Below, one piece after another: positions 1 to 64,000 of a DNA stretch of 64,000 bases. The stretch comes from Guillardia theta CCMP2712. Lineage: Eukaryota > Protista > Cryptophyta. Every line of letters starts with the position of its first letter. The first letter of the stretch is position 1. The position numbers and the translations under genes were made by a program. The notes beneath the pieces were generated by a model. That model made no database searches and was not told where the DNA came from. It worked only from the letters and a program-made list of their open reading frames with translations. Location: positions 55,574 through 119,573 of the forward strand of contig NW_005434611.1 in the NCBI RefSeq assembly GCF_000315625.1, in the 5' to 3' direction.

Positions 1-592
1 CTACTACCTGATGATGATCTGCAAGCTGCCGCGATTGCTCCTGCGGCACCTGATCAACCAGCGTGACAGGACAACTTGCTCCACTCACTCTCTCTGCTCG
101 AAGTTGCGACTCCATCTCATCTGCTGCTACCTGTGCGCTGGGGTGAATGGAAGGAAAGTCACTTGCTCTGAACAAGCCTTGAGGTCGCTAATCTCAGCGT
201 CTCTATCTCGAACCATGTTCTTCAGGTTCACGAACGCAGAGTCATATCTGCAGACAACGTCAGATGCACGAGTATCAGCACGGAACAACAACCTCTCGAG
301 CTCTGCATCCCTATCTTCGATCAGCTTCAGGTTGTACTGGAAGTCCACCTTGAGTTTCCTGCATCCAGGTCACCGTCAGCCGCTCTTGGTTCGCCATACC
401 TGAAGTTCTCCTTCAGGTCTGCGATCTGTCGGTCCCTCTCTGTGATGGTAGATTCCAAGGCCTGTTGCAAGGTCACATCTCCCTCATCATGGCTCAAGGT
501 CGTTCCTGGATCCGTAGCTCGTTCATCTCCTGGAGCTCCTTCTCCTTCTGCCCTATCAGCTCTCTTAAAGCGCTGGCCGGGTTGACCGGCAT
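1..592 (-). CDS. CCDC57: CCDC57-like centrosomal coiled-coil protein, 5' part (multi-exon, runs off the window start)
   Basis: Manual splicing gives MPVNPASALRELIGQKEKELQEMNELRIQ/ALESTITERDRQIADLKENF/RKLKVDFQYNLKLIEDRDAELE/RYDSAFVNLK. DFQYNLKLIEDRDAELERYD resembles the CCDC57 N-terminal motif DFxYNLxxLEERDxELERYD as recalled. Confidence 0.7.
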
Positions 593-1048
593 GGCGTCCT
601 GGGTGTCAAGGAAGATCGTCAGTCGTAGTTGATCACAGAGATCGCTTCACACATTTGTATTTCTCTCGTCTCTACAAGCCACTCCTATACAAGCTACCCC
701 TTTACAACTCCATTAGATCCCTTCATGTCCTCTGCTCTGCTCTGCTCTGCTCGCATGACATCGCATCTCCTCTCATCCCTTCACATCTTTTCGTATCTTC
801 TCTCTCCCTCTTCCCGTTCATCTCTGATTTCTACTCGCATCACTGGCTCCCTCTCGCATCTCCCGCGCTTACCTCCGCCATTCCCCGACAAACAGGTTGG
901 TGGAGGCTGAAGTATTTCAAATTTGGCTCATAAATTGCTGCAACAAAAATGAAATTTTATGAAATGGAATCGAGGCAAGTATCAAGTTTCAAGATTTGAA
1001 TACAGGCGGTCTGGTCTTCATCGCTCCTCAACTACCCACTCGCGTCAT

Positions 1049-1121
<73 letters not shown>
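1049..1121. repeat. (CTGCTC)n hexamer microsatellite
   Basis: About 12 tandem copies directly visible. Confidence 0.95.
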
Positions 1122-1122
<1 letters not shown>

Positions 1123-1554
1123 ACTCCTCCCTCCACATAATCAGTTTTACCTTCCCCACCTCTTCAATGTTTCTTTTGAATACGCCTTCCTCTATCGTTT
1201 CTCGTCTCTCCTCCACCCACCGCATACCCACCTTCATCCTTTCGCAGCAGCAGCAGCAGCAGCTAGGTTATCTCAATCGACTCGCTCGTCGCAATCATTA
1301 TTTTCAACTTCGTACAAGGCAAATTTGGTTTCATTCACTTCAAGAATGTAAAAATGGTTGGGAAAGATTAAAGTTCAAGTGTTTCACATGGAGAGATTTC
1401 TATAGCAGACAACAAGTCAATCGAAGCTGTAGTGTGTTGTGATACTCCGCCCCTGCCACAGTCATGAGACCTCCACCATCCCCTCCAAGAAACAAGGGCT
1501 AGCAACGCACTACTCTTCTCCCTATCCATCCTTCTCAGTTCCTCAAGCTCTCAC

Positions 1555-3268
1555 TACTCACCATTGTTGCACTTGATGTAGTCGACGCCCTTCACGTAGT
1601 AGTTCCGAGGGCAGGAAACATCGCCAGTCTCACGCCTGTCGTCATCGAGTCAAGAAGCGAAGGACGAGGAAGAGAATGGAGGTGTACATGGCATGGAAGA
1701 TATCGTTGCCGTTGATTACACACTCGCCAGTGACGTAGCTGACAATTCAGTCAAACTCGAGAACCCCTTTCGCTCCTCTCCTCTCCTTCACCTGCAATGC
1801 TCGGTAGCTGGGAAGCGTCCAGGAGGTCCTGGAGGCCCAGCGGGCCCTTGGATGCCGATCCCAGGGACTCCGGGAGCCTGGGGCCAAGTTAGCGAGAGCC
1901 TGAACAAAGGGGAAGCCAGAGCAAGTAGGTGCGCCAGGCCATGAGGGAGGACGGAAGGACAGACAAAAGCTGGAGGAACAAGCAGGCCAAGAGAGCGAGA
2001 ACAGGAGAGGCAGGGAAGGAGTAATGTGCCATTTCTTACCCCAGGGGGACCAGGCAAGCCAGGATTTCCTCTAGGACCCTGTCAAAATCACAGCGTCAAC
2101 GCCTGGAGCATGCGCGTCGCTGGTTTGACCTCCGGACCCTGCACGCCCATCGGACCGATAGGCCCCCTCTGCCCAATCTGACCAGGAATACCTGTGGGGT
2201 AGTCACTACACTTGAGTCCAGAAGCCAAGCAGTGGGAGGTAAAGATGGTGGTACACGTTGAGAAAGGTCGAGCACAGACGCGATAAGATGGCGGCCAACC
2301 ACAACGAGACACAGCAACACAGATAGGAGTAGGACCAGCAAGACGATTTGAGGAGGCTACGGTGAGATGTCAGCTTTCTCTTCACCTGGAGCCCCGGGTC
2401 GTCCCGTGTCACCAGGCCTGCCTTGATCGCCAGGAGGCCCTCTCAGGCCCCGATATCCCCTAGGGCCCATGGGACCTGCCGGTGAACGTCAAGGCACGTC
2501 GCATTTTCACTCACTCCACGCACCCTGAGGGCCCATGGCACCGGGTGAGCCTGGAGAACCGTTCTGCCCTGCAGGGCCCGTCGGTCCAGGGAGACCCTAC
2601 CAGGCACAGTGAGTATGTCTAGAGGACAGCGTCTTCGCGGCGGTATACCTGGGGTCCGCTCATGCCGGTTGGTCCGGGCTGCATTGCGACGGTGTTGATC
2701 CTCTGATGCAGGATCCTTGATTCGCGCGCCAACCTCCTGTCGTACGCCTGCTCCAGGTTCACGATCTTGGCGGCGAACTGCTTCTTGAGCAGTCGCATGG
2801 CAGCTCGAAGTTTCTTGATCATGTTGGCATTTTCCATGTCACCCCGTACAACCTCTCTGTTGGTTCTTTCGAGTCTGCCGATGTTCTTCTCAGCTATTTC
2901 GAACATGTCAGACCGGCATAAATATCACATAGAACGTGCAAACCTAGAGGCTCCCATGGCTTAGGTGGAGGAACCCACTCCGATTGTGACGGCTCAGCTT
3001 CCTGTTCCTGAGGAACATCTGGGGTCGCCTGCACGGCTGGTGGTGGCGGCGAAGACGGCTCTTCCTCCACCTCCTTCTCCGTTTCCTCCACGGGGTTGAG
3101 CGTTCCGGTGACTTTCCATGTGGGCATCATGGTCGTTCGCGATCCCTCGACCAGGGACGTTGGCTTCCGCTCATGGGCTCTGAGACTGACGAGGGACAGG
3201 AGGACTAAGAGGATCAGCCCTGCAGCTCCTGCCGCCGCCGCCGCCGCTCCCTGCCTCCTCCTCGACAT
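1555..3268 (-). CDS. Type II membrane collagen-like protein (TM anchor, Pro/Glu stalk, coiled coil, ~39 Gly-X-Y triplets, Cys-containing C-terminus)
   Basis: GT-AG spliced exons give GPTGMSGPQ/GLPGPTGPAGQNGSPGSPGAMGPQ/GPMGPRGYRGLRGPPGDQGRPGDTGRPGAP/GIPGQIGQRGPIGPMGVQGPE/GPRGNPGLPGPPG/APGVPGIGIQGPAGPPGPPG. N-terminal hydrophobic segment GLILLVLLSLVSL. The 3' end is uncertain; a further exon may extend to ~1368. Confidence 0.85.
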
Positions 3269-3329
3269 GCCCCGAAGAGACACGGCGGTTTCGGAACCGT
3301 TGAAATCCGTTTCTGATAACGAATATTTC

Positions 3330-3450
3330 GATAGGCGGGGCCTGCCGGGGCCCCGGGCCCCTCAGGGCCTGGGCATCACCGTACGGTCCTGCCAGTGCCC
3401 GGGCCGGCCCAGCGAGTCACTGTGACCGCCTGAGGCTCCCGTCGGGTAGT
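3330..3450. repeat. Short GC-rich intergenic element, same word vocabulary as 26670-27085 and 51280-51880
   Basis: Contains GGGCCGGCCC, CCGTACGG and GAGTCAC words. Confidence 0.5.
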
Positions 3451-3889
3451 GGCTGACGGAGCACAAGATTGTTAGACTTGTACAGTGACAAGTTGTAACA
3501 AGATCGGACAGTTTTTGCTCAAGACCAAGTTTAATGTACACAAAAGTGACTTGACCAGAATTGAGGAGCACATGAGAGATAGACTGTACGCTAGGATGTG
3601 AAACCCAAGCATCCAGACATGAGAGGACCTTAGCGAGACGGCTGGTTTACATGAGAGTTTTTGTTAACTCGGCGCTATCTGACTGGCACGGCTGGCATAG
3701 TATCGATCCATCAGTGGCACTGAACAGTGCGGGCCGGGCACGGGGCAGACGGAAGTTAATGGCCGAACTTCGGAACCGTTGAACAGGCTTGTCAGTCCGT
3801 TGTCCATTTATTTTCCGAGTTCCGGGTCTCACGAGTCATCGTCCGGGCCTCGCTCGCCTCTAGCGGCAATTAAACTCTCACTCGCCTCT

Positions 3890-6800
3890 TCTACTGACAT
3901 CCCCGCACGCGCCCATCTTCGCACCCCACGAGGATCATGCGGGAATACGGCAGGACCTCCACGCACGAGATGTTGCTGCGACAGCCTCGGTCAGCTCAGC
4001 TTCTTACCCGCCTCCGGTCCAGCTGGGCTCACCTTCGAACGTCTCGCATCCGACTTTGATCGACAGCTCGAGGAGCGTCTGCAAACACAAGCCCTCCAGC
4101 TAGAGCAGCGACAGCCTGACAAGAGCGATAGGTACAAGCTCAGCGGTAGGAAGGAGCAGGAGAAGACTGAGGGAGAGCAGCCATAGCGTGAGGAGGAGAG
4201 GAGGGCAGTAGTAGAAGGAACAAGCAGGGAGACTAGCAGGACACAAGTGAACATGCGCTACCATCGAGCTGGGCATCACTTTCAGGTCAACCACAGGATC
4301 AGTGAGGTACAGCCGATCCCTTCCCTCCTGCGTTTCAGACGTGAGGAGGGGAGAAGAGCTTGCGCTGCTCCCGCACCTTCCCGCTCCACCTCGACAGCCT
4401 CGGCAACATCAGCCATGCTGTGCTCCACAGCAGCTCCTCTGAGCCTTCACTCTGACACAAGGCAGTCACCCCCTGCCACGTCAACCGCCTCCTCTCACAT
4501 CCCACACGGCAAGCGACTTGTCCATGGAGGCAGTGATAACGTGCGTCCCCTTCGTTTCCAGCCCCGTGATCGCTCCTTCGTGCGCCCTCCACGTGCTGTA
4601 AACACATCCAGCAGCAGCTCAGCAGACTCAGCAACTCGCAGCAGGTCCGCCTGACCTCTGCAAGACCCCCGACCTGAGGTCCATCACGCACACCTGACCT
4701 GTGCTAGTGCCCATGAAGATCGACCCTCGTGATGCTTTGATGCTCAGCACGTTGTTCAGGGCAGGCGGCAGGTGCCTGCGGGCAACGTCGGTCATGCTCG
4801 CCGTCGCCAGTTCCCTCTCTCACCACTCGACTCCCTTGCTCTTGCTCCTCAGGTCTACAACCTTGACAGCGACAGGCCCAGGATACTTGGCGGTACACGC
4901 AAGGATGGCGTTGCCTCCAAACCAGAACCTGCGGCTGTGTGAGGCAAGTAACGAGCTGCTGCTGCTCCCACTCAGTCGCTGCAACGTCGCCTTCCAGGCA
5001 CGCGAAGCTGGTGATGCTCGCAACATGCCCGCTCGTCAAGACGCCCTTGTGTGTCTGCATCCTCTGCAGCACCTGACGTGTTGCGTCAAGCTCGCTCGCC
5101 GGCCCTTCAGTCTCGCTGCACCTCGAAGTCCCACACGTGGATCTCAGTGTCAAGTGACACAGCCCAGGGTCTGCTGGGAAGCAGCTGGACGCGCGTCACT
5201 GGTTCGCGATGTCCTGTGTACATCCCCTCGCAGTTCAAGTTATGCGGAGACCAGAGACGGACGGTCGAGTCCTGCAGGTCAAGTCAGAGGAGAGGAGGGG
5301 CGGGTAGCGAGGATGTGCGGACTTTGCTTCCTGTGAAGAAGACTCGCTCGCTGGGATGCCGACAGATGCACTTGACGTTTCCTGTGTGTCCCTTCCACGA
5401 GCACGCGAGAGCTGAGGGAGAAGTGAGAGGCTCGTCTCGCAACCTCCTCCTCCACCTCCATTGAAGGTCCACTCCCACGACCTGTCCTTGACCACGATGC
5501 TCCCTTCTCCCGCCTGCCGCTGCTCCCCGAAGCCCGACCAGCGCGCTATCCCGCTCTCTCGATCCGCCGCCCTCCTGTCCTCGGCAAGCGATCGAGTCGG
5601 GAGAGGCTTGGAGGACGCATGTTTGGCGACAAGAGACTCGATGAAGGCATGGTTGCGAACAGCTTGACGGATCGTCGACTGCCACTGGGCGCAGGAAGGG
5701 TCGGAGGGAGGGACAAGATCAAGCAGGGAGTGGTAGACGTCATGGACTATGTCAGCGCTGTACATCAGCTTCAACTGACTCCTGCTCTCTGCCGACAGCC
5801 CGCGCTGAGAAGACGGCTGGGAGGGACAAGTCAAGGCTTGCGAGAAGGAAAGGAAGGGAAGTGAGGGCAACTAGACATGAGGAAGGAGAAAGACGAAGAA
5901 AAACGAGAACGGAGGGACGAGAGAGGAGGGAGAGAGGTGGGGGACAGGACGGAGAGAGAAAGGAGCGACAAGGGAGAAGGAAGGGAGAAAGGAAGAACCA
6001 CAGGAGGAACCACAGGAGGAACCACATGAGGAACCACAGGAGGAACCACAGGAGGAACCACAGGAAGAACTTTCCTCTCTCCCTTCCCTCTCCCTTTTCC
6101 CTCCTTGCTGAAGGGGAGAGGAAGAGCAGAGGATGGGGAGACGAGAGGGCACTTACATCCGACCCTCCGAGCCCGAGGGGATTGCTACCAGTCACAAACC
6201 CCTTGGAATAAATTTGAGTCAGCGACATAAGCCAATTAGCGAGTCCGAGGAGGAGATGCTTTCTGACTGCGTCTGGTCCTGACTTGCCCAGCAGGTCGCA
6301 GAGAATACTCGTAGTCACCATGACAGACTCTCTCGAAGTCATCCGACTGCCCCCCTCCTCCTCCTGCTTGCACTCTCTTACAGGAACCTCTGTCAGGAGG
6401 CGGAGCAGGATGGAGTTGTGGAGGAGGCAGAGGTCCATGGAGCTCGTGCTGGATACCATGGGCAGCATCTGCTCGATCGTCGTCAAGATCAGCAGAAAAG
6501 AGTCTCTGCGCGTGAAAGTCTTCCCGTCCTTCCCAGCTCCGCCCGCCCTCTGCCCATCGCTATCATCGGGGGACCTCTCCTCTGCCAGCGTCTTGTGTGC
6601 CGCCACTCCTCTCCTCCCCTCCGTCGACCCGAAGGTCCAGTCGTAGAGGACGGCGAGCATGCGCGGGACGAGGAGCTGGGAGCACCAGACCTCTCCCATC
6701 TTCGTCCCAAGATCCACTAGGAACCCAGAGACCCGCCCTGAGGCATCCCGGGCGAGTTTTGGGACGAGGGGGTCGGCGATGTGGATCAGGCTGACTGCCT

Positions 6801-9800
6801 CCCCTAGCACTTCTCCTGTGAGGCCCACCAGGGTTCGAGAGACGCGGGAGGAGACGGTAGAGCTCGGCGAGTTCACGAGGAGGGCGAGGAGGCGAGGGAG
6901 GAGGGAGTGGAGGAACGAGTCAACGCCGAACGAGTCGATCCATCCGGCGACAGAGGACACGTCGAGGAGCCCAGCCATCGCCATCGCCTCCTGCTTGCTG
7001 TCCCGGTCCGTTTTGCTTCCGCTGGAGATCAGCTGGAGCAGGTGGGGCAGGACCAGTCTTTCGCTCTCCTTCTGCCCGATGCCTCTGCAGAAGATGGGAA
7101 CAATGGAGCGCAGAACGTCAACCTCCTGCTCCTCCTCCTCGAACGCCTGAAGGATGTCAGGCAGGAGGGTGAGGAGGAGGGGAGATCGCATGAGAGCAGC
7201 GGAAGCTCGATGCGTGTCCTGGAGGACAGCTCGGACCTTCTCTCTTCTCATCCCCGCGTTCACGGAGCAACGGAGGAGCTGCACGAGCTCGAGGAGGGGA
7301 TGAAAATACTCAGGGAAGATGCGATGGGAGGAAAGAGCTTTCAAAGGCTCCGCAGGTCCAGGTGCGATCGATTTGACGTCCGTTGAGATCGACTGCGAGT
7401 ATTCCCCCAGCAGGCCGAGCCGAAGCACCTTGTCGCTGTTGAAGGGTTCTTGAACGGACGTCAGCACCTTCGACTTGCTCTCAACGTCTGATCGCAACAT
7501 CCTAGCGAGACACTGACTGGTCCTCGCATGCTCGAGAGCGTCCTGAAGTAGAGCTGGGATGGAGCCCGCCCGTGACTTGTTGCCCTCCTCTCCCAATCCT
7601 CCTCCTCCTGCCTGCAGCTGCTTGACGGAGTCCACGAACGATCCCAAGGGGAAGTCGACTGAGGGGAAGTGACAGAGAGAGTCGTTGAGCAGGTGAGAGT
7701 CGCTCAAAATCAGCTCCATCATCGTCGAGTTATCGTGACATATGTAGGAGGAGAAGTTGCCGACAAAGTTGAGATCCCTTCTCGTCGCATCCTCCCCCAA
7801 GCACGAGCCTCCTGCTCTCCCGGAGCAGCCACTGGCCTCCATCAGCACTAGATCCTGCACAAGGAGAAAGGCGGAGTTTGACTCGTCCGTCAGCAGGCAA
7901 GACTCGTCAAAGCCCAGGGAGCTGAAAGTTCTTTCCGCTCCTTCTCCTTCATCCCCCGAGCTCCTCTGACTCCTTCCCAACACCTCCCGATGCGCGTTCG
8001 ACGGTCGGATCAGCATCTCCATGTCTACCCGCTCCCCGATCGCCTTTCGGATCCCAGCAAACAGCGACTTCTTCGTCTTCTTCTCTGCCACCACCTTCAA
8101 GGTTCCTGTCTCGCTCCCTCCCTCCTCCTCCGCAACCTGGACAGGGTGATCTGCCTCCACCGGACGTTCGCGGGAGGAGCAGGAGGAGTCGGAGGAGACG
8201 AGGTATCGCTCGATGTTGGCGACCTTCTGCTTGTTCGAGACCCTCCGCGGGGGGTGCGGACGTTGGAACAAGACGCAGAACCCGCGGTAGGACGGGAAGG
8301 TATTCTCCTTCAAAGGCACGTTCTTGGCGTCGATCGCCTCCTGTCCGACTAATTTGCAACCGAACGTGAGGTCGATCCACTCGTGCAGGCTCGCCGACAC
8401 CTCATCGCTCTCGAGCATCATGCGGTGCTGCTCGATGAAGTGATGGGGCGACTGAGCCCAGGAGGGCAGGAGCAGGTCGGGCATGTCCGAGTGAGTGGAG
8501 GAGAAGACCTGGGGGTCGCAGAAGAACTCAGGGATGCACTCGTCTGGCGTCCACGCGTAGAGCCGCTCGAGGGAGGACGGGTACTCGTGCGGCTGCCATT
8601 GCGAACGGACGACCTGGAGCAGGCGGCTGCGGGGGAGCCTCCGGGCGAGGTAGATACAGTAGGTCAGCTCGGACAACAGCTCCGTCACGTGATGCGGCGA
8701 GGAGCTCCTCCAGCTGACGTCGAGCTGAACGTCCCCCCTTGTCAGCCTCAGCTTTGACTTTGACAGGTCTCGCCAACCGCCGAAGGGAGCATGGAGGTCC
8801 GAGACCCATGGCAAGATGGGGTGAAAGGAGGGGTCCCCCAGTCGTCGCCCTGCCATGGCGTTGAGGGCCATGAGGTAGTCGAAGTTGGAGCAGGTCCCCT
8901 CAGCCCAGCTCCGTGTCATCGAGAGCAGGCTCCATCTGTTCGGCAGCCGGTACACCTTCCCTGCTCCCTCCACCTCCTCCTCCGCCCGAGCCCTCAAGTC
9001 GGCAAGCTGCTGGACTTGATTTGAAGGTCTGCTGGAAGGGAATAGCAGGTTACACCTGATGGTCCAACTCGCGTCGATCGACAAGCTCCGGACGTCCAGG
9101 CAGCCCAAGGCAAAGGAGTGACGGTGAAGGGACTCGACTAGGAGAGCTACCTGGTAGAGGAGGAAGAGAACGTTCGTCGAGTCTTGTGCGAGCCGGTCCT
9201 GATCGAACCTGATGACGTCGGCGACAGAGGTCGGCACGAGCTTGCTCACGACGATCAGCGCTCTTGCTGGAACGAGAACAACATCTGAGATCTCCGGCAG
9301 GAAAGAATGTCGCGGGACAACAAGGAGACCACAAGATCGTGACCCGTCTGCCTGCCTGCTGCGAGGAACAGGTTGGTAGAAGAGGGTGAAAAATCTCATA
9401 AAGTCTGTCAGGCCTTTCACACTTTCACCAGCTTCTGGCAAATCTTGCCCCATGGCAGAGTGTGACAAGGCAAGGCAGGGAAAGCATCTCCCTGACCCTC
9501 GGAACCCCAATCCGCTATCGGCAGAACGTGAACAAGGACCGTCCCCCTAGTTCCCTCCTCTTCCTCCTCCTCCTCCTCATCATCGTCATCATCATCATCG
9601 ATCTTCTCTCGAACATCGGTCGATTGCCAGACGAGGTCAAACTTGTCCTCCTGTTCGTCGAGACTAGTGCACAGTGACAGGCATGCAGCGCTCTTCCACC
9701 CACTGGCGAGGCAACAAACGAACCTTTCGCCTTTGCCATCGTAGTCGTACAGGATCGCATCCCGCTGAGACTCCTCAAGGAGCCTCTGAAGGAACATCCT

Positions 9801-9821
9801 CCTGCTCTCATGTACCGCCAT
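3890..9821 (-). CDS. WDR81: WDR81/GFS12(BchD)/LvsG-like protein: degenerate kinase-like region, BEACH domain, helical repeats, C-terminal WD40
   Basis: BEACH motifs [97 protein letters not shown]. WD40 exons RAHEGAITGL...VITASMDKSLAVWDV (~4500-4600) and terminal ISCVEVLPYSRMILVGCEDG (~3915-3975). One large exon ~6157-9441; the exact 3' end is uncertain. Confidence 0.88.
5990..6068. repeat. 12-bp intronic tandem repeat (GAGGAACCACAG)n, ~6 copies
   Basis: Directly visible inside the WDR81-like intron ~5818-6156. Confidence 0.9.
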
Positions 9822-9865
9822 CCTGCTACGGGTTGCTCTCATGTACCGCCATCCTGCTACGGGTT
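9804..9865. repeat. Perfect 31-bp tandem duplication spanning the WDR81-like start codon
   Basis: GCTCTCATGTACCGCCATCCTGCTACGGGTT occurs twice in tandem. Confidence 0.95.
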
Positions 9866-10350
9866 GCGCCGTGTTGTGTCGGCGGTGAAATCACCACATT
9901 TTCCCCTGACAAAATCCGCAACATAAAACGTTTTAGATGCATCCTGGTACAGACATTAAAATACATATTAATAAGTATGATGATGATTTGCTTACTATGT
10001 TGAGTGTATCGATATATAATATTTTACTGCATATAAACAGCAAAGCACTACCAAGATCACTTATAAACTTTAAATATATTGTAAGACTGTTTTGGGCGAA
10101 CGATGCCACGACACGGACGGCGAAGGGAGAAGAGGAAGGGATGGCGGGAGGAGAGAGCGACATGAAGGGATGAGAACAGAACAGGGAAAGGACGCGGGTA
10201 GATGGAGGAGCAGAAGAAGGGGGCAGGAAGGGAGCAGGATGATGGAGGGCAAGACTGGGAATGATATAAGTGCGAAACAGAAATGAGAGGTTGGGAATGC
10301 CACAATTCGAAAAGTTCAAAGCCAAAGCTAGCCGTCTTTCCTGTGATGAC

Positions 10351-13300
10351 ATGGTGCCTTGCAGACATCAAGATATGGATTTTGATGAAACGGCGTCAAG
10401 AATTCAGAGTCTAGGTCAATCTGTGCTTGTTTGACCGCGTGTATGAGGACTGATTTCGAAACCAGCCGCGGAATTACGAAATCTTGAATCAGAGCATGAG
10501 AGCGAGCGGCAGAGTCTTAACCTAGAGTCATTGTCTGCTCAGATTGTCGAGGAACATGCTGATCTCAGACCCATCTCAGCAGGTGAGCGTTTGAGCTCTA
10601 GCAATCACATGGAGCTGACGGAATTGAAGCTGATAAGGGCAGGGGGGCTGAAGTTTCCTTTGAACGCATGTCGTTGAACATCGAGGACAAACAAGCTCGT
10701 CATCCGAGCTTGCTAGAACGTAGCGAGGAGCTCCTGAGATCTCAGAGAGCGTTCTCCGACCTTTCCTCAAGACATCAGGAACAGCTTTCCAGCGCCCCCA
10801 AGATGTTCGAGGAGAGAACAAGAGACGGTCGAAGTGGGACGCTGACCCGTCAGGTCCTGGGGAGAAATCCTCGAGTAGAGGAGAAAGAGGAGGAGGAGGA
10901 ATCCGCTCTCCTGCTCGACATCCGCAAGGACCCGACTAGAACATCCTTCAAGCGCGACGCCTTCCTTTCGACCCTCATAACGGGCGAGCACGCGGATGTC
11001 GAGAAGGTCTGTCCCGCCCTCCTGCTGGCCGTCTGATGACGAGGATGGTGGCGAGCAGGAGCTCAGGTACCGCAAGAGCCTGCGGGACAAGGACGCTCGT
11101 AGCCAGCAGGGCAAGGGGCTGCAGCAGGAGCTGGGGGGCTATAAGGAGGCGGAGAAGCTCCTCAAGTCTCGTCCTCCTCTCAAAGACCCCTTCGACCTCG
11201 TCCAGGGCCTCTGTAGATACACTCCTCGCCCAACTGACCCCGAGCTGAGGTAATCGTCTGCATGCCCACTGCTTCCCTTCCCTTCCCTCCCGTTCCCTCT
11301 ACTCCCCTTCTCTTCCCTCTACTTCCCTCCCCTTCTCTTCCCTCTCCTTCCCTTCCCTGCTCTACTGCTCCTCTTCTTCCCTCCCCTCCTCCCCTCCCTT
11401 CGCCAGTCTCTCCCCCTCTCTCCCTCACTCTCTCTTCCTTCCCTCTCCTCTTACCTCTCTTCCCCCTCCTTTGCTTCGCTCCTCTCATCCTGTTCCTCCT
11501 TGGTCCACTCGTTTCTCCTCTGTCAGCGCGTGAATTTCCCGCAGGAAGTCGCGCTCTGCCAATCGTTACGCCTACTCCGGTGAACCTCCTCCCTTGTCCC
11601 CGTACCATCCCACCGCAGCCACAGCGAGCATCAAGACGTCGGGAGGTGCGGGGGAACGAAGAGGGGAAGACGGCAAGACGACAGGGAAGGAGCGGATGGG
11701 GTTGCAAGAGAGGACGAAGGACACGGAGAAGCTTGCACGAGTAGAGTTGTTATGTTGCTGTTGAGATTTCATGACATGAGAGAATGCAGGAAGACTTGGA
11801 ATCGTTTCTGATGGGAAGGAGCGAGGAGATAGATTGGAAGCTGAACAATCGCAATCATACCCAGAAAAACCAAATTGACAACCAAAATGACAAGCACGAA
11901 ATTCACAACCATCGCGAGAGCAAGCAAGCCGAAAGTGCAAAAATAGCAAGTGTGGCCCATCCACGTGAGGCTCCGAGCAAATCTACAACTGAGTGGAAGG
12001 TGACAGAATTGTTTGATGCCCAAAAACTTGTTGGAGTTTACGTGTTTACAATCAGCACGAGAAAGCATCAATAGCATTTACAGCACCAACACCAACTCCT
12101 TCTCATGATCACGTACATCTTTTTGCCTGCGCTTCTGCGCTGTCAGCTCATGTCTGGTCTCAACTAGATCAACAAGGCTCCTCCTCCCGCTCCTCCTGCT
12201 GACAAACCCTCCAACATCCACTCGACGGCGTCAAACGACACCAGCGCCTCAAGCAGAGGAAGGCTGGGGATCGGAGGATTTCTGCGGGGGGTGAGGGGTG
12301 GGACTGCAACAGTCTCCTGTACTGATGACGCATGAAAGATGTTCGGATGTGCTGACCGGCGGGAAGGAAATCCGAAGAGGATGCAGAGTGCGCAGGAGGA
12401 GCCGCCGGGTCGAGGGAAGGCGGAGATTCAGGGGATCAGAGCAGGTCAGGAAGTGAGGGAGGACGAGGAGGGGATGGAGGGGAGATGGAAGAATGAAGGA
12501 AGTGACAAGGAGGAGGAGAGGAGCAGAATGTGGAGAGAAAGGAGGAAGAGGGACAGGGAGGAGAGGTGAAGCGAGAGGGCGAGGAGAGGGCGAGAAAAGA
12601 TGAGGAGAACAGAGGAGGAGGGAGGAGGAGTAGGATGCTAAAATGGGCTGTAAGATGTATGTTGTGGGGGCGCGAGGACCAAGGTGGACTCGATGAACAA
12701 CAAGGATGCTGATACAAATGGAGAGAGCTGGAAGGTTCAGAAAGTCTCTCCCTCTCCCTCTCCTTCTCTCCCTGTCCTTCTCTCCTCCTCTCCCTCTCCT
12801 TCTCTCCTCCTCTCCTCTCCCTCACGTCTGTCTCTCGTCTTTCTATCCCTTCTTTCTTGTCTCTATCATCTCCTTCTCGCTCCCTCCTCCCCGCCCTTCT
12901 CTTCCTCCTCTTCCTCCTCTCCTCCTCGCTGCCTAAAATCACTGCTCAGGTCATCTACAAGAGCTCCTCTCCGAAGACGGACAACGACGTTGAGATCTCC
13001 CTCCCCCTCCGTCTCGCGCTCTCTCGCCGCAAGCTTGACTCCCTTCACGAGCTGCTCGCGGCAGTCGGCGAGGAGGCGCAGCTGCGAGGGGTACGAGTGT
13101 CCTCCTCTCAGGTAGCAGATAAGGGAGGAGGGGGATTGTGGAAGAAAGAGAAGTGAGGAGGAGAAGTGAGGAAGAGGGCTGTGAAGGAGGAGGGAGGGAA
13201 GGAGGAGGGAGGGAAGGAGGAGGAGGAGGAGAAAGAGGAGGAGGAGGAGGTTTATGATCTCGTCCTCAGCATGCCCGCCAGGTGATCCTCAGCGGGGAGC

Positions 13301-13356
13301 CGGACAACGTGCAGTACGGTCAGGACCTCTTGGAAGCCGTGCTGAATGAGGCCTGA
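10351..13356 (+). CDS. Uncharacterised multi-exon protein, possibly with a KH-like C-terminal segment
   Basis: Exons MDFDETASRIQSL/AAELRNLESEHESERQSLNLE..., FPQEVALCQSLRLL, VIYKSSSPKTDNDVEISLPLRLALSRRKLDSLHELLAAVGEEAQLRGVRVSSSQ/VILSGEPDNVQYGQDLLEAVLNEA*, joined by GT-AG introns. Start uncertain. Confidence 0.6.
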
Positions 13357-13416
13357 GAGATGGATATCTTTACTAGCGAGTAGACTAGAGGAAACAGCAA
13401 TGCCCCTCCTGTCCTC

Positions 13417-13492
13417 CTCCTGCTTCCCTTCCTGCTTCCCTTCCTGCTTCCCTTCCTGCTTCCCTTCCTGCTTCCCTTCCTGCTTCCCTTCC
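13417..13492. repeat. 12-bp tandem repeat (CTTCCCTTCCTG)n between convergent gene ends
   Basis: About 6 copies visible. Confidence 0.9.
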
Positions 13493-13601
13493 TTCTTCCT
13501 CTTCCCCTCTCTGCCTTCCTCCTCCCTCCCTCCATTGTCCTAGTCCTTCCCTTGCTCTTCCTTCTCGCCCCATCTTCGTTGCTGCCCTCCTCATCCAGGA
13601 C

Positions 13602-15698
13602 TCACTCTGCCCACCCGCTGTCGAAGTTGAGCAGGAAGGACAGTGCACGGATGGCCTCTGCTCCTGTGAAGTCGTCCTTGCTCTCCGTCAGCCCCTGCAG
13701 GGCCTCTATGGCCCCTCCCTGCACCATTTGCAGCATGCAGTCTGCATCTGCTCTGATCTCTGCTATGTTCCTGCACGCGCATGTGCGTCATCATGGGATG
13801 CGAGGGAGGAGGGGGGAGGGCGTGAAGGCGGAGGAGCAGAGCGGAGAAGCAGGGCGGAGGAGCAGGGCGGAGGAGGAGAGCGGAGGAAGAGCAGGGCGGA
13901 GGAGGAGAGCGGAGGAGGAGCAGGGTGGAGGAGGAGAGCGGAGGGTGTGAGGCGGAGGATCGCGCGCGTCTCTCACGCCAGGGTCGTCGCTCCTTCTCTG
14001 CGATATTTGGGGACTGACGACCGACAGAGGCCGACGATGAATCCCAGCGCTCCTCCCTTGACCAGCAGCACATGCACGTCCATGCAGACTGCGAGGGCGG
14101 CAAGCACGCGGCTAGCTTGCATGTGCAGGTCGAGATGGACAGTCTCTCCTGCTCAAGCTCAGCTGTAGCCCAGCAGCAAGTCAGCTCGGACCATCGCTGA
14201 CGCTCTCGTCGGGCTCGCAGATCAACGTGCGGGGAGTTCCGGCGAGCTTGACGAGGGGGGGGATGGCGTTGGAAGAGACAATCGTGCTCGCATGCTCCGC
14301 AGTCCATGACAGCCGCTTCAAGGCCTTGCAAGCGAAGTACCTGAGAGTCGCTTCTCAGCTGCTGCCCAGCTAGCTCGTCTCACCTGGCGTGGTAAGGGCC
14401 GTGCTGGAGGGTGCTGATAAGGAAAGAGATGACGGGGCTGTTGAGGAGGACGGAGGACTTGACGGGAGGAAGGCAGAGGTTGGCGAAGACGCCGCAGACT
14501 AGATGTTGCTGGTCAACGCGTGAGGAGGATCCTGCGGCAAGAAGACGTCAAGTCAGCAGCCACGTAGCTCAGGTCAGCAGCGACCGAGCTTGACGAGTTC
14601 GTCGACGAGGGCGCCGTCTATGTACATCCTGGCGTACTGCAACTTTCGGCTGGAGTTGAGGAGGAGGAGGAGAGCCGAGGTGGTCAGCTCAGGGTCTCCC
14701 TTGCCGTTCAGGTCCCGCAGGCTCAAGCGATGCCGATGGATCAGGTCGAGCGCCGAGTCGTTGAGGGCGAGGAAGGAGAGCGCTCGCACCGCGTGACGAC
14801 CTGCAGGACTTGAGCTGGGGGCGGGGAGGAAGAGGAGAGGGTACAGGTGGAGACGTGCTTGGACTGGAGGCAGCCGACGAGAGACTCGACGATCCTCTCC
14901 TGCTCAGCGACCTGCGACCTCACTTGCTCCTCGCTAGCGCTCAGCGCCACCAGCATCTCGCATGCGATCGCGTTGCTGTCGGCGTGCGGGGACCCCAACA
15001 GCTTCTCGAGTGGGGGCAGGATGTGGAGGGCGACCAGCTGCCTGATGAGCTGCTTGTGTTTGCACATTCGCAGGACGGCAGAGGCGGCCTCCAGCTGGAG
15101 ATGCGGGTCGTCAACGTGCATGTACTTGATCAGGCAGGACGCCAGCCCTCTGGTCATCAGCTCCTGCGCCACCTGCGTGACGTCACCAGCCCCCCCCCTC
15201 CTCGTCCCCCTCCTCTCACGCTCTGATCCTTCACAAGGGCTCCGGAGAGCGCGCAGACGCTGGTCTGAATGGGAACGTTGGGAGTGTCGAGGACGCGCAT
15301 CATGACCTCTATCCCTCCTCTCTGTAGGAACTCCGAGCAGAACCTGTCCTCTCGTTCGCACAGCGCTCCTAACACGTTTGTGCTTTCCCTGATCATCGCC
15401 TCAATATTCATCTCTTCGTTCCCCGTCTCCATCCTCTTCTTCACTCCCTCGACCTCTGACTTTGCCTCCTCCAGCATCTGCTCTGCTTGCTTCAACACTG
15501 ACTTGTTCCGCAGCAGCATCGTCATTTCCCCTCGCCCACCCTCCTTTAGCTGCGCCTTGGCTGCGGTGATCCCCTCCTCACAGCTCCTCACATAATCCTG
15601 CGGGATCATGAGAGGAGGAAGGGATAAAGGAGGAGCAAAAATAGAAAGGAAGCAAGCAGAAGAAAGAGCAGGAGCACCACCAGCACCAGCACCAGCAC

Positions 15699-15736
<38 letters not shown>

Positions 15737-17676
15737 CCAGCAGCACCAGCAGCACCAGCAGCACCAGCAGCACCAGCAGCACCAGGTTTACCTCCTTCTC
15801 CTTCAAGATGGTTTTCAGCCCTTCCTTCCAGCGCGGCTCGCAGAGCTCGAGCAGCGTCTTCATCCCCTCTCGCCGGGCGATCTCCGTCCTCGCTCTCAGC
15901 TCCTCCGCCAGGATACGCATGAGCTTGAGGCAGGAGAGCTTGAGAGAGGTGATGGAGGAGCCCAAGAAGTCAAAGAGAACGTCCCAGCTGATCTTCGAGC
16001 TGATGAAGGATCGTTTCTGCTGGGATCGTGCTTCCACCGTCAGTCTCTCGAGGCTCTGGATGGACTGCTCAGGGAGGTAGACAGATCTGAGGAGGGCTTA
16101 GAGGAGGAGGCAGAGCCGTCACGTCACTCACTTGACCACGTCAGCGAGGCTTCTGTCTCGCCTCGCAGGCTCCACCTCGATCAGATCCTACCGCTCCTTC
16201 ATGCACGAAAGCGAGGAGGAGGAGGAGGAGGAGGAGGAGGAGGGGGGGGGGGGAAGGGGGGCGGGGGGGTAGAGACGGACGGACGGACGGACGGACGGAC
16301 GGACGGACGGAGCAAGGGAAGCAGACGAGGTCTCACCTGCGACGACTCTTGTGTTTGCAGTGAGTTCACAACCTGCTTCTGCTTTCTCGGGCTCCAGACC
16401 CAGTCCAACCCGAACTTGCGAGACAGATAGCGGCCAACCTGATCTGTCAGCGCATGTCAGGACGCGCATCTGAAGCTTCCTTTTGCCTCTTCACCTATCT
16501 GAGAGTGCTTCAAGCGGTCAGCAAACGCGATGAACTCTACAATCTCTCCATCGAAATATTTTCTGGACGTGAGTTACACGTGTTGTTCATTGCAAGATAG
16601 ATCGATACAACCTTCCGTCCGCGTCCAGCCCGAACAAGACATGAGTGAAGTAGGCCGAGGCTTCGGGTGACTGCGACAGGTCGACATGCCCGCTGCTGCT
16701 CTGTGAGCGCGAGGAGGGAGAGAGAGATGAGGAGCGGAGGGAGAGAGAGATGGAGAGAAAGAGAGAGGGAGGGAGGAGAGAAGGTGAGAACCTCGGCACG
16801 TTCCTACATCCGTTGATGTACATTGAGATCTGACTGCCAACCTTTCTTAGCAGGACGATGGAGAACTTGGTGGGGTCATCGCCTTCAGTCACACACGATT
16901 CCTTCCTGCCTGTCAGCGCGCCGCCATGTCTGCCTTCTCCGCACCTTTCCTGCATGGACCTTGAAGCGAGGCTCGTACGTCTTCTTGCCATCGAAGCTTT
17001 GTTCGATTGCAACTTGAAGCTGCTTGACTAGTCAGCTCCTCCTCTAGTGCCTCCCCTGCTCCCTCTAGTCCCTCCCCTGCTCCCTCTAGTCCCTCCCCTG
17101 CTCCCTCTAGTCCCTCCCCTGCTCCCTCTAGTCCCTCCCCTGCTCTGCCCACCTCAAGGCTCCAACCACTCTCGGAGTCCAAGAGCGTGAAGATGGGCCA
17201 CGGGCTGCGGTCTGATCAGCCTCGAGCAGGAGACTTGTGTTCGGACCTGTTGCCCTGGCTGAGGTAGGACTTGCACACTATGAAGATGCTGAAGCTGCTC
17301 TCCTTGACCTGCGCCCGGTCAGACCTCGACGGAGCCGCATGCCTCCTTCACGTTGCCGCTGAGTTGCCTCGCAAGCATTGAGTTCTCTTGGATGTACATG
17401 TACTTGTCTGTGGAGAACTTGATGGAGGGGTAGTAGTTGATGATGTTTCTATGGTACAACCTTGACAACAAGGTATGAGGGGTATGAGAGGAGAGGTCTT
17501 CTCAGCTCACGGTTGGTACATGGCCGCCGGTTGACACGCGTGAGCCTGAATGCCTTGAAACACCTGAGAGCTCGCTCCAGCTGTGCCAGCTATGAGATGT
17601 TAGCGATGAGGAAGCAGGAGAAGGAGCATGAAGTAGGAAACAGAAGCAGGTTCAGGTGCAGGTGCAGGGAGTAGGA

Positions 17677-17713
<37 letters not shown>

Positions 17714-18530
17714 AGAAAGCAGCAGCAGCAAAGAAAGCAGCGGCAGGCCTCTTACTTGGGTTGAGGAAGAGCAGGTTGCCTTGCCTTGCTATCACTTCTA
17801 TCCTTCTCTCTGGCACCTTTGAGTCCTCAACCTACTGGACGTCAGACCTTGTCGCGGGCCATGAAGATGCACAAGAACGAGCGGATGATCGGAGGAAGCA
17901 GCATCGAAGATGTCCAGAGCATCTGAGACAACATGATGAAAGATACACTAGCCCTAACTCAACCTTGCTGACTCGATATCTCAACTTGCGTTGCTCCTGA
18001 TTGAAACGACTTGGAGCAGGTGATTCGGAGAGGGAGAGCACTGATATTCAATGTCAACCTCAATCGCACGAGGAGACACTCGCCTGTCATGTATGATCGC
18101 AGTCTTGCTGCCATGAGGTTGGCTGTGATACTCCAGCTCCTCCAGCTTCAGCCACCCGACAAGGAACTGAAGGAATCATCATGAAAACGACAACGAGCAG
18201 AAGGTGATTCGAAGATGAGTGATTGCGATGATACTACGGTCATGCTACCCAACGAACACAGGGAGGATGAAGCAGCAGGAGCATATGATCTCAGTGACCT
18301 TGAAGCTCGGGTTGGGCCAGGGACCAGATGGGCTACAGGTCATCCATGTCAAACGAGAGCAGCAGCCCGTCTCTCCCTCTCACCCTCGTTTACTTGCCTC
18401 CATGATGTCCTCCCGCTCCCTCGTCGCCATCCTCCGATCCTCCGCCATCTTCCGTTCTTCCGTCATGCCCAATCCTTCGTCATGCTTGATCCTCTGCCCT
18501 CTCCTCCTCCTCTTCTTGGCTCATCGCCTG
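13602..18530 (-). CDS. Armadillo-repeat protein with an N-terminal beta-rich (LamG/ConA-like) region
   Basis: ARM-like exons FCSEFLQRGGIEVMMRVLDTPNVPIQTSVCALSGALV, LVALHILPPLEKLLGSPHADSNAIACEMLVALSA, MVQGGAIEALQGLTESKDDFTGAEAIRALSFLL. Upstream FSIVLLRKVGSQISMYING and FSIFIVCK resemble LamG strands. Start approximate. Confidence 0.7.
17040..17145. repeat. 21-bp intronic tandem repeat (CCTCCCCTGCTCCCTCTAGTC)n, ~5 copies
   Basis: Directly visible. Confidence 0.9.
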
Positions 18531-18811
18531 ATCTTGTAGGTGATTACTTGCTCGACGACACCAGGGCGAGGGCAGGAATCCAAATTTCCCTCCTCTCCTA
18601 CCTGTCCCTCCCCCTCCCCCTCCCCCTCCCCCTCTCTCTCCCTCTCCCTCCTCTCCCTCCTCCCCCTCCCTCATCCTCTCCGTCCCCCTCCACCTTCTCT
18701 TCCCTACCTACCCGCCATTTATTAGGCCCGGCCAGGCATTTCAATATTCCAACCTACCAACTTACACGCCATGCCGAGCTAAGCCGTAGCGCATGGAGAG
18801 CAAGGTGAGCG

Positions 18812-18962
18812 AAGAGCAAAGCAGAGCAGAGCAGAGCAGAGCAGAGCAAAGCAGAGCAGAGCAGAGCAGAGCAGAGCAGAGCAAAGCAGAGCAGAGCAGA
18901 GCAGAGCAGAGCAGAGCAGAGCAGAGCAGAGCAGAGCAGAGCAGAGCAGAGCAGAGCAGAGC
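18812..18962. repeat. (GCAGA)n pentamer microsatellite in a divergent intergenic region
   Basis: About 30 copies, with occasional GCAAA variants. Confidence 0.95.
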
Positions 18963-19112
18963 GAATGGTGGGAGGAAGAGGGCTGGTAGGAAGGGGAAAG
19001 GGAACGAATGGAGCCATATGAAGGGAAGAGAAGTCAGACAAGGAATGAGGACACAAGGAGGATGTTCTGAGATGTTGCTCACCATCGTTCAGCTTTTCTA
19101 GCAGCAGTCCTC

Positions 19113-24682
<5,570 letters not shown>

Positions 24683-24810
24683 CATTGAGGAGCGGGAGAC
24701 ACTGATTGTACAGTCACAAGAGCGAGAAGAATAAAATCACGAGTAAGATAGCGTTGGACGATGCAGAGAGCTTCCTCTACATCGCGATTGAAGCGTGCGA
24801 TGGCGGGTCA

Positions 24811-26008
24811 TCAAGTAGCAAGCTTCTCGTTTTCCTCTTCACTGCAACGAGAACGTGAGACGAGAAGAAAACAAGATCAAGAGCAAACCTGGTCTTCTCA
24901 AACACAGCACTGCAATCCACCGGGAAGAGCAGAGAGACGGGTACCGTTCAGAGACAACACGAGCTCAACAATTTCACAACTCACCTGACTGTGAAGAAGT
25001 TCAATAATCCAGTGAGGAGAAGAGACGCCAAGAATCCAAGAGGGTTCAGCCACTTGAACAGCCATGAAGCGCCTGTCTGAGCGATGTACATCTGCACTCC
25101 ATCAACTGACGGGAAATCAGGTTCGCAGACGACTAACCTTCCCCAAGCCGATGCATCCTTCAGTGATCATGGGGTTGAGAACAAAAGCAATCGAGTAAGC
25201 CATGTAGATGCCTGTCAAGCAGATGAGAAGGAGTTAAGTAACAGCTGCAGTGGCAGACAGACGAAGGGGCTGGTGTAACAGTCGAAGAGGCTGGTGGAGG
25301 GAGAGAGGAGAGGGAGATCATGACTGCAGCAATGGTTCATACTTGCACGGAAGACCAGGGAACGAAGAGAAGGAGGGGAAAGGGTAAGGAAATGAGAGGC
25401 AAGGACAGTGGGTGGGAAAGGGAAGGAGAGGGAGGAGCGGCAGTGGGGAGAAATTAGAAAGAGGAGGAGCAGTTGGGGGAGGGGGAGGAAGGGGAAGGAG
25501 GAAGACGTCGGTCACCCGCAAGTTCCTTGAGGTAGATGGCGTTGATCTGTAGATCTTTCCCGTAGACTAGGACGCGATGGAGGGCGTGCTGCCAGGAGAC
25601 GCTGCAGAGGTACGCGATGGTGACTGAGATGCCTGCGCTGGTGATGAACCCGAGGAGGATGGAGTAGAGGCCGAAGTAGAGCACGTTGGCGATGCCGCAG
25701 CTCACCGTGTACCGCACTGTGAGCGGCACCTGAGAGTTGAAGACTTCCAGCACGCGCAGCTGCGAGCGAAGGTCCTGGGGAGCCGTTCGGAGGACGGGGA
25801 AGATGCCTTCGCCGTTGCCCTCTGAGGCAGCGAGGGAGGAGCCTCCTCGGAGCCGATGCAAACGATCCTGAGCGCCGCATCGTTGCAGCCAGGCGGAGCT
25901 CGAGGAGGGGGGAGTTACGAGGTAACCGATCCTCGAGGAGGTCTGAAGACCCGTACCGAGGTCGACATGAAGTGCGATGACAGCAAGAAGAAGGGAAGAA
26001 AACTTCAT
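24811..26008 (-). CDS. GtrA-family small membrane protein with an N-terminal signal peptide and a transit-like leader ending in RLRGG
   Basis: MKFSSLLLAVIALHVDLGTG...RLHRLRGG; VRYTVSCGIANVLYFGLYSILLGFITSAGISVTIAYLCSVSWQHALHRVLVYG fits the GtrA pattern. Downstream exons GIYMAYSIAFVLNPMITEGCIGLG, LLTGLLNFFTV and SEEENEKLAT*. Confidence 0.7.
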
Positions 26009-26335
26009 GCCGTGATTGATGGATGAGATAAAGAGACTAAGCGAGCATGGAGCCCTGGTCAAGGAGGGTCAGTGAAACATATTCGATTTCAAATCAACCT
26101 CCTCTTCGAACTGCAATCCATTCATCCTCTCCCCTTCTTCCACACCACTCTGTTCCATCCCTGCCTCCCTGCCTCCCTGCCTGAATGCATCCCTCCAACT
26201 TCCCATCCTTTTTCATCTTCTTCCGCCATCTGCATTCCTCTCGCTTCTCTCCTCAACTCTTCAATGACTGCTCGGCATTTCGATGCAACTCTTTTCGTTT
26301 TCCATCTCCTGTCTGCAATCCTGTTCTGTCATGTA

Positions 26336-26436
26336 TCCTCTCCTCTCCTCTCCTCTCCTCTCCTCTCCTCTCCTCTCCTCTCCTCTCCTCTCCTCTCCTC
26401 TCCTCTCCTCTCCTCTCCTCTCCTCTCCTCTCCTCT
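26336..26436. repeat. (TCCTC)n pentamer microsatellite
   Basis: About 20 copies. Confidence 0.95.
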
Positions 26437-26519
26437 CTGCTTCCCTTGACTCCTTTCTCCTAGTTTCGTGGTGAAAAAAATTATTCTTTCTTGCTCTTTT
26501 TTTTTGGCCCCTCTACAGA

Positions 26520-27085
26520 TCGTTGGGTACTAGGAATTCGTCAATCACCCCACCCCTCATTCAAAAACTTTCATATAGACCCCCTTGTTTCAATGTTAAA
26601 GTACCCCTACTCCATCATTTCTCATGTCAACCACCGGTACATACCTCTTATAAAGCCTGTTGAGAGGCCCGTCACTGAGTCACCCGGCAGTGAAGTCCCG
26701 CCTGGCCGGGCCCGGCGCCCGGCCGGGTCTTCAACGGTGAACTCCGAGGCTCGGAATTTGTGTAGTAACGGGTGGTAACCGTTAACTTGTAACTTTGAGT
26801 AAAGAACCGTGGTCAGACTCTCGCACTTTTCCATACCGTGTCTTCGGACTGGCGCCGGGCCGGCGAGACGCCGGGCCGGGTTGACTGCCCGGCGGCCGCC
26901 GCCGCCGCGGGCCGGGCCGGGCCGGCCGGGCCCGGCGGCGGCCCCGGCGGGGCTCGGAACCCGGCTGAGGCTCCGAGGCTCGATTCAATCAGTGACTTGG
27001 CCCCCCGGGCCGTCGGGGGCCATCGGCCCGATCGACGGTCCGGGTGACCGGGAATCCGGCCGGGCGGGCGGCCCCTCACTGACCT
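26520..27085. repeat. Composite intergenic element: ACCCC/TACCCC tract plus GC-rich core
   Basis: TAACTTTGAGTAAAGA (26790-26805) is the exact reverse complement of 51719-51734. Also GGCCGGGCC arrays and TGAGTCA words. Confidence 0.65.
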
Positions 27086-28193
27086 GTACTCAATGTTTAT
27101 AGGACAGTTGCATGCGAGATAGGGATTTCTATTTCATTTCTGTAAAGCTGCAATATTTTAATGGTCTCGGAATGGAGCCGCGCTGAATCCGATTCTATTT
27201 CGTTTATTGCGAATGTGCAGGGATTTGAAACATTTGCAACAAATTTACTTTAAAACCACCATAACGCATTGAACTGACGGGGGATAGAAAACAATAAAAC
27301 GTTTAATTCCAATAAAATTTCTGTAATGTTGTCAACTACTTGGTTTTTTGTAGTACTGCTGGTTTGGGTCAAAGTCCGCGCGGAGTCTAGTCATATTCCT
27401 CGTCCTCGTCCTCGTCCTCCTCGTCCTCGTCCTCGTCCTTCTCCTCTCCCCCTCCTCCACCCATCCAAGGCTCCTCTCTGCTACGTCCCCATCTTCGCGC
27501 TGAACTTCTTCTATCCTCCTGCTTCGCCCCGATTCTACTCAGTCTCTCGATCCTCCTCGTCCTCGTCCTTTCGGATTCCGCGAGTCTGTTCTCCAAGACT
27601 TCTTCATCCCTCCTCCCTGCTACTCTTTCAAGTTTTGATTCTGATCAAGATTTTCTCTACGTCTTCCTTTGCACAATTTGTCCTTCTTTTATCTCTTTGG
27701 TTTTCACACCATTCCGGTTGATTTTATGCCTGCTCATCTTTATGACTTGAACTCTATTACTGTCTTCGCCCATCCTCTCTACTTCCCCGTTCTCTCAAGT
27801 TTTGACTTAAATCATTTTTGCATCCCATTCTCTGTCATGTCTTCTTCTACGTGTATCGTTGATCGTCATCTCATTTCTTGGATCATCTTGCATTCTTTCC
27901 GCCTTGAACTGTTGGTTACGGTCTGGTGTTCTTTTCACCCATATCAAAAGCTGCTCCGTGTTGCTCGATCTATTCGTCTCCTCCTCCTCTCCTCCATTCA
28001 ATTCCCTTAAATTCCGATTTTCTGCATTTCCGTTGACTCTCCCTGCTTGTCAATTCCTTGAATTACAAGGCAGTTGCCTTGAAGTGAAGTGCATTGCACA
28101 TTGTTGACGAGCAGGGTTTGAAGCTGACCATCAAGTTTTGAAGCAGATGATCAACGAGACTGCCTAGAGTACATCATTGGTCGGGAGATACCA

Positions 28194-31100
28194 ATGGAAG
28201 ACAACACCAAGGTCGAGACTCATCCTCTCATCCTCTCATCCTCTTACGCTGACTCGACCTTCAGGCCGATACCAACCTCCCCAAGACCCTCGATGAGGCC
28301 CTGACCTACATCAAGAGTCTCAAGTACCCCGTCGGGCACTCGCACCTGAGGTGACACCTGGAGCAGGGACACCAACTCCCTTCTTGAAGCGAAGAACCAT
28401 GCGCTCTCACTTCGAATCGCCTTCCTCCAGAAGAGACACAAGGTGAGTCACTTCCCCTCTGACATCCCCTCCCGTTGCTGCCGTCCTCTTGGTACCCTTC
28501 TCACGTGTTTGACAGGCTGCTCAGGCACAGCTGGGCGCTCCCTCACATCACAGAGCAGCCGAGCTGGTGCTCAATTCGACCAAACCATCCGGTGCCTCTC
28601 GATTGCTGAAATTCTATAGACTCACGATCGAGGGTACAGAAAAGTTCGTGGATGACGGCAAGACTCAAATGTCGAGGTCTCAGCTCCAGCAGATGATCAA
28701 GCTCACCTTCGACAACACGACGGCTGCAGATGTGAAGCACTTCGTCCTGGGCGACCCTGTGCTCTCAAAGAAGGTAATCCGCTATCAGGCTTGCATCACC
28801 CCCAGTGCCCTTACTGTCTTCAGGCGAACGGATTGATCAGTGCCCTGTGTACCAGCGCAGAGAATGGCATTAGCGAAGACGAGGTCCGAGTGAGGAGATG
28901 CATTTCAATGCCATGATGGTTGTTGTACAGGTTGAAGACCGTCAGAAGAAGTTCGGGAAGAATGAGATCCCGATGGAGCCTCAGACCTCAATCCTTGTCC
29001 TGATGTGGGAGGCCCTGCAAGACCCTACCTTGATCTTCCTGTGCTTCGCCGCCATCGTCTCTCTTGTCATCGGAGTCTTCGTGGAGAAAGATCCCATGGG
29101 CTGGCTTGAAGGCACGGCTATCCTGACTGCAGTCGTCGTCGTCGTCCTCGTGGGCTCGATCAACGACTATCAAAAGGAGAGTCAGTTTCGGTCGTTGAAC
29201 GCCAAGAAGGATGACATGACAGTAACGGTCATACGAGACGGTCAGAAGAAGGAGATGTCCTGCCACAACCTCGTTGTGGGCGACATCCTCCTCCTTGGCA
29301 CTGGCGACATTGTCACGTGCGACGGGTACGCCATCGGGCCCAACGACCTGCAGATCAACGAGAAGATGCTGACTGGGGAGACTGTGAACAAGAGGAAGGG
29401 TGAGTACGAGCTCGACGGGGATCGGGTGGTCAAGTCTCCGATCCTGTTCGCCGGCACCCAAGTGCAGGACGGCCAAGGGAAAGTCCTTGTGTTGGCTGTG
29501 GGAACCGCTACCTATCAAGGTACAATGCAACAGAAGATGGACGAAGCTGGTGAGCTTGACTGCTGACTATTATCCTGCCTCTGCTCGCAAGTTGACCCTT
29601 CTACCTTGCAGATGCTGAGCAATCCAGGAGCATCTTGCAGCAGAAGCTTGACGACATGACTTCATACATCACCAACGCTGGAGCAGCATTCGCCATCGTC
29701 ACCGTCCTGATCCTCTGCTTCAGGATGTACCTCGGGTTCCATCAGGGCCTCTGCTGCAAGGAAGCGTGGGATCACGCGGTGCACTGGTCGGAGCTGCTAT
29801 CCTTTCTGATCTCCGGCGTCACTATTTTCGTCGTTGCCGTCCCCGAGGGCCTCCCCCTCGCCGTCACCATCGCACTTGCCTTCTCGGTTAAGAAGATGCT
29901 CAAGGATCAGAACCTCGTCAGGCACCTCACAGCATGCGAGACGATGGGAGGGGCTACGACCATCTGCTCTGACAAGACTGGAACTCTGACGACGAGCAAG
30001 ATGACTGTCGTCAAGGTGTTCTGCGACGGCAAAGTCTTCACCATGGAGACGTTGCGGCTCTCGCCGATCCTCAAGAAGCTGCTCTGCGACGCCGCTGTGG
30101 TCAACACCATGTCGAAGACGAACCTAAGAGGAAGCAGCAAGAGTAAGGAGCCCGACTACCTCGGCAACGATACTGAGTGCGGGCTGCTCGTCATGGCGAA
30201 CAAGATCGGTGCCAACGGGAAGCCGATCGACTATGACTCGGAGGATCAGGAGTACAAGAGAATCCGTAGAGAGTTCCCGGAGGAGATGGAGGGCAGGAAG
30301 CAGTTCACCTTCTCCTCGGATAGGAAGAGAATGAGCACGAGAGTGAAGATCGGGCCCGGAAAGTACCGGATCTTCTGCAAGGGAGCAGCTGAGATGGTGG
30401 TGGAGCTGTGCACCCACAGGTACAACATGGACGGAAGCGTCGAGCCGATGACGCCCAAGATCAAGAAAGAGATTGATGACGTCATCAACCAGTTCGCTGA
30501 CGAGGCTCTTCGCACCATCTGCCTTGCCGTGAGGGACGTGAGCGTGGAGATTGACGACGTGGAGGAGGCTGAGAAGAACTTGACCATGATCGGGCTCGTG
30601 GGCATCGAGGATCCTGTGCGCGAAGAAGTTCCTCTTGCCATCCAGCAGTGCCGACAGGCCGGCATCATCGTGAGGATGGTGACGGGAGACAACATGAAGA
30701 CAGCAGCTGCCATTGCCAAGAAGTGCGGCATCATCGACAAGGAGGAGGAGGGGAACGTCATCGACGGCAAGACCTTCCGTGAGCGGGTGGCTCCCGGAGA
30801 CGTGCTGGACCAGCAGGAGTTTGACAAGGTCTGGCCGAAGCTGAGAGTCATGGGCAGGTCGACTCCTCTTGACAAGCATCTCCTCGTCTCCGGCATCCAA
30901 GCCAGCAAGATTGGCGTCTCGCAGACAGTGGCTGTGACCGGGGACGGCACCAACGATGCTCCTGCTCTGAAGAAGGCGGATGTTGGCTTCGCGATGGGCA
31001 TACAAGGGACGGACGTGGCGAAGAACGCTTCTGACATCATCATCATGGATGATAACTTTGCGTCCATCGTCAAGGCCGTCATGTGGGGCCGTTGTGTCTA

Positions 31101-32378
31101 CGACAACATATGCCGCTTCCTTCAGTTCCAGCTCACCGTCAACATCACCGCCATCGTCGTTGCCTGCGTCGGATCTGCGGTCTTGACATCGAGCCCGTTG
31201 ACGGCCATCCAGATGTTGTGGGTCAACCTCATCATGGACTCCTTTGCCTCCCTCGCTCTCGCGACGGAGGACCCGAGCGTGCAGCTGCTGCAGAGGAAGC
31301 CGTATCCCCGCAACCGAGGAGTTCTCTCTAAGATCATGATGAAGAACATGATCCTCCACGCGCTCTGGCAGCTCGTTGTGCTCGCCGTCCTCATCTTCGC
31401 CGTCGGTGACGTCTGCAAGCCCAACCAGCAGCTCTGCGACTGCACCAAGTCGCCTCTCTCCAGCCTCACGGGATATTGGGGCTCGAAGCCCTTCCATGTA
31501 CCCAGCGGCCGCCCCAAGTCCTACGACTTTGCCAGCACAGCAGCGTCAGGAGCCTGCCCTCCGGTGTTTGACCCCAAGGATAAGAAGACGTTCGAGAAGA
31601 GGCGGGGTAAGATTGTGCCGCTAAGAAGCGAGGACTACTGCCACCACTCCAAGGGCGGCGCCGCCGAGACCACCCAGCACTACACCATGATCTTCAACGT
31701 GTTTGTGCTGATGCAGGTGAGAGAGGACAAGGGAGGAAGTGGAAGGAGGGAGAAGAAAGGAAGGAAGAAGGGAGGAGGAGGAGGAGGAGGAGGAGGAAGG
31801 CAGGGCAACGGGACTGACTTATATCCAGCTCTTCAACGAAATCAACAGCAGGAAGATACACAACGAGTGGAATGTTTTCTCAGGCATCTTCAATAACTTC
31901 CTCTTCCTTTTCATCGTTATCGGCACGATGGCTGCACAGGTACTACTAAATCCTGCTGCTGCTGCTGCTCCTCCTCCTCCTGCTGCTGCTCTCTGCTCCT
32001 GCTCCTGCTCCTTTTCTCTGCACCTTTTTATTCTTCAATATCCCTTCCTGGTATCTCTGCTCGTCTACGCTTCTCCTGCCTTTCTGCTGCCCCTGTCCTG
32101 TCAAACTTCTCCTTGTCTGGACATGACGATCCCTCAGGTCGCTCTTATCGAGGTCCCCGGACTTAACACGGCATTTGGGTGTCAGAGCTTGACCCCCGAC
32201 CAGTGGGTGAGGCTACTCATACCTCCTGATCTTGTTCCCCGTCCTCCTGCTCCTTCTCCTCCTCCTGCTCCTCGTTCTCCTGCTCCTCGTTCTCCTGCTG
32301 CTGCTCCTCTTTGCCCCTCTCTCCTGCTCCTGCTCCTCGTTCTCCTGCTCATCCTCCTCTTCGGCCCTCCCGCCCGCT

Positions 32379-32414
<36 letters not shown>

Positions 32415-32709
32415 TATTCCCCCTCCCCGCTGCTCTGCCTTCTCTTCTCCTCCTCCAGTCTTGCTCTGATCTGCACTCTCTCCTCCTCGTTCATCATCCT
32501 TCTATGTTCATCCCTTGCTCTACCGGTATCTTGCCAACTCTTTGCCGTTCTCACACCTAAACCCCCCACTATCTTGTCTCCCCGTTCCCTTGCTCCCTCC
32601 TCTCGTCTTACTTCTTACTCAGCTCATCTGCATTGTTCTCGGATTTTCCACCATCCCTTTCAACTTCATTGTCAGGCTGGTCCCGAGCGAACTTTTTCCT
32701 GGCAGTTAA
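28194..32709 (+). CDS. P-type IIB Ca2+-transporting ATPase (PMCA/ACA-like)
   Basis: Motifs [127 protein letters not shown]. Confidence 0.97.
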
Positions 32710-32837
32710 AGAGGAGCTGGAGAGACAGCGAGGGAGGGGCGAGGACTCTTGCCGTCCCTTCTCTCCTTCCCAGCTCGTTCGCTTCACATGCTGGACGACT
32801 AAGACTTGAGCTTAACTTGAGCTTGATTATATTAAGA

Positions 32838-35800
32838 TCAAAGCGACACCAGCCCTCTGTGCTTCTCGCTCGGGTCGTATTCCCACTGTGACGAAGTGAA
32901 TTTCTCAGCTCGCACGTCCTCGACTCGAGCTGAGGGCATGCTGGGCTTGTCGTCCTCCATCTCTGCCTCAGGCCTGTAGTGCGACCGGCTTGTGCTGGGG
33001 GCGCTCTCGTCGCCCTGGTGGGCAGCCTGCTGGACAAGGAACTTGTTCAAGACGTTCTGGTCCGGCTCATATTTCTGCACGGCCTTGAAGTATCCTCTAG
33101 AGACCAGCTTGCCCCTGTCTCCCATTCCCTCCTCTCGCAGCCTGTTCAGGTGCTCCTCGAAGCTGCCCTCCCATAACTTCATCCCCCTCCCCGCTCCTTC
33201 GCCCACACGCAGACTGCCCTGCCTCACCTCGGCTCCTCTCAGCTGGACCTCTGCTGTCCTATTCCTCCGCTCGATAGCCTCCTCAACTGTCTCTTCATCT
33301 TGTGCAGTCTCGCCCTCCTTACGTTCAGGTCTGGTGGTGGTCTTCTCGGCAGGAGCTTGCCTCTCCTCCATGGGCGCGAACTCAATCTGGGAGGTCACGA
33401 CGTGGTTGACCTGCTCCATCACCACCTTCCCTCGCTCCCTCCGCATGCTTGTCTGCACCACAATCAGCCCTCACACCGTCATCAACATCGCACGTGCACT
33501 CGCCTGCCGGTAGTAGAGGTTGTAGCCCATGACTGGCTGTCTCCGACTGTCAGGGGCTTCTGCTGACTCGTTAGTTCGAGTAGTCGACGCGGTCACAATC
33601 AGGGACCTTCAAAGACTCCTGGGATGGTGCCAGCGCTCGCATGTTCCTGTTCTTCAGTAGCAATCAGCGTCGAGTCCGAGCTATCAAACTTGTGCTTCTC
33701 ATCCAGCCCGACGGTCGTGGTCGTCCTGGGGCTGAACTGGATGAACTCGGGGCGAGCTTGAGACTTTTGCCTACCCCTCAGACTTGCACAGCGGGTTAAG
33801 AAGAAATTAAGGATGGACTTGACGCCCTGCCAGAGCTCACTCAAGGCTGCTCGGAATGAAGAGTTCTTTCTGTAAGCGAAGCAGTAGGAGCTCAGGACAA
33901 CGACGACGATGATGATGGCGATCCAGTAGTATGCAAAGGCAGGTCTGTTTGGCTCTCTCGGAATCATTCCATCCACCTGCTGGCTCGAAGGAGCTTGAGA
34001 CGTGTTTGACGGGGCCACGCACGGCAGGCAGCACGTCAAAGCACAGGCAGGGCATCGGATTGAATCAGAGCAGCACCAGGTTGACTCGTTACATGACACG
34101 ATGTAGCGGAGTGAACTCAACGACCCGAAGGTCCAGCTGACGTCACTTACCCTCAGGACTCGCAGAGCTGTGTATATCTTCTGCACATTCTCATAGCTCG
34201 ACCCCACCACTCTCAAGTCGATCTGGTACGTGAACTGGGGAATGTTGGCTGACCTCCTCCCTGACATCAGGTGCACCAGGTTCACATAGACGTCGTTGGC
34301 CGTCAGTGAGAGGAACGTCGCTACTCCCGTGCGGATCCTCCATTCCTCCGTAGCGTTAAAGGCGGAGCTCAGATTCATCAGCAGGTTGGCATACACAAGA
34401 TCAGAGGTGACATTGCAGTAGAGCCCGGTATGCCTTCCCTCAGGGCAAGTGCACTGACACGCGTTCTTGCTGCGCTGCTGACCCCCGTTGTAGCATGTCA
34501 ATCTTGGGCAGCACTGCGAACTCAAAGCAGCTCTGTCTTTGACGCAAGAGTCCAGCATGCACGAGAATGTGGCGACCTTTGACTGGTCGACACAAGTTGG
34601 TCGGTCGTACGTTCTGGTCCATCCGTAGGGCAAGGCCACCTCGACCACGTTTTGACCGTCAGGCATCAGTTGACCCCACCAGTCCTGCAAGACTCGTCAC
34701 TGCGGGCCAGGAGAGCGAGAAGTTCACCGTCTGAAAGCTGGCGATGTGCTCGTAACAACATGGATTCGTCATGGCAAACTGTCTAATTCTATCTTGGCAG
34801 CCGGTTCCACAAGAGAAGGCGAGGTCGAAGAGCGGTAGAGCGTTCTCAGCTCCCGTCCCTTGCGCGGCTCGACATCCAAGACCGTTGGTGAAGAGAAGAT
34901 CGTAGCTTTCAACGGCATCCAAACAAGTGTCACGGACGATGTCATCCGAACAACTCAAGTTCAGCCAAAAGCTGTTTGTGGCCAAGTCACTCGGAGAAAG
35001 GATTTCATCGAAACGATCGTTTCACCTGGCATCCAGTACAGTCTGGAATATCGTGAAGCTCACACCGTTCCACCTCGATGGGCCGAGCTTCATCATCTTC
35101 TGCCAAGAATTTCGACATATGTCGACAGCATTCAACAGCGTTTGAGAGAAAACTTTCACACAGCCTGATTTGCACGCAATCTGAACGAGCGATCTGTCAA
35201 AGGAGTATGCGTATCGCGCTCCGACTCCAATGTCTGCGGCATCATCAGCCTTGCAATTGAAATGTGAGATCAGACCTGTCATAAAGAGACTGCCCACAGA
35301 CCGACATGACGGATCTGACAGCGACGGAAACGTGTTGGCAGCAAACGATCCATCCCCTTGGTTCACAGGAAGGCCAGAAGCAAGCTTCAAGTAGTTGTAC
35401 CACATGGCTGACTCGTGCAAGGCGAGGAGGAAAGGAGATTCGGTGCTGAGATCTGTGTTGTTTGACCAGGGTATAGTGCTCAGCTTCAATCTCTCTGAAT
35501 CAGACATGATCGAAAAGTGCCTGACAAACCAAAAGTCAGTTACGATTCTGACTACAAGTTTCAAGGACTTGCCATTCTGTGTGAGGGTTGGTCTTCTCCT
35601 TCTGCAAGCTCAAGGTCGGATTAGATTCCCATGTTGCCGCAAACGAAGACGAGGTGCTCCACCACAGACCAGCATGGGTAGAGTCCGAGAGCTCTAGGAT
35701 GAAGAACCTCTCTTCTCCTGCTGTCCACGAGGTCCATGTAGACTCTGTGACCAGGATCTCGAGGCGGAAGTAAGTAGACGTTCCGCTGTCGATGACTTTG

Positions 35801-38800
35801 CTGCTCTGATTGAGCAAGACAGCATTGACGAGGCCTTGAGAACAAATTGATGCATTTGAAACTGCCGTGATGAAGAATTTCAGGAGTTTGTTCCTCGTGC
35901 TCAGCCTCAGTTGGCATGGCCCGAGCGAAAGCATCCAATCGGCCTGGAGGAAATTCTCATACCGTGACGCGGCAGCTGTTTGGAATTCCTGCGGCAATTT
36001 GATGGAGTATGGGAAAGAAGAAACGTCGCTGCAAGATTGAGTGCTACAAGACGATGCAGCTGAATTGCTGGATCCATTGAGGAAAATCCAGTCACTAGTA
36101 CCAAACAAGCTGCAGTCACAAACTCCATAGAACTGTAGTAGCAATCCTCCTTCGAAGGAGATGAACTGTGCGTTGCGAAAGGAAACTTGCAAGTTTTGTG
36201 CGGAGACAAATCCCCATAGGTGAGAAGGCAACCCAATAGACGATGAATTGTAATCGATGACAACCACGTTCGAGCCACTCACGTTGGTTCTCGTCGGAGC
36301 TTCGGGAGCAGGGGTGGTGGAGATCGTTGCGGCTGTAGTCGTCGTGGAAACTCGCTGAGCTGGTGCGGATGTTGCTGCCAACCATTCAGGTCCTTGAGTC
36401 AGAAAGTCCATACGTCACCCGTCGAGATTGGAGCCTTGATCATCTTGCAAAAGAATTGAAAATTGTTAAAGCTTGGAACCCACTGGCAACGACAGATATA
36501 AGACTCAAGATACCAGTAGCTTTGACATTTTACCTTGTCCACTTGGCAGGTCAAGATTTCAGTCTGTGAGGTGGAGCTGACATCCGAATCTAGTGCGACG
36601 GCTCTGTAGTACCCAGACGCACAGGAAATCTTGTAGCTGCCAGCTGATGTCAGAGAAGATTTGAAGGTTGATGAACAACGTGGAAGGGTAGCCGAGGATG
36701 GTATCAACAATCTCGACAACGGTGTGGTTGAAAGCTGAGAAATCCAGGGGAACCTTCAACAAATCTCAACATGGATCAGACTTGATAATCTTTCAAAACT
36801 TACACATGTAGCAAGATCAACGCAGCTGATCTGCAATTGCAAATCAGGGCCAGGTGAGTCAGTGAAAGCTTATCACCGAGCTGCATGAAAGTACATCCTT
36901 GCAATTGCAGATTGGAATTGTAGAGCCGCCGATGTAGACGTCGATCTCAATTGCTGGTGTCTTGTATGGTTTGGAGTCTTTCCCGGTAAGCTGGAATCCT
37001 GCAAGACATCTCAACCGGTTCTTCACAAGGGGAAGGAAAACCCAAATCCGTCGGAATGATGTTGGTGCCGAATGGTTGAAGTTCAGCAGAACCTGTTCCA
37101 ACAGGTCAGGAGCTGAAAACAAGTGCATTCCTTTCTTCTCTTCCCGTGCTCCAAGTGTTGCCAACCACATCACACGCTAGAGACTGAGAGTAGAATGCGA
37201 CTGTATAGCTTCCAGTCCCGGCGCTGTCGATCTCAAAGTCCATGGCTCCTCTTTCATAGAGAGGTGAGATGATTGCGATGCAGATGACACAAGGCAACCT
37301 GTTTCTAGGTGACGGACCTGGTTGATAGCTTTCATAATCCCCGACAAAGTACGCTGGTCTTATACATCAATTGTGAAAGAGCGTTTGGGTATGGTCACCT
37401 CTGTCAGCAGATGTGTACCCCCATGCAAGGCCACGAGTACTGGTCAAGTTGCCTTTGACAAGAGAAATCCTATCGAGGCTACCAAAGAACATCAGAACTG
37501 TTTTGAGACACCAGCACGAGGAAGAGATTGAACATTTTGCTTACACGTGTGCAGATGAAAATGTCTCAAACCAGACGCTGAACCTCAGCCTCTGACCGAC
37601 TGACATACGCTGATCATTCGGAGCATCACACGTCAATTCTATGTCTACCGATTAAAATTCTGTCGAATCCAACTCTGATCTGAAGACAATCTGTCGAGGA
37701 CTAAACGTGAGACAAATACGACATGGAAGATGCACTCATTACTTTGTACAGACGTTGAGCCTCGGAAAAGCTACAATGAATAATTCAGCTTTGAGAACAA
37801 TTGAAAGCGACCCACTGTTATGGTATCTGGACATAGTTGGCAGGTTGTGCTTCCGCCAGCACTGATTGTGCATGGTCAGTTAACGTTCTCTCGTGATCTT
37901 CTTCAACAAAGGCACATCACCTTGCGTATTTACCCCTTTCACATCTTGAGCACACGAACTGAACCTCTGTACCCGTGGGCGAATAATACCCTTGATAGAG
38001 TGTTATAAGACTTGCAGTCCAACCTTAAGTCTGTTCTCTACCAGGCTTGCAGATCCCAAGGCAACTATCGAGATTCTAGGAGTTTCAAACTATCATGAGG
38101 GGAAAGACAGAAATTCTTTGACACCTGTGATCCAGGAACCGAGGTCTTGCCTGCTGGACAACTTTTGCAAAGATTGGAGAGGTAGGGAATGTCTGAATAC
38201 GTTCCCTCTGGACATAGCTGGGCAAAGTGTTAGGTCAGAAATGCTTGCTTTCATATGACAGGCCTTGCAAGGAGCGAAGCCATTTTGTGACGAACTCCCG
38301 GGAAGGCAAGTCTATTTGCTCAGGGGCTTCAGGTAAGAGTGACATGGAAACTCATTTGTACTTCGCTTTTTTGAAAGATGCGAATCGAGCCAGAGATGCC
38401 GGCAGAAGTTTTGAGAGGAACATCTGATGTACATGGAAGTCAAGGAACAAGAGAAAAGAAAAGAAAAGAAATGGACCAAGTTTGGACATGTATGCTGACA
38501 CATAAAGTCCTCCAAAGTACGAGATGTATGAAATTCTGCTAAGTGATTAAATCTGAAACATGAGAACAAAACATTTTCAACGTTTGTGGACTTGGTGAAG
38601 TTGCAGGGGCTTGAGGGCACATGACCTGCAACGTAAAGTTTGAGAGCAGCCTTACTTTGCTTCAGAATAGTTTACGGCAAGTCCGTACGGATTGGAGCCT
38701 TTTGAAACTAGAGATCTCCAAGGATCACCGCTGCAAACTGACGACCAAGGAGATTAAAGGAGAAGATCTCACTGATACATCCATACCCGTGTAATTTCTC

Positions 38801-41300
38801 ACACAAACTTGCTCTTGGGTGCACCAATTGCAGCCGTCAACAGCGATGCACGAGGCACAGTCTTGAGCCTTGCACATGATTGACTTTGTATGTCTAAAAG
38901 GCAGATGGAGTCGCTCACATGCCAACAGGTCCCAATTGGGATCTTGCCTATTGAGAATATTGAATTTCCAGAGCTTTTCCCATTGTCAGCGCTCGTGACG
39001 TCAAAGAGACTGAAATCTACCTGGACGGCGTCGTGCTCTTGGACAGCTGACTTGCACAAAGAGGAATCTGAAGACATTTTGAGCTTATCGATAAAAGCTT
39101 GCTCTTTGACGTTTGAATATCATCACCTTGTTGCAATTGGTGATAGCATCAACGCTCTTAAATCCTCCGCCGTATAACAATAGAGCATCTTGGTTGTCAT
39201 AAAGCTTGAAGGGACTGCTGATTGAGTTGTCTTGGACTGTGATGTTCAAGGACAGGACATCTAAGGAGAAATTTGAGAACATCGTCTAGAGTCCATGTGA
39301 ATTACCGATCTCAAGCTGAACAGCAGCATCGTTGCCAGTCATTGGTACACTCCAGATCCTCTTTGGGCAGGTAACTCCTGAGGCGTCCCCACTTCTTGAC
39401 CAGTAAGGAGAACCTAGATTGTTCGGGCCCCCGATTTCACAGCACTGACAAGAAGTTAATCTCGTGCTATCGTGGGATCTCGCTTCAACCTTCCCAATGG
39501 TATCTTGAATGGAATCAAGACATGCCACCCTTTCAGGTATTTCTGTTTGCAAGGACCCTGTGAGATAAAAACTTACACAAGGGAACACATGACCTGTCAA
39601 GTTGATTTTCAATGAAACTCGTGTTGAAACACCTCGCTGGTCCGATCCTGGAATGGACGAATATTGCCGTTCTAAAACAAGAATCTAAAAACAGGGAACG
39701 AGAACAAGTTGAGGCAACAACCTGGAATACAGAGGGAGCTGCCTTGTGCCAGGTCAGTCGCTGGGCAAGTACTTGCACTCGTGACCGCATTCAGTCTATC
39801 AGAATCCTTGGCTTTGGGTACTAGTGCAGCCCATGTTGCCGGCTGCTGCATCATGGACGTATGACCTGAGGATATCTTGCTAGTCCTTCGTCTTGTTCCT
39901 GTCTGCAGTGCGCTTGTGCAATTCAACGGCCAGAGCTCAAATGACTGCAGGAACTATCCAGAGGTCAACAATAGCAGAACAAAAAGATCCAAAGCTATGT
40001 TACCCCGCTGTCGCGGGCTAACTTGGGAGATAACTCAATCTGCAGAAATCAAGTTCGAAAGTGACACTTGGAAAAGAATAGATGTGTCACCAGCATTTTA
40101 CAGTAGGACTCCTTCCATTTCATCGTGGAGAGGTACGACGGTGGATGAGAAACCAACGGACTAGCGGATGTTTGGCCATCCATGATACTGCACATATATC
40201 GAATTACAAATGAATCAATGCATCCTCAGCCTTACGATTGATGGCTAATCCGATGAATTTCTGAATTCATTGGATCTGCCAAGGATATTACAAGAAGATC
40301 AAAGTTTGTCTAACATCTGCTACCTTGAAATGTCAACCTGAACCCACTTGGACAGATATCCTGCTTGCAAGTCTGACTCCAGATCAAAGGGGAGCAAGTT
40401 ACCTCTATGATAGCCACCCTATCACGTGGTTCGGATTTAAGAAACTTCATCTGAACAGACACTGTCGTGGAGTCCGTCGACTTCATCGTAAACGTTCCTT
40501 CTTCCGTGATAGCTTTGCACTCCAATGTTTCTGAACTTCTAAAAAACTGTTCGCAAAACTCAGTAACATTGAGGCCCTTTCTGTCTAGTACAACCTGCAT
40601 GTAGCGAAATATTCCTGATTCAAAATGCCACAACACCTGGCATTGGGACAGCGATCCGGGAATGGTTTTGTTACCAAAATACCAACCACTCAATACAGAA
40701 GGCATTCCCATGGAAGATGTCGTTTCTGCATGATTGTGATGAACACAAAGTAAAGAGGGAAAGGAGGACCATAACACTTTGAGACCGGACAGACCTTGTC
40801 CGATGCTACTTGGTTGCAAGTGCAGAATGCACATGGTTTGCATATCAAGCAAGGATAGTTGAAACAGGAAGACAAAGAGCAGAACTGGCCATCAGCACAG
40901 TCTGAATGCTGACTACACCACGGGTGTGCAACAGCCTGTGGTGAGACAATCAGGTTGGAATCGATCAACTTCGAATGCTCAAAGGAGTCAAGCATGACCT
41001 TGTTCCAAATGAGAAACCGTAGAAAGATCAATATCCTCGCATAGCGCCAACACTTCTCGTGATTTGTTTGAGATCTTTTCTTCTTCGCTGCAGATTCCGA
41101 TGTACGAAGTATCTCTTTTGAGATCGGACGGCTGGCTGTATATACCCAGGAAATATCCCAGAGCAAGGGAATCATGGTTCCAGGTATGTGTTACTGATAT
41201 GCTCTGGCACATCATTGAACGTGTACGAAATTTGTTTGTGCCTCTTAGCCATGGGTACCCTTCTAGGCCTGCTATCAACAGACAGTCAATCTCTCATAGT
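32838..41300 (-). CDS. Very large Cys-rich type I membrane/surface protein (Cys-rich N-terminal module, PSI-like, Thr-rich linker, EGF-like, TM, cytoplasmic tail); may be two genes
   Basis: CSQHSDCADGQFCSLSSCFNYPCLICKPCAFCTC; PSI-like CKAQDCASCIAVDGCNWCTQEQVCV; EGF-like CYNGG...CQCTCPEGRHTGLYC; TM YYWIAIIIVVVVLSSYCFAY followed by RK; many N-X-S/T sequons. Exons in 36700-41300 were not fully resolved. Confidence 0.65.
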
Positions 41301-41699
41301 CCACTACGCTCATTCATTGGTTGAAATCGATCTCTGCTGATATTTGCTTTCCTATCTGTCTCGCAGACTCATCCTCGTCTTGTACTCTTTTGTTTTGAAT
41401 CTATCATGGTTGTGCCCCCCCACATTGCTCCTGACGTCTCCTGCTACCTTTCATTGATCACCTTACACTCACCGCTGCTTGACTTTATTCTGCGCAGTAC
41501 GGTGTTGAAGTCATCTAAGGCGTTTCCCGTACTCTTTCTGCTCCTCTTGTTACTCCTGCTCCTCTTCCTGCTCCTCCTGTCTCTCCTTCAGTGCTTCATC
41601 TACTTCCGCACCTACTCCTCCACTATCTGCTGCCTGTTTCACCATCACCACTATCACAGCTCCTCCTCCTCCCCTTCGCTTCGTTCTCCCGCCATAATT

Positions 41700-41960
41700 T
41701 TCCACCCAGGAGTTTGTGATCGAATGTGGGGCTCACTGAAATCACCAGGGGTACTTTCCCATGAATGTAATGGGGTAGGGTGGTGGAAGACAAGGGGTAC
41801 TTGGAGGCGTAAAGTTGATCCGCCGGTAGGGGGTGGGTGCTCATTCATGATCTAGGGGTAGGGGTAGACAAATCAGGGGCAAACGTCTCAGTGTTGCAGG
41901 TTGAAATGAGGGGTACTTCAAAGTTTTGGCTGTCGTGGGGTGGGTAGTGAACCCAATTTT
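41700..41960. repeat. GGGGTA/GGGTG-rich intergenic tract between divergent genes
   Basis: Repeated GGGGTAC, GGGGTAG and GGGTGG. TACTTCAAAGT (~41915) recurs as a reverse complement at ~51020. Confidence 0.6.
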
Positions 41961-42351
41961 CCGTTGGCAAAGGAACAAAAAGAACCGAAGACCGAGAAAA
42001 GATGATGGCGAAGAGGAGGAGGAGGGGGAGGAGGAGGAGGAGGAGGAGGAGGAGGCGAAGGAGGAGGAGGAGAAGGCGAAGGAGGCGAAGGAGGAGTAGA
42101 ATGAAGATAGGAAGAGATACAATGTCCTCAATGATGTGTGAGATAGAGATGATCGCTGAGGAGTAGGAGCAAGAAGATCAAGATGATGATGATGCAGACA
42201 AAGTCGGTCAATGACAATGAGGAGGTGGAGGTGTAGTATGAGGAGTTGCATGCATGTTTGAAGATTTCGACTGGAGAAATCTCAAGAGGCTAAGTTGGCA
42301 GATGTCCTGATGTTCTGAAAGGTCATATTTTGGCAGGTTTCCACTACCAGC

Positions 42352-45300
42352 ATGGAGGTTTGGAACAAGCTGCTGGAGGAAGGCAGCGAAGAGCGATGGA
42401 GGCTGCTGCAGCCATCAGAGTACGCAGCAGAACAGCAGCAGGAGACTGGGATCCCCCTGCACGAAAGCTACATGTCAGATAAGAGAAAATTCCGTATCGA
42501 CATCACCAAGGCAAACTCAAAAGACGCGGCAAAGTTGTGGTCCGACCCACGGTGCCTTCCTGGAGTGCTCAAGGGATACTACGACTTCTCCGCCCTGCCA
42601 GTCCCCGTCGACGCCTCACTGCGTCGAGCTGGGCTGCAGTCAGCGTTCGAGGACAGTCTGGTCTCCAAGACCAACGTCGAGATCCTGGTGTCTGCCAAGG
42701 GACTGCCGAGGAAGCGGCCGATCAGTGTGGATCCGAGATGCTGCCTGATCCGCTCGGGGAGGACGGGGCAGGGAGCGGTGTGGAGGGAGGAGCTGAAGAC
42801 GGAGAGGCTGGAGGACACGACCTCGCCAAGGTTTCAGGTTCCCTTCAAGTTCTGCTTCTGCGATGTCGGGGAGGACGAGGACATGTTGTTTGTGATATAC
42901 GATGACCCTGACCCGTTCGGACGAGAGCGCGAGGTCAGCAGGGACATCTCGCTAGGGGTATATGACTCCTCCTCCTCCTCNNNNNNNNNNNNNNNNNNNN
43001 NNNNNNNNNNNNNNNNNNNNNNNNNNNNNNNNNNNNNNNNNNNNNNNNNNNNNNNNNNNNNNNNNNNNNNNNNNNNNNNNNNNNNNNNNNNNNNNNNNNN
43101 NNNNNNNNNNNNNNNNNNNNNNNNNNNNNNNNNNNNNNNNNNNNNNNNNNNNNNNNNNNNNNNNNNNNNNNNNNNNNNNNNNNNNNNNNNNNNNNNNNNN
43201 NNNNNNNNNNNNNNNNNNNNNNNNNNNNNNNNNNNNNNNNNNNNNNNNNNNNNNNNNNNNNNNNNNNNNNNNNNNNNNNNNNNNNNNNNNNNNNNNNNNN
43301 NNNNNNNNNNNNNNNNNNNNNNNNNNNNNNNNNNNNNNNNNNNNNNNNNNNNNNNNNNNNNNNNNNNNNNNNNNNNNNNNNNNNNNNNNNNNNNNNNNNN
43401 NNNNNNNNNNNNNNNNNNNNNNNNNNNNNNNNNNNNNNNNNNNNNNNNNNNNNNNNNNNNNNNNNNNNNNNNNNNNNNNNNNNNNNNNNNNNNNNNNNNN
43501 NNNNNNNNNNNNNNNNNNNNNNNNNNNNNNNNNNNNNNNNNNNNNNNNNNNNNNNNNNNNNNNNNNNNNNNNNNNNNNNNNNNNNNNNNNNNNNNNNNNN
43601 NNNNNNNNNNNNNNNNNNNNNNNNNNNNNNNNNNNNNNNNNNNNNNNNNNNNNNNNNNNNNNNNNNNNNNNNNNNNNNNNNNNNNNNNNNNNNNNNNNNN
43701 NNNNNNNNNNNNNNNNNNNNNNNNNNNNNNNNNNNNNNNNNNNNNNNNNNNNNNNNNNNNNNNNNNNNNNNNNNNNNNNNNNNNNNNNNNNNNNNNNNNN
43801 NNNNNNNNNNNNNNNNNTCCTCTCCTCTCTCCTCTCCGCCTTATCGTCGTGTGCTCCTACCTCTCAGTTTCTCTTTCATCCCCTCCTCGCCTTCTGCCCC
43901 TCACCTCATCCTCCCTCCTCATTGTCTGCGCAGGAAGCTCGAGGGCTCCGAGGACGTGCTCTCCAGCGGGTATGCTGACGTCAACCCCAACGGCCTCCTC
44001 CTCCTGAGCGTCAAGTGCTCCCCCGTCCAGAAGCGATTCAGCGACACGGGGAGGACAAAGGAGGAGGCAAGAGCACATCTGCCAGCTCCTGTCCAGTACA
44101 AGCCGAGGGCAATGCGGGAGCTGGAGGCGTGGAGGCGCGAAGTTCAGGTGCAGCTGGGCAGGATGAAGGCTGGGGAGGCAGGCAGGCGGACCCCCCTGCA
44201 GGACATCCAGCAGAACCAGCGGGAGCCTCCTCGAGCTGGGCTAGAGCTGAACCAGTTCCTCCTCCTGCTGGAGAAGTCGCGGGTGCTGGACCCCCTGAGC
44301 TCCAAGAGGAGCGACGGGATCGGGATCAGCGAGAGCCTCCTCGGCTCCCTCCCCCGATGCGAGGCCATCGAGATCTTCTCACGTCAGCTGGGGACAGGCC
44401 AGGTGGTCAGCTGGAAGGAGCTGAACCCCCTGCTGGAGGAGGTGGGAAGCGCGCTCCTGCGCAACCTCCAGCAGAGGGTCGGGCCGCTGCCGACGAGCAA
44501 GAGAGGAGGAGACGTGGGAAACCAGGGGAGGAGGTGGGTAATGGAAGCGCGGGAAGGGGAGAGGACGGCGAGCCAGGAGAGCTCCTCCTCCTCCGTCGGG
44601 GAGCCGAGACTCGCGGTGAAGGTAGCAGGGATCACGAAAGCTTCGATCGCTCTCAAGAAAGTCCTGGCGGATGTGAGGGGGAGAAGATCGGGTTGGGGAG
44701 GAAGGGAGGAGAGGAGCAAGGAGGAGAACGAAGGGAAAGAGGAAGGGGAGGAGGAGGTAGAGGAAGAGGAGAGCATCTTCGAGCCTGGGGCTGTGGTGAG
44801 CAGGCGGAGCCTGTTCGAGGAAAGGGCGGAGGAGGAGGCGCGAAGTCTTGCTGAGAGGAAGGAATGCATCAAGGAAATCTTCTCGTCTGTTGCTGATGTG
44901 AGTCCATTCCTCCTCCTCCCTCTCCTCCTCCTCCACCTCCTCCTGGTCACGGTTGTGCCCGTCCGCCGTCGGCTCCTCCTACCGTACCGTACCGTACTGC
45001 CTCCTCCTCCGCGGCGTCGTCGTCGTGGTCGTCGTCGGTGGTCGTGGCCTTGGTTCCTGTTGACGCGAACTTGTGCTGCTTACCTCCGCTAGGGCTAGGA
45101 TGAGAGTGATAGAGGCAGGGGCAGGCGGTCGAGTTCGTATTCGTGGTCATGGCTGTTGNNNNNNNNNNNNNNNNNNNNNNNNNNNNNNNNNNNNNNNNNN
45201 NNNNNNNNNNNNNNNNNNNNNNNNNNNNNNNNNNNNNNNNNNNNNNNNNNNNNNNNNNCCTTCCCCCGCCTCCCCAATCTCGTCCAACTCCTCCTCCTCA

Positions 45301-45829
45301 CCTTCCTTCCCTCCTCCTCCTCCTCCCCTCGAACTTCTTGTCCTCTCCCTCTCTTCCCTCTTTCCCCTCCTCCGCTTCCCTCTCTCCCTCTCCCTCGCTC
45401 TCTCCTCCTCCTCCGTCTTCTCCTCCTGAAGGTCTGGCAGCGCGCAGAAGAGGACTGGACGTCCAACATGCAGTGGCTCCTCGGGGGACGAACTCGTGCA
45501 GCAGTCGAAGCCTTCAGAGTGAAAGTGAGCAGCGGAAGATGGGGAGACGATCCGAAGGGAGAGGAGGGAGGAGAGGAGCCGGCAAGGGGGAGAGATGAAG
45601 GCGGGAAGGAGGAGGAGGAAGGTCATCGGAAGGAGGGGGAGGAAGAGGAGGGAAAGGAGAATGGAAGGGATGAAGAGGAAAGAGCGGGAAGGGATGGAGA
45701 TGAAGGAGACAGAGAGCAAAGAATGAGTGGAGGAGGAATGCAAAACAACGTAAAGGAGAGCCAGGAAGATGACGAAACAAACGAAGAAGAGAAGAGAGTT
45801 GAAGTCGTGAACAAGTTTCTTGAGATGGA

Positions 45830-45889
<60 letters not shown>

Positions 45890-46167
45890 AGAGACTGGAA
45901 GGAGGAGGTTCTCGCAGGAAGAAGCAGTAAGGAAGAGAAGGGAGATGCAGGATCTGATCGCAAAGATTGGCAACGAGCTCGAGGACGCGCAGAAGGGTGG
46001 TTGGAAGCTCGAGAGCGGGAGGAGAAGAGTTCGGCCTGAGTCAGCTCCCAAGCACGTCAAGGCTCCTTCCTCCTCCTCTCCTCCCTCTGCCTCCCTCAAG
46101 CCCCTCAAGACAAGACCCATCAGCGCGTTCGAGGTTCCGAGGAGGGCCAAGATGCCGCTAGATGGCA

Positions 46168-46207
<40 letters not shown>

Positions 46208-46441
46208 AAAGATGCCGGCGCTTCCTCCGAGTGCAAGGAGGGTCTTGACGGAGCCTGGGAGGGTGACGCCAGGAGGGGGCCGGGTGTGGGCATGGGAGGA
46301 GACGTCGGAGCTGGACAAGTTCGGGCTGGAGCTGAAAACTCTCCCGGCACCCCAGAGAGCAGGAGGAAAGCTCGTCCTCGCCACACACAACACGAGGCTG
46401 ACCGTGCGAGAACTCATCGGTGAGTGAGAGGAGCAGCAGCA

Positions 46442-46481
<40 letters not shown>

Positions 46482-46588
46482 CAGGAGGGAAGGAGGAATA
46501 TGCTGAAGAGGAGCAGGGAAGGACAAGCTGGATGTCGAGGAGGGCTGGAGAGGAGGAGAGAGCGATGGAGAGAAAGAGGATCAAAGGG

Positions 46589-46623
<35 letters not shown>

Positions 46624-46790
46624 AGAGTGGGAAGGAGCAAGCGATGTTGTCTGACGGCGGCACAGATAAGAGTCTCCTTCAGAAGGGGCTGGAGACTCCA
46701 CGAGCTCTGAAGCTTCTCGACGATCCCTGGCTGCCGTTCAGCACGCGGCTGCAAACAGCAGCAGGGAGAAAGGGGACCAAGAGGAAGTGA
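42352..46790 (+). CDS. C2-domain (copine C2A-like) protein with a long low-complexity C-terminus, interrupted by two assembly gaps
   Basis: VEILVSAKGLPRKRPISVDPRCCLI...WREELKTERLEDTTSPRFQVPFKFCF...DMLFVIYDD. An upstream exon is possible. Confidence 0.65.
42981..43816. other. Assembly gap (N run)
   Basis: Ns, flanked by TCC-rich low-complexity sequence. Confidence 1.
45159..45258. other. Assembly gap (100 N)
   Basis: Ns. Confidence 1.
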
Positions 46791-46920
46791 AGAACAAGGT
46801 GAAGTTTGAGCCAGCAGATATGAGGGAGGAGGAGGAGCAGGAGCAGGAGGAGGAGGAGGAGGAGGAGGGTATGGAAAGAAAGTTGGGACTTTATCTCTTC
46901 TTACAAGGATTCTGCTCCTC

Positions 46921-47873
46921 CTACGCGTCCTCCTCTCCTCCCTCAAGGATGGGCGACAGGATATAGCTCCTCGACATGTCCGAGAGCTGAGCCACGTGGC
47001 TGTCTTCTAAGTTGAAGTCCAGGGTTTCACAGACTGAGGAGGGGCTCCTGTCGCTCGAATGCTTCATCCACCCCTCCAGCTTCCATCCCTGAGGCACCTC
47101 CACCGCCTGCTCCCTCCCCCCAGCCTGCTCGCTCCTCCCCCTCCTCTCCCTCCCGCAAGGGCTCGCGCACTGGAGGAACGCATCGCTCGCATGCACGCAG
47201 TTGGTGCCTGACGTCTGCTCCAGCAGCTCGCACGTCTCCATCCCCTTCCCCATCACGTGGAACCTCGACTGCACCCTCCCCAGCACCCCCGCCACCACGA
47301 CCCCCAGGCAGAGGCCGATGCGGCAGTTCAGATCCACCTCCTCCTCCTCGCGGAAGCGCTGGAGAGACAGGATCATGTGGCGAGCCAGCGACAACATCTC
47401 CCTGCACTTTCTGTGTGTGCTTTCAGCCGTAACCCAGTCCTGCTCGCAGGGCAGCCAGCCCGTGACGATGTACGCGTCCCCACCGTGTCCATCTTGAAGA
47501 GCTGCAGCTGCTTCACCCGCTCGTCGAACTGCGAGAAGACCTTGTGGATCATTTTCGCCACGTCGATCGCCTTCATGGTCTGCGACATCCTGGTGAAGCT
47601 GCAGATGTCGAGCTGAAGGATGACTGCCGTCTGTAGGTTGCTCTGGATCGTCAGCGGAGAGTGTATCATCTTCTGCACGATCTTCCCCGGCAGCAAGTCC
47701 AGCAGGATCTCTTGCAGGTTCTTCAGCTCTGACATCCTCGACCTCCCCGCGAACCAGTTGAGCCTCTCGTGCACTTCCAGCCTGTAGGAGAGGAAGAGCC
47801 CCGACAGAAGCACCAGCGCTAGCTGCACAAGGCAGACGTCCCCTGCTCCTGCTCCTGCTCTTGCTCCTGCTCT

Positions 47874-47921
<48 letters not shown>

Positions 47922-50132
47922 CCATGGAATTTGCTGCCAGCGGCAGAGGACGACGAGACGAGAAGCGAGGACGAAGACTGTGAGCTTCAGGACCTGGCGG
48001 AAGTCGATCCCGGAGGAGATGGAGTGGAACACAAGGTAGACGGCCACAGACAAGAGCATGCGATCGTAGCGGCTGTCGAGCATGCAGAGGGCGGTAGAGA
48101 GGAGGAGGAAGAAGACCTTGAGAACGAAGAGACCCTCCTTCACTCTCCCTGCCTTCTGCTCCCTGCACGCTAGACGGAGGAGGAGCCCCACCGAGAGGAG
48201 GGAGCCGAGGAAGTGGAAGAGGGCGAGCACGAGCACGACCCTCTCCTCCTCCCAAGAGCTCTGCCGCACGATGAAGTGGAAGTGACAGACGACGGCGCAG
48301 AGGTGGACAACAAGGGCAGCCATGAGTGCTATTCTCTTGCTGCTCGCGCTCTCTTCCTGAAAGCTCTCCTCAAGCTTCCCGTCCTTGAACTGCGTCAGGG
48401 GGTTCAGGCACGCCCTGGTCCTCCTGCTGAAGGAGGAGGATGAGCTGCAGCAGTGGCTCCACGATATCTCCGAGTCCTCCAGCTTCAAGTTCTGGTTGCA
48501 GAATCTGTTGAGCTTGCACACGCCCCCATGGGAGAAGGACTGAAACACGTCGTACGCCTCCACCTTGAACACTTCCATCTTCCCCTTCCCCTTGATGTCC
48601 ATGTGGCCCTTGTACATGCAGGAGCAGAGCTTGTCCTCGCAGCCCTCCATCACCTCAGCGAACTCACGCGTGCATAGAACCTCGTTCGGCTCCGCATACT
48701 TGCACATCCTTGCCGCCGTGTTAGCCGTGTCCCCGTAGACGCAGTAGAAGGCCCGGTGTTGCCCGATCACAGCTCCTGCGATAGCGCCATGGTTGATTCC
48801 CACCTTGAGCTGCAAGCTGACCCCCTCTACCGTGTAGTAGTGCGCCAGCTCCCGCAGCTCGTTGGCCAGGCGGATCATCTGCACAGCGTACGACTGCGGG
48901 TACGGCTTTCCCTGCTCTGCCTCGTCGAAGGGCCTGGCGGCCCTGGGGCAGGTGATGATGTACCAGTCGCCGACATGCTGGTACTTGTACATGCCATAAT
49001 GGTCGACGACGTCGTCGAACATCTCGAAGACCTCGTTCAGCAGCTTGAACGTCTTGGTGGTGGATCGAGCTTTCAGGTACCTCTGCGGCTCCAGCGAGCA
49101 GAACATGATGGTGCATGCGGGGAGAGAGACGCCGAGGAAGTCATTGATAGGACAAGTCTCCATCTTCTGCAAGACGTTCTCAGGGATCAGCGTGTAGATC
49201 AGACTCCTGCTCTGCTTGATGGCTACCAGCGACTGCCTCGAAACCAAGAACTGCTGCCACTCCCGCGTGTTGAGGAGCGAGCCAGAGAGCGTCGAGGCTG
49301 CTGCAATGATGTTCTGGACGATGGATACGACCACCAATCTCGAGGACAAGATGCCAAGGAGGGAAGAAACAGTCAGCAGCAGGACAGTGTTCACTCCGTT
49401 GAGAAGCATCGTCGTCCTTACCCGGAGCTGAAAGAATCGGGGGAGCAGAGGGGCAAGCATGAACAGCGCAATACAATCTCCTCCCATGAAGAGGGTCGAG
49501 CAAGTCGTGCGGTAACGGCAAGCGCCCTCTGAACATATTTCGTCCAGCTTCTGCGTGTGACATCCCGGAAACGAAGCAGTTTGCTGGTTCTGTGAATCTA
49601 GCACAGCGACATTCTGTTGAAGGAACCACAACTTGGACTTGTGCATCTCCAGCCTGGAGTAGAAGAGAACAATACAAACATACAAGGATAGAATATACAT
49701 GGACAGAACAATCTCATACTGTCGCTGCAAGTACTTCCTGATGGCCGACGATAGAGACAATCCGATCACAAGCAAGGACAACAAGCTGACAATGAGGTAG
49801 GCCACTGACTTTGCCCGATCTAAAACCCTCTCCTGGTCATCAGGGAGCGGGAGCTGGTCGTAGAAGGACGCCATGACGACATGAAACGTGATGATGAGCA
49901 TGAAATGAGCTGTGCGATTGTTGAACTTCAATTCCCAGAAGTCACAGCGAACATTGTCATGCATGGAAGAATCCGACTTGACGTCCCACGTATCATGACT
50001 CAGCAACTCGTTCATTACAGTGTGCATCCTGATCTTGCTGAACTGGTCCAGACAGGCAGCAGCTTTTAGAACCACTCGCGACACTGCTGCATAAAGATCC
50101 ACGATCGCCCTTGCCCAGAAAGCTTTCGCCAT
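46921..50132 (-). CDS. Transmembrane class III nucleotidyl cyclase, M1-C1-M2-C2, probably guanylyl-type; apparently intronless; 1-nt frameshift at ~47478-47481
   Basis: C1: CTIMFCSL...KLLNEVFEMFD...YKYQHVGDWY...LKVGINHG...GAVIG...YCVYGDTANTAARM...IKGKGKM. C2: ILQLDICSFT...FSQFD...FKMDTVG[fs]DAYIV...CRIGLCLGVVVAGVLG...FHVMGKGMETCELLEQ. Two multi-TM blocks. Confidence 0.93.
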
Positions 50133-50639
50133 GCCGAAAGAAGGGGGGAAGGTGTCCTCCTTCTCTCAAGATATTTGGGGATTGCAGTTCAGTCTTGATC
50201 ACAAAACAGAGCGACAGTTGGATCCATAGAGGACACGTTGCGTAGTGCGGGAGTTCAGATCCTTGTTAGATACACGACGTGCGCATGCAAAGAAAGTGCC
50301 ATAAGAGAGATGCGGGGACGAGGAGGCAGATGGCAGGCGGATGTGGAGGAGGATGAGAGGGTGGGGTCGGGTGGAGTGGGAGGGGTGGGTGGGGTGGGCA
50401 GGAGTTAGGGGGCACGGTGAGAGATATTATCAATGACTTGCAGGAGGCAGATGGGCTAACGGCGCGGAAGGGCTGAGGCGGGAGCAGGAGTGAGAGGATG
50501 AGATGGAGAGAGCAGGAGTGAAGGAGACGGAAAGACTAGTGACAGGAAGGGGAGCGGGAGCGGGAGCGGGAGCGGGAGAGCGGGGGAGGAAGGTAGAGTA
50601 GGGGACTGTTCAGGGAGGGTTTCATCTCATGGATTTGTC

Positions 50640-52820
50640 GGGGAACCAGTTTCTGACAAAAGAGGGGGTGGGGTAGTACAATATGTACGGGTAGGATAGA
50701 GGATTCATGAGGCTGCTCAGTATCTTTCAGGGGTGAATGAATATGGAAAATAGGGGTACTTATCGAAGAGTCTTATTGTTAGGGTGGGGTACTATGACAC
50801 ATACGTATGACGATAAAAATGTAATGAAATAGCACGGCACCCCACCCCTCCACCATCCATATGTAGGGGTGGGGAATGGAGAATAGGGGTACATCTGGCA
50901 AAGTGACCACGAAAAAGGAGGGTGATAGAGGGTAAAAGATAGGGTGGGCAAAAAGATTGCTGGGGTCCGTGCACGTGGGAAAGGGTCAACCAGGAGGGGG
51001 TGTAGGGTATCAACAGCCGTACTTTGAAGTAGTGACCGATAGGGGTCCTCTCCTATTCCTGTGAATTTCCTGGGGGTGGGATACATGTTGGTGGGGTATG
51101 CAGACATCAAAAGGGGGTTCTTTTACATAGATTTAGGTGGGTCCTCACCAATGTGGTACGGTGGGTTATGAGAGAGGGTGGGTGTAGCTTTGTGGTGTCA
51201 TCGAGGGAGTCCAGTACAAAGTGCACATCAACCTGGCAGTTCCTTCTTGATGGGGTTGAGTAATCTTTTACTGAGCCTCTCGGCCATTCCGAAGTTCCGT
51301 GCCACTGTGACGGTGACTCGTGCCGCCGGCACTGACAGTGACCGGCCCCGCCGCGGCCGGCGCGGCCCGGCCCGGCCCGGCCGGACCGTCGCCGGACCGT
51401 CGGACTTCCGGCGTGACTCAGTGTCTAGCCTCAGATCAGATACTCGGATACCCTACGGTCCGACCCGGGCGCGGCCGGGGGGGGGGGACCGGGACTCGGA
51501 TGATTGAGCGGCCGGCGGCGCCGGGCCGGGGGCCGCCGGGGGGCGGCGGCGCCGGCACTGCCGAGTTACTAAATTGAGTAACTTAAACTCGGAGCTCCGC
51601 GGTCGGAGGGGCCGAGGCCCTCCAAATTACAGTCGGAGCGGCCCCACGGCAGCGGCCGACTCGGGGCCCCCGGTCTTGAGTGACTCAAAGTTCAGCCGCA
51701 AGTTAAACTTGAATCTTTTCTTTACTCAAAGTTAAGTGAAAAATCAGTACGAGGACAATCCTGATCGGACACCTAGTGAGGCCCGGCCCAGCGCTCAGTC
51801 ATGGCGTCATCGAGTCATAGTTGGCTGGTTGCTGACTGAGATGACTCACCGAGTCTTTACTCAAAGTAGTCATGAGCCCTGGCCCCTTCACTCTCAAGTG
51901 CGTGCTCTCATAGAGAATCCCCGGTGGGGTGGTCCGATGGGGTACGGTCTCAGGGAACCGTGGGGGTACCGGGTAGGATCAATGGGGGTGGGGGTTGAAA
52001 TCGGAAGGGGTAGCACATTTTACTAGATCTCAATAATTCAGTCAAGTTGACTTTCGTACCCACTACTAGTAGCTTCTACTGCCCGAATATACCTACCCCC
52101 ACCTACCCCCCGGGCCACCCCACCCCACCTAATCATCCTAGCTGCAAAAGATTACGATCTGCACTCGATACCCCAACACCCCCAATATATCCTTTGTAAG
52201 TACCGGTGTGACAATCACACAGTCACCCCCTGAACCCCACAGACATGAAAGGTACCCACCTTATGTACCGGATATCTTCCAGTAGATGGTAGGGGTCATC
52301 ATGGAGGGTCTTAAATACTACCGGTTCTATTCACTGACTATAGTGGGGTACATTTGGAGGCCATGACAACCCTACCCCACCGGTACGGCACAACCCAATC
52401 CATCAACGACGCCTCACCCAATCCCGAGTCCGCAGCCTGCAGACTTGCACCTGGCGATCCACAACTCCAGATACCCCTCCTTTGTAACACACTACCCCTA
52501 CATTGCAACACATGCATAGCAAGATCGCTGATTCATCAATTGTGCTTCTATTCAATGGAACAGATTGCTGCCCCATATGGGTGTTTTGTGAACCCCTGAC
52601 CCTACCTGTTGCAAGAAGCACCCATCACTTATGTACCCCCACCCCCCCAACATCAATACAGTTACCCTGGAATGACTTTTGTAGCTTAGCCAGCGGCAAT
52701 ACCGGTAGTGACCCCACCCCCAGGCCCACATCTCACCCCAGGGTGGCTGCGTTACCACCCTCTCTACGTCCCTTTACCACCCCACCCATTTACCCACTAT
52801 CCACTACCCTACCGAGGTGC
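50640..52820. repeat. ~2.2-kb composite intergenic element: G-tract arm, GC-rich core (51280-51880), C-tract arm
   Basis: GGGGT words dominate the left side up to ~52020 and ACCCC words the right side from ~52055. TCTTTACTCAAAGT occurs at 51719 and 51854, with multiple TGACTCA/TGAGT words. Confidence 0.7.
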
Positions 52821-53399
52821 TGTCTCCATCTTTTCCCTTCCTTTTGTTCCTCCTCCCTTTGTTATTACTCTGTCCTATCCGTCTTCGTTCAACACAGCTT
52901 CAGATCTTAACATGAACACCCATGCTTCCTCTCAGCGCCATCCTATTCCTCTTTCTACCCACTGACCTCCTTCACTCATCAGCAGTATGCTCGACAGCCC
53001 TATCCTGAAATGTTTTCACGAAAATCCATGGACTTTTCCCTCGGGGCCTCCACTTGCGCTTGCAATTTTGGTCAATGCCTTATCTGACTCATATTGTGCT
53101 TGTTTCACCTCTTGCAAAGAGAAGAGCGTTCAAATGAAGTAGGATGTCTAGAGCGGTTGATGGTCAGAAATAGTCTTCAATGCAACATACACCAAGACAG
53201 CGGCATAGCATTAGGGGCTGTATTTGCTGTTGATGTCAAGAGCTCGATATGTTGTCATGCTAGTCAACACACGTACTGAATCGTTTTTAGCAGGATCAAA
53301 GTTATCTTCATCTCCCTCTGATTTCAATTCCTTCCTCAAACTCGATTCATTCATACCTTACTGAATTGAACCCACGCGCTCCATTCCTACTCTAGCAAT

Positions 53400-54323
53400 A
53401 TGCCATTCAGCAACAAACTCCTCGCTGATGAAGAGGAGATGAGCATGAAATTTCGCCGGACAACATCCGCCACTCAAAACGCGACAGCGACACAAGCTCG
53501 GCTCCAACTGAAGGAGGCTTTCAAGGTCTCATTTCCCCAATCTACACTTCAGCGCCACATGCTCATGTTGCCGTGCAGGAGATCGACAAAGATTCCAGCG
53601 GGGCTATCGATCAAACAGAGTTTCAGGACGTCTTGAAGTACCTGCAGATACAGCTACAAGACCCGCTCAACGACGCAGACACAGTCTTCGGTGAGAGAGA
53701 ACCTTGTCTCTGAGTGTATCCTGACGAGGGTAACATCAGATTACATGGACCACAACGGGAATGGTCTGATCACGTGCGATGAGTTTCTCAACACGTTCGA
53801 CGACTTGATCCACAAGAGAGAAGCTGTCGGGCACATGGACGTGGACGATGTTATCAAGGACACTCTGTGCGGGATCCTCTCTCGAGCCCGGGAAGAGCGA
53901 GGGCATGTGATCCAGGCGTTCATGATTGCTGGGCAGAACATAGAGCATAACGACGAGGGATTCGGGAAGGGATACTGGGGATGCAAATGGAAATTCATTC
54001 TTTTCGACAAGATCTACGCTAAACCTGTGGTGGACGGAAGTCTTGTGCCCGTAAAGCAGAGATACTCGTTCCTGAAGGAGAAGCTTGAGTTGATTCAGGA
54101 CCAGAAGTACTGCCCTTGGCTGGAAGCGATGATGGAGTCGGAGGAGCGATTCAAGAAAGAGATCATCAAGCACGATGTACTTGCTGCTTGTCCGTGCCCG
54201 GGGAGATGCGCTGACGTTTCATGGCAGGTGGTTCGAGACTTCTGCAAAGAATGGCTGCGACACCTGAACGAGCTACATCCTGACAGGATCAGCTCTGAGA
54301 CTCCACAGGACAAGGCTGGATGA
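53400..54323 (+). CDS. EF-hand pair protein with an uncharacterised C-terminal domain (4 exons)
   Basis: LKEAFK/EIDKDSSGAIDQTEF and VF/DYMDHNGNGLITCDEF are canonical EF loops; GT-AG introns. Confidence 0.88.
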
Positions 54324-54480
54324 AGCTGCTGGATCGCAGGAGTTCCGTGAGATTCAGCAGATGTGAAAACTTTGTACTCAATTTGTAGACTAGAAAATTA
54401 CAAGGCAAGTGATAAGAAGCTTATGGAAGCTCAGCAAAATCAGCACACAAGAAGCAACAAGTAGCAAAGAATAGCTCCTA

Positions 54481-56749
54481 CTATACAAGAAGATACTTTC
54501 GTCCCTCATCTCCTTCAGATGAAAGCCCACCCGATGCTCTTCGCCGGGTGCATCTTCGTCGCGCTAACAGCTGCACCCTGACCGCCTCCGCCTGTGATGA
54601 GTTGAGGAGGCGAAGAGGGAGAGAGCGAGGATGAGCAAGGAAGGGGGCAGTTGATGAGGAGGATGGCGAGGAAGAGGGGAGAGAGGGCAGAAGGGAGAAG
54701 CAGGAGCGAGAGGAGGAGGAGGAGCGGGAGGAGAGCGAGGAGGAGAGCGGAGAGCAGGGCAGGAGGGAGAAGCAGGAGCGAGAGGAGGAGGAGGAGCGAG
54801 AGGAGGAGGAGCGAGAGGAGGAGGAGGAGCGGGAGGAGAGCGAGGAGGAGAGCGGAGAGCAGGGCAGGAGCGACCTGAATGTGCAACCATGTCGGCCGTG
54901 AGTACAGGCGGTGCTGATCCACGACTGAGAGCTCGAGGAACCCGACCGAGGCGGGCCTTGGCGTCTGCTGGAGAAAATCAGAGGAGGCTGGGGGAGAGGT
55001 TGGTAGGCGCTCTTACCGAAGGAGCTGCCGCTGGAGTACTGCGTGAGCTGCTCAACTTGTAGCGCGTACTCCTTCTGCGAAAACATCAGACGGCAGCAAG
55101 GGTCACACATCGGTGGCGGTGGGGGGGGAGGGAGGGAGAGACTGGTGAGAAGGGGAGGGGGAGGATGGGTAGGAGGAGGATCCGTGGGGACTGGTGAGGA
55201 GGGGAGGGAGAGGAGAAGGATAGGTAGGAATAGCAGGGGGATTGAGACGAGAAAGAGCGACAGTTTGAAGGGAGGAGGAGGAGGAGGAGGACAGTACGGG
55301 TGGATGTGAGGAGGAAGGGCGGGGGTCGAGCTGAGCACCTGCTGGGAATCTCGAGAGATCCATGACTCGCTGCGGAGGTTGTTGTCATGGTCCGAACCAT
55401 CCTCGTGTTCCTCCTGCAGGATCCTCTCGTTCGACGCCGCTCCTTCCGACATCGACGAGCCCTTCCCTTCCTCTGTGCTCCGTTCACTGTACGGGCTGTC
55501 CCTGCCCTGAAAATCTTTGCCGCTGGGTGTGTCCGCGACAGAAAGCGCCTGGAAGGAGGAGAAAAGCTCAGACTGGAGGACAGCATTCTCATCTAGCTCA
55601 CCGATTCCTCGGAGATGGCATGTGTAGACAACTTCTCTGTTGATCGTGTCAGCGCATGACAAGGAAGGGAGGAGGCAGAGCAACCTAGCATGCTGCTCGA
55701 GATCCTTGGTGACTTGTTAGACTGGTGCATCTTGATCGGATTCCGAAACAAGCAGCAACCCGCCTTCTCTGCACCAGCAGAAAAGAAACCATCAGTCCCA
55801 GGAACTTGGGGTGAAGCGAGAAAGCTACTTGTCAGATCGTCGTCGTCCGAGTCGAACGCTTCATCGCACGATTTTCCCTCTTGCAAGGGAAAGAGGGGAG
55901 GAACAGAGTTGCTGCAACTGAAGATCTGATTGCAAGACAGGGGAATGAAATCTGCAGAAGCCTCCGGCATCGGTTTGCGAAATTCTGGCACAGCAGTCGC
56001 TTCGAACTCCTTATCGTCCGCCTGGGATCCATGTCAAGACAACTCTTCTCTGTCATAACAACATCATCCTTCTACCTGTAGCCCCTCAATGAAAGAGATC
56101 GAGTCCGAGTCAAAGTCCTCTGCTTCTCCTTCCACATCCAACTCTGACGAAGGGTCAGGATCCAACGATGCCTCTCCGTCCATGCTTTGCAGCTCGACGT
56201 CCAGCTCTTGCACTTGCGCTTGCCCCTTGCTGCTAGCTTGCTCGAAGATAGAGACCCCGTCGCTGAGGCCTTTCATGTGGGTATAGGTCACGATATAGTT
56301 TTCGTTGAGCCACTTAGTGACGTGATCGCGGCTCCTCTCGACGGTCTGCATCCTCTTCCTCAACTCCTCTTGCCTTGCTATGCGCTGTAGAGCAAGGGCT
56401 GCCTTCGCCCTCTGCAAAATCTCGTCGTTCCCATTGCGGCGCAGGTACTGCAAGAAAATCATCAGCATTTCAAAGTAAAACCTCCGATCGTTACCATCGA
56501 GGTGAAGGAGCTGTGGATTCTACCCGACGTCGGCGCAACGACTTTCTGGCTCGCAGAGGTCAAATCTGAGTCCACGCTCTCCTCCTCGCTGTCGTAGAGA
56601 TGGATGCCCAGCTCTCCAATGTCCGGCTCGTCTTTCGACGGCCTGTACATAGCTTCATCCGCCCCCCCCCGAGCGATATCGTCTTGGAGAGGCATCACAC
56701 AAGAGACTATGGCAGCAGCCTCCTGCAAACACAGCGCGACTCTTCCCAC
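54481..56749 (-). CDS. Uncharacterised multi-exon Ser/acidic-rich protein
   Basis: Successive minus-strand coding-like ORFs 56462-56749, 56064-56468, 55593-55991 and part of 54481-55683; no recognisable domain. Confidence 0.5.
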
Positions 56750-57529
56750 AAGCTCCTTCGCTCTACAGATTCAATCCGACGACAAGGATTGAACTGTCCG
56801 AGCTTCGTTTTCACTGCTGGGTATCAGGTAACCATAGGGCGGTGTCTGGACGAATGGCGTCAGGTCACAGCAGTTTAACTTTGCGTTCTGACCCAGCTCT
56901 CAGGCTGTATGCTCGTCGCCTATCCTATCTCTGTCTCTCAACCCCCTCTCAACATTTCGACCCAGTTTGCACTTTGTCGACTACCCAGGCTCTCTTTCAG
57001 CCGCCTCATTCTAAGGTCACTCATAGATCACGGTTCACACTGTAACTCTTCCCCCCATTCTATCGTCTCTCTCGCTGCTTCCTCGTCCATTCTCGACTGA
57101 GTCTTCGCACTCCACTCTCGATGACTTCCTCCCAGTTTTATCTTCCTCCTCACTGGGGCTCTCAGTCAGTTCCTCCGACAGGGCCTGGTGCCCGGCTTCC
57201 TCATCAGCATCAAGTTATCTTAATCTCTCGCTCGATTCCTTCATCCTCCTCCTCCTCCTCCCTTCCTCACTCCTCTCCCCTCCTCTCCTTCTCCGCTTTC
57301 TGCATGACCCTGCTCCCTTTGTCTGCATAATCGTTTCCTCTCCCAAGTAGTTCAGGTTTTCCGTCGTGGGGTGCACGTTTGACTAGCCTCAATGAAACTT
57401 ATGCAGAATTCTATATTTTATATCTGTAAATTTGAAATATCAAATTCAATATTGAAATATTTAGCTAAAATTATTCACATGTAGCACCATCCAGTACTTT
57501 TTAAAAATCCATTTGGAGATCCAATAGTA

Positions 57530-57725
57530 TCGACACCCCCACCCCACCCCACCCCACACGTATGAGAAGCGGTCCGAACTCACCCACCACCCCTACACTC
57601 ATCTTGATGATTCTCTTAGAGGACCCCTACTCTTGTCTTCAAAGTAAACATTCCCATGCACCTTCACCTTCGGAGTACCCCCACCCCATCCTTTGTCGGT
57701 GTGTACCCCCACCCCCCCATTTTTC
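57530..57725. repeat. ACCCC/TACCCC-rich intergenic tract between divergent genes, flanked by AT-rich segments
   Basis: CACCCCCACCCCACCCCACCCC and GTACCCCCACCCC (twice). Confidence 0.6.
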
Positions 57726-58067
57726 ATAGGTTCCTAGGCGGCGCAAGAAGCCAGGCAAACCATGTACTACTACTACTCGTATCACTGATGTTGAGTGAAA
57801 TATTTCACATCCCCTTTTTGAAATATATACCAACAATTTCAAATTTTCAAGAGAATCAATGAAATCTTTGTATTGGATACAGAAAGGATCAGAGGGGGGA
57901 TGAGGGAATCAAGGAAAGAGGGGGATGATGTTGATGCGTAGGAGGGCGATGATATTTTGAAAGTTTGACAGCTGGTCATGGTAGCAGGGAGGGAGGAGGG
58001 GGCGGGAGGGAGGAAGCTGGGGGGAAAGGGAGGCCAAGCGCTCCATGCTGTGAGGCCCTTGTCAAGG

Positions 58068-61000
58068 ATGTCTCCCTCCGACAAGAAGACGTCCAGCTCC
58101 TCTCCTGCCGACAAGAAGAGACCCTCCTCATCCTCCTCCCCTTCCAGGAAGGTTGCTGCTGTAGGTTCTTTGGCGTCCCGGGTGCAGAGTGCGGAGAAGA
58201 AGGTGAAGATGCATGGGGAGGGAGAAAGACCAGATGGATCAGCGAAACATGCAAGAAAGCATGCTGCGAAGGGAGGGGAGCAGAAGGATCGGGGCGACGA
58301 AATCAGGATGGACGAGGATCGGGTGCTACGGGACTCGATCGATCAGTTCTTCAGGAGCCACATGCAAGGATATATACAAGAGATTGAGAAGAGCCATGGC
58401 GGACAGAAAGATTCTTCAGCACAAGAAGAGGATCCATCTGTCGGGTACAGCCATTCGCGGGTCATGGTTGAGAAGCGATGTTGCTGTAATGATAGCGTCG
58501 TGAGTTTCACATGCAGGTGTCGAGGCCGTTGGAGCAGGAGGAGGGAGATTCGGACCATTCTGCTGTCAATCGCAAGGAAAGTTTCCTCCCTTCAAAGTTT
58601 CTGAGGTGATGGAGAGTAACTTTGACGACCCAGCAGGCGCTTACTGAGCAGGAGAAGAGCGATACCGTGGACTCGCTGACGATACGAGCGTTGCAGATGC
58701 AGGAAGGCGGTGGAGATCTCAAGTCTCATGTCGTTGACTATGAAGCAGATCAAGGAGCTGAAGCGGCAGCATGTCATAGAACTCCAGCATGCGCGTCTGG
58801 GGTCACACGGTGGAGGACAGAACGGGGTATCAACGCGTGACATCGAGAAAGCGAGGAAGGAGATTGGCGATCATTACTCCATGAAGCTGCAAGAGTATCA
58901 CCATGTCGTGTTGATGATGGGAGCCTGCCCTTGCCCTGATGCCTGCGGTCTGCAGAACATTGAGAGCAAACTGATGGACGCTGAGAAGAGTGTTGAAGGA
59001 AGGCTGAAGACCTTCGAGTCCGAGATGATACGTCTCAAAGCAGAGCTGCTACAAGTGACTCAGGAGAAGACTGAGCTGCAGAAGGAGCTTCAGTTGCAGC
59101 TGTCTGCGAGCAATCACTTGCAATCCCACCTGCAAAGGTTTCGGCGCTGATGATAGAGGGAAGGAGGAATTTACGTGTGCGTTTCCCAGCATGAAAGAGC
59201 AAAAAGAAAGAACTCATGATGCCATCGAGACGATCAGGAAAGAGCTCGCCGATGAGAAGCGAGCGCATGCTGCAGCTCGACAAGCAGTGGCTGAATGCAG
59301 GCAAGTGATCAACGAGATTAGAGGCAGTCAGGAGAAAGGAGGCCCGGTCGATCATGCTGAGACTGTCCAGCGCCTGCAGGTTGTGGGAGCGATTTTGATT
59401 CCCCTTTCGTATTTTGATACCTCTCGGCAGGAAAAGCTTCACAAGCTCGAGGAAACCTGTCTGAATTTGAGGATGGAGAAGGAGAGTTTGCAGCAGTCCA
59501 GCCAAGAAGCTTGCTCTCGCGCTTCCGCCCTCACGCACGAAATTGACCGACTGAATGTGATCCCCTACCAGGTCGCTTGCTCCTCATGGAATGAACGTGA
59601 CTCGCAGGAGCGGCTGGAGGATCTCAAGTTGGAGATCTACGAGAAAGACTCTAGGATACGAGCTTTGGAGGGTGAGAAGGAGGAGCTGGAGAGTCGCAAC
59701 GTCCTCGCCAGCGAGAGGTACAAGAGCATGGAAGGGCTGCTGGCAGAGAGGACCAAGCAGCGAGACGACGCTTACCTGCGGCTGTCAACCTCGAGTGTTC
59801 ATGTCATGCAGCAAGTCGCCTTGCTGAGCAGCTGACGTGGCCTGGCAGAGCGAGGGGACGCGACATGGGTCGGAGGCAGACAAGTCAAGGATGGAGTATC
59901 TGGAGAGGGAGCTCCAGAGTCAGACCTCTCTCCTGCACTCCTGCCATCAAAAGCTCCAGTCGGCGGAGTCGAGCGTAGAGCAGCTCACGAAGCTGAACAG
60001 GATCCTGCAAGCAGAGCTGGCGGCACAACACGAAGCTCAGGCCCATCAGCTTGTCCCAAGAGAGGAGGAGAGGATAAGTCTCGTCGAGGTGAGCAATGCC
60101 ATTGTCGAAGAGGGAGAGGCTCATTTTGCACTTGAAAAGGAGGGCCGAGAAATGCTCACTGCTGCTCCCCCCGCCAGGCATGCACAATCCTTTCCTTTGC
60201 TCTGCTGACCTTGGAGCAGAGAAGACGGCGTCTCAGTCATGAGGGAAGCAGAAGACAAATACAGCCCATGCTCCTCGCTAGCAGAGAAGATTCAGGTCCG
60301 CGATATGAAGCTGTCGCCTCCTCCTCACCTGCCTTGCAGAAAGAGCTCGAGGAGACAAGGGAGAGGATCGACCGGAACATCGCCTACATGTCCTCCAGCA
60401 GGAAAGAACGCGCAAACGAAGTCGAACCTGTTCCTTTAGCACATCCTTCGTCTTTCGATCCGTTGGAGACAGAGAGACTGGTCGAGGAGGCAGGACGACA
60501 GGAGGCCAAGTACCACCTTCCTGCCGAGAGAAGCAGAGAGTTGCTGAGTCCAAGACGACTTCACTTCAAGAGCGACTCGTCATGGAAGAACTTGAACGTA
60601 GACGCTCCCCTCCAGGTTACAAGTCGCAGCTTCCTCCTCTCTCCATCTCACTATTTTGATCAGAGCCATCACTTCAAGTCGATAGAAGATCAGATGAAGG
60701 CAGAAGTTGAGGCCGAGCAAGCGTGAGACGTCTGACGGTCATGGACGGCACTCAGTCTCACCTGCTAGCGCCAGGTACAAGAGTCTGCCTGCTCTTTACT
60801 TTGGAGATACGTCGCATGATGTCACAATCAAGAACATGTAAGACGCGTCCATGTAGCTTTGTGTCAGCTGGACTATCAGCTGACAAGGGCGAGGAGTCTT
60901 CTGATCTTGTACAACAGCCTGCCGGATGTGTTCGAGATGTGGGAGGAGTTGGCGATCTCCTACAGGCACAGGCTGAGGTTCGTTCAGGCGCTGGGCCGAG

Positions 61001-61776
61001 AGGACGGGGGGTGAGGAGGCACGAGAGTTGAACCTTCCATCGCTGACTGCGTGCGAAGGCGATACTGGGAGGAGGAGAAAGCGAAGCTCGTGGTGGACGA
61101 GAGCCGGTCAGAGTCAAGGCAGGGATCCGTTCCCTTCTCAATTCTTTGCAGGCTGCTGGAGAAGATGAGAACGCAGATAGGACGGGAGATGACGCTGATC
61201 CTGAGGCGAGAAAAATGCCTCCAAGAGTCCCTCCAGCCTATCGATGTCCAGCAGCAACCCAGCAGAGGCGTGTCAAAGGCATCATCCGTCCTCAAGAGTC
61301 AGGAAATCGTCCGAGCTGAGAAGAAGCGACGGGTAGTCTCTCGACCTCTCCTAGCGAGTCGTGAATGACATCTGTTGAATTTCTTGTTCCATGTGCAGGA
61401 AAAAGAATTACAGCGGGCTACCCAGCAGGTTTTGGAGGCAACGACCAAGTTCAAGGCGCTCCATGGCAGGCCAATCCTGTACGATTGATCATCCTCCAGT
61501 ACTTCCCAGCTCCTGACGGACGTGGGCTGCAGGTTCCGAGGCATGAGGTACACCGATGTGATGCGATGGCAGCACGACCAACAACTAGAAAACGACAAGA
61601 GAGAAAAGTCGCGAGATGCCAGCAGGAAGGCAAGCAGGGCGTTCTAAGTATGCGTCGTTGCTAGCTCCCGAAGGCTCATTGTACTATATACATAACTGAC
61701 TCTATCTCTACCTCATCCCTCTCCTCCTGTAGCCATTTCCTCCTATCAAGTTGTCAATATTCTTGCTTGGAGCCTG
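58068..61776 (+). CDS. Long coiled-coil protein with a C-terminal MAP65/Ase1/PRC1 (CCDC87-like) domain
   Basis: Heptad-rich exons. The spliced C-terminus VFEMWEELAISYRHRLRF...LILRREKCL...EIVRAEKKRR/KELQRATQQVLEATTKFKALHGRPIL/FRGMRYTDVM resembles the E-HGRPFLxxGxxY motif of that family. End approximate. Confidence 0.6.
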
Positions 61777-61884
61777 ACTGACCGGCAGTTCGACGTTCAA
61801 GTAACCCAAAAAAATGCTGGATTTGACTTGCTTTGACTTTTTTTTAATTGAGATGTCGGTTTCTTGAAGGCTCAGCGAAAAAGA

Positions 61885-64000
61885 ATGGCGGGTGAAGAGA
61901 GGGGACGGGGAGATCGAGCGAGAGGAGGAGGAGGAGGAGGAGGAGGAGGAGGAGGAGGGGAAAGGAGAGCTGCTGCAGGAGCCAAACGACAGAGCTTCAG
62001 GGAAGCAAGGAGACGGACCTCCTCCATGTCTGGATCGTTTTCGGGTTCAAGCTCGGAATCAAGCTCCAGCTCGCCGGCAAGAGGAGCAAAGAAGAGAGCA
62101 TGGCCGATGACAGAGGAGGAGAGGCGGGCGGAGAGAATCGCTAGGAGGGAGAGGAGGAAGAGGGAGAAGGAAGAGATCGTGCAGAGCGATTCATCCTCAT
62201 CGGAGGATGATGACCCCGTAGAAGCTGAAGCCCTGAAGGAAATGGAGGGGGAGAGGAAGCAGAAGAAGGAGGGAACCATTCCCCTCAAGGCGCGTTTATC
62301 ATCAGCAATGATGGCCTATCCCTTCGTCGGGCAAGTCGCCATGCTGTTCGCCGTGCTCGCGCTGTCCTGCGTCTTGTTTGCTTCCTACGATCGCACTGGC
62401 CCCGGGGTGGCAGAGGAGGATATGATGTTGGCTCTTAACCTGTCGAGCTACTCGTCGAGGTCGGACGGATACCTCGGGAGGCTGACGTACAGGGCAAGGG
62501 AGAGCTTCCAAGAGCTGGAACAGGTCTGGCAGTGGCTCGATGCCGTCATCGCACGTCGAGTCATTGATGGGGAGCCGACGCAGCAGGGAGCGTTCTTACC
62601 CTTCTGGTGGACTTGTTGATAGCTGGAGGTGGGGAAGCTGAGCTGATGGCAGGGGAGGACGCTTCCTTCTCGTACAGTCCGTGCGGCTCATGCAACGGAG
62701 GGTGGACCCGGTGCCATGCCAAGACGGCGCTTACGTGGGCTGCTACCCAGAGCTGAGTCCTTCCAGGTGTGGAGATGGTTGACGAGAGAGGAGAACAGAG
62801 GAGAGTGGTGGTAGTGGTGGTGGTGGAGGAGGAGGCGGAGGAGGAGGAGGAGGAGGAGGAGGAGGAAGAAAACAGGAGTGGAGGACCAGAATAGAGGAAA
62901 TTCGAGCATTGCAATGATGACGATAGAAGATAATGGAGGAGGAGGAGAGGAACAGAGAGACGAGAGGAGTGAGGGTGGGAGGAGCAAGGTGAATGACAAG
63001 GATCGACAGCGAGAGCAAGGCTCCCCTGAAGCTGGAGTCCTCCCTCACCCTCTCGGCCGACATGAAGTGGGGAGAGGCTCTTTCCTTTGCTTCTCTTTGA
63101 GCCCGACGGGCGGGGAAATCGAGGAGCAGTCAGGGGTCCCCGGATGCAACCCGGGCCAGGTAGATGGCGGAGTGCTGGGGCTGTGCTCGATCTCAGGTGG
63201 AGGGAACTCGAGCTATTTTGTGACCAACGAGGTAGGAGGGAGGGAGAGGAGGGAGAGAGAGGAGGGAGAGGAGGGAGAGAGAGGAGGGAGAGGAGGGAGA
63301 GAGAGGAGGGAGAGGAGGGAGAGGAGGGAGGGAGGGGAGGGAGGGGAGGGAGAGGAGTGGAGAGGATGGAGAGGAGGGAGGGAGAGGAGGGTTGCTAGTG
63401 ACCTTGACCCTCCAGGCAACGGTCCGGTGTGGGCTCTGCGTCTACTCTGTGAGGGGGGGAGCTGGAGCTGCATGCAATCTATCGCTGAAAGTTTCGATGC
63501 CTCCTCTCTCAGCTCTGCAAGCCAGTGGGTCAGCCCGTCCGAGCAGCTCGATGTAAGTGCCACTACCTCCTCCTGCTCTCCTCCACCTGGCTCACTTGCT
63601 CGCTCGCCTGCCCTCTCCTCTCTCGCCTCCATCCTCATCCTGTCCTGAATCATCCGTTCGTCCTTGCCCCTACACTCTCTCCTGCATTTCCTCTCCTGGT
63701 CCGCTTGCACTCCGTCACTCCTCCTCCTCCTCCTCCTCCTCCTCCTCCTCCTCCTCCTCCTCCTCCTCCTCCTCAACCTCCTCCCTCCCTCCCTCATCCG
63801 GATGTCAGGTCGCCGGCTCGATATCGTTCGCCTCGCAGCATGGAGGGTGAGAGCAGTCGAGCTGAGCCACCGACTGTTGATCTCTTCACCTTTTCAGGTA
63901 CTTCGCCCTACTACCTCGAAGTCACGGAGCGGCTAGTTTTGTGCTCAAGAAGCTGAGGGATGGAAGATGGATCGATAGGTCAACAAGATCCCTAGTGGTT
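61885..64000 (+). CDS. Polycystin-2/TRPP-like cation channel, 5' part (runs off the window end)
   Basis: S1 helix VAMLFAVLALSCVLFASY, then FQELEQVWQWLDAVI. The spliced W/GGRFLLVQSVRLMQRRVDPVPC...CYPE matches the TOP-domain LLGxxRLRQxRV...C...CY signature. Confidence 0.75.

What the first reader, a model, noticed from the sequence alone, without database searches (positions are those of the whole stretch)
46921..50132. Transmembrane cyclase with inverted C1/C2 catalytic roles and non-canonical GC-like specificity residues
Seen: C1 lacks the first metal-binding Asp (FCSL instead of FADI) but has the transition-state Asn/Arg (GDTANTAARM). C2 has both metal Asps (LDICSF, GDAY) but N/R are replaced by E/L (GKGMETCELL). 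Established: mammalian tmACs have the opposite division of labour, and the inverted order is characteristic of ciliate/apicomplexan GCs and Dictyostelium GCA. The substrate-defining positions in C1 are Gln (YKYQHVGD; Lys in ACs, Glu in GCs) and Cys (YCVYG; GC-type). Inference: a single-active-site pseudoheterodimeric guanylyl-like cyclase without the alveolate P4-ATPase fusion, with a Q/C pair that could give altered or relaxed nucleotide specificity.
Basis: partly seen in the sequence, partly recalled or inferred. Interest (0 to 1): 0.8.

Follow-up and report, generated by a model that had tools for sequence, protein, structure and literature searches.

The report
Inverted 12-helix cyclase with Gln/Cys pocket
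This is a real, probably expressed gene of a cryptophyte alga for a 12-helix membrane enzyme that makes cyclic nucleotides; its two catalytic halves swap roles relative to animal enzymes, an unusual glutamine sits where the base (A or G) is chosen, and the apparent break in the gene is most likely a sequencing error.

Summary
One intron-less gene lies on the minus strand (46921-50132) and encodes about 1070 aa: 6TM-C1-6TM-C2, a class III cyclase.

- **C1:** it lacks the first metal Asp (S346). It carries the base-pocket pair Q385/C464, the transition-state pair N471/R475 and the KGKG Lys.
- **C2:** it carries both metal Asps (D842 and the Asp of GDAY). It has E966/L970 where Asn/Arg would be.
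- **Matches to solved structures:** C1 matches animal C2 domains best, and C2 matches animal C1 domains best.
- **No P4-ATPase** is fused or adjacent.

1. **The frame break is probably an error.** The frame breaks inside a C4 run (47478-47481), at the GDAY Asp codon. Two other public runs of the species, one with a transcript-like coverage pattern, read C5, which restores the frame. The only run that agrees with the window carries two further private homopolymer-length differences.
2. **The gene is not unique.** It belongs to a well-separated clade of at least 42 protein clusters (SH-aLRT 100). Named members come from Guillardia, Hanusia and Cryptomonas; the rest are metagenome contigs. In this clade Q (40/42), C (40/42) and N/R (42/42) are conserved.
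3. **The nucleotide made cannot be read from sequence.**

Earlier first-reader notes of this scan flag Q/C cyclases on other pieces of the same genome. None has been followed up. Verdict: a new variant of a known kind, of moderate interest.

The parts
46921..50132 (-). Whole coding region of the cyclase gene, about 1070 codons plus stop TAG at 46921-46923. It is read in two frames in this assembly. No introns.
   Evidence: ORFs. Collinear alignment to homologs from the N-terminus to the C-terminal RSYIL motif. Contigs of runs X1, X2 and X3 are collinear and show no GT-AG joint.
46665..50250 (-). Probable transcript extent: 5'UTR about 118 nt, 3'UTR about 256 nt.
   Evidence: Contigs of run X3 (RNA by guess) cover only this span. 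Runs X1 and X2 also cover the upstream spacer 50404-51000 (tables 2 and 8).
49281..49907 (-). First membrane block (res 76-284). Five hydrophobic peaks pass the 1.5 cut-off; a sixth segment (res 76-95) is my reading and lies below it. A Cys-bearing loop of about 50 aa lies between helices 3 and 4.
   Evidence: Hydropathy scan. Alignment A1 consensus. AF2 model of the nearest relative P0001 matches full-length AC5, AC9 and AC8.
48543..49235 (-). Transducer helix plus catalytic domain C1 (res 300-530). It is functionally like animal C2: base pocket Q385/C464, N471/R475, K514; degenerate metal positions S346/D389.
   Evidence: Pfam. PDB phmmer: best hits are the ANP receptor GC and the C2 domains of AC5, AC9, AC8 and IIC2. 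Column signature SQDCNRK.
48978..48980 (-). Codon of Gln385, in the column of AC Lys and GC Glu.
   Evidence: Q in 40 of 42 clade members.
48741..48743 (-). Codon of Cys464, in the column of AC Asp and GC Cys.
   Evidence: C in 40 of 42 clade members.
48924..48950 (-). Clade-specific motif C-P-R-A-A-R-P-F-D (res 395-403), directly after the GDWY strand of C1.
   Evidence: Near-invariant in the Q/C clade and mostly a gap in cyclases outside it.
47790..48323 (-). Second membrane block (res 604-781), six predicted helices.
   Evidence: Hydropathy scan.
47841..47924 (-). In-frame (GGAGCA)n microsatellite that encodes a (Gly-Ala)n loop between helices 11 and 12. It is absent from homologs.
   Evidence: Sequence. 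Alignment. Array 47874-47921. Contigs of all runs break here.
47164..47735 (-). Transducer helix plus catalytic domain C2 (res 800-990). It is functionally like animal C1: metal Asps D842 and the Asp of GDAY; D882/H959 at the pocket columns; E966/L970 at the Asn/Arg columns.
   Evidence: Pfam. PDB phmmer: best hits are the C1 domains of AC8, AC9 and AC5. D842 aligns to the metal Asp. Signature DD(D)HEL.
47478..47481 (.). C4 run (G4 on the coding strand) where the reading frame changes. Public runs X1 and X3 read C5, which gives ...T-V-G-D-A-Y... in one frame.
   Evidence: Sequence. Read-laying table 4: 'put in behind 47477: C' in 243.7/243.7 (X1) and 75.7/75.7 (X3), and 0/5.76 in X2. Homologs read FKMDTVGDAYIV.

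Best explanation
The locus encodes an intact, transcribed 12-transmembrane class III nucleotidyl cyclase of about 1070 aa. The organism is a cryptophyte; earlier notes of this scan say Guillardia theta, and the nearest named proteins agree.

The two cytosolic catalytic domains pair head-to-tail and form a single active site. C2 holds the two Mg/Mn ions through D842 and the Asp of GDAY. C1 holds the nucleotide base (Q385, C464), stabilises the transition state (N471, R475) and binds the gamma-phosphate (K514 of KGKG). The mirror-image site is degenerate for catalysis: S346/D389 from C1, and D882/H959/E966/L970 from C2.

This is the inverted arrangement known from alveolate P4-ATPase guanylyl cyclases and Dictyostelium GCA, here without an ATPase.

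The apparent frameshift at the GDAY Asp codon is a homopolymer-length error of the reference assembly.

Shown: architecture, residue placement, clade conservation, and the extra base in other runs. Inferred: catalytic activity. Also inferred: the product is a purine 3',5'-cyclic nucleotide. My leaning is GTP preferred (about 45%), both ATP and GTP accepted (about 30%), ATP only (about 20%).
For: - **Domains and residues:** Pfam, two PF00211 halves. Residue-by-residue alignments to solved cyclases place S346, Q385, C464, N471 and R475 in C1, and D842, E966 and L970 in C2.
- **Inversion:** C1 matches the C2 domains of AC5, AC9, AC8 and IIC2. C2 matches the C1 domains of AC8, AC9 and AC5 with higher scores than their C2 domains.
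- **Topology:** 5 + 6 hydrophobic peaks, plus a weaker first segment. The AF2 model of the nearest relative P0001 (pLDDT 78, pTM 0.71) matches full-length AC5, AC9 and AC8 best, E 7e-27.
- **Clade conservation (42 clusters):** C1 has N 42/42, R 42/42, Q 40/42, C 40/42 and K 37/40. C2 has metal Asp 19/20 and 16/18. The degenerate positions vary freely.
- **Clade separation:** SH-aLRT 100, stem 1.63.
- **Frame:** an extra C in all contigs of X1 and X3. X2's two private indels also sit at homopolymer runs.
- **Transcription:** X3 coverage is confined to 46665-50250.
- **No ATPase:**
- **Coding signal:** GC3 0.76.
Against: - No enzymatic data exist for any member of the clade that I could find.
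- X3 is RNA only by the tool's guess.
- The one certified RNA run (X20) gave only a few, mostly partial, reads at the 3' end.
- X2 (2011) agrees with the window's C4, so a real frameshift in that culture is not excluded.
- The structural model is of a 32-36% identical relative, not of this protein.
- A Gln at the Lys/Glu column has no tested precedent in a eukaryotic cyclase to my knowledge.
Confidence: 0.75

Rival explanations
1. The frameshift is real in the sequenced strain, and the gene is a recent pseudogene there. It would encode a protein truncated within C2, without the second metal Asp.
For: The window and run X2 (another label of the species, 2011) both read C4. No gene model for this locus appears in either protein collection.
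Against: X1 (DNA by coverage of the spacer) and X3 read C5 in every contig. X2's other two private differences are also homopolymer-length changes that would break the ORF. This points to error-prone data that the assembly probably shares. Apart from this one base, 3.2 kb stay open in frame with conserved motifs up to the C-terminal RSYIL.
Confidence: 0.12
2. It is an ordinary, ATP-specific adenylyl cyclase. The Gln acts as a substitute for Lys, and the Q/C pair has no special meaning.
For: From my own knowledge, not checked here: the mycobacterial class III cyclase Rv0386 has Gln/Asn at these columns and is mainly an adenylyl cyclase with GC side activity. The overall fold matches membrane ACs best.
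Against: The second pocket residue is Cys, the GC type, not Asp or Thr. The clade nests among Glu-bearing inverted cyclases next to the P4-ATPase GC clade, not among Lys/Asp cyclases.
Confidence: 0.2
3. It is a catalytically dead pseudo-cyclase that serves as a receptor or scaffold.
For: The unusual pocket residue Gln. The W in GDWY. A clade-specific insert after the GDWY strand.
Against: All seven catalytic positions of one composite site are kept across 42 clusters, while the mirror site drifts freely. This is the pattern of selection on catalysis.
Confidence: 0.05
4. The Q/C pocket selects a pyrimidine nucleotide, giving cCMP or cUMP, as in bacterial Pycsar cyclases.
For: Only that the pocket is non-canonical. 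No tool result points this way.
Against: No similarity to pyrimidine cyclases was seen among the best PDB or family hits. The pocket keeps the GC-type Cys and the purine-cyclase framework.
Confidence: 0.03

Closest known systems
Alveolate/stramenopile P4-ATPase-guanylyl cyclases (Paramecium GC, Plasmodium GCalpha/beta, Toxoplasma ATPaseP-GC)
   Same: Two 6TM-cyclase modules with inverted roles: the first cyclase domain binds base and transition state, and the second holds the two metal Asps (PMC6592433). This clade is a neighbour in the C1 tree, with weak support of 80-85.
   Different: No P4-ATPase module here. The hits that do carry PhoLip_ATPase domains have signature D-E-K-S-N-R-K. The pocket is Gln/Cys instead of Glu/Ser, Glu/Ala or Glu/Cys. 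In C1 this clade has lost the first metal Asp, whereas the P4GC hits have lost the second.
Dictyostelium discoideum GCA (12-TM guanylyl cyclase with AC topology; Roelofs et al. 2001, cited in PMC6592433)
   Same: 12-TM topology without an ATPase, and an inverted C1/C2 division of labour, according to the literature.
   Different: I had no GCA sequence in hand. Its pocket residues and its place in the tree were not tested.
Mammalian membrane adenylyl cyclases AC1-AC9
   Same: Same overall fold and topology. Best structural matches are AC5 8sl4, AC9 and AC8, over about 1000 aligned columns. Transducer helices precede both catalytic domains.
   Different: The roles of C1 and C2 are swapped. The pocket is Q/C rather than K/D. 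There is a clade-specific CPRAAxPFD insert.
Mycobacterium tuberculosis Rv0386 (class III cyclase with a Gln/Asn pocket)
   Same: Gln at the Lys/Glu column. This is from my own knowledge; the papers I could read did not discuss it.
   Different: It is a bacterial homodimeric soluble enzyme. The second pocket residue is Asn, not Cys. It is not related beyond the class III fold.

Membership tests
Class III nucleotidyl cyclase (PF00211) | Catalytic-domain profile match above the curated cut-off | tested here: met
   First ORF 124.7 bits and second ORF 40.9 bits, against a cut-off of 21.9.
Class III nucleotidyl cyclase (PF00211) | Two metal-binding Asp in one domain of the dimer | tested here: met
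   D842 aligns to the first Asp. The GDAY Asp codon (47476-47478) is read in the second frame of this assembly, and in frame in runs X1 and X3.
Class III nucleotidyl cyclase (PF00211) | Transition-state Asn and Arg, and a phosphate-binding Lys, in the partner domain | tested here: met
   N471, R475 and K514 in C1. N and R are kept 42/42 in the clade.
Class III nucleotidyl cyclase (PF00211) | Cyclase activity | not testable with these tools
No published assay of a clade member was found.
12-TM pseudo-heterodimeric membrane cyclase (class IIIa topology) | 6TM-C1-6TM-C2 order, with a helical transducer before each catalytic domain | tested here: met
   Hydropathy gives 5 + 6 peaks plus a weaker first segment. 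LIPENV and LLPGKIV helices align to the GC and AC transducer region. The model of relative P0001 matches full-length AC5, AC9 and AC8.
Inverted-type eukaryotic cyclases (alveolate GC / DdGCA type) | First cyclase domain carries the base pocket and Asn/Arg; second carries the metal Asps | tested here: met
   Signatures SQDCNRK (C1) and DD(D)HEL (C2). Reciprocal best matches to animal C2 and C1 domains.
P4-ATPase-guanylyl cyclase (P4GC) | N-terminal P4-type flippase module fused to the cyclase | tested here: not met
   The ORF starts at 50132 behind non-coding-looking sequence. No ATPase was found in ORFs of at least 200 aa within 50200-64000. tblastn with P4GC N-termini hits only an unrelated P2-type ATPase at about 30300-30770 on the other strand.
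Guanylyl cyclase (by specificity residues) | Glu at the Lys/Glu column, and Cys, Ser or Ala at the Asp/Cys column | tested here: inconclusive
   Cys464 is met. The first position is Gln385, not Glu.
Adenylyl cyclase (by specificity residues) | Lys at the Lys/Glu column, and Asp or Thr at the second column | tested here: not met
   The pair is Q385/C464.

The most novel reading that the evidence does not exclude
The conserved Gln/Cys pocket makes the enzymes of this clade dual-specificity cyclases. One active site would produce both cAMP and cGMP. The Gln amide would flip to read adenine or guanine, as proposed for the invariant Gln of phosphodiesterases. If so, cryptophytes and some picoeukaryotes run a second-messenger system with a single cyclase type for both purine messengers.
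Probability: 0.25. Interest if true: 0.7.

Novelty: new variant of a known kind. Interest (0 to 1): 0.45.

Why it matters
Substrate choice in class III cyclases is usually read from a Lys/Asp (ATP) or Glu/Cys (GTP) pair. Here a whole, deeply diverged eukaryotic clade keeps Gln/Cys under evident selection, so this rule of thumb cannot name the product.

Assaying one member would show what a Gln pocket selects. It would also show whether cAMP, cGMP or both are made by the membrane cyclases of cryptophytes and related plankton.

The clade also adds inverted 12-TM cyclases without a flippase outside alveolates and Dictyostelium. That bears on how the P4-ATPase-GC fusion arose.

On the practical side, the reference sequence carries a one-base homopolymer error that probably kept this gene out of the annotation.

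Tried and rejected
- **Intron instead of a frameshift: rejected.** The two frames abut exactly within FKMDTVG|DAYIV. There is no room for an intron and no GT-AG. The contigs of X3 are collinear.
- **The (GGAGCA)n stretch as an intron: rejected.** It has no splice-site dinucleotides and its length keeps the frame. However, the contigs of all runs break there, so its presence in mRNA is not directly shown.
- **Joints in read laying (47620>48567, 47620>48946, 48779>48945, 48995>49087): not taken as splicing.** Their ends are non-canonical, their sides are short (20-51 nt) and some occur in DNA runs. They most likely come from contigs of paralogues.
- **RNA editing or programmed frameshifting: not needed.** Run X1, which also covers the upstream spacer and so is DNA, already has the extra base.
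- **Upstream P4-ATPase exons:** none found.
- **Rfam scan of the window:** nothing.
- **Literature:** six completed searches and four papers read found no description of cryptophyte 12-TM cyclases or of a Q/C pocket. The Rv0386 precedent rests on my own memory.
- **The search of earlier findings by sequence** gave a blank.
- **Run X20 (certified RNA):** too few reads, mostly partial, to judge expression or strand.
- **Reference sequences:** AC2/AC5, sGC, Paramecium GC and DdGCA could not be fetched as sequences. I used PDB alignments and architecture-labelled database hits instead.
Full report
**1. What is in the sequence**

On the minus strand an ORF of 919 codons runs from an ATG at 50132 to 47373. 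A second frame stays open down to a TAG at 46921-46923. Pfam finds the class III cyclase domain PF00211 in both: 4.1e-36 at residues 339-524 of the first ORF, plus a second stretch at its end, and 2.2e-10 in the second ORF.

The two frames abut within one conserved motif. Frame A reads ...QLQLFKMDTVG. Frame B reads, from the overlapping base on, DAYIVTGWLPCEQDW. The switch lies in a G4 run of the coding strand (C4 on the plus strand, 47478-47481). All full-length homologs read FKMDTVGDAYIV in one frame.

Read through with an X at the break, the product has 1070 residues. It is collinear with its homologs from the N-terminal region to a conserved C-terminal PxGW...RSYIL motif. The sequence upstream of the ATG is pyrimidine-rich and does not look coding.

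**2. Is the frame break real?**

I laid four public runs on 46400-51000, which is 4601 letters and within the operators' limit.

- Runs X1 and X3 carry the same species label and come from two different studies. Both show one extra C behind 47477 in all their contigs: 243.7 of 243.7 and 75.7 of 75.7 word depth, three contigs each. That makes a C5 run and yields GTG GGG GAC GCG TAC, that is V-G-D-A-Y, in one frame.
- Run X2 (2011, another label of the species, depth about 6) agrees with the window.
- X2 alone also differs from the window, X1 and X3 at 49119 (one base fewer) and 49821 (one A more). Both lie at homopolymer runs, GGGG and AAAA, and each would break the ORF. X2 is therefore prone to homopolymer-length errors.
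- The window carries scaffold gaps of 100 and 837 N. It was plausibly built from data of that kind.

I conclude that the break is most likely an assembly error (about 0.8). A real lesion in that culture remains possible (about 0.12).

**3. Transcription and gene structure**

X1 and X2 cover the spacer upstream of the gene (50404-51000) at the same depth as the gene, so they are DNA. X3 has no depth there or below 46665, and it covers 46665-50250 in collinear contigs (tables 2 and 8). That is the pattern of a transcript with a 5'UTR of about 118 nt and a 3'UTR of about 256 nt. However, the tool calls X3 RNA only by guess.

No joint with intron-like ends was seen. The four listed joints have non-canonical ends and short sides, and some occur in DNA runs. 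I take them for contigs of paralogues.

The raw-read RNA run X20 gave only 32 reads at the 3' end, most of them partial, and I do not use it.

The (GGAGCA)n array at 47874-47921 is in frame and has no splice signals. It encodes a (Gly-Ala)n loop between predicted helices 11 and 12. Homologs lack it. The same hexamer repeat occurs at six other places in the window.

**4. Architecture**

- A hydropathy scan gives five clear peaks at residues 113-284, plus a weaker segment at 76-95. It gives six peaks at residues 604-781.
- Each block is followed by a helix (SLIYTLIPENVLQKM; EILLDLLPGKIVQKM) that aligns to the transducer region of the ANP receptor GC, sGC alpha and bacterial Cya. A cyclase domain follows each helix.
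- I built an AlphaFold2 model of the nearest relative, P0001 from Hanusia phi. It is sister to the window in the C1 tree and 32-36% identical over the two pieces. The model used an alignment of 29 family rows and has mean pLDDT 78.3 and pTM 0.71.
- Its best Foldseek matches are full-length human AC5 (8sl4, E 7e-27, 1076 columns), AC9 and AC8.
- The family therefore has the fold of animal membrane adenylyl cyclases. This was shown for the relative and is inferred for the window protein.

**5. Catalytic residues**

I aligned 257 cyclase domains from the window protein and 158 database proteins, and read seven columns: metal Asp 1, Lys/Glu, metal Asp 2, Asp/Cys, Asn, Arg and the KGKG Lys.

| Domain | Signature at the seven columns |
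|---|---|
| Window C1 | S-Q-D-C-N-R-K |
| Window C2 | D-D-(broken Asp codon)-H-E-L-Q |

The same placements come from HMMER alignments to solved structures.

- **C1 against the ANP receptor GC:** FSDI/FCSL, VETIGDAY/YQHVGDWY and YCLFGDTVNTASRM/YCVYGDTANTAARM.
- **C2 against AC9 C1:** kfdvwsndvnlanlmeq/rfhvmgkgmetcelleq.
- **C2 against Cya and sGC alpha:** lfaDIvgft/lqlDIcsft.
- **Reciprocal matches:** C1 finds the C2 domains of AC5 (1036-1252), AC9, AC8 and IIC2. C2 finds the C1 domains of AC8 (480-565), AC9 (463-539) and AC5 (529-612), with better scores than their C2 domains.

So C2 supplies the metals, and C1 supplies the base pocket, the transition-state residues and the phosphate Lys. This gives one composite active site, inverted relative to animal enzymes.

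**6. The family**

An exhaustive HMMER search of 1.84 billion cluster representatives gave 15193 hits at E up to 1e-3, and 49 at up to 1e-30. The best hit is a Guillardia theta protein at 36% identity. No hit exceeds 56% identity, and the word-based search agrees. The window's own gene thus seems to have no gene model in these collections, although other Guillardia proteins are there (P0003, P0040). The frame break is the likely reason.

I built a tree of 116 Asn/Arg-bearing domains (IQ-TREE quick, LG+C20). The 42 domains with Q/C (38), Q/T (2) or H/C (2) form one clade with SH-aLRT 100 and a long stem of 1.63. It nests among inverted two-module cyclases that carry Glu at the first pocket column: E/S, E/R, E/H and E/K. 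The E/S clade is a weakly supported neighbour. Its long members carry P4-ATPase domains (PhoLip_ATPase), so these are the alveolate/stramenopile-type GCs. Lys/Asp domains fall outside.

Conservation within the Q/C clade:

| Position | C1 | C2 |
|---|---|---|
| Asn | N 42/42 | varies freely |
| Arg | R 42/42 | varies freely |
| Lys/Glu column | Q 40/42 | D 17/19 |
| Asp/Cys column | C 40/42 | H 13/15 |
| KGKG Lys | K 37/40 | not conserved |
| Metal Asp 1 | never Asp (S 28/42) | D 19/20 |
| Metal Asp 2 | D 22/42, otherwise variable | D 16/18 |

This is the signature of selection on one active site. The mirror pocket, though catalytically dead, also keeps two residues (D882 and H959 in the window protein). 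It may bind a regulator, as the forskolin site does in animal ACs; this is inference only.

A motif C-P-R-A-A-x-P-F-D directly after the GDWY strand is near-invariant in the clade and mostly a gap elsewhere.

Named members come from the cryptophytes Guillardia theta, Hanusia phi and Cryptomonas paramecium. The others are metagenome contigs. One is an 81-kb, gene-dense eukaryotic contig with chromo and SET genes. The ESM Atlas lists Chlorophyta as the commonest known phylum of the nearest clusters.

**7. Organism and paralogues**

Earlier follow-up notes of this scan on other pieces of the same genome name it Guillardia theta. My nearest named hits agree with a cryptophyte, but I did not test the species.

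First-reader notes on other pieces of the same genome describe further cyclases 'with swapped C1/C2 roles and an unusual Q/C pair' (s1-433959, s1-434881, s1-444208) and one with an E/R pair (s1-439730). They are unchecked and not followed up. Taken as leads, they say this locus is one of several paralogues. This window holds only this one cyclase.

**8. No flippase**

- ORFs of at least 200 aa between 50200 and 64000 have no Pfam domain.
- tblastn with the N-terminal 1300 residues of four P4-ATPase-GCs hits only the generic P-type motif region of a cation (P2-type) ATPase at 29635-31896. That gene lies on the other strand, 17 kb away.
- The cryptophyte homologs are 1091-1188 aa and have no ATPase either.

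**9. What it makes**

This cannot be decided here. Published rules, summarised in PMC6592433, assign Lys/Asp to ATP and Glu/Cys or Glu/Ala to GTP.

- The Cys and the phylogenetic neighbourhood lean toward GTP.
- Gln is isosteric with Glu, but it can both donate and accept hydrogen bonds. In principle it could read adenine N1/N6 or guanine N1/N2/O6. This is inference.
- From memory, and not verified in the papers I could open, the mycobacterial Rv0386 with Gln/Asn is an AC with marked GC side activity.
- My odds are: GTP-preferring 45%, dual 30%, ATP-only 20%, other or inactive 5%.

**10. Comparison and novelty**

The inverted single-site design is known from alveolate P4GC and Dictyostelium GCA. 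So is the 12-TM fold. The new points are:

- a large, conserved, flippase-less clade defined by a Gln/Cys pocket;
- loss of the first, rather than the second, metal Asp in the non-metal domain;
- a clade-specific insert.

My literature searches found no description of any of this. These searches cover open-access papers and bioRxiv only. I rate it a new variant of a known kind, with moderate interest. The central claim, altered specificity, remains untested.

Noticed in passing
window 47478-47481: The reference sequence has a C4 run where two other public runs of the species read C5. This one-base difference splits the cyclase ORF, and no gene model for the locus was found in the protein collections.
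   Followed up: yes
window 1050-1121, 31994-32011, 32384-32413, 45831-45884, 46173-46202, 46590-46619, 47874-47921: (GGAGCA)n hexamer microsatellites are scattered over the window on both strands. The last one lies in frame inside the cyclase and encodes a (Gly-Ala)n loop that homologs lack.
   Followed up: partly
window 48924-48950 (res 395-403): A C-P-R-A-A-x-P-F-D motif follows the GDWY strand of C1. It is near-invariant in the Q/C clade and mostly absent from cyclases outside it. Its function is unknown; it could be a regulator-binding surface.
   Followed up: partly
window 47487-47489 and 47257-47259 (D882, H959): The catalytically dead mirror pocket keeps a conserved Asp/His pair across the clade (17/19 and 13/15). 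This hints at a conserved ligand site.
   Followed up: no
window 49500-49655 (res 160-211): A loop of about 50 residues lies between helices 3 and 4. Homologs share conserved Cys and a FPPxRxC...GC pattern there. It may be an extracellular sensor element.
   Followed up: no
window 29635-31896 (+): A 753-codon ORF of a cation-transporting P-type ATPase (Cation_ATPase_C, E1-E2_ATPase). It is unrelated to the cyclase and lies on the other strand.
   Followed up: partly
window 5752-9510 (-): A 1252-codon ORF with a BEACH domain (2.2e-36).
   Followed up: no
window 42981-43817 and 45159-45258: Scaffold gaps (runs of N). The low GC reported for 42001-44000 is an artefact of the first gap.
   Followed up: partly
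L001:10001-12757: A Q/C-clade cyclase (P0010) sits on an 81-kb, gene-dense, intron-poor eukaryotic metagenome contig (GC 0.58) with chromo and SET genes. So the clade reaches beyond cultured cryptophytes, and the Atlas points to green picoalgae.
   Followed up: partly
P0007 (Hanusia phi transcript model): Its C-terminal half is out of frame relative to its relatives. It aligns as noise from the C2 region on, and its C1 is nearly identical to fragment P0018. This is probably a frame error in the transcriptome model.
   Followed up: no
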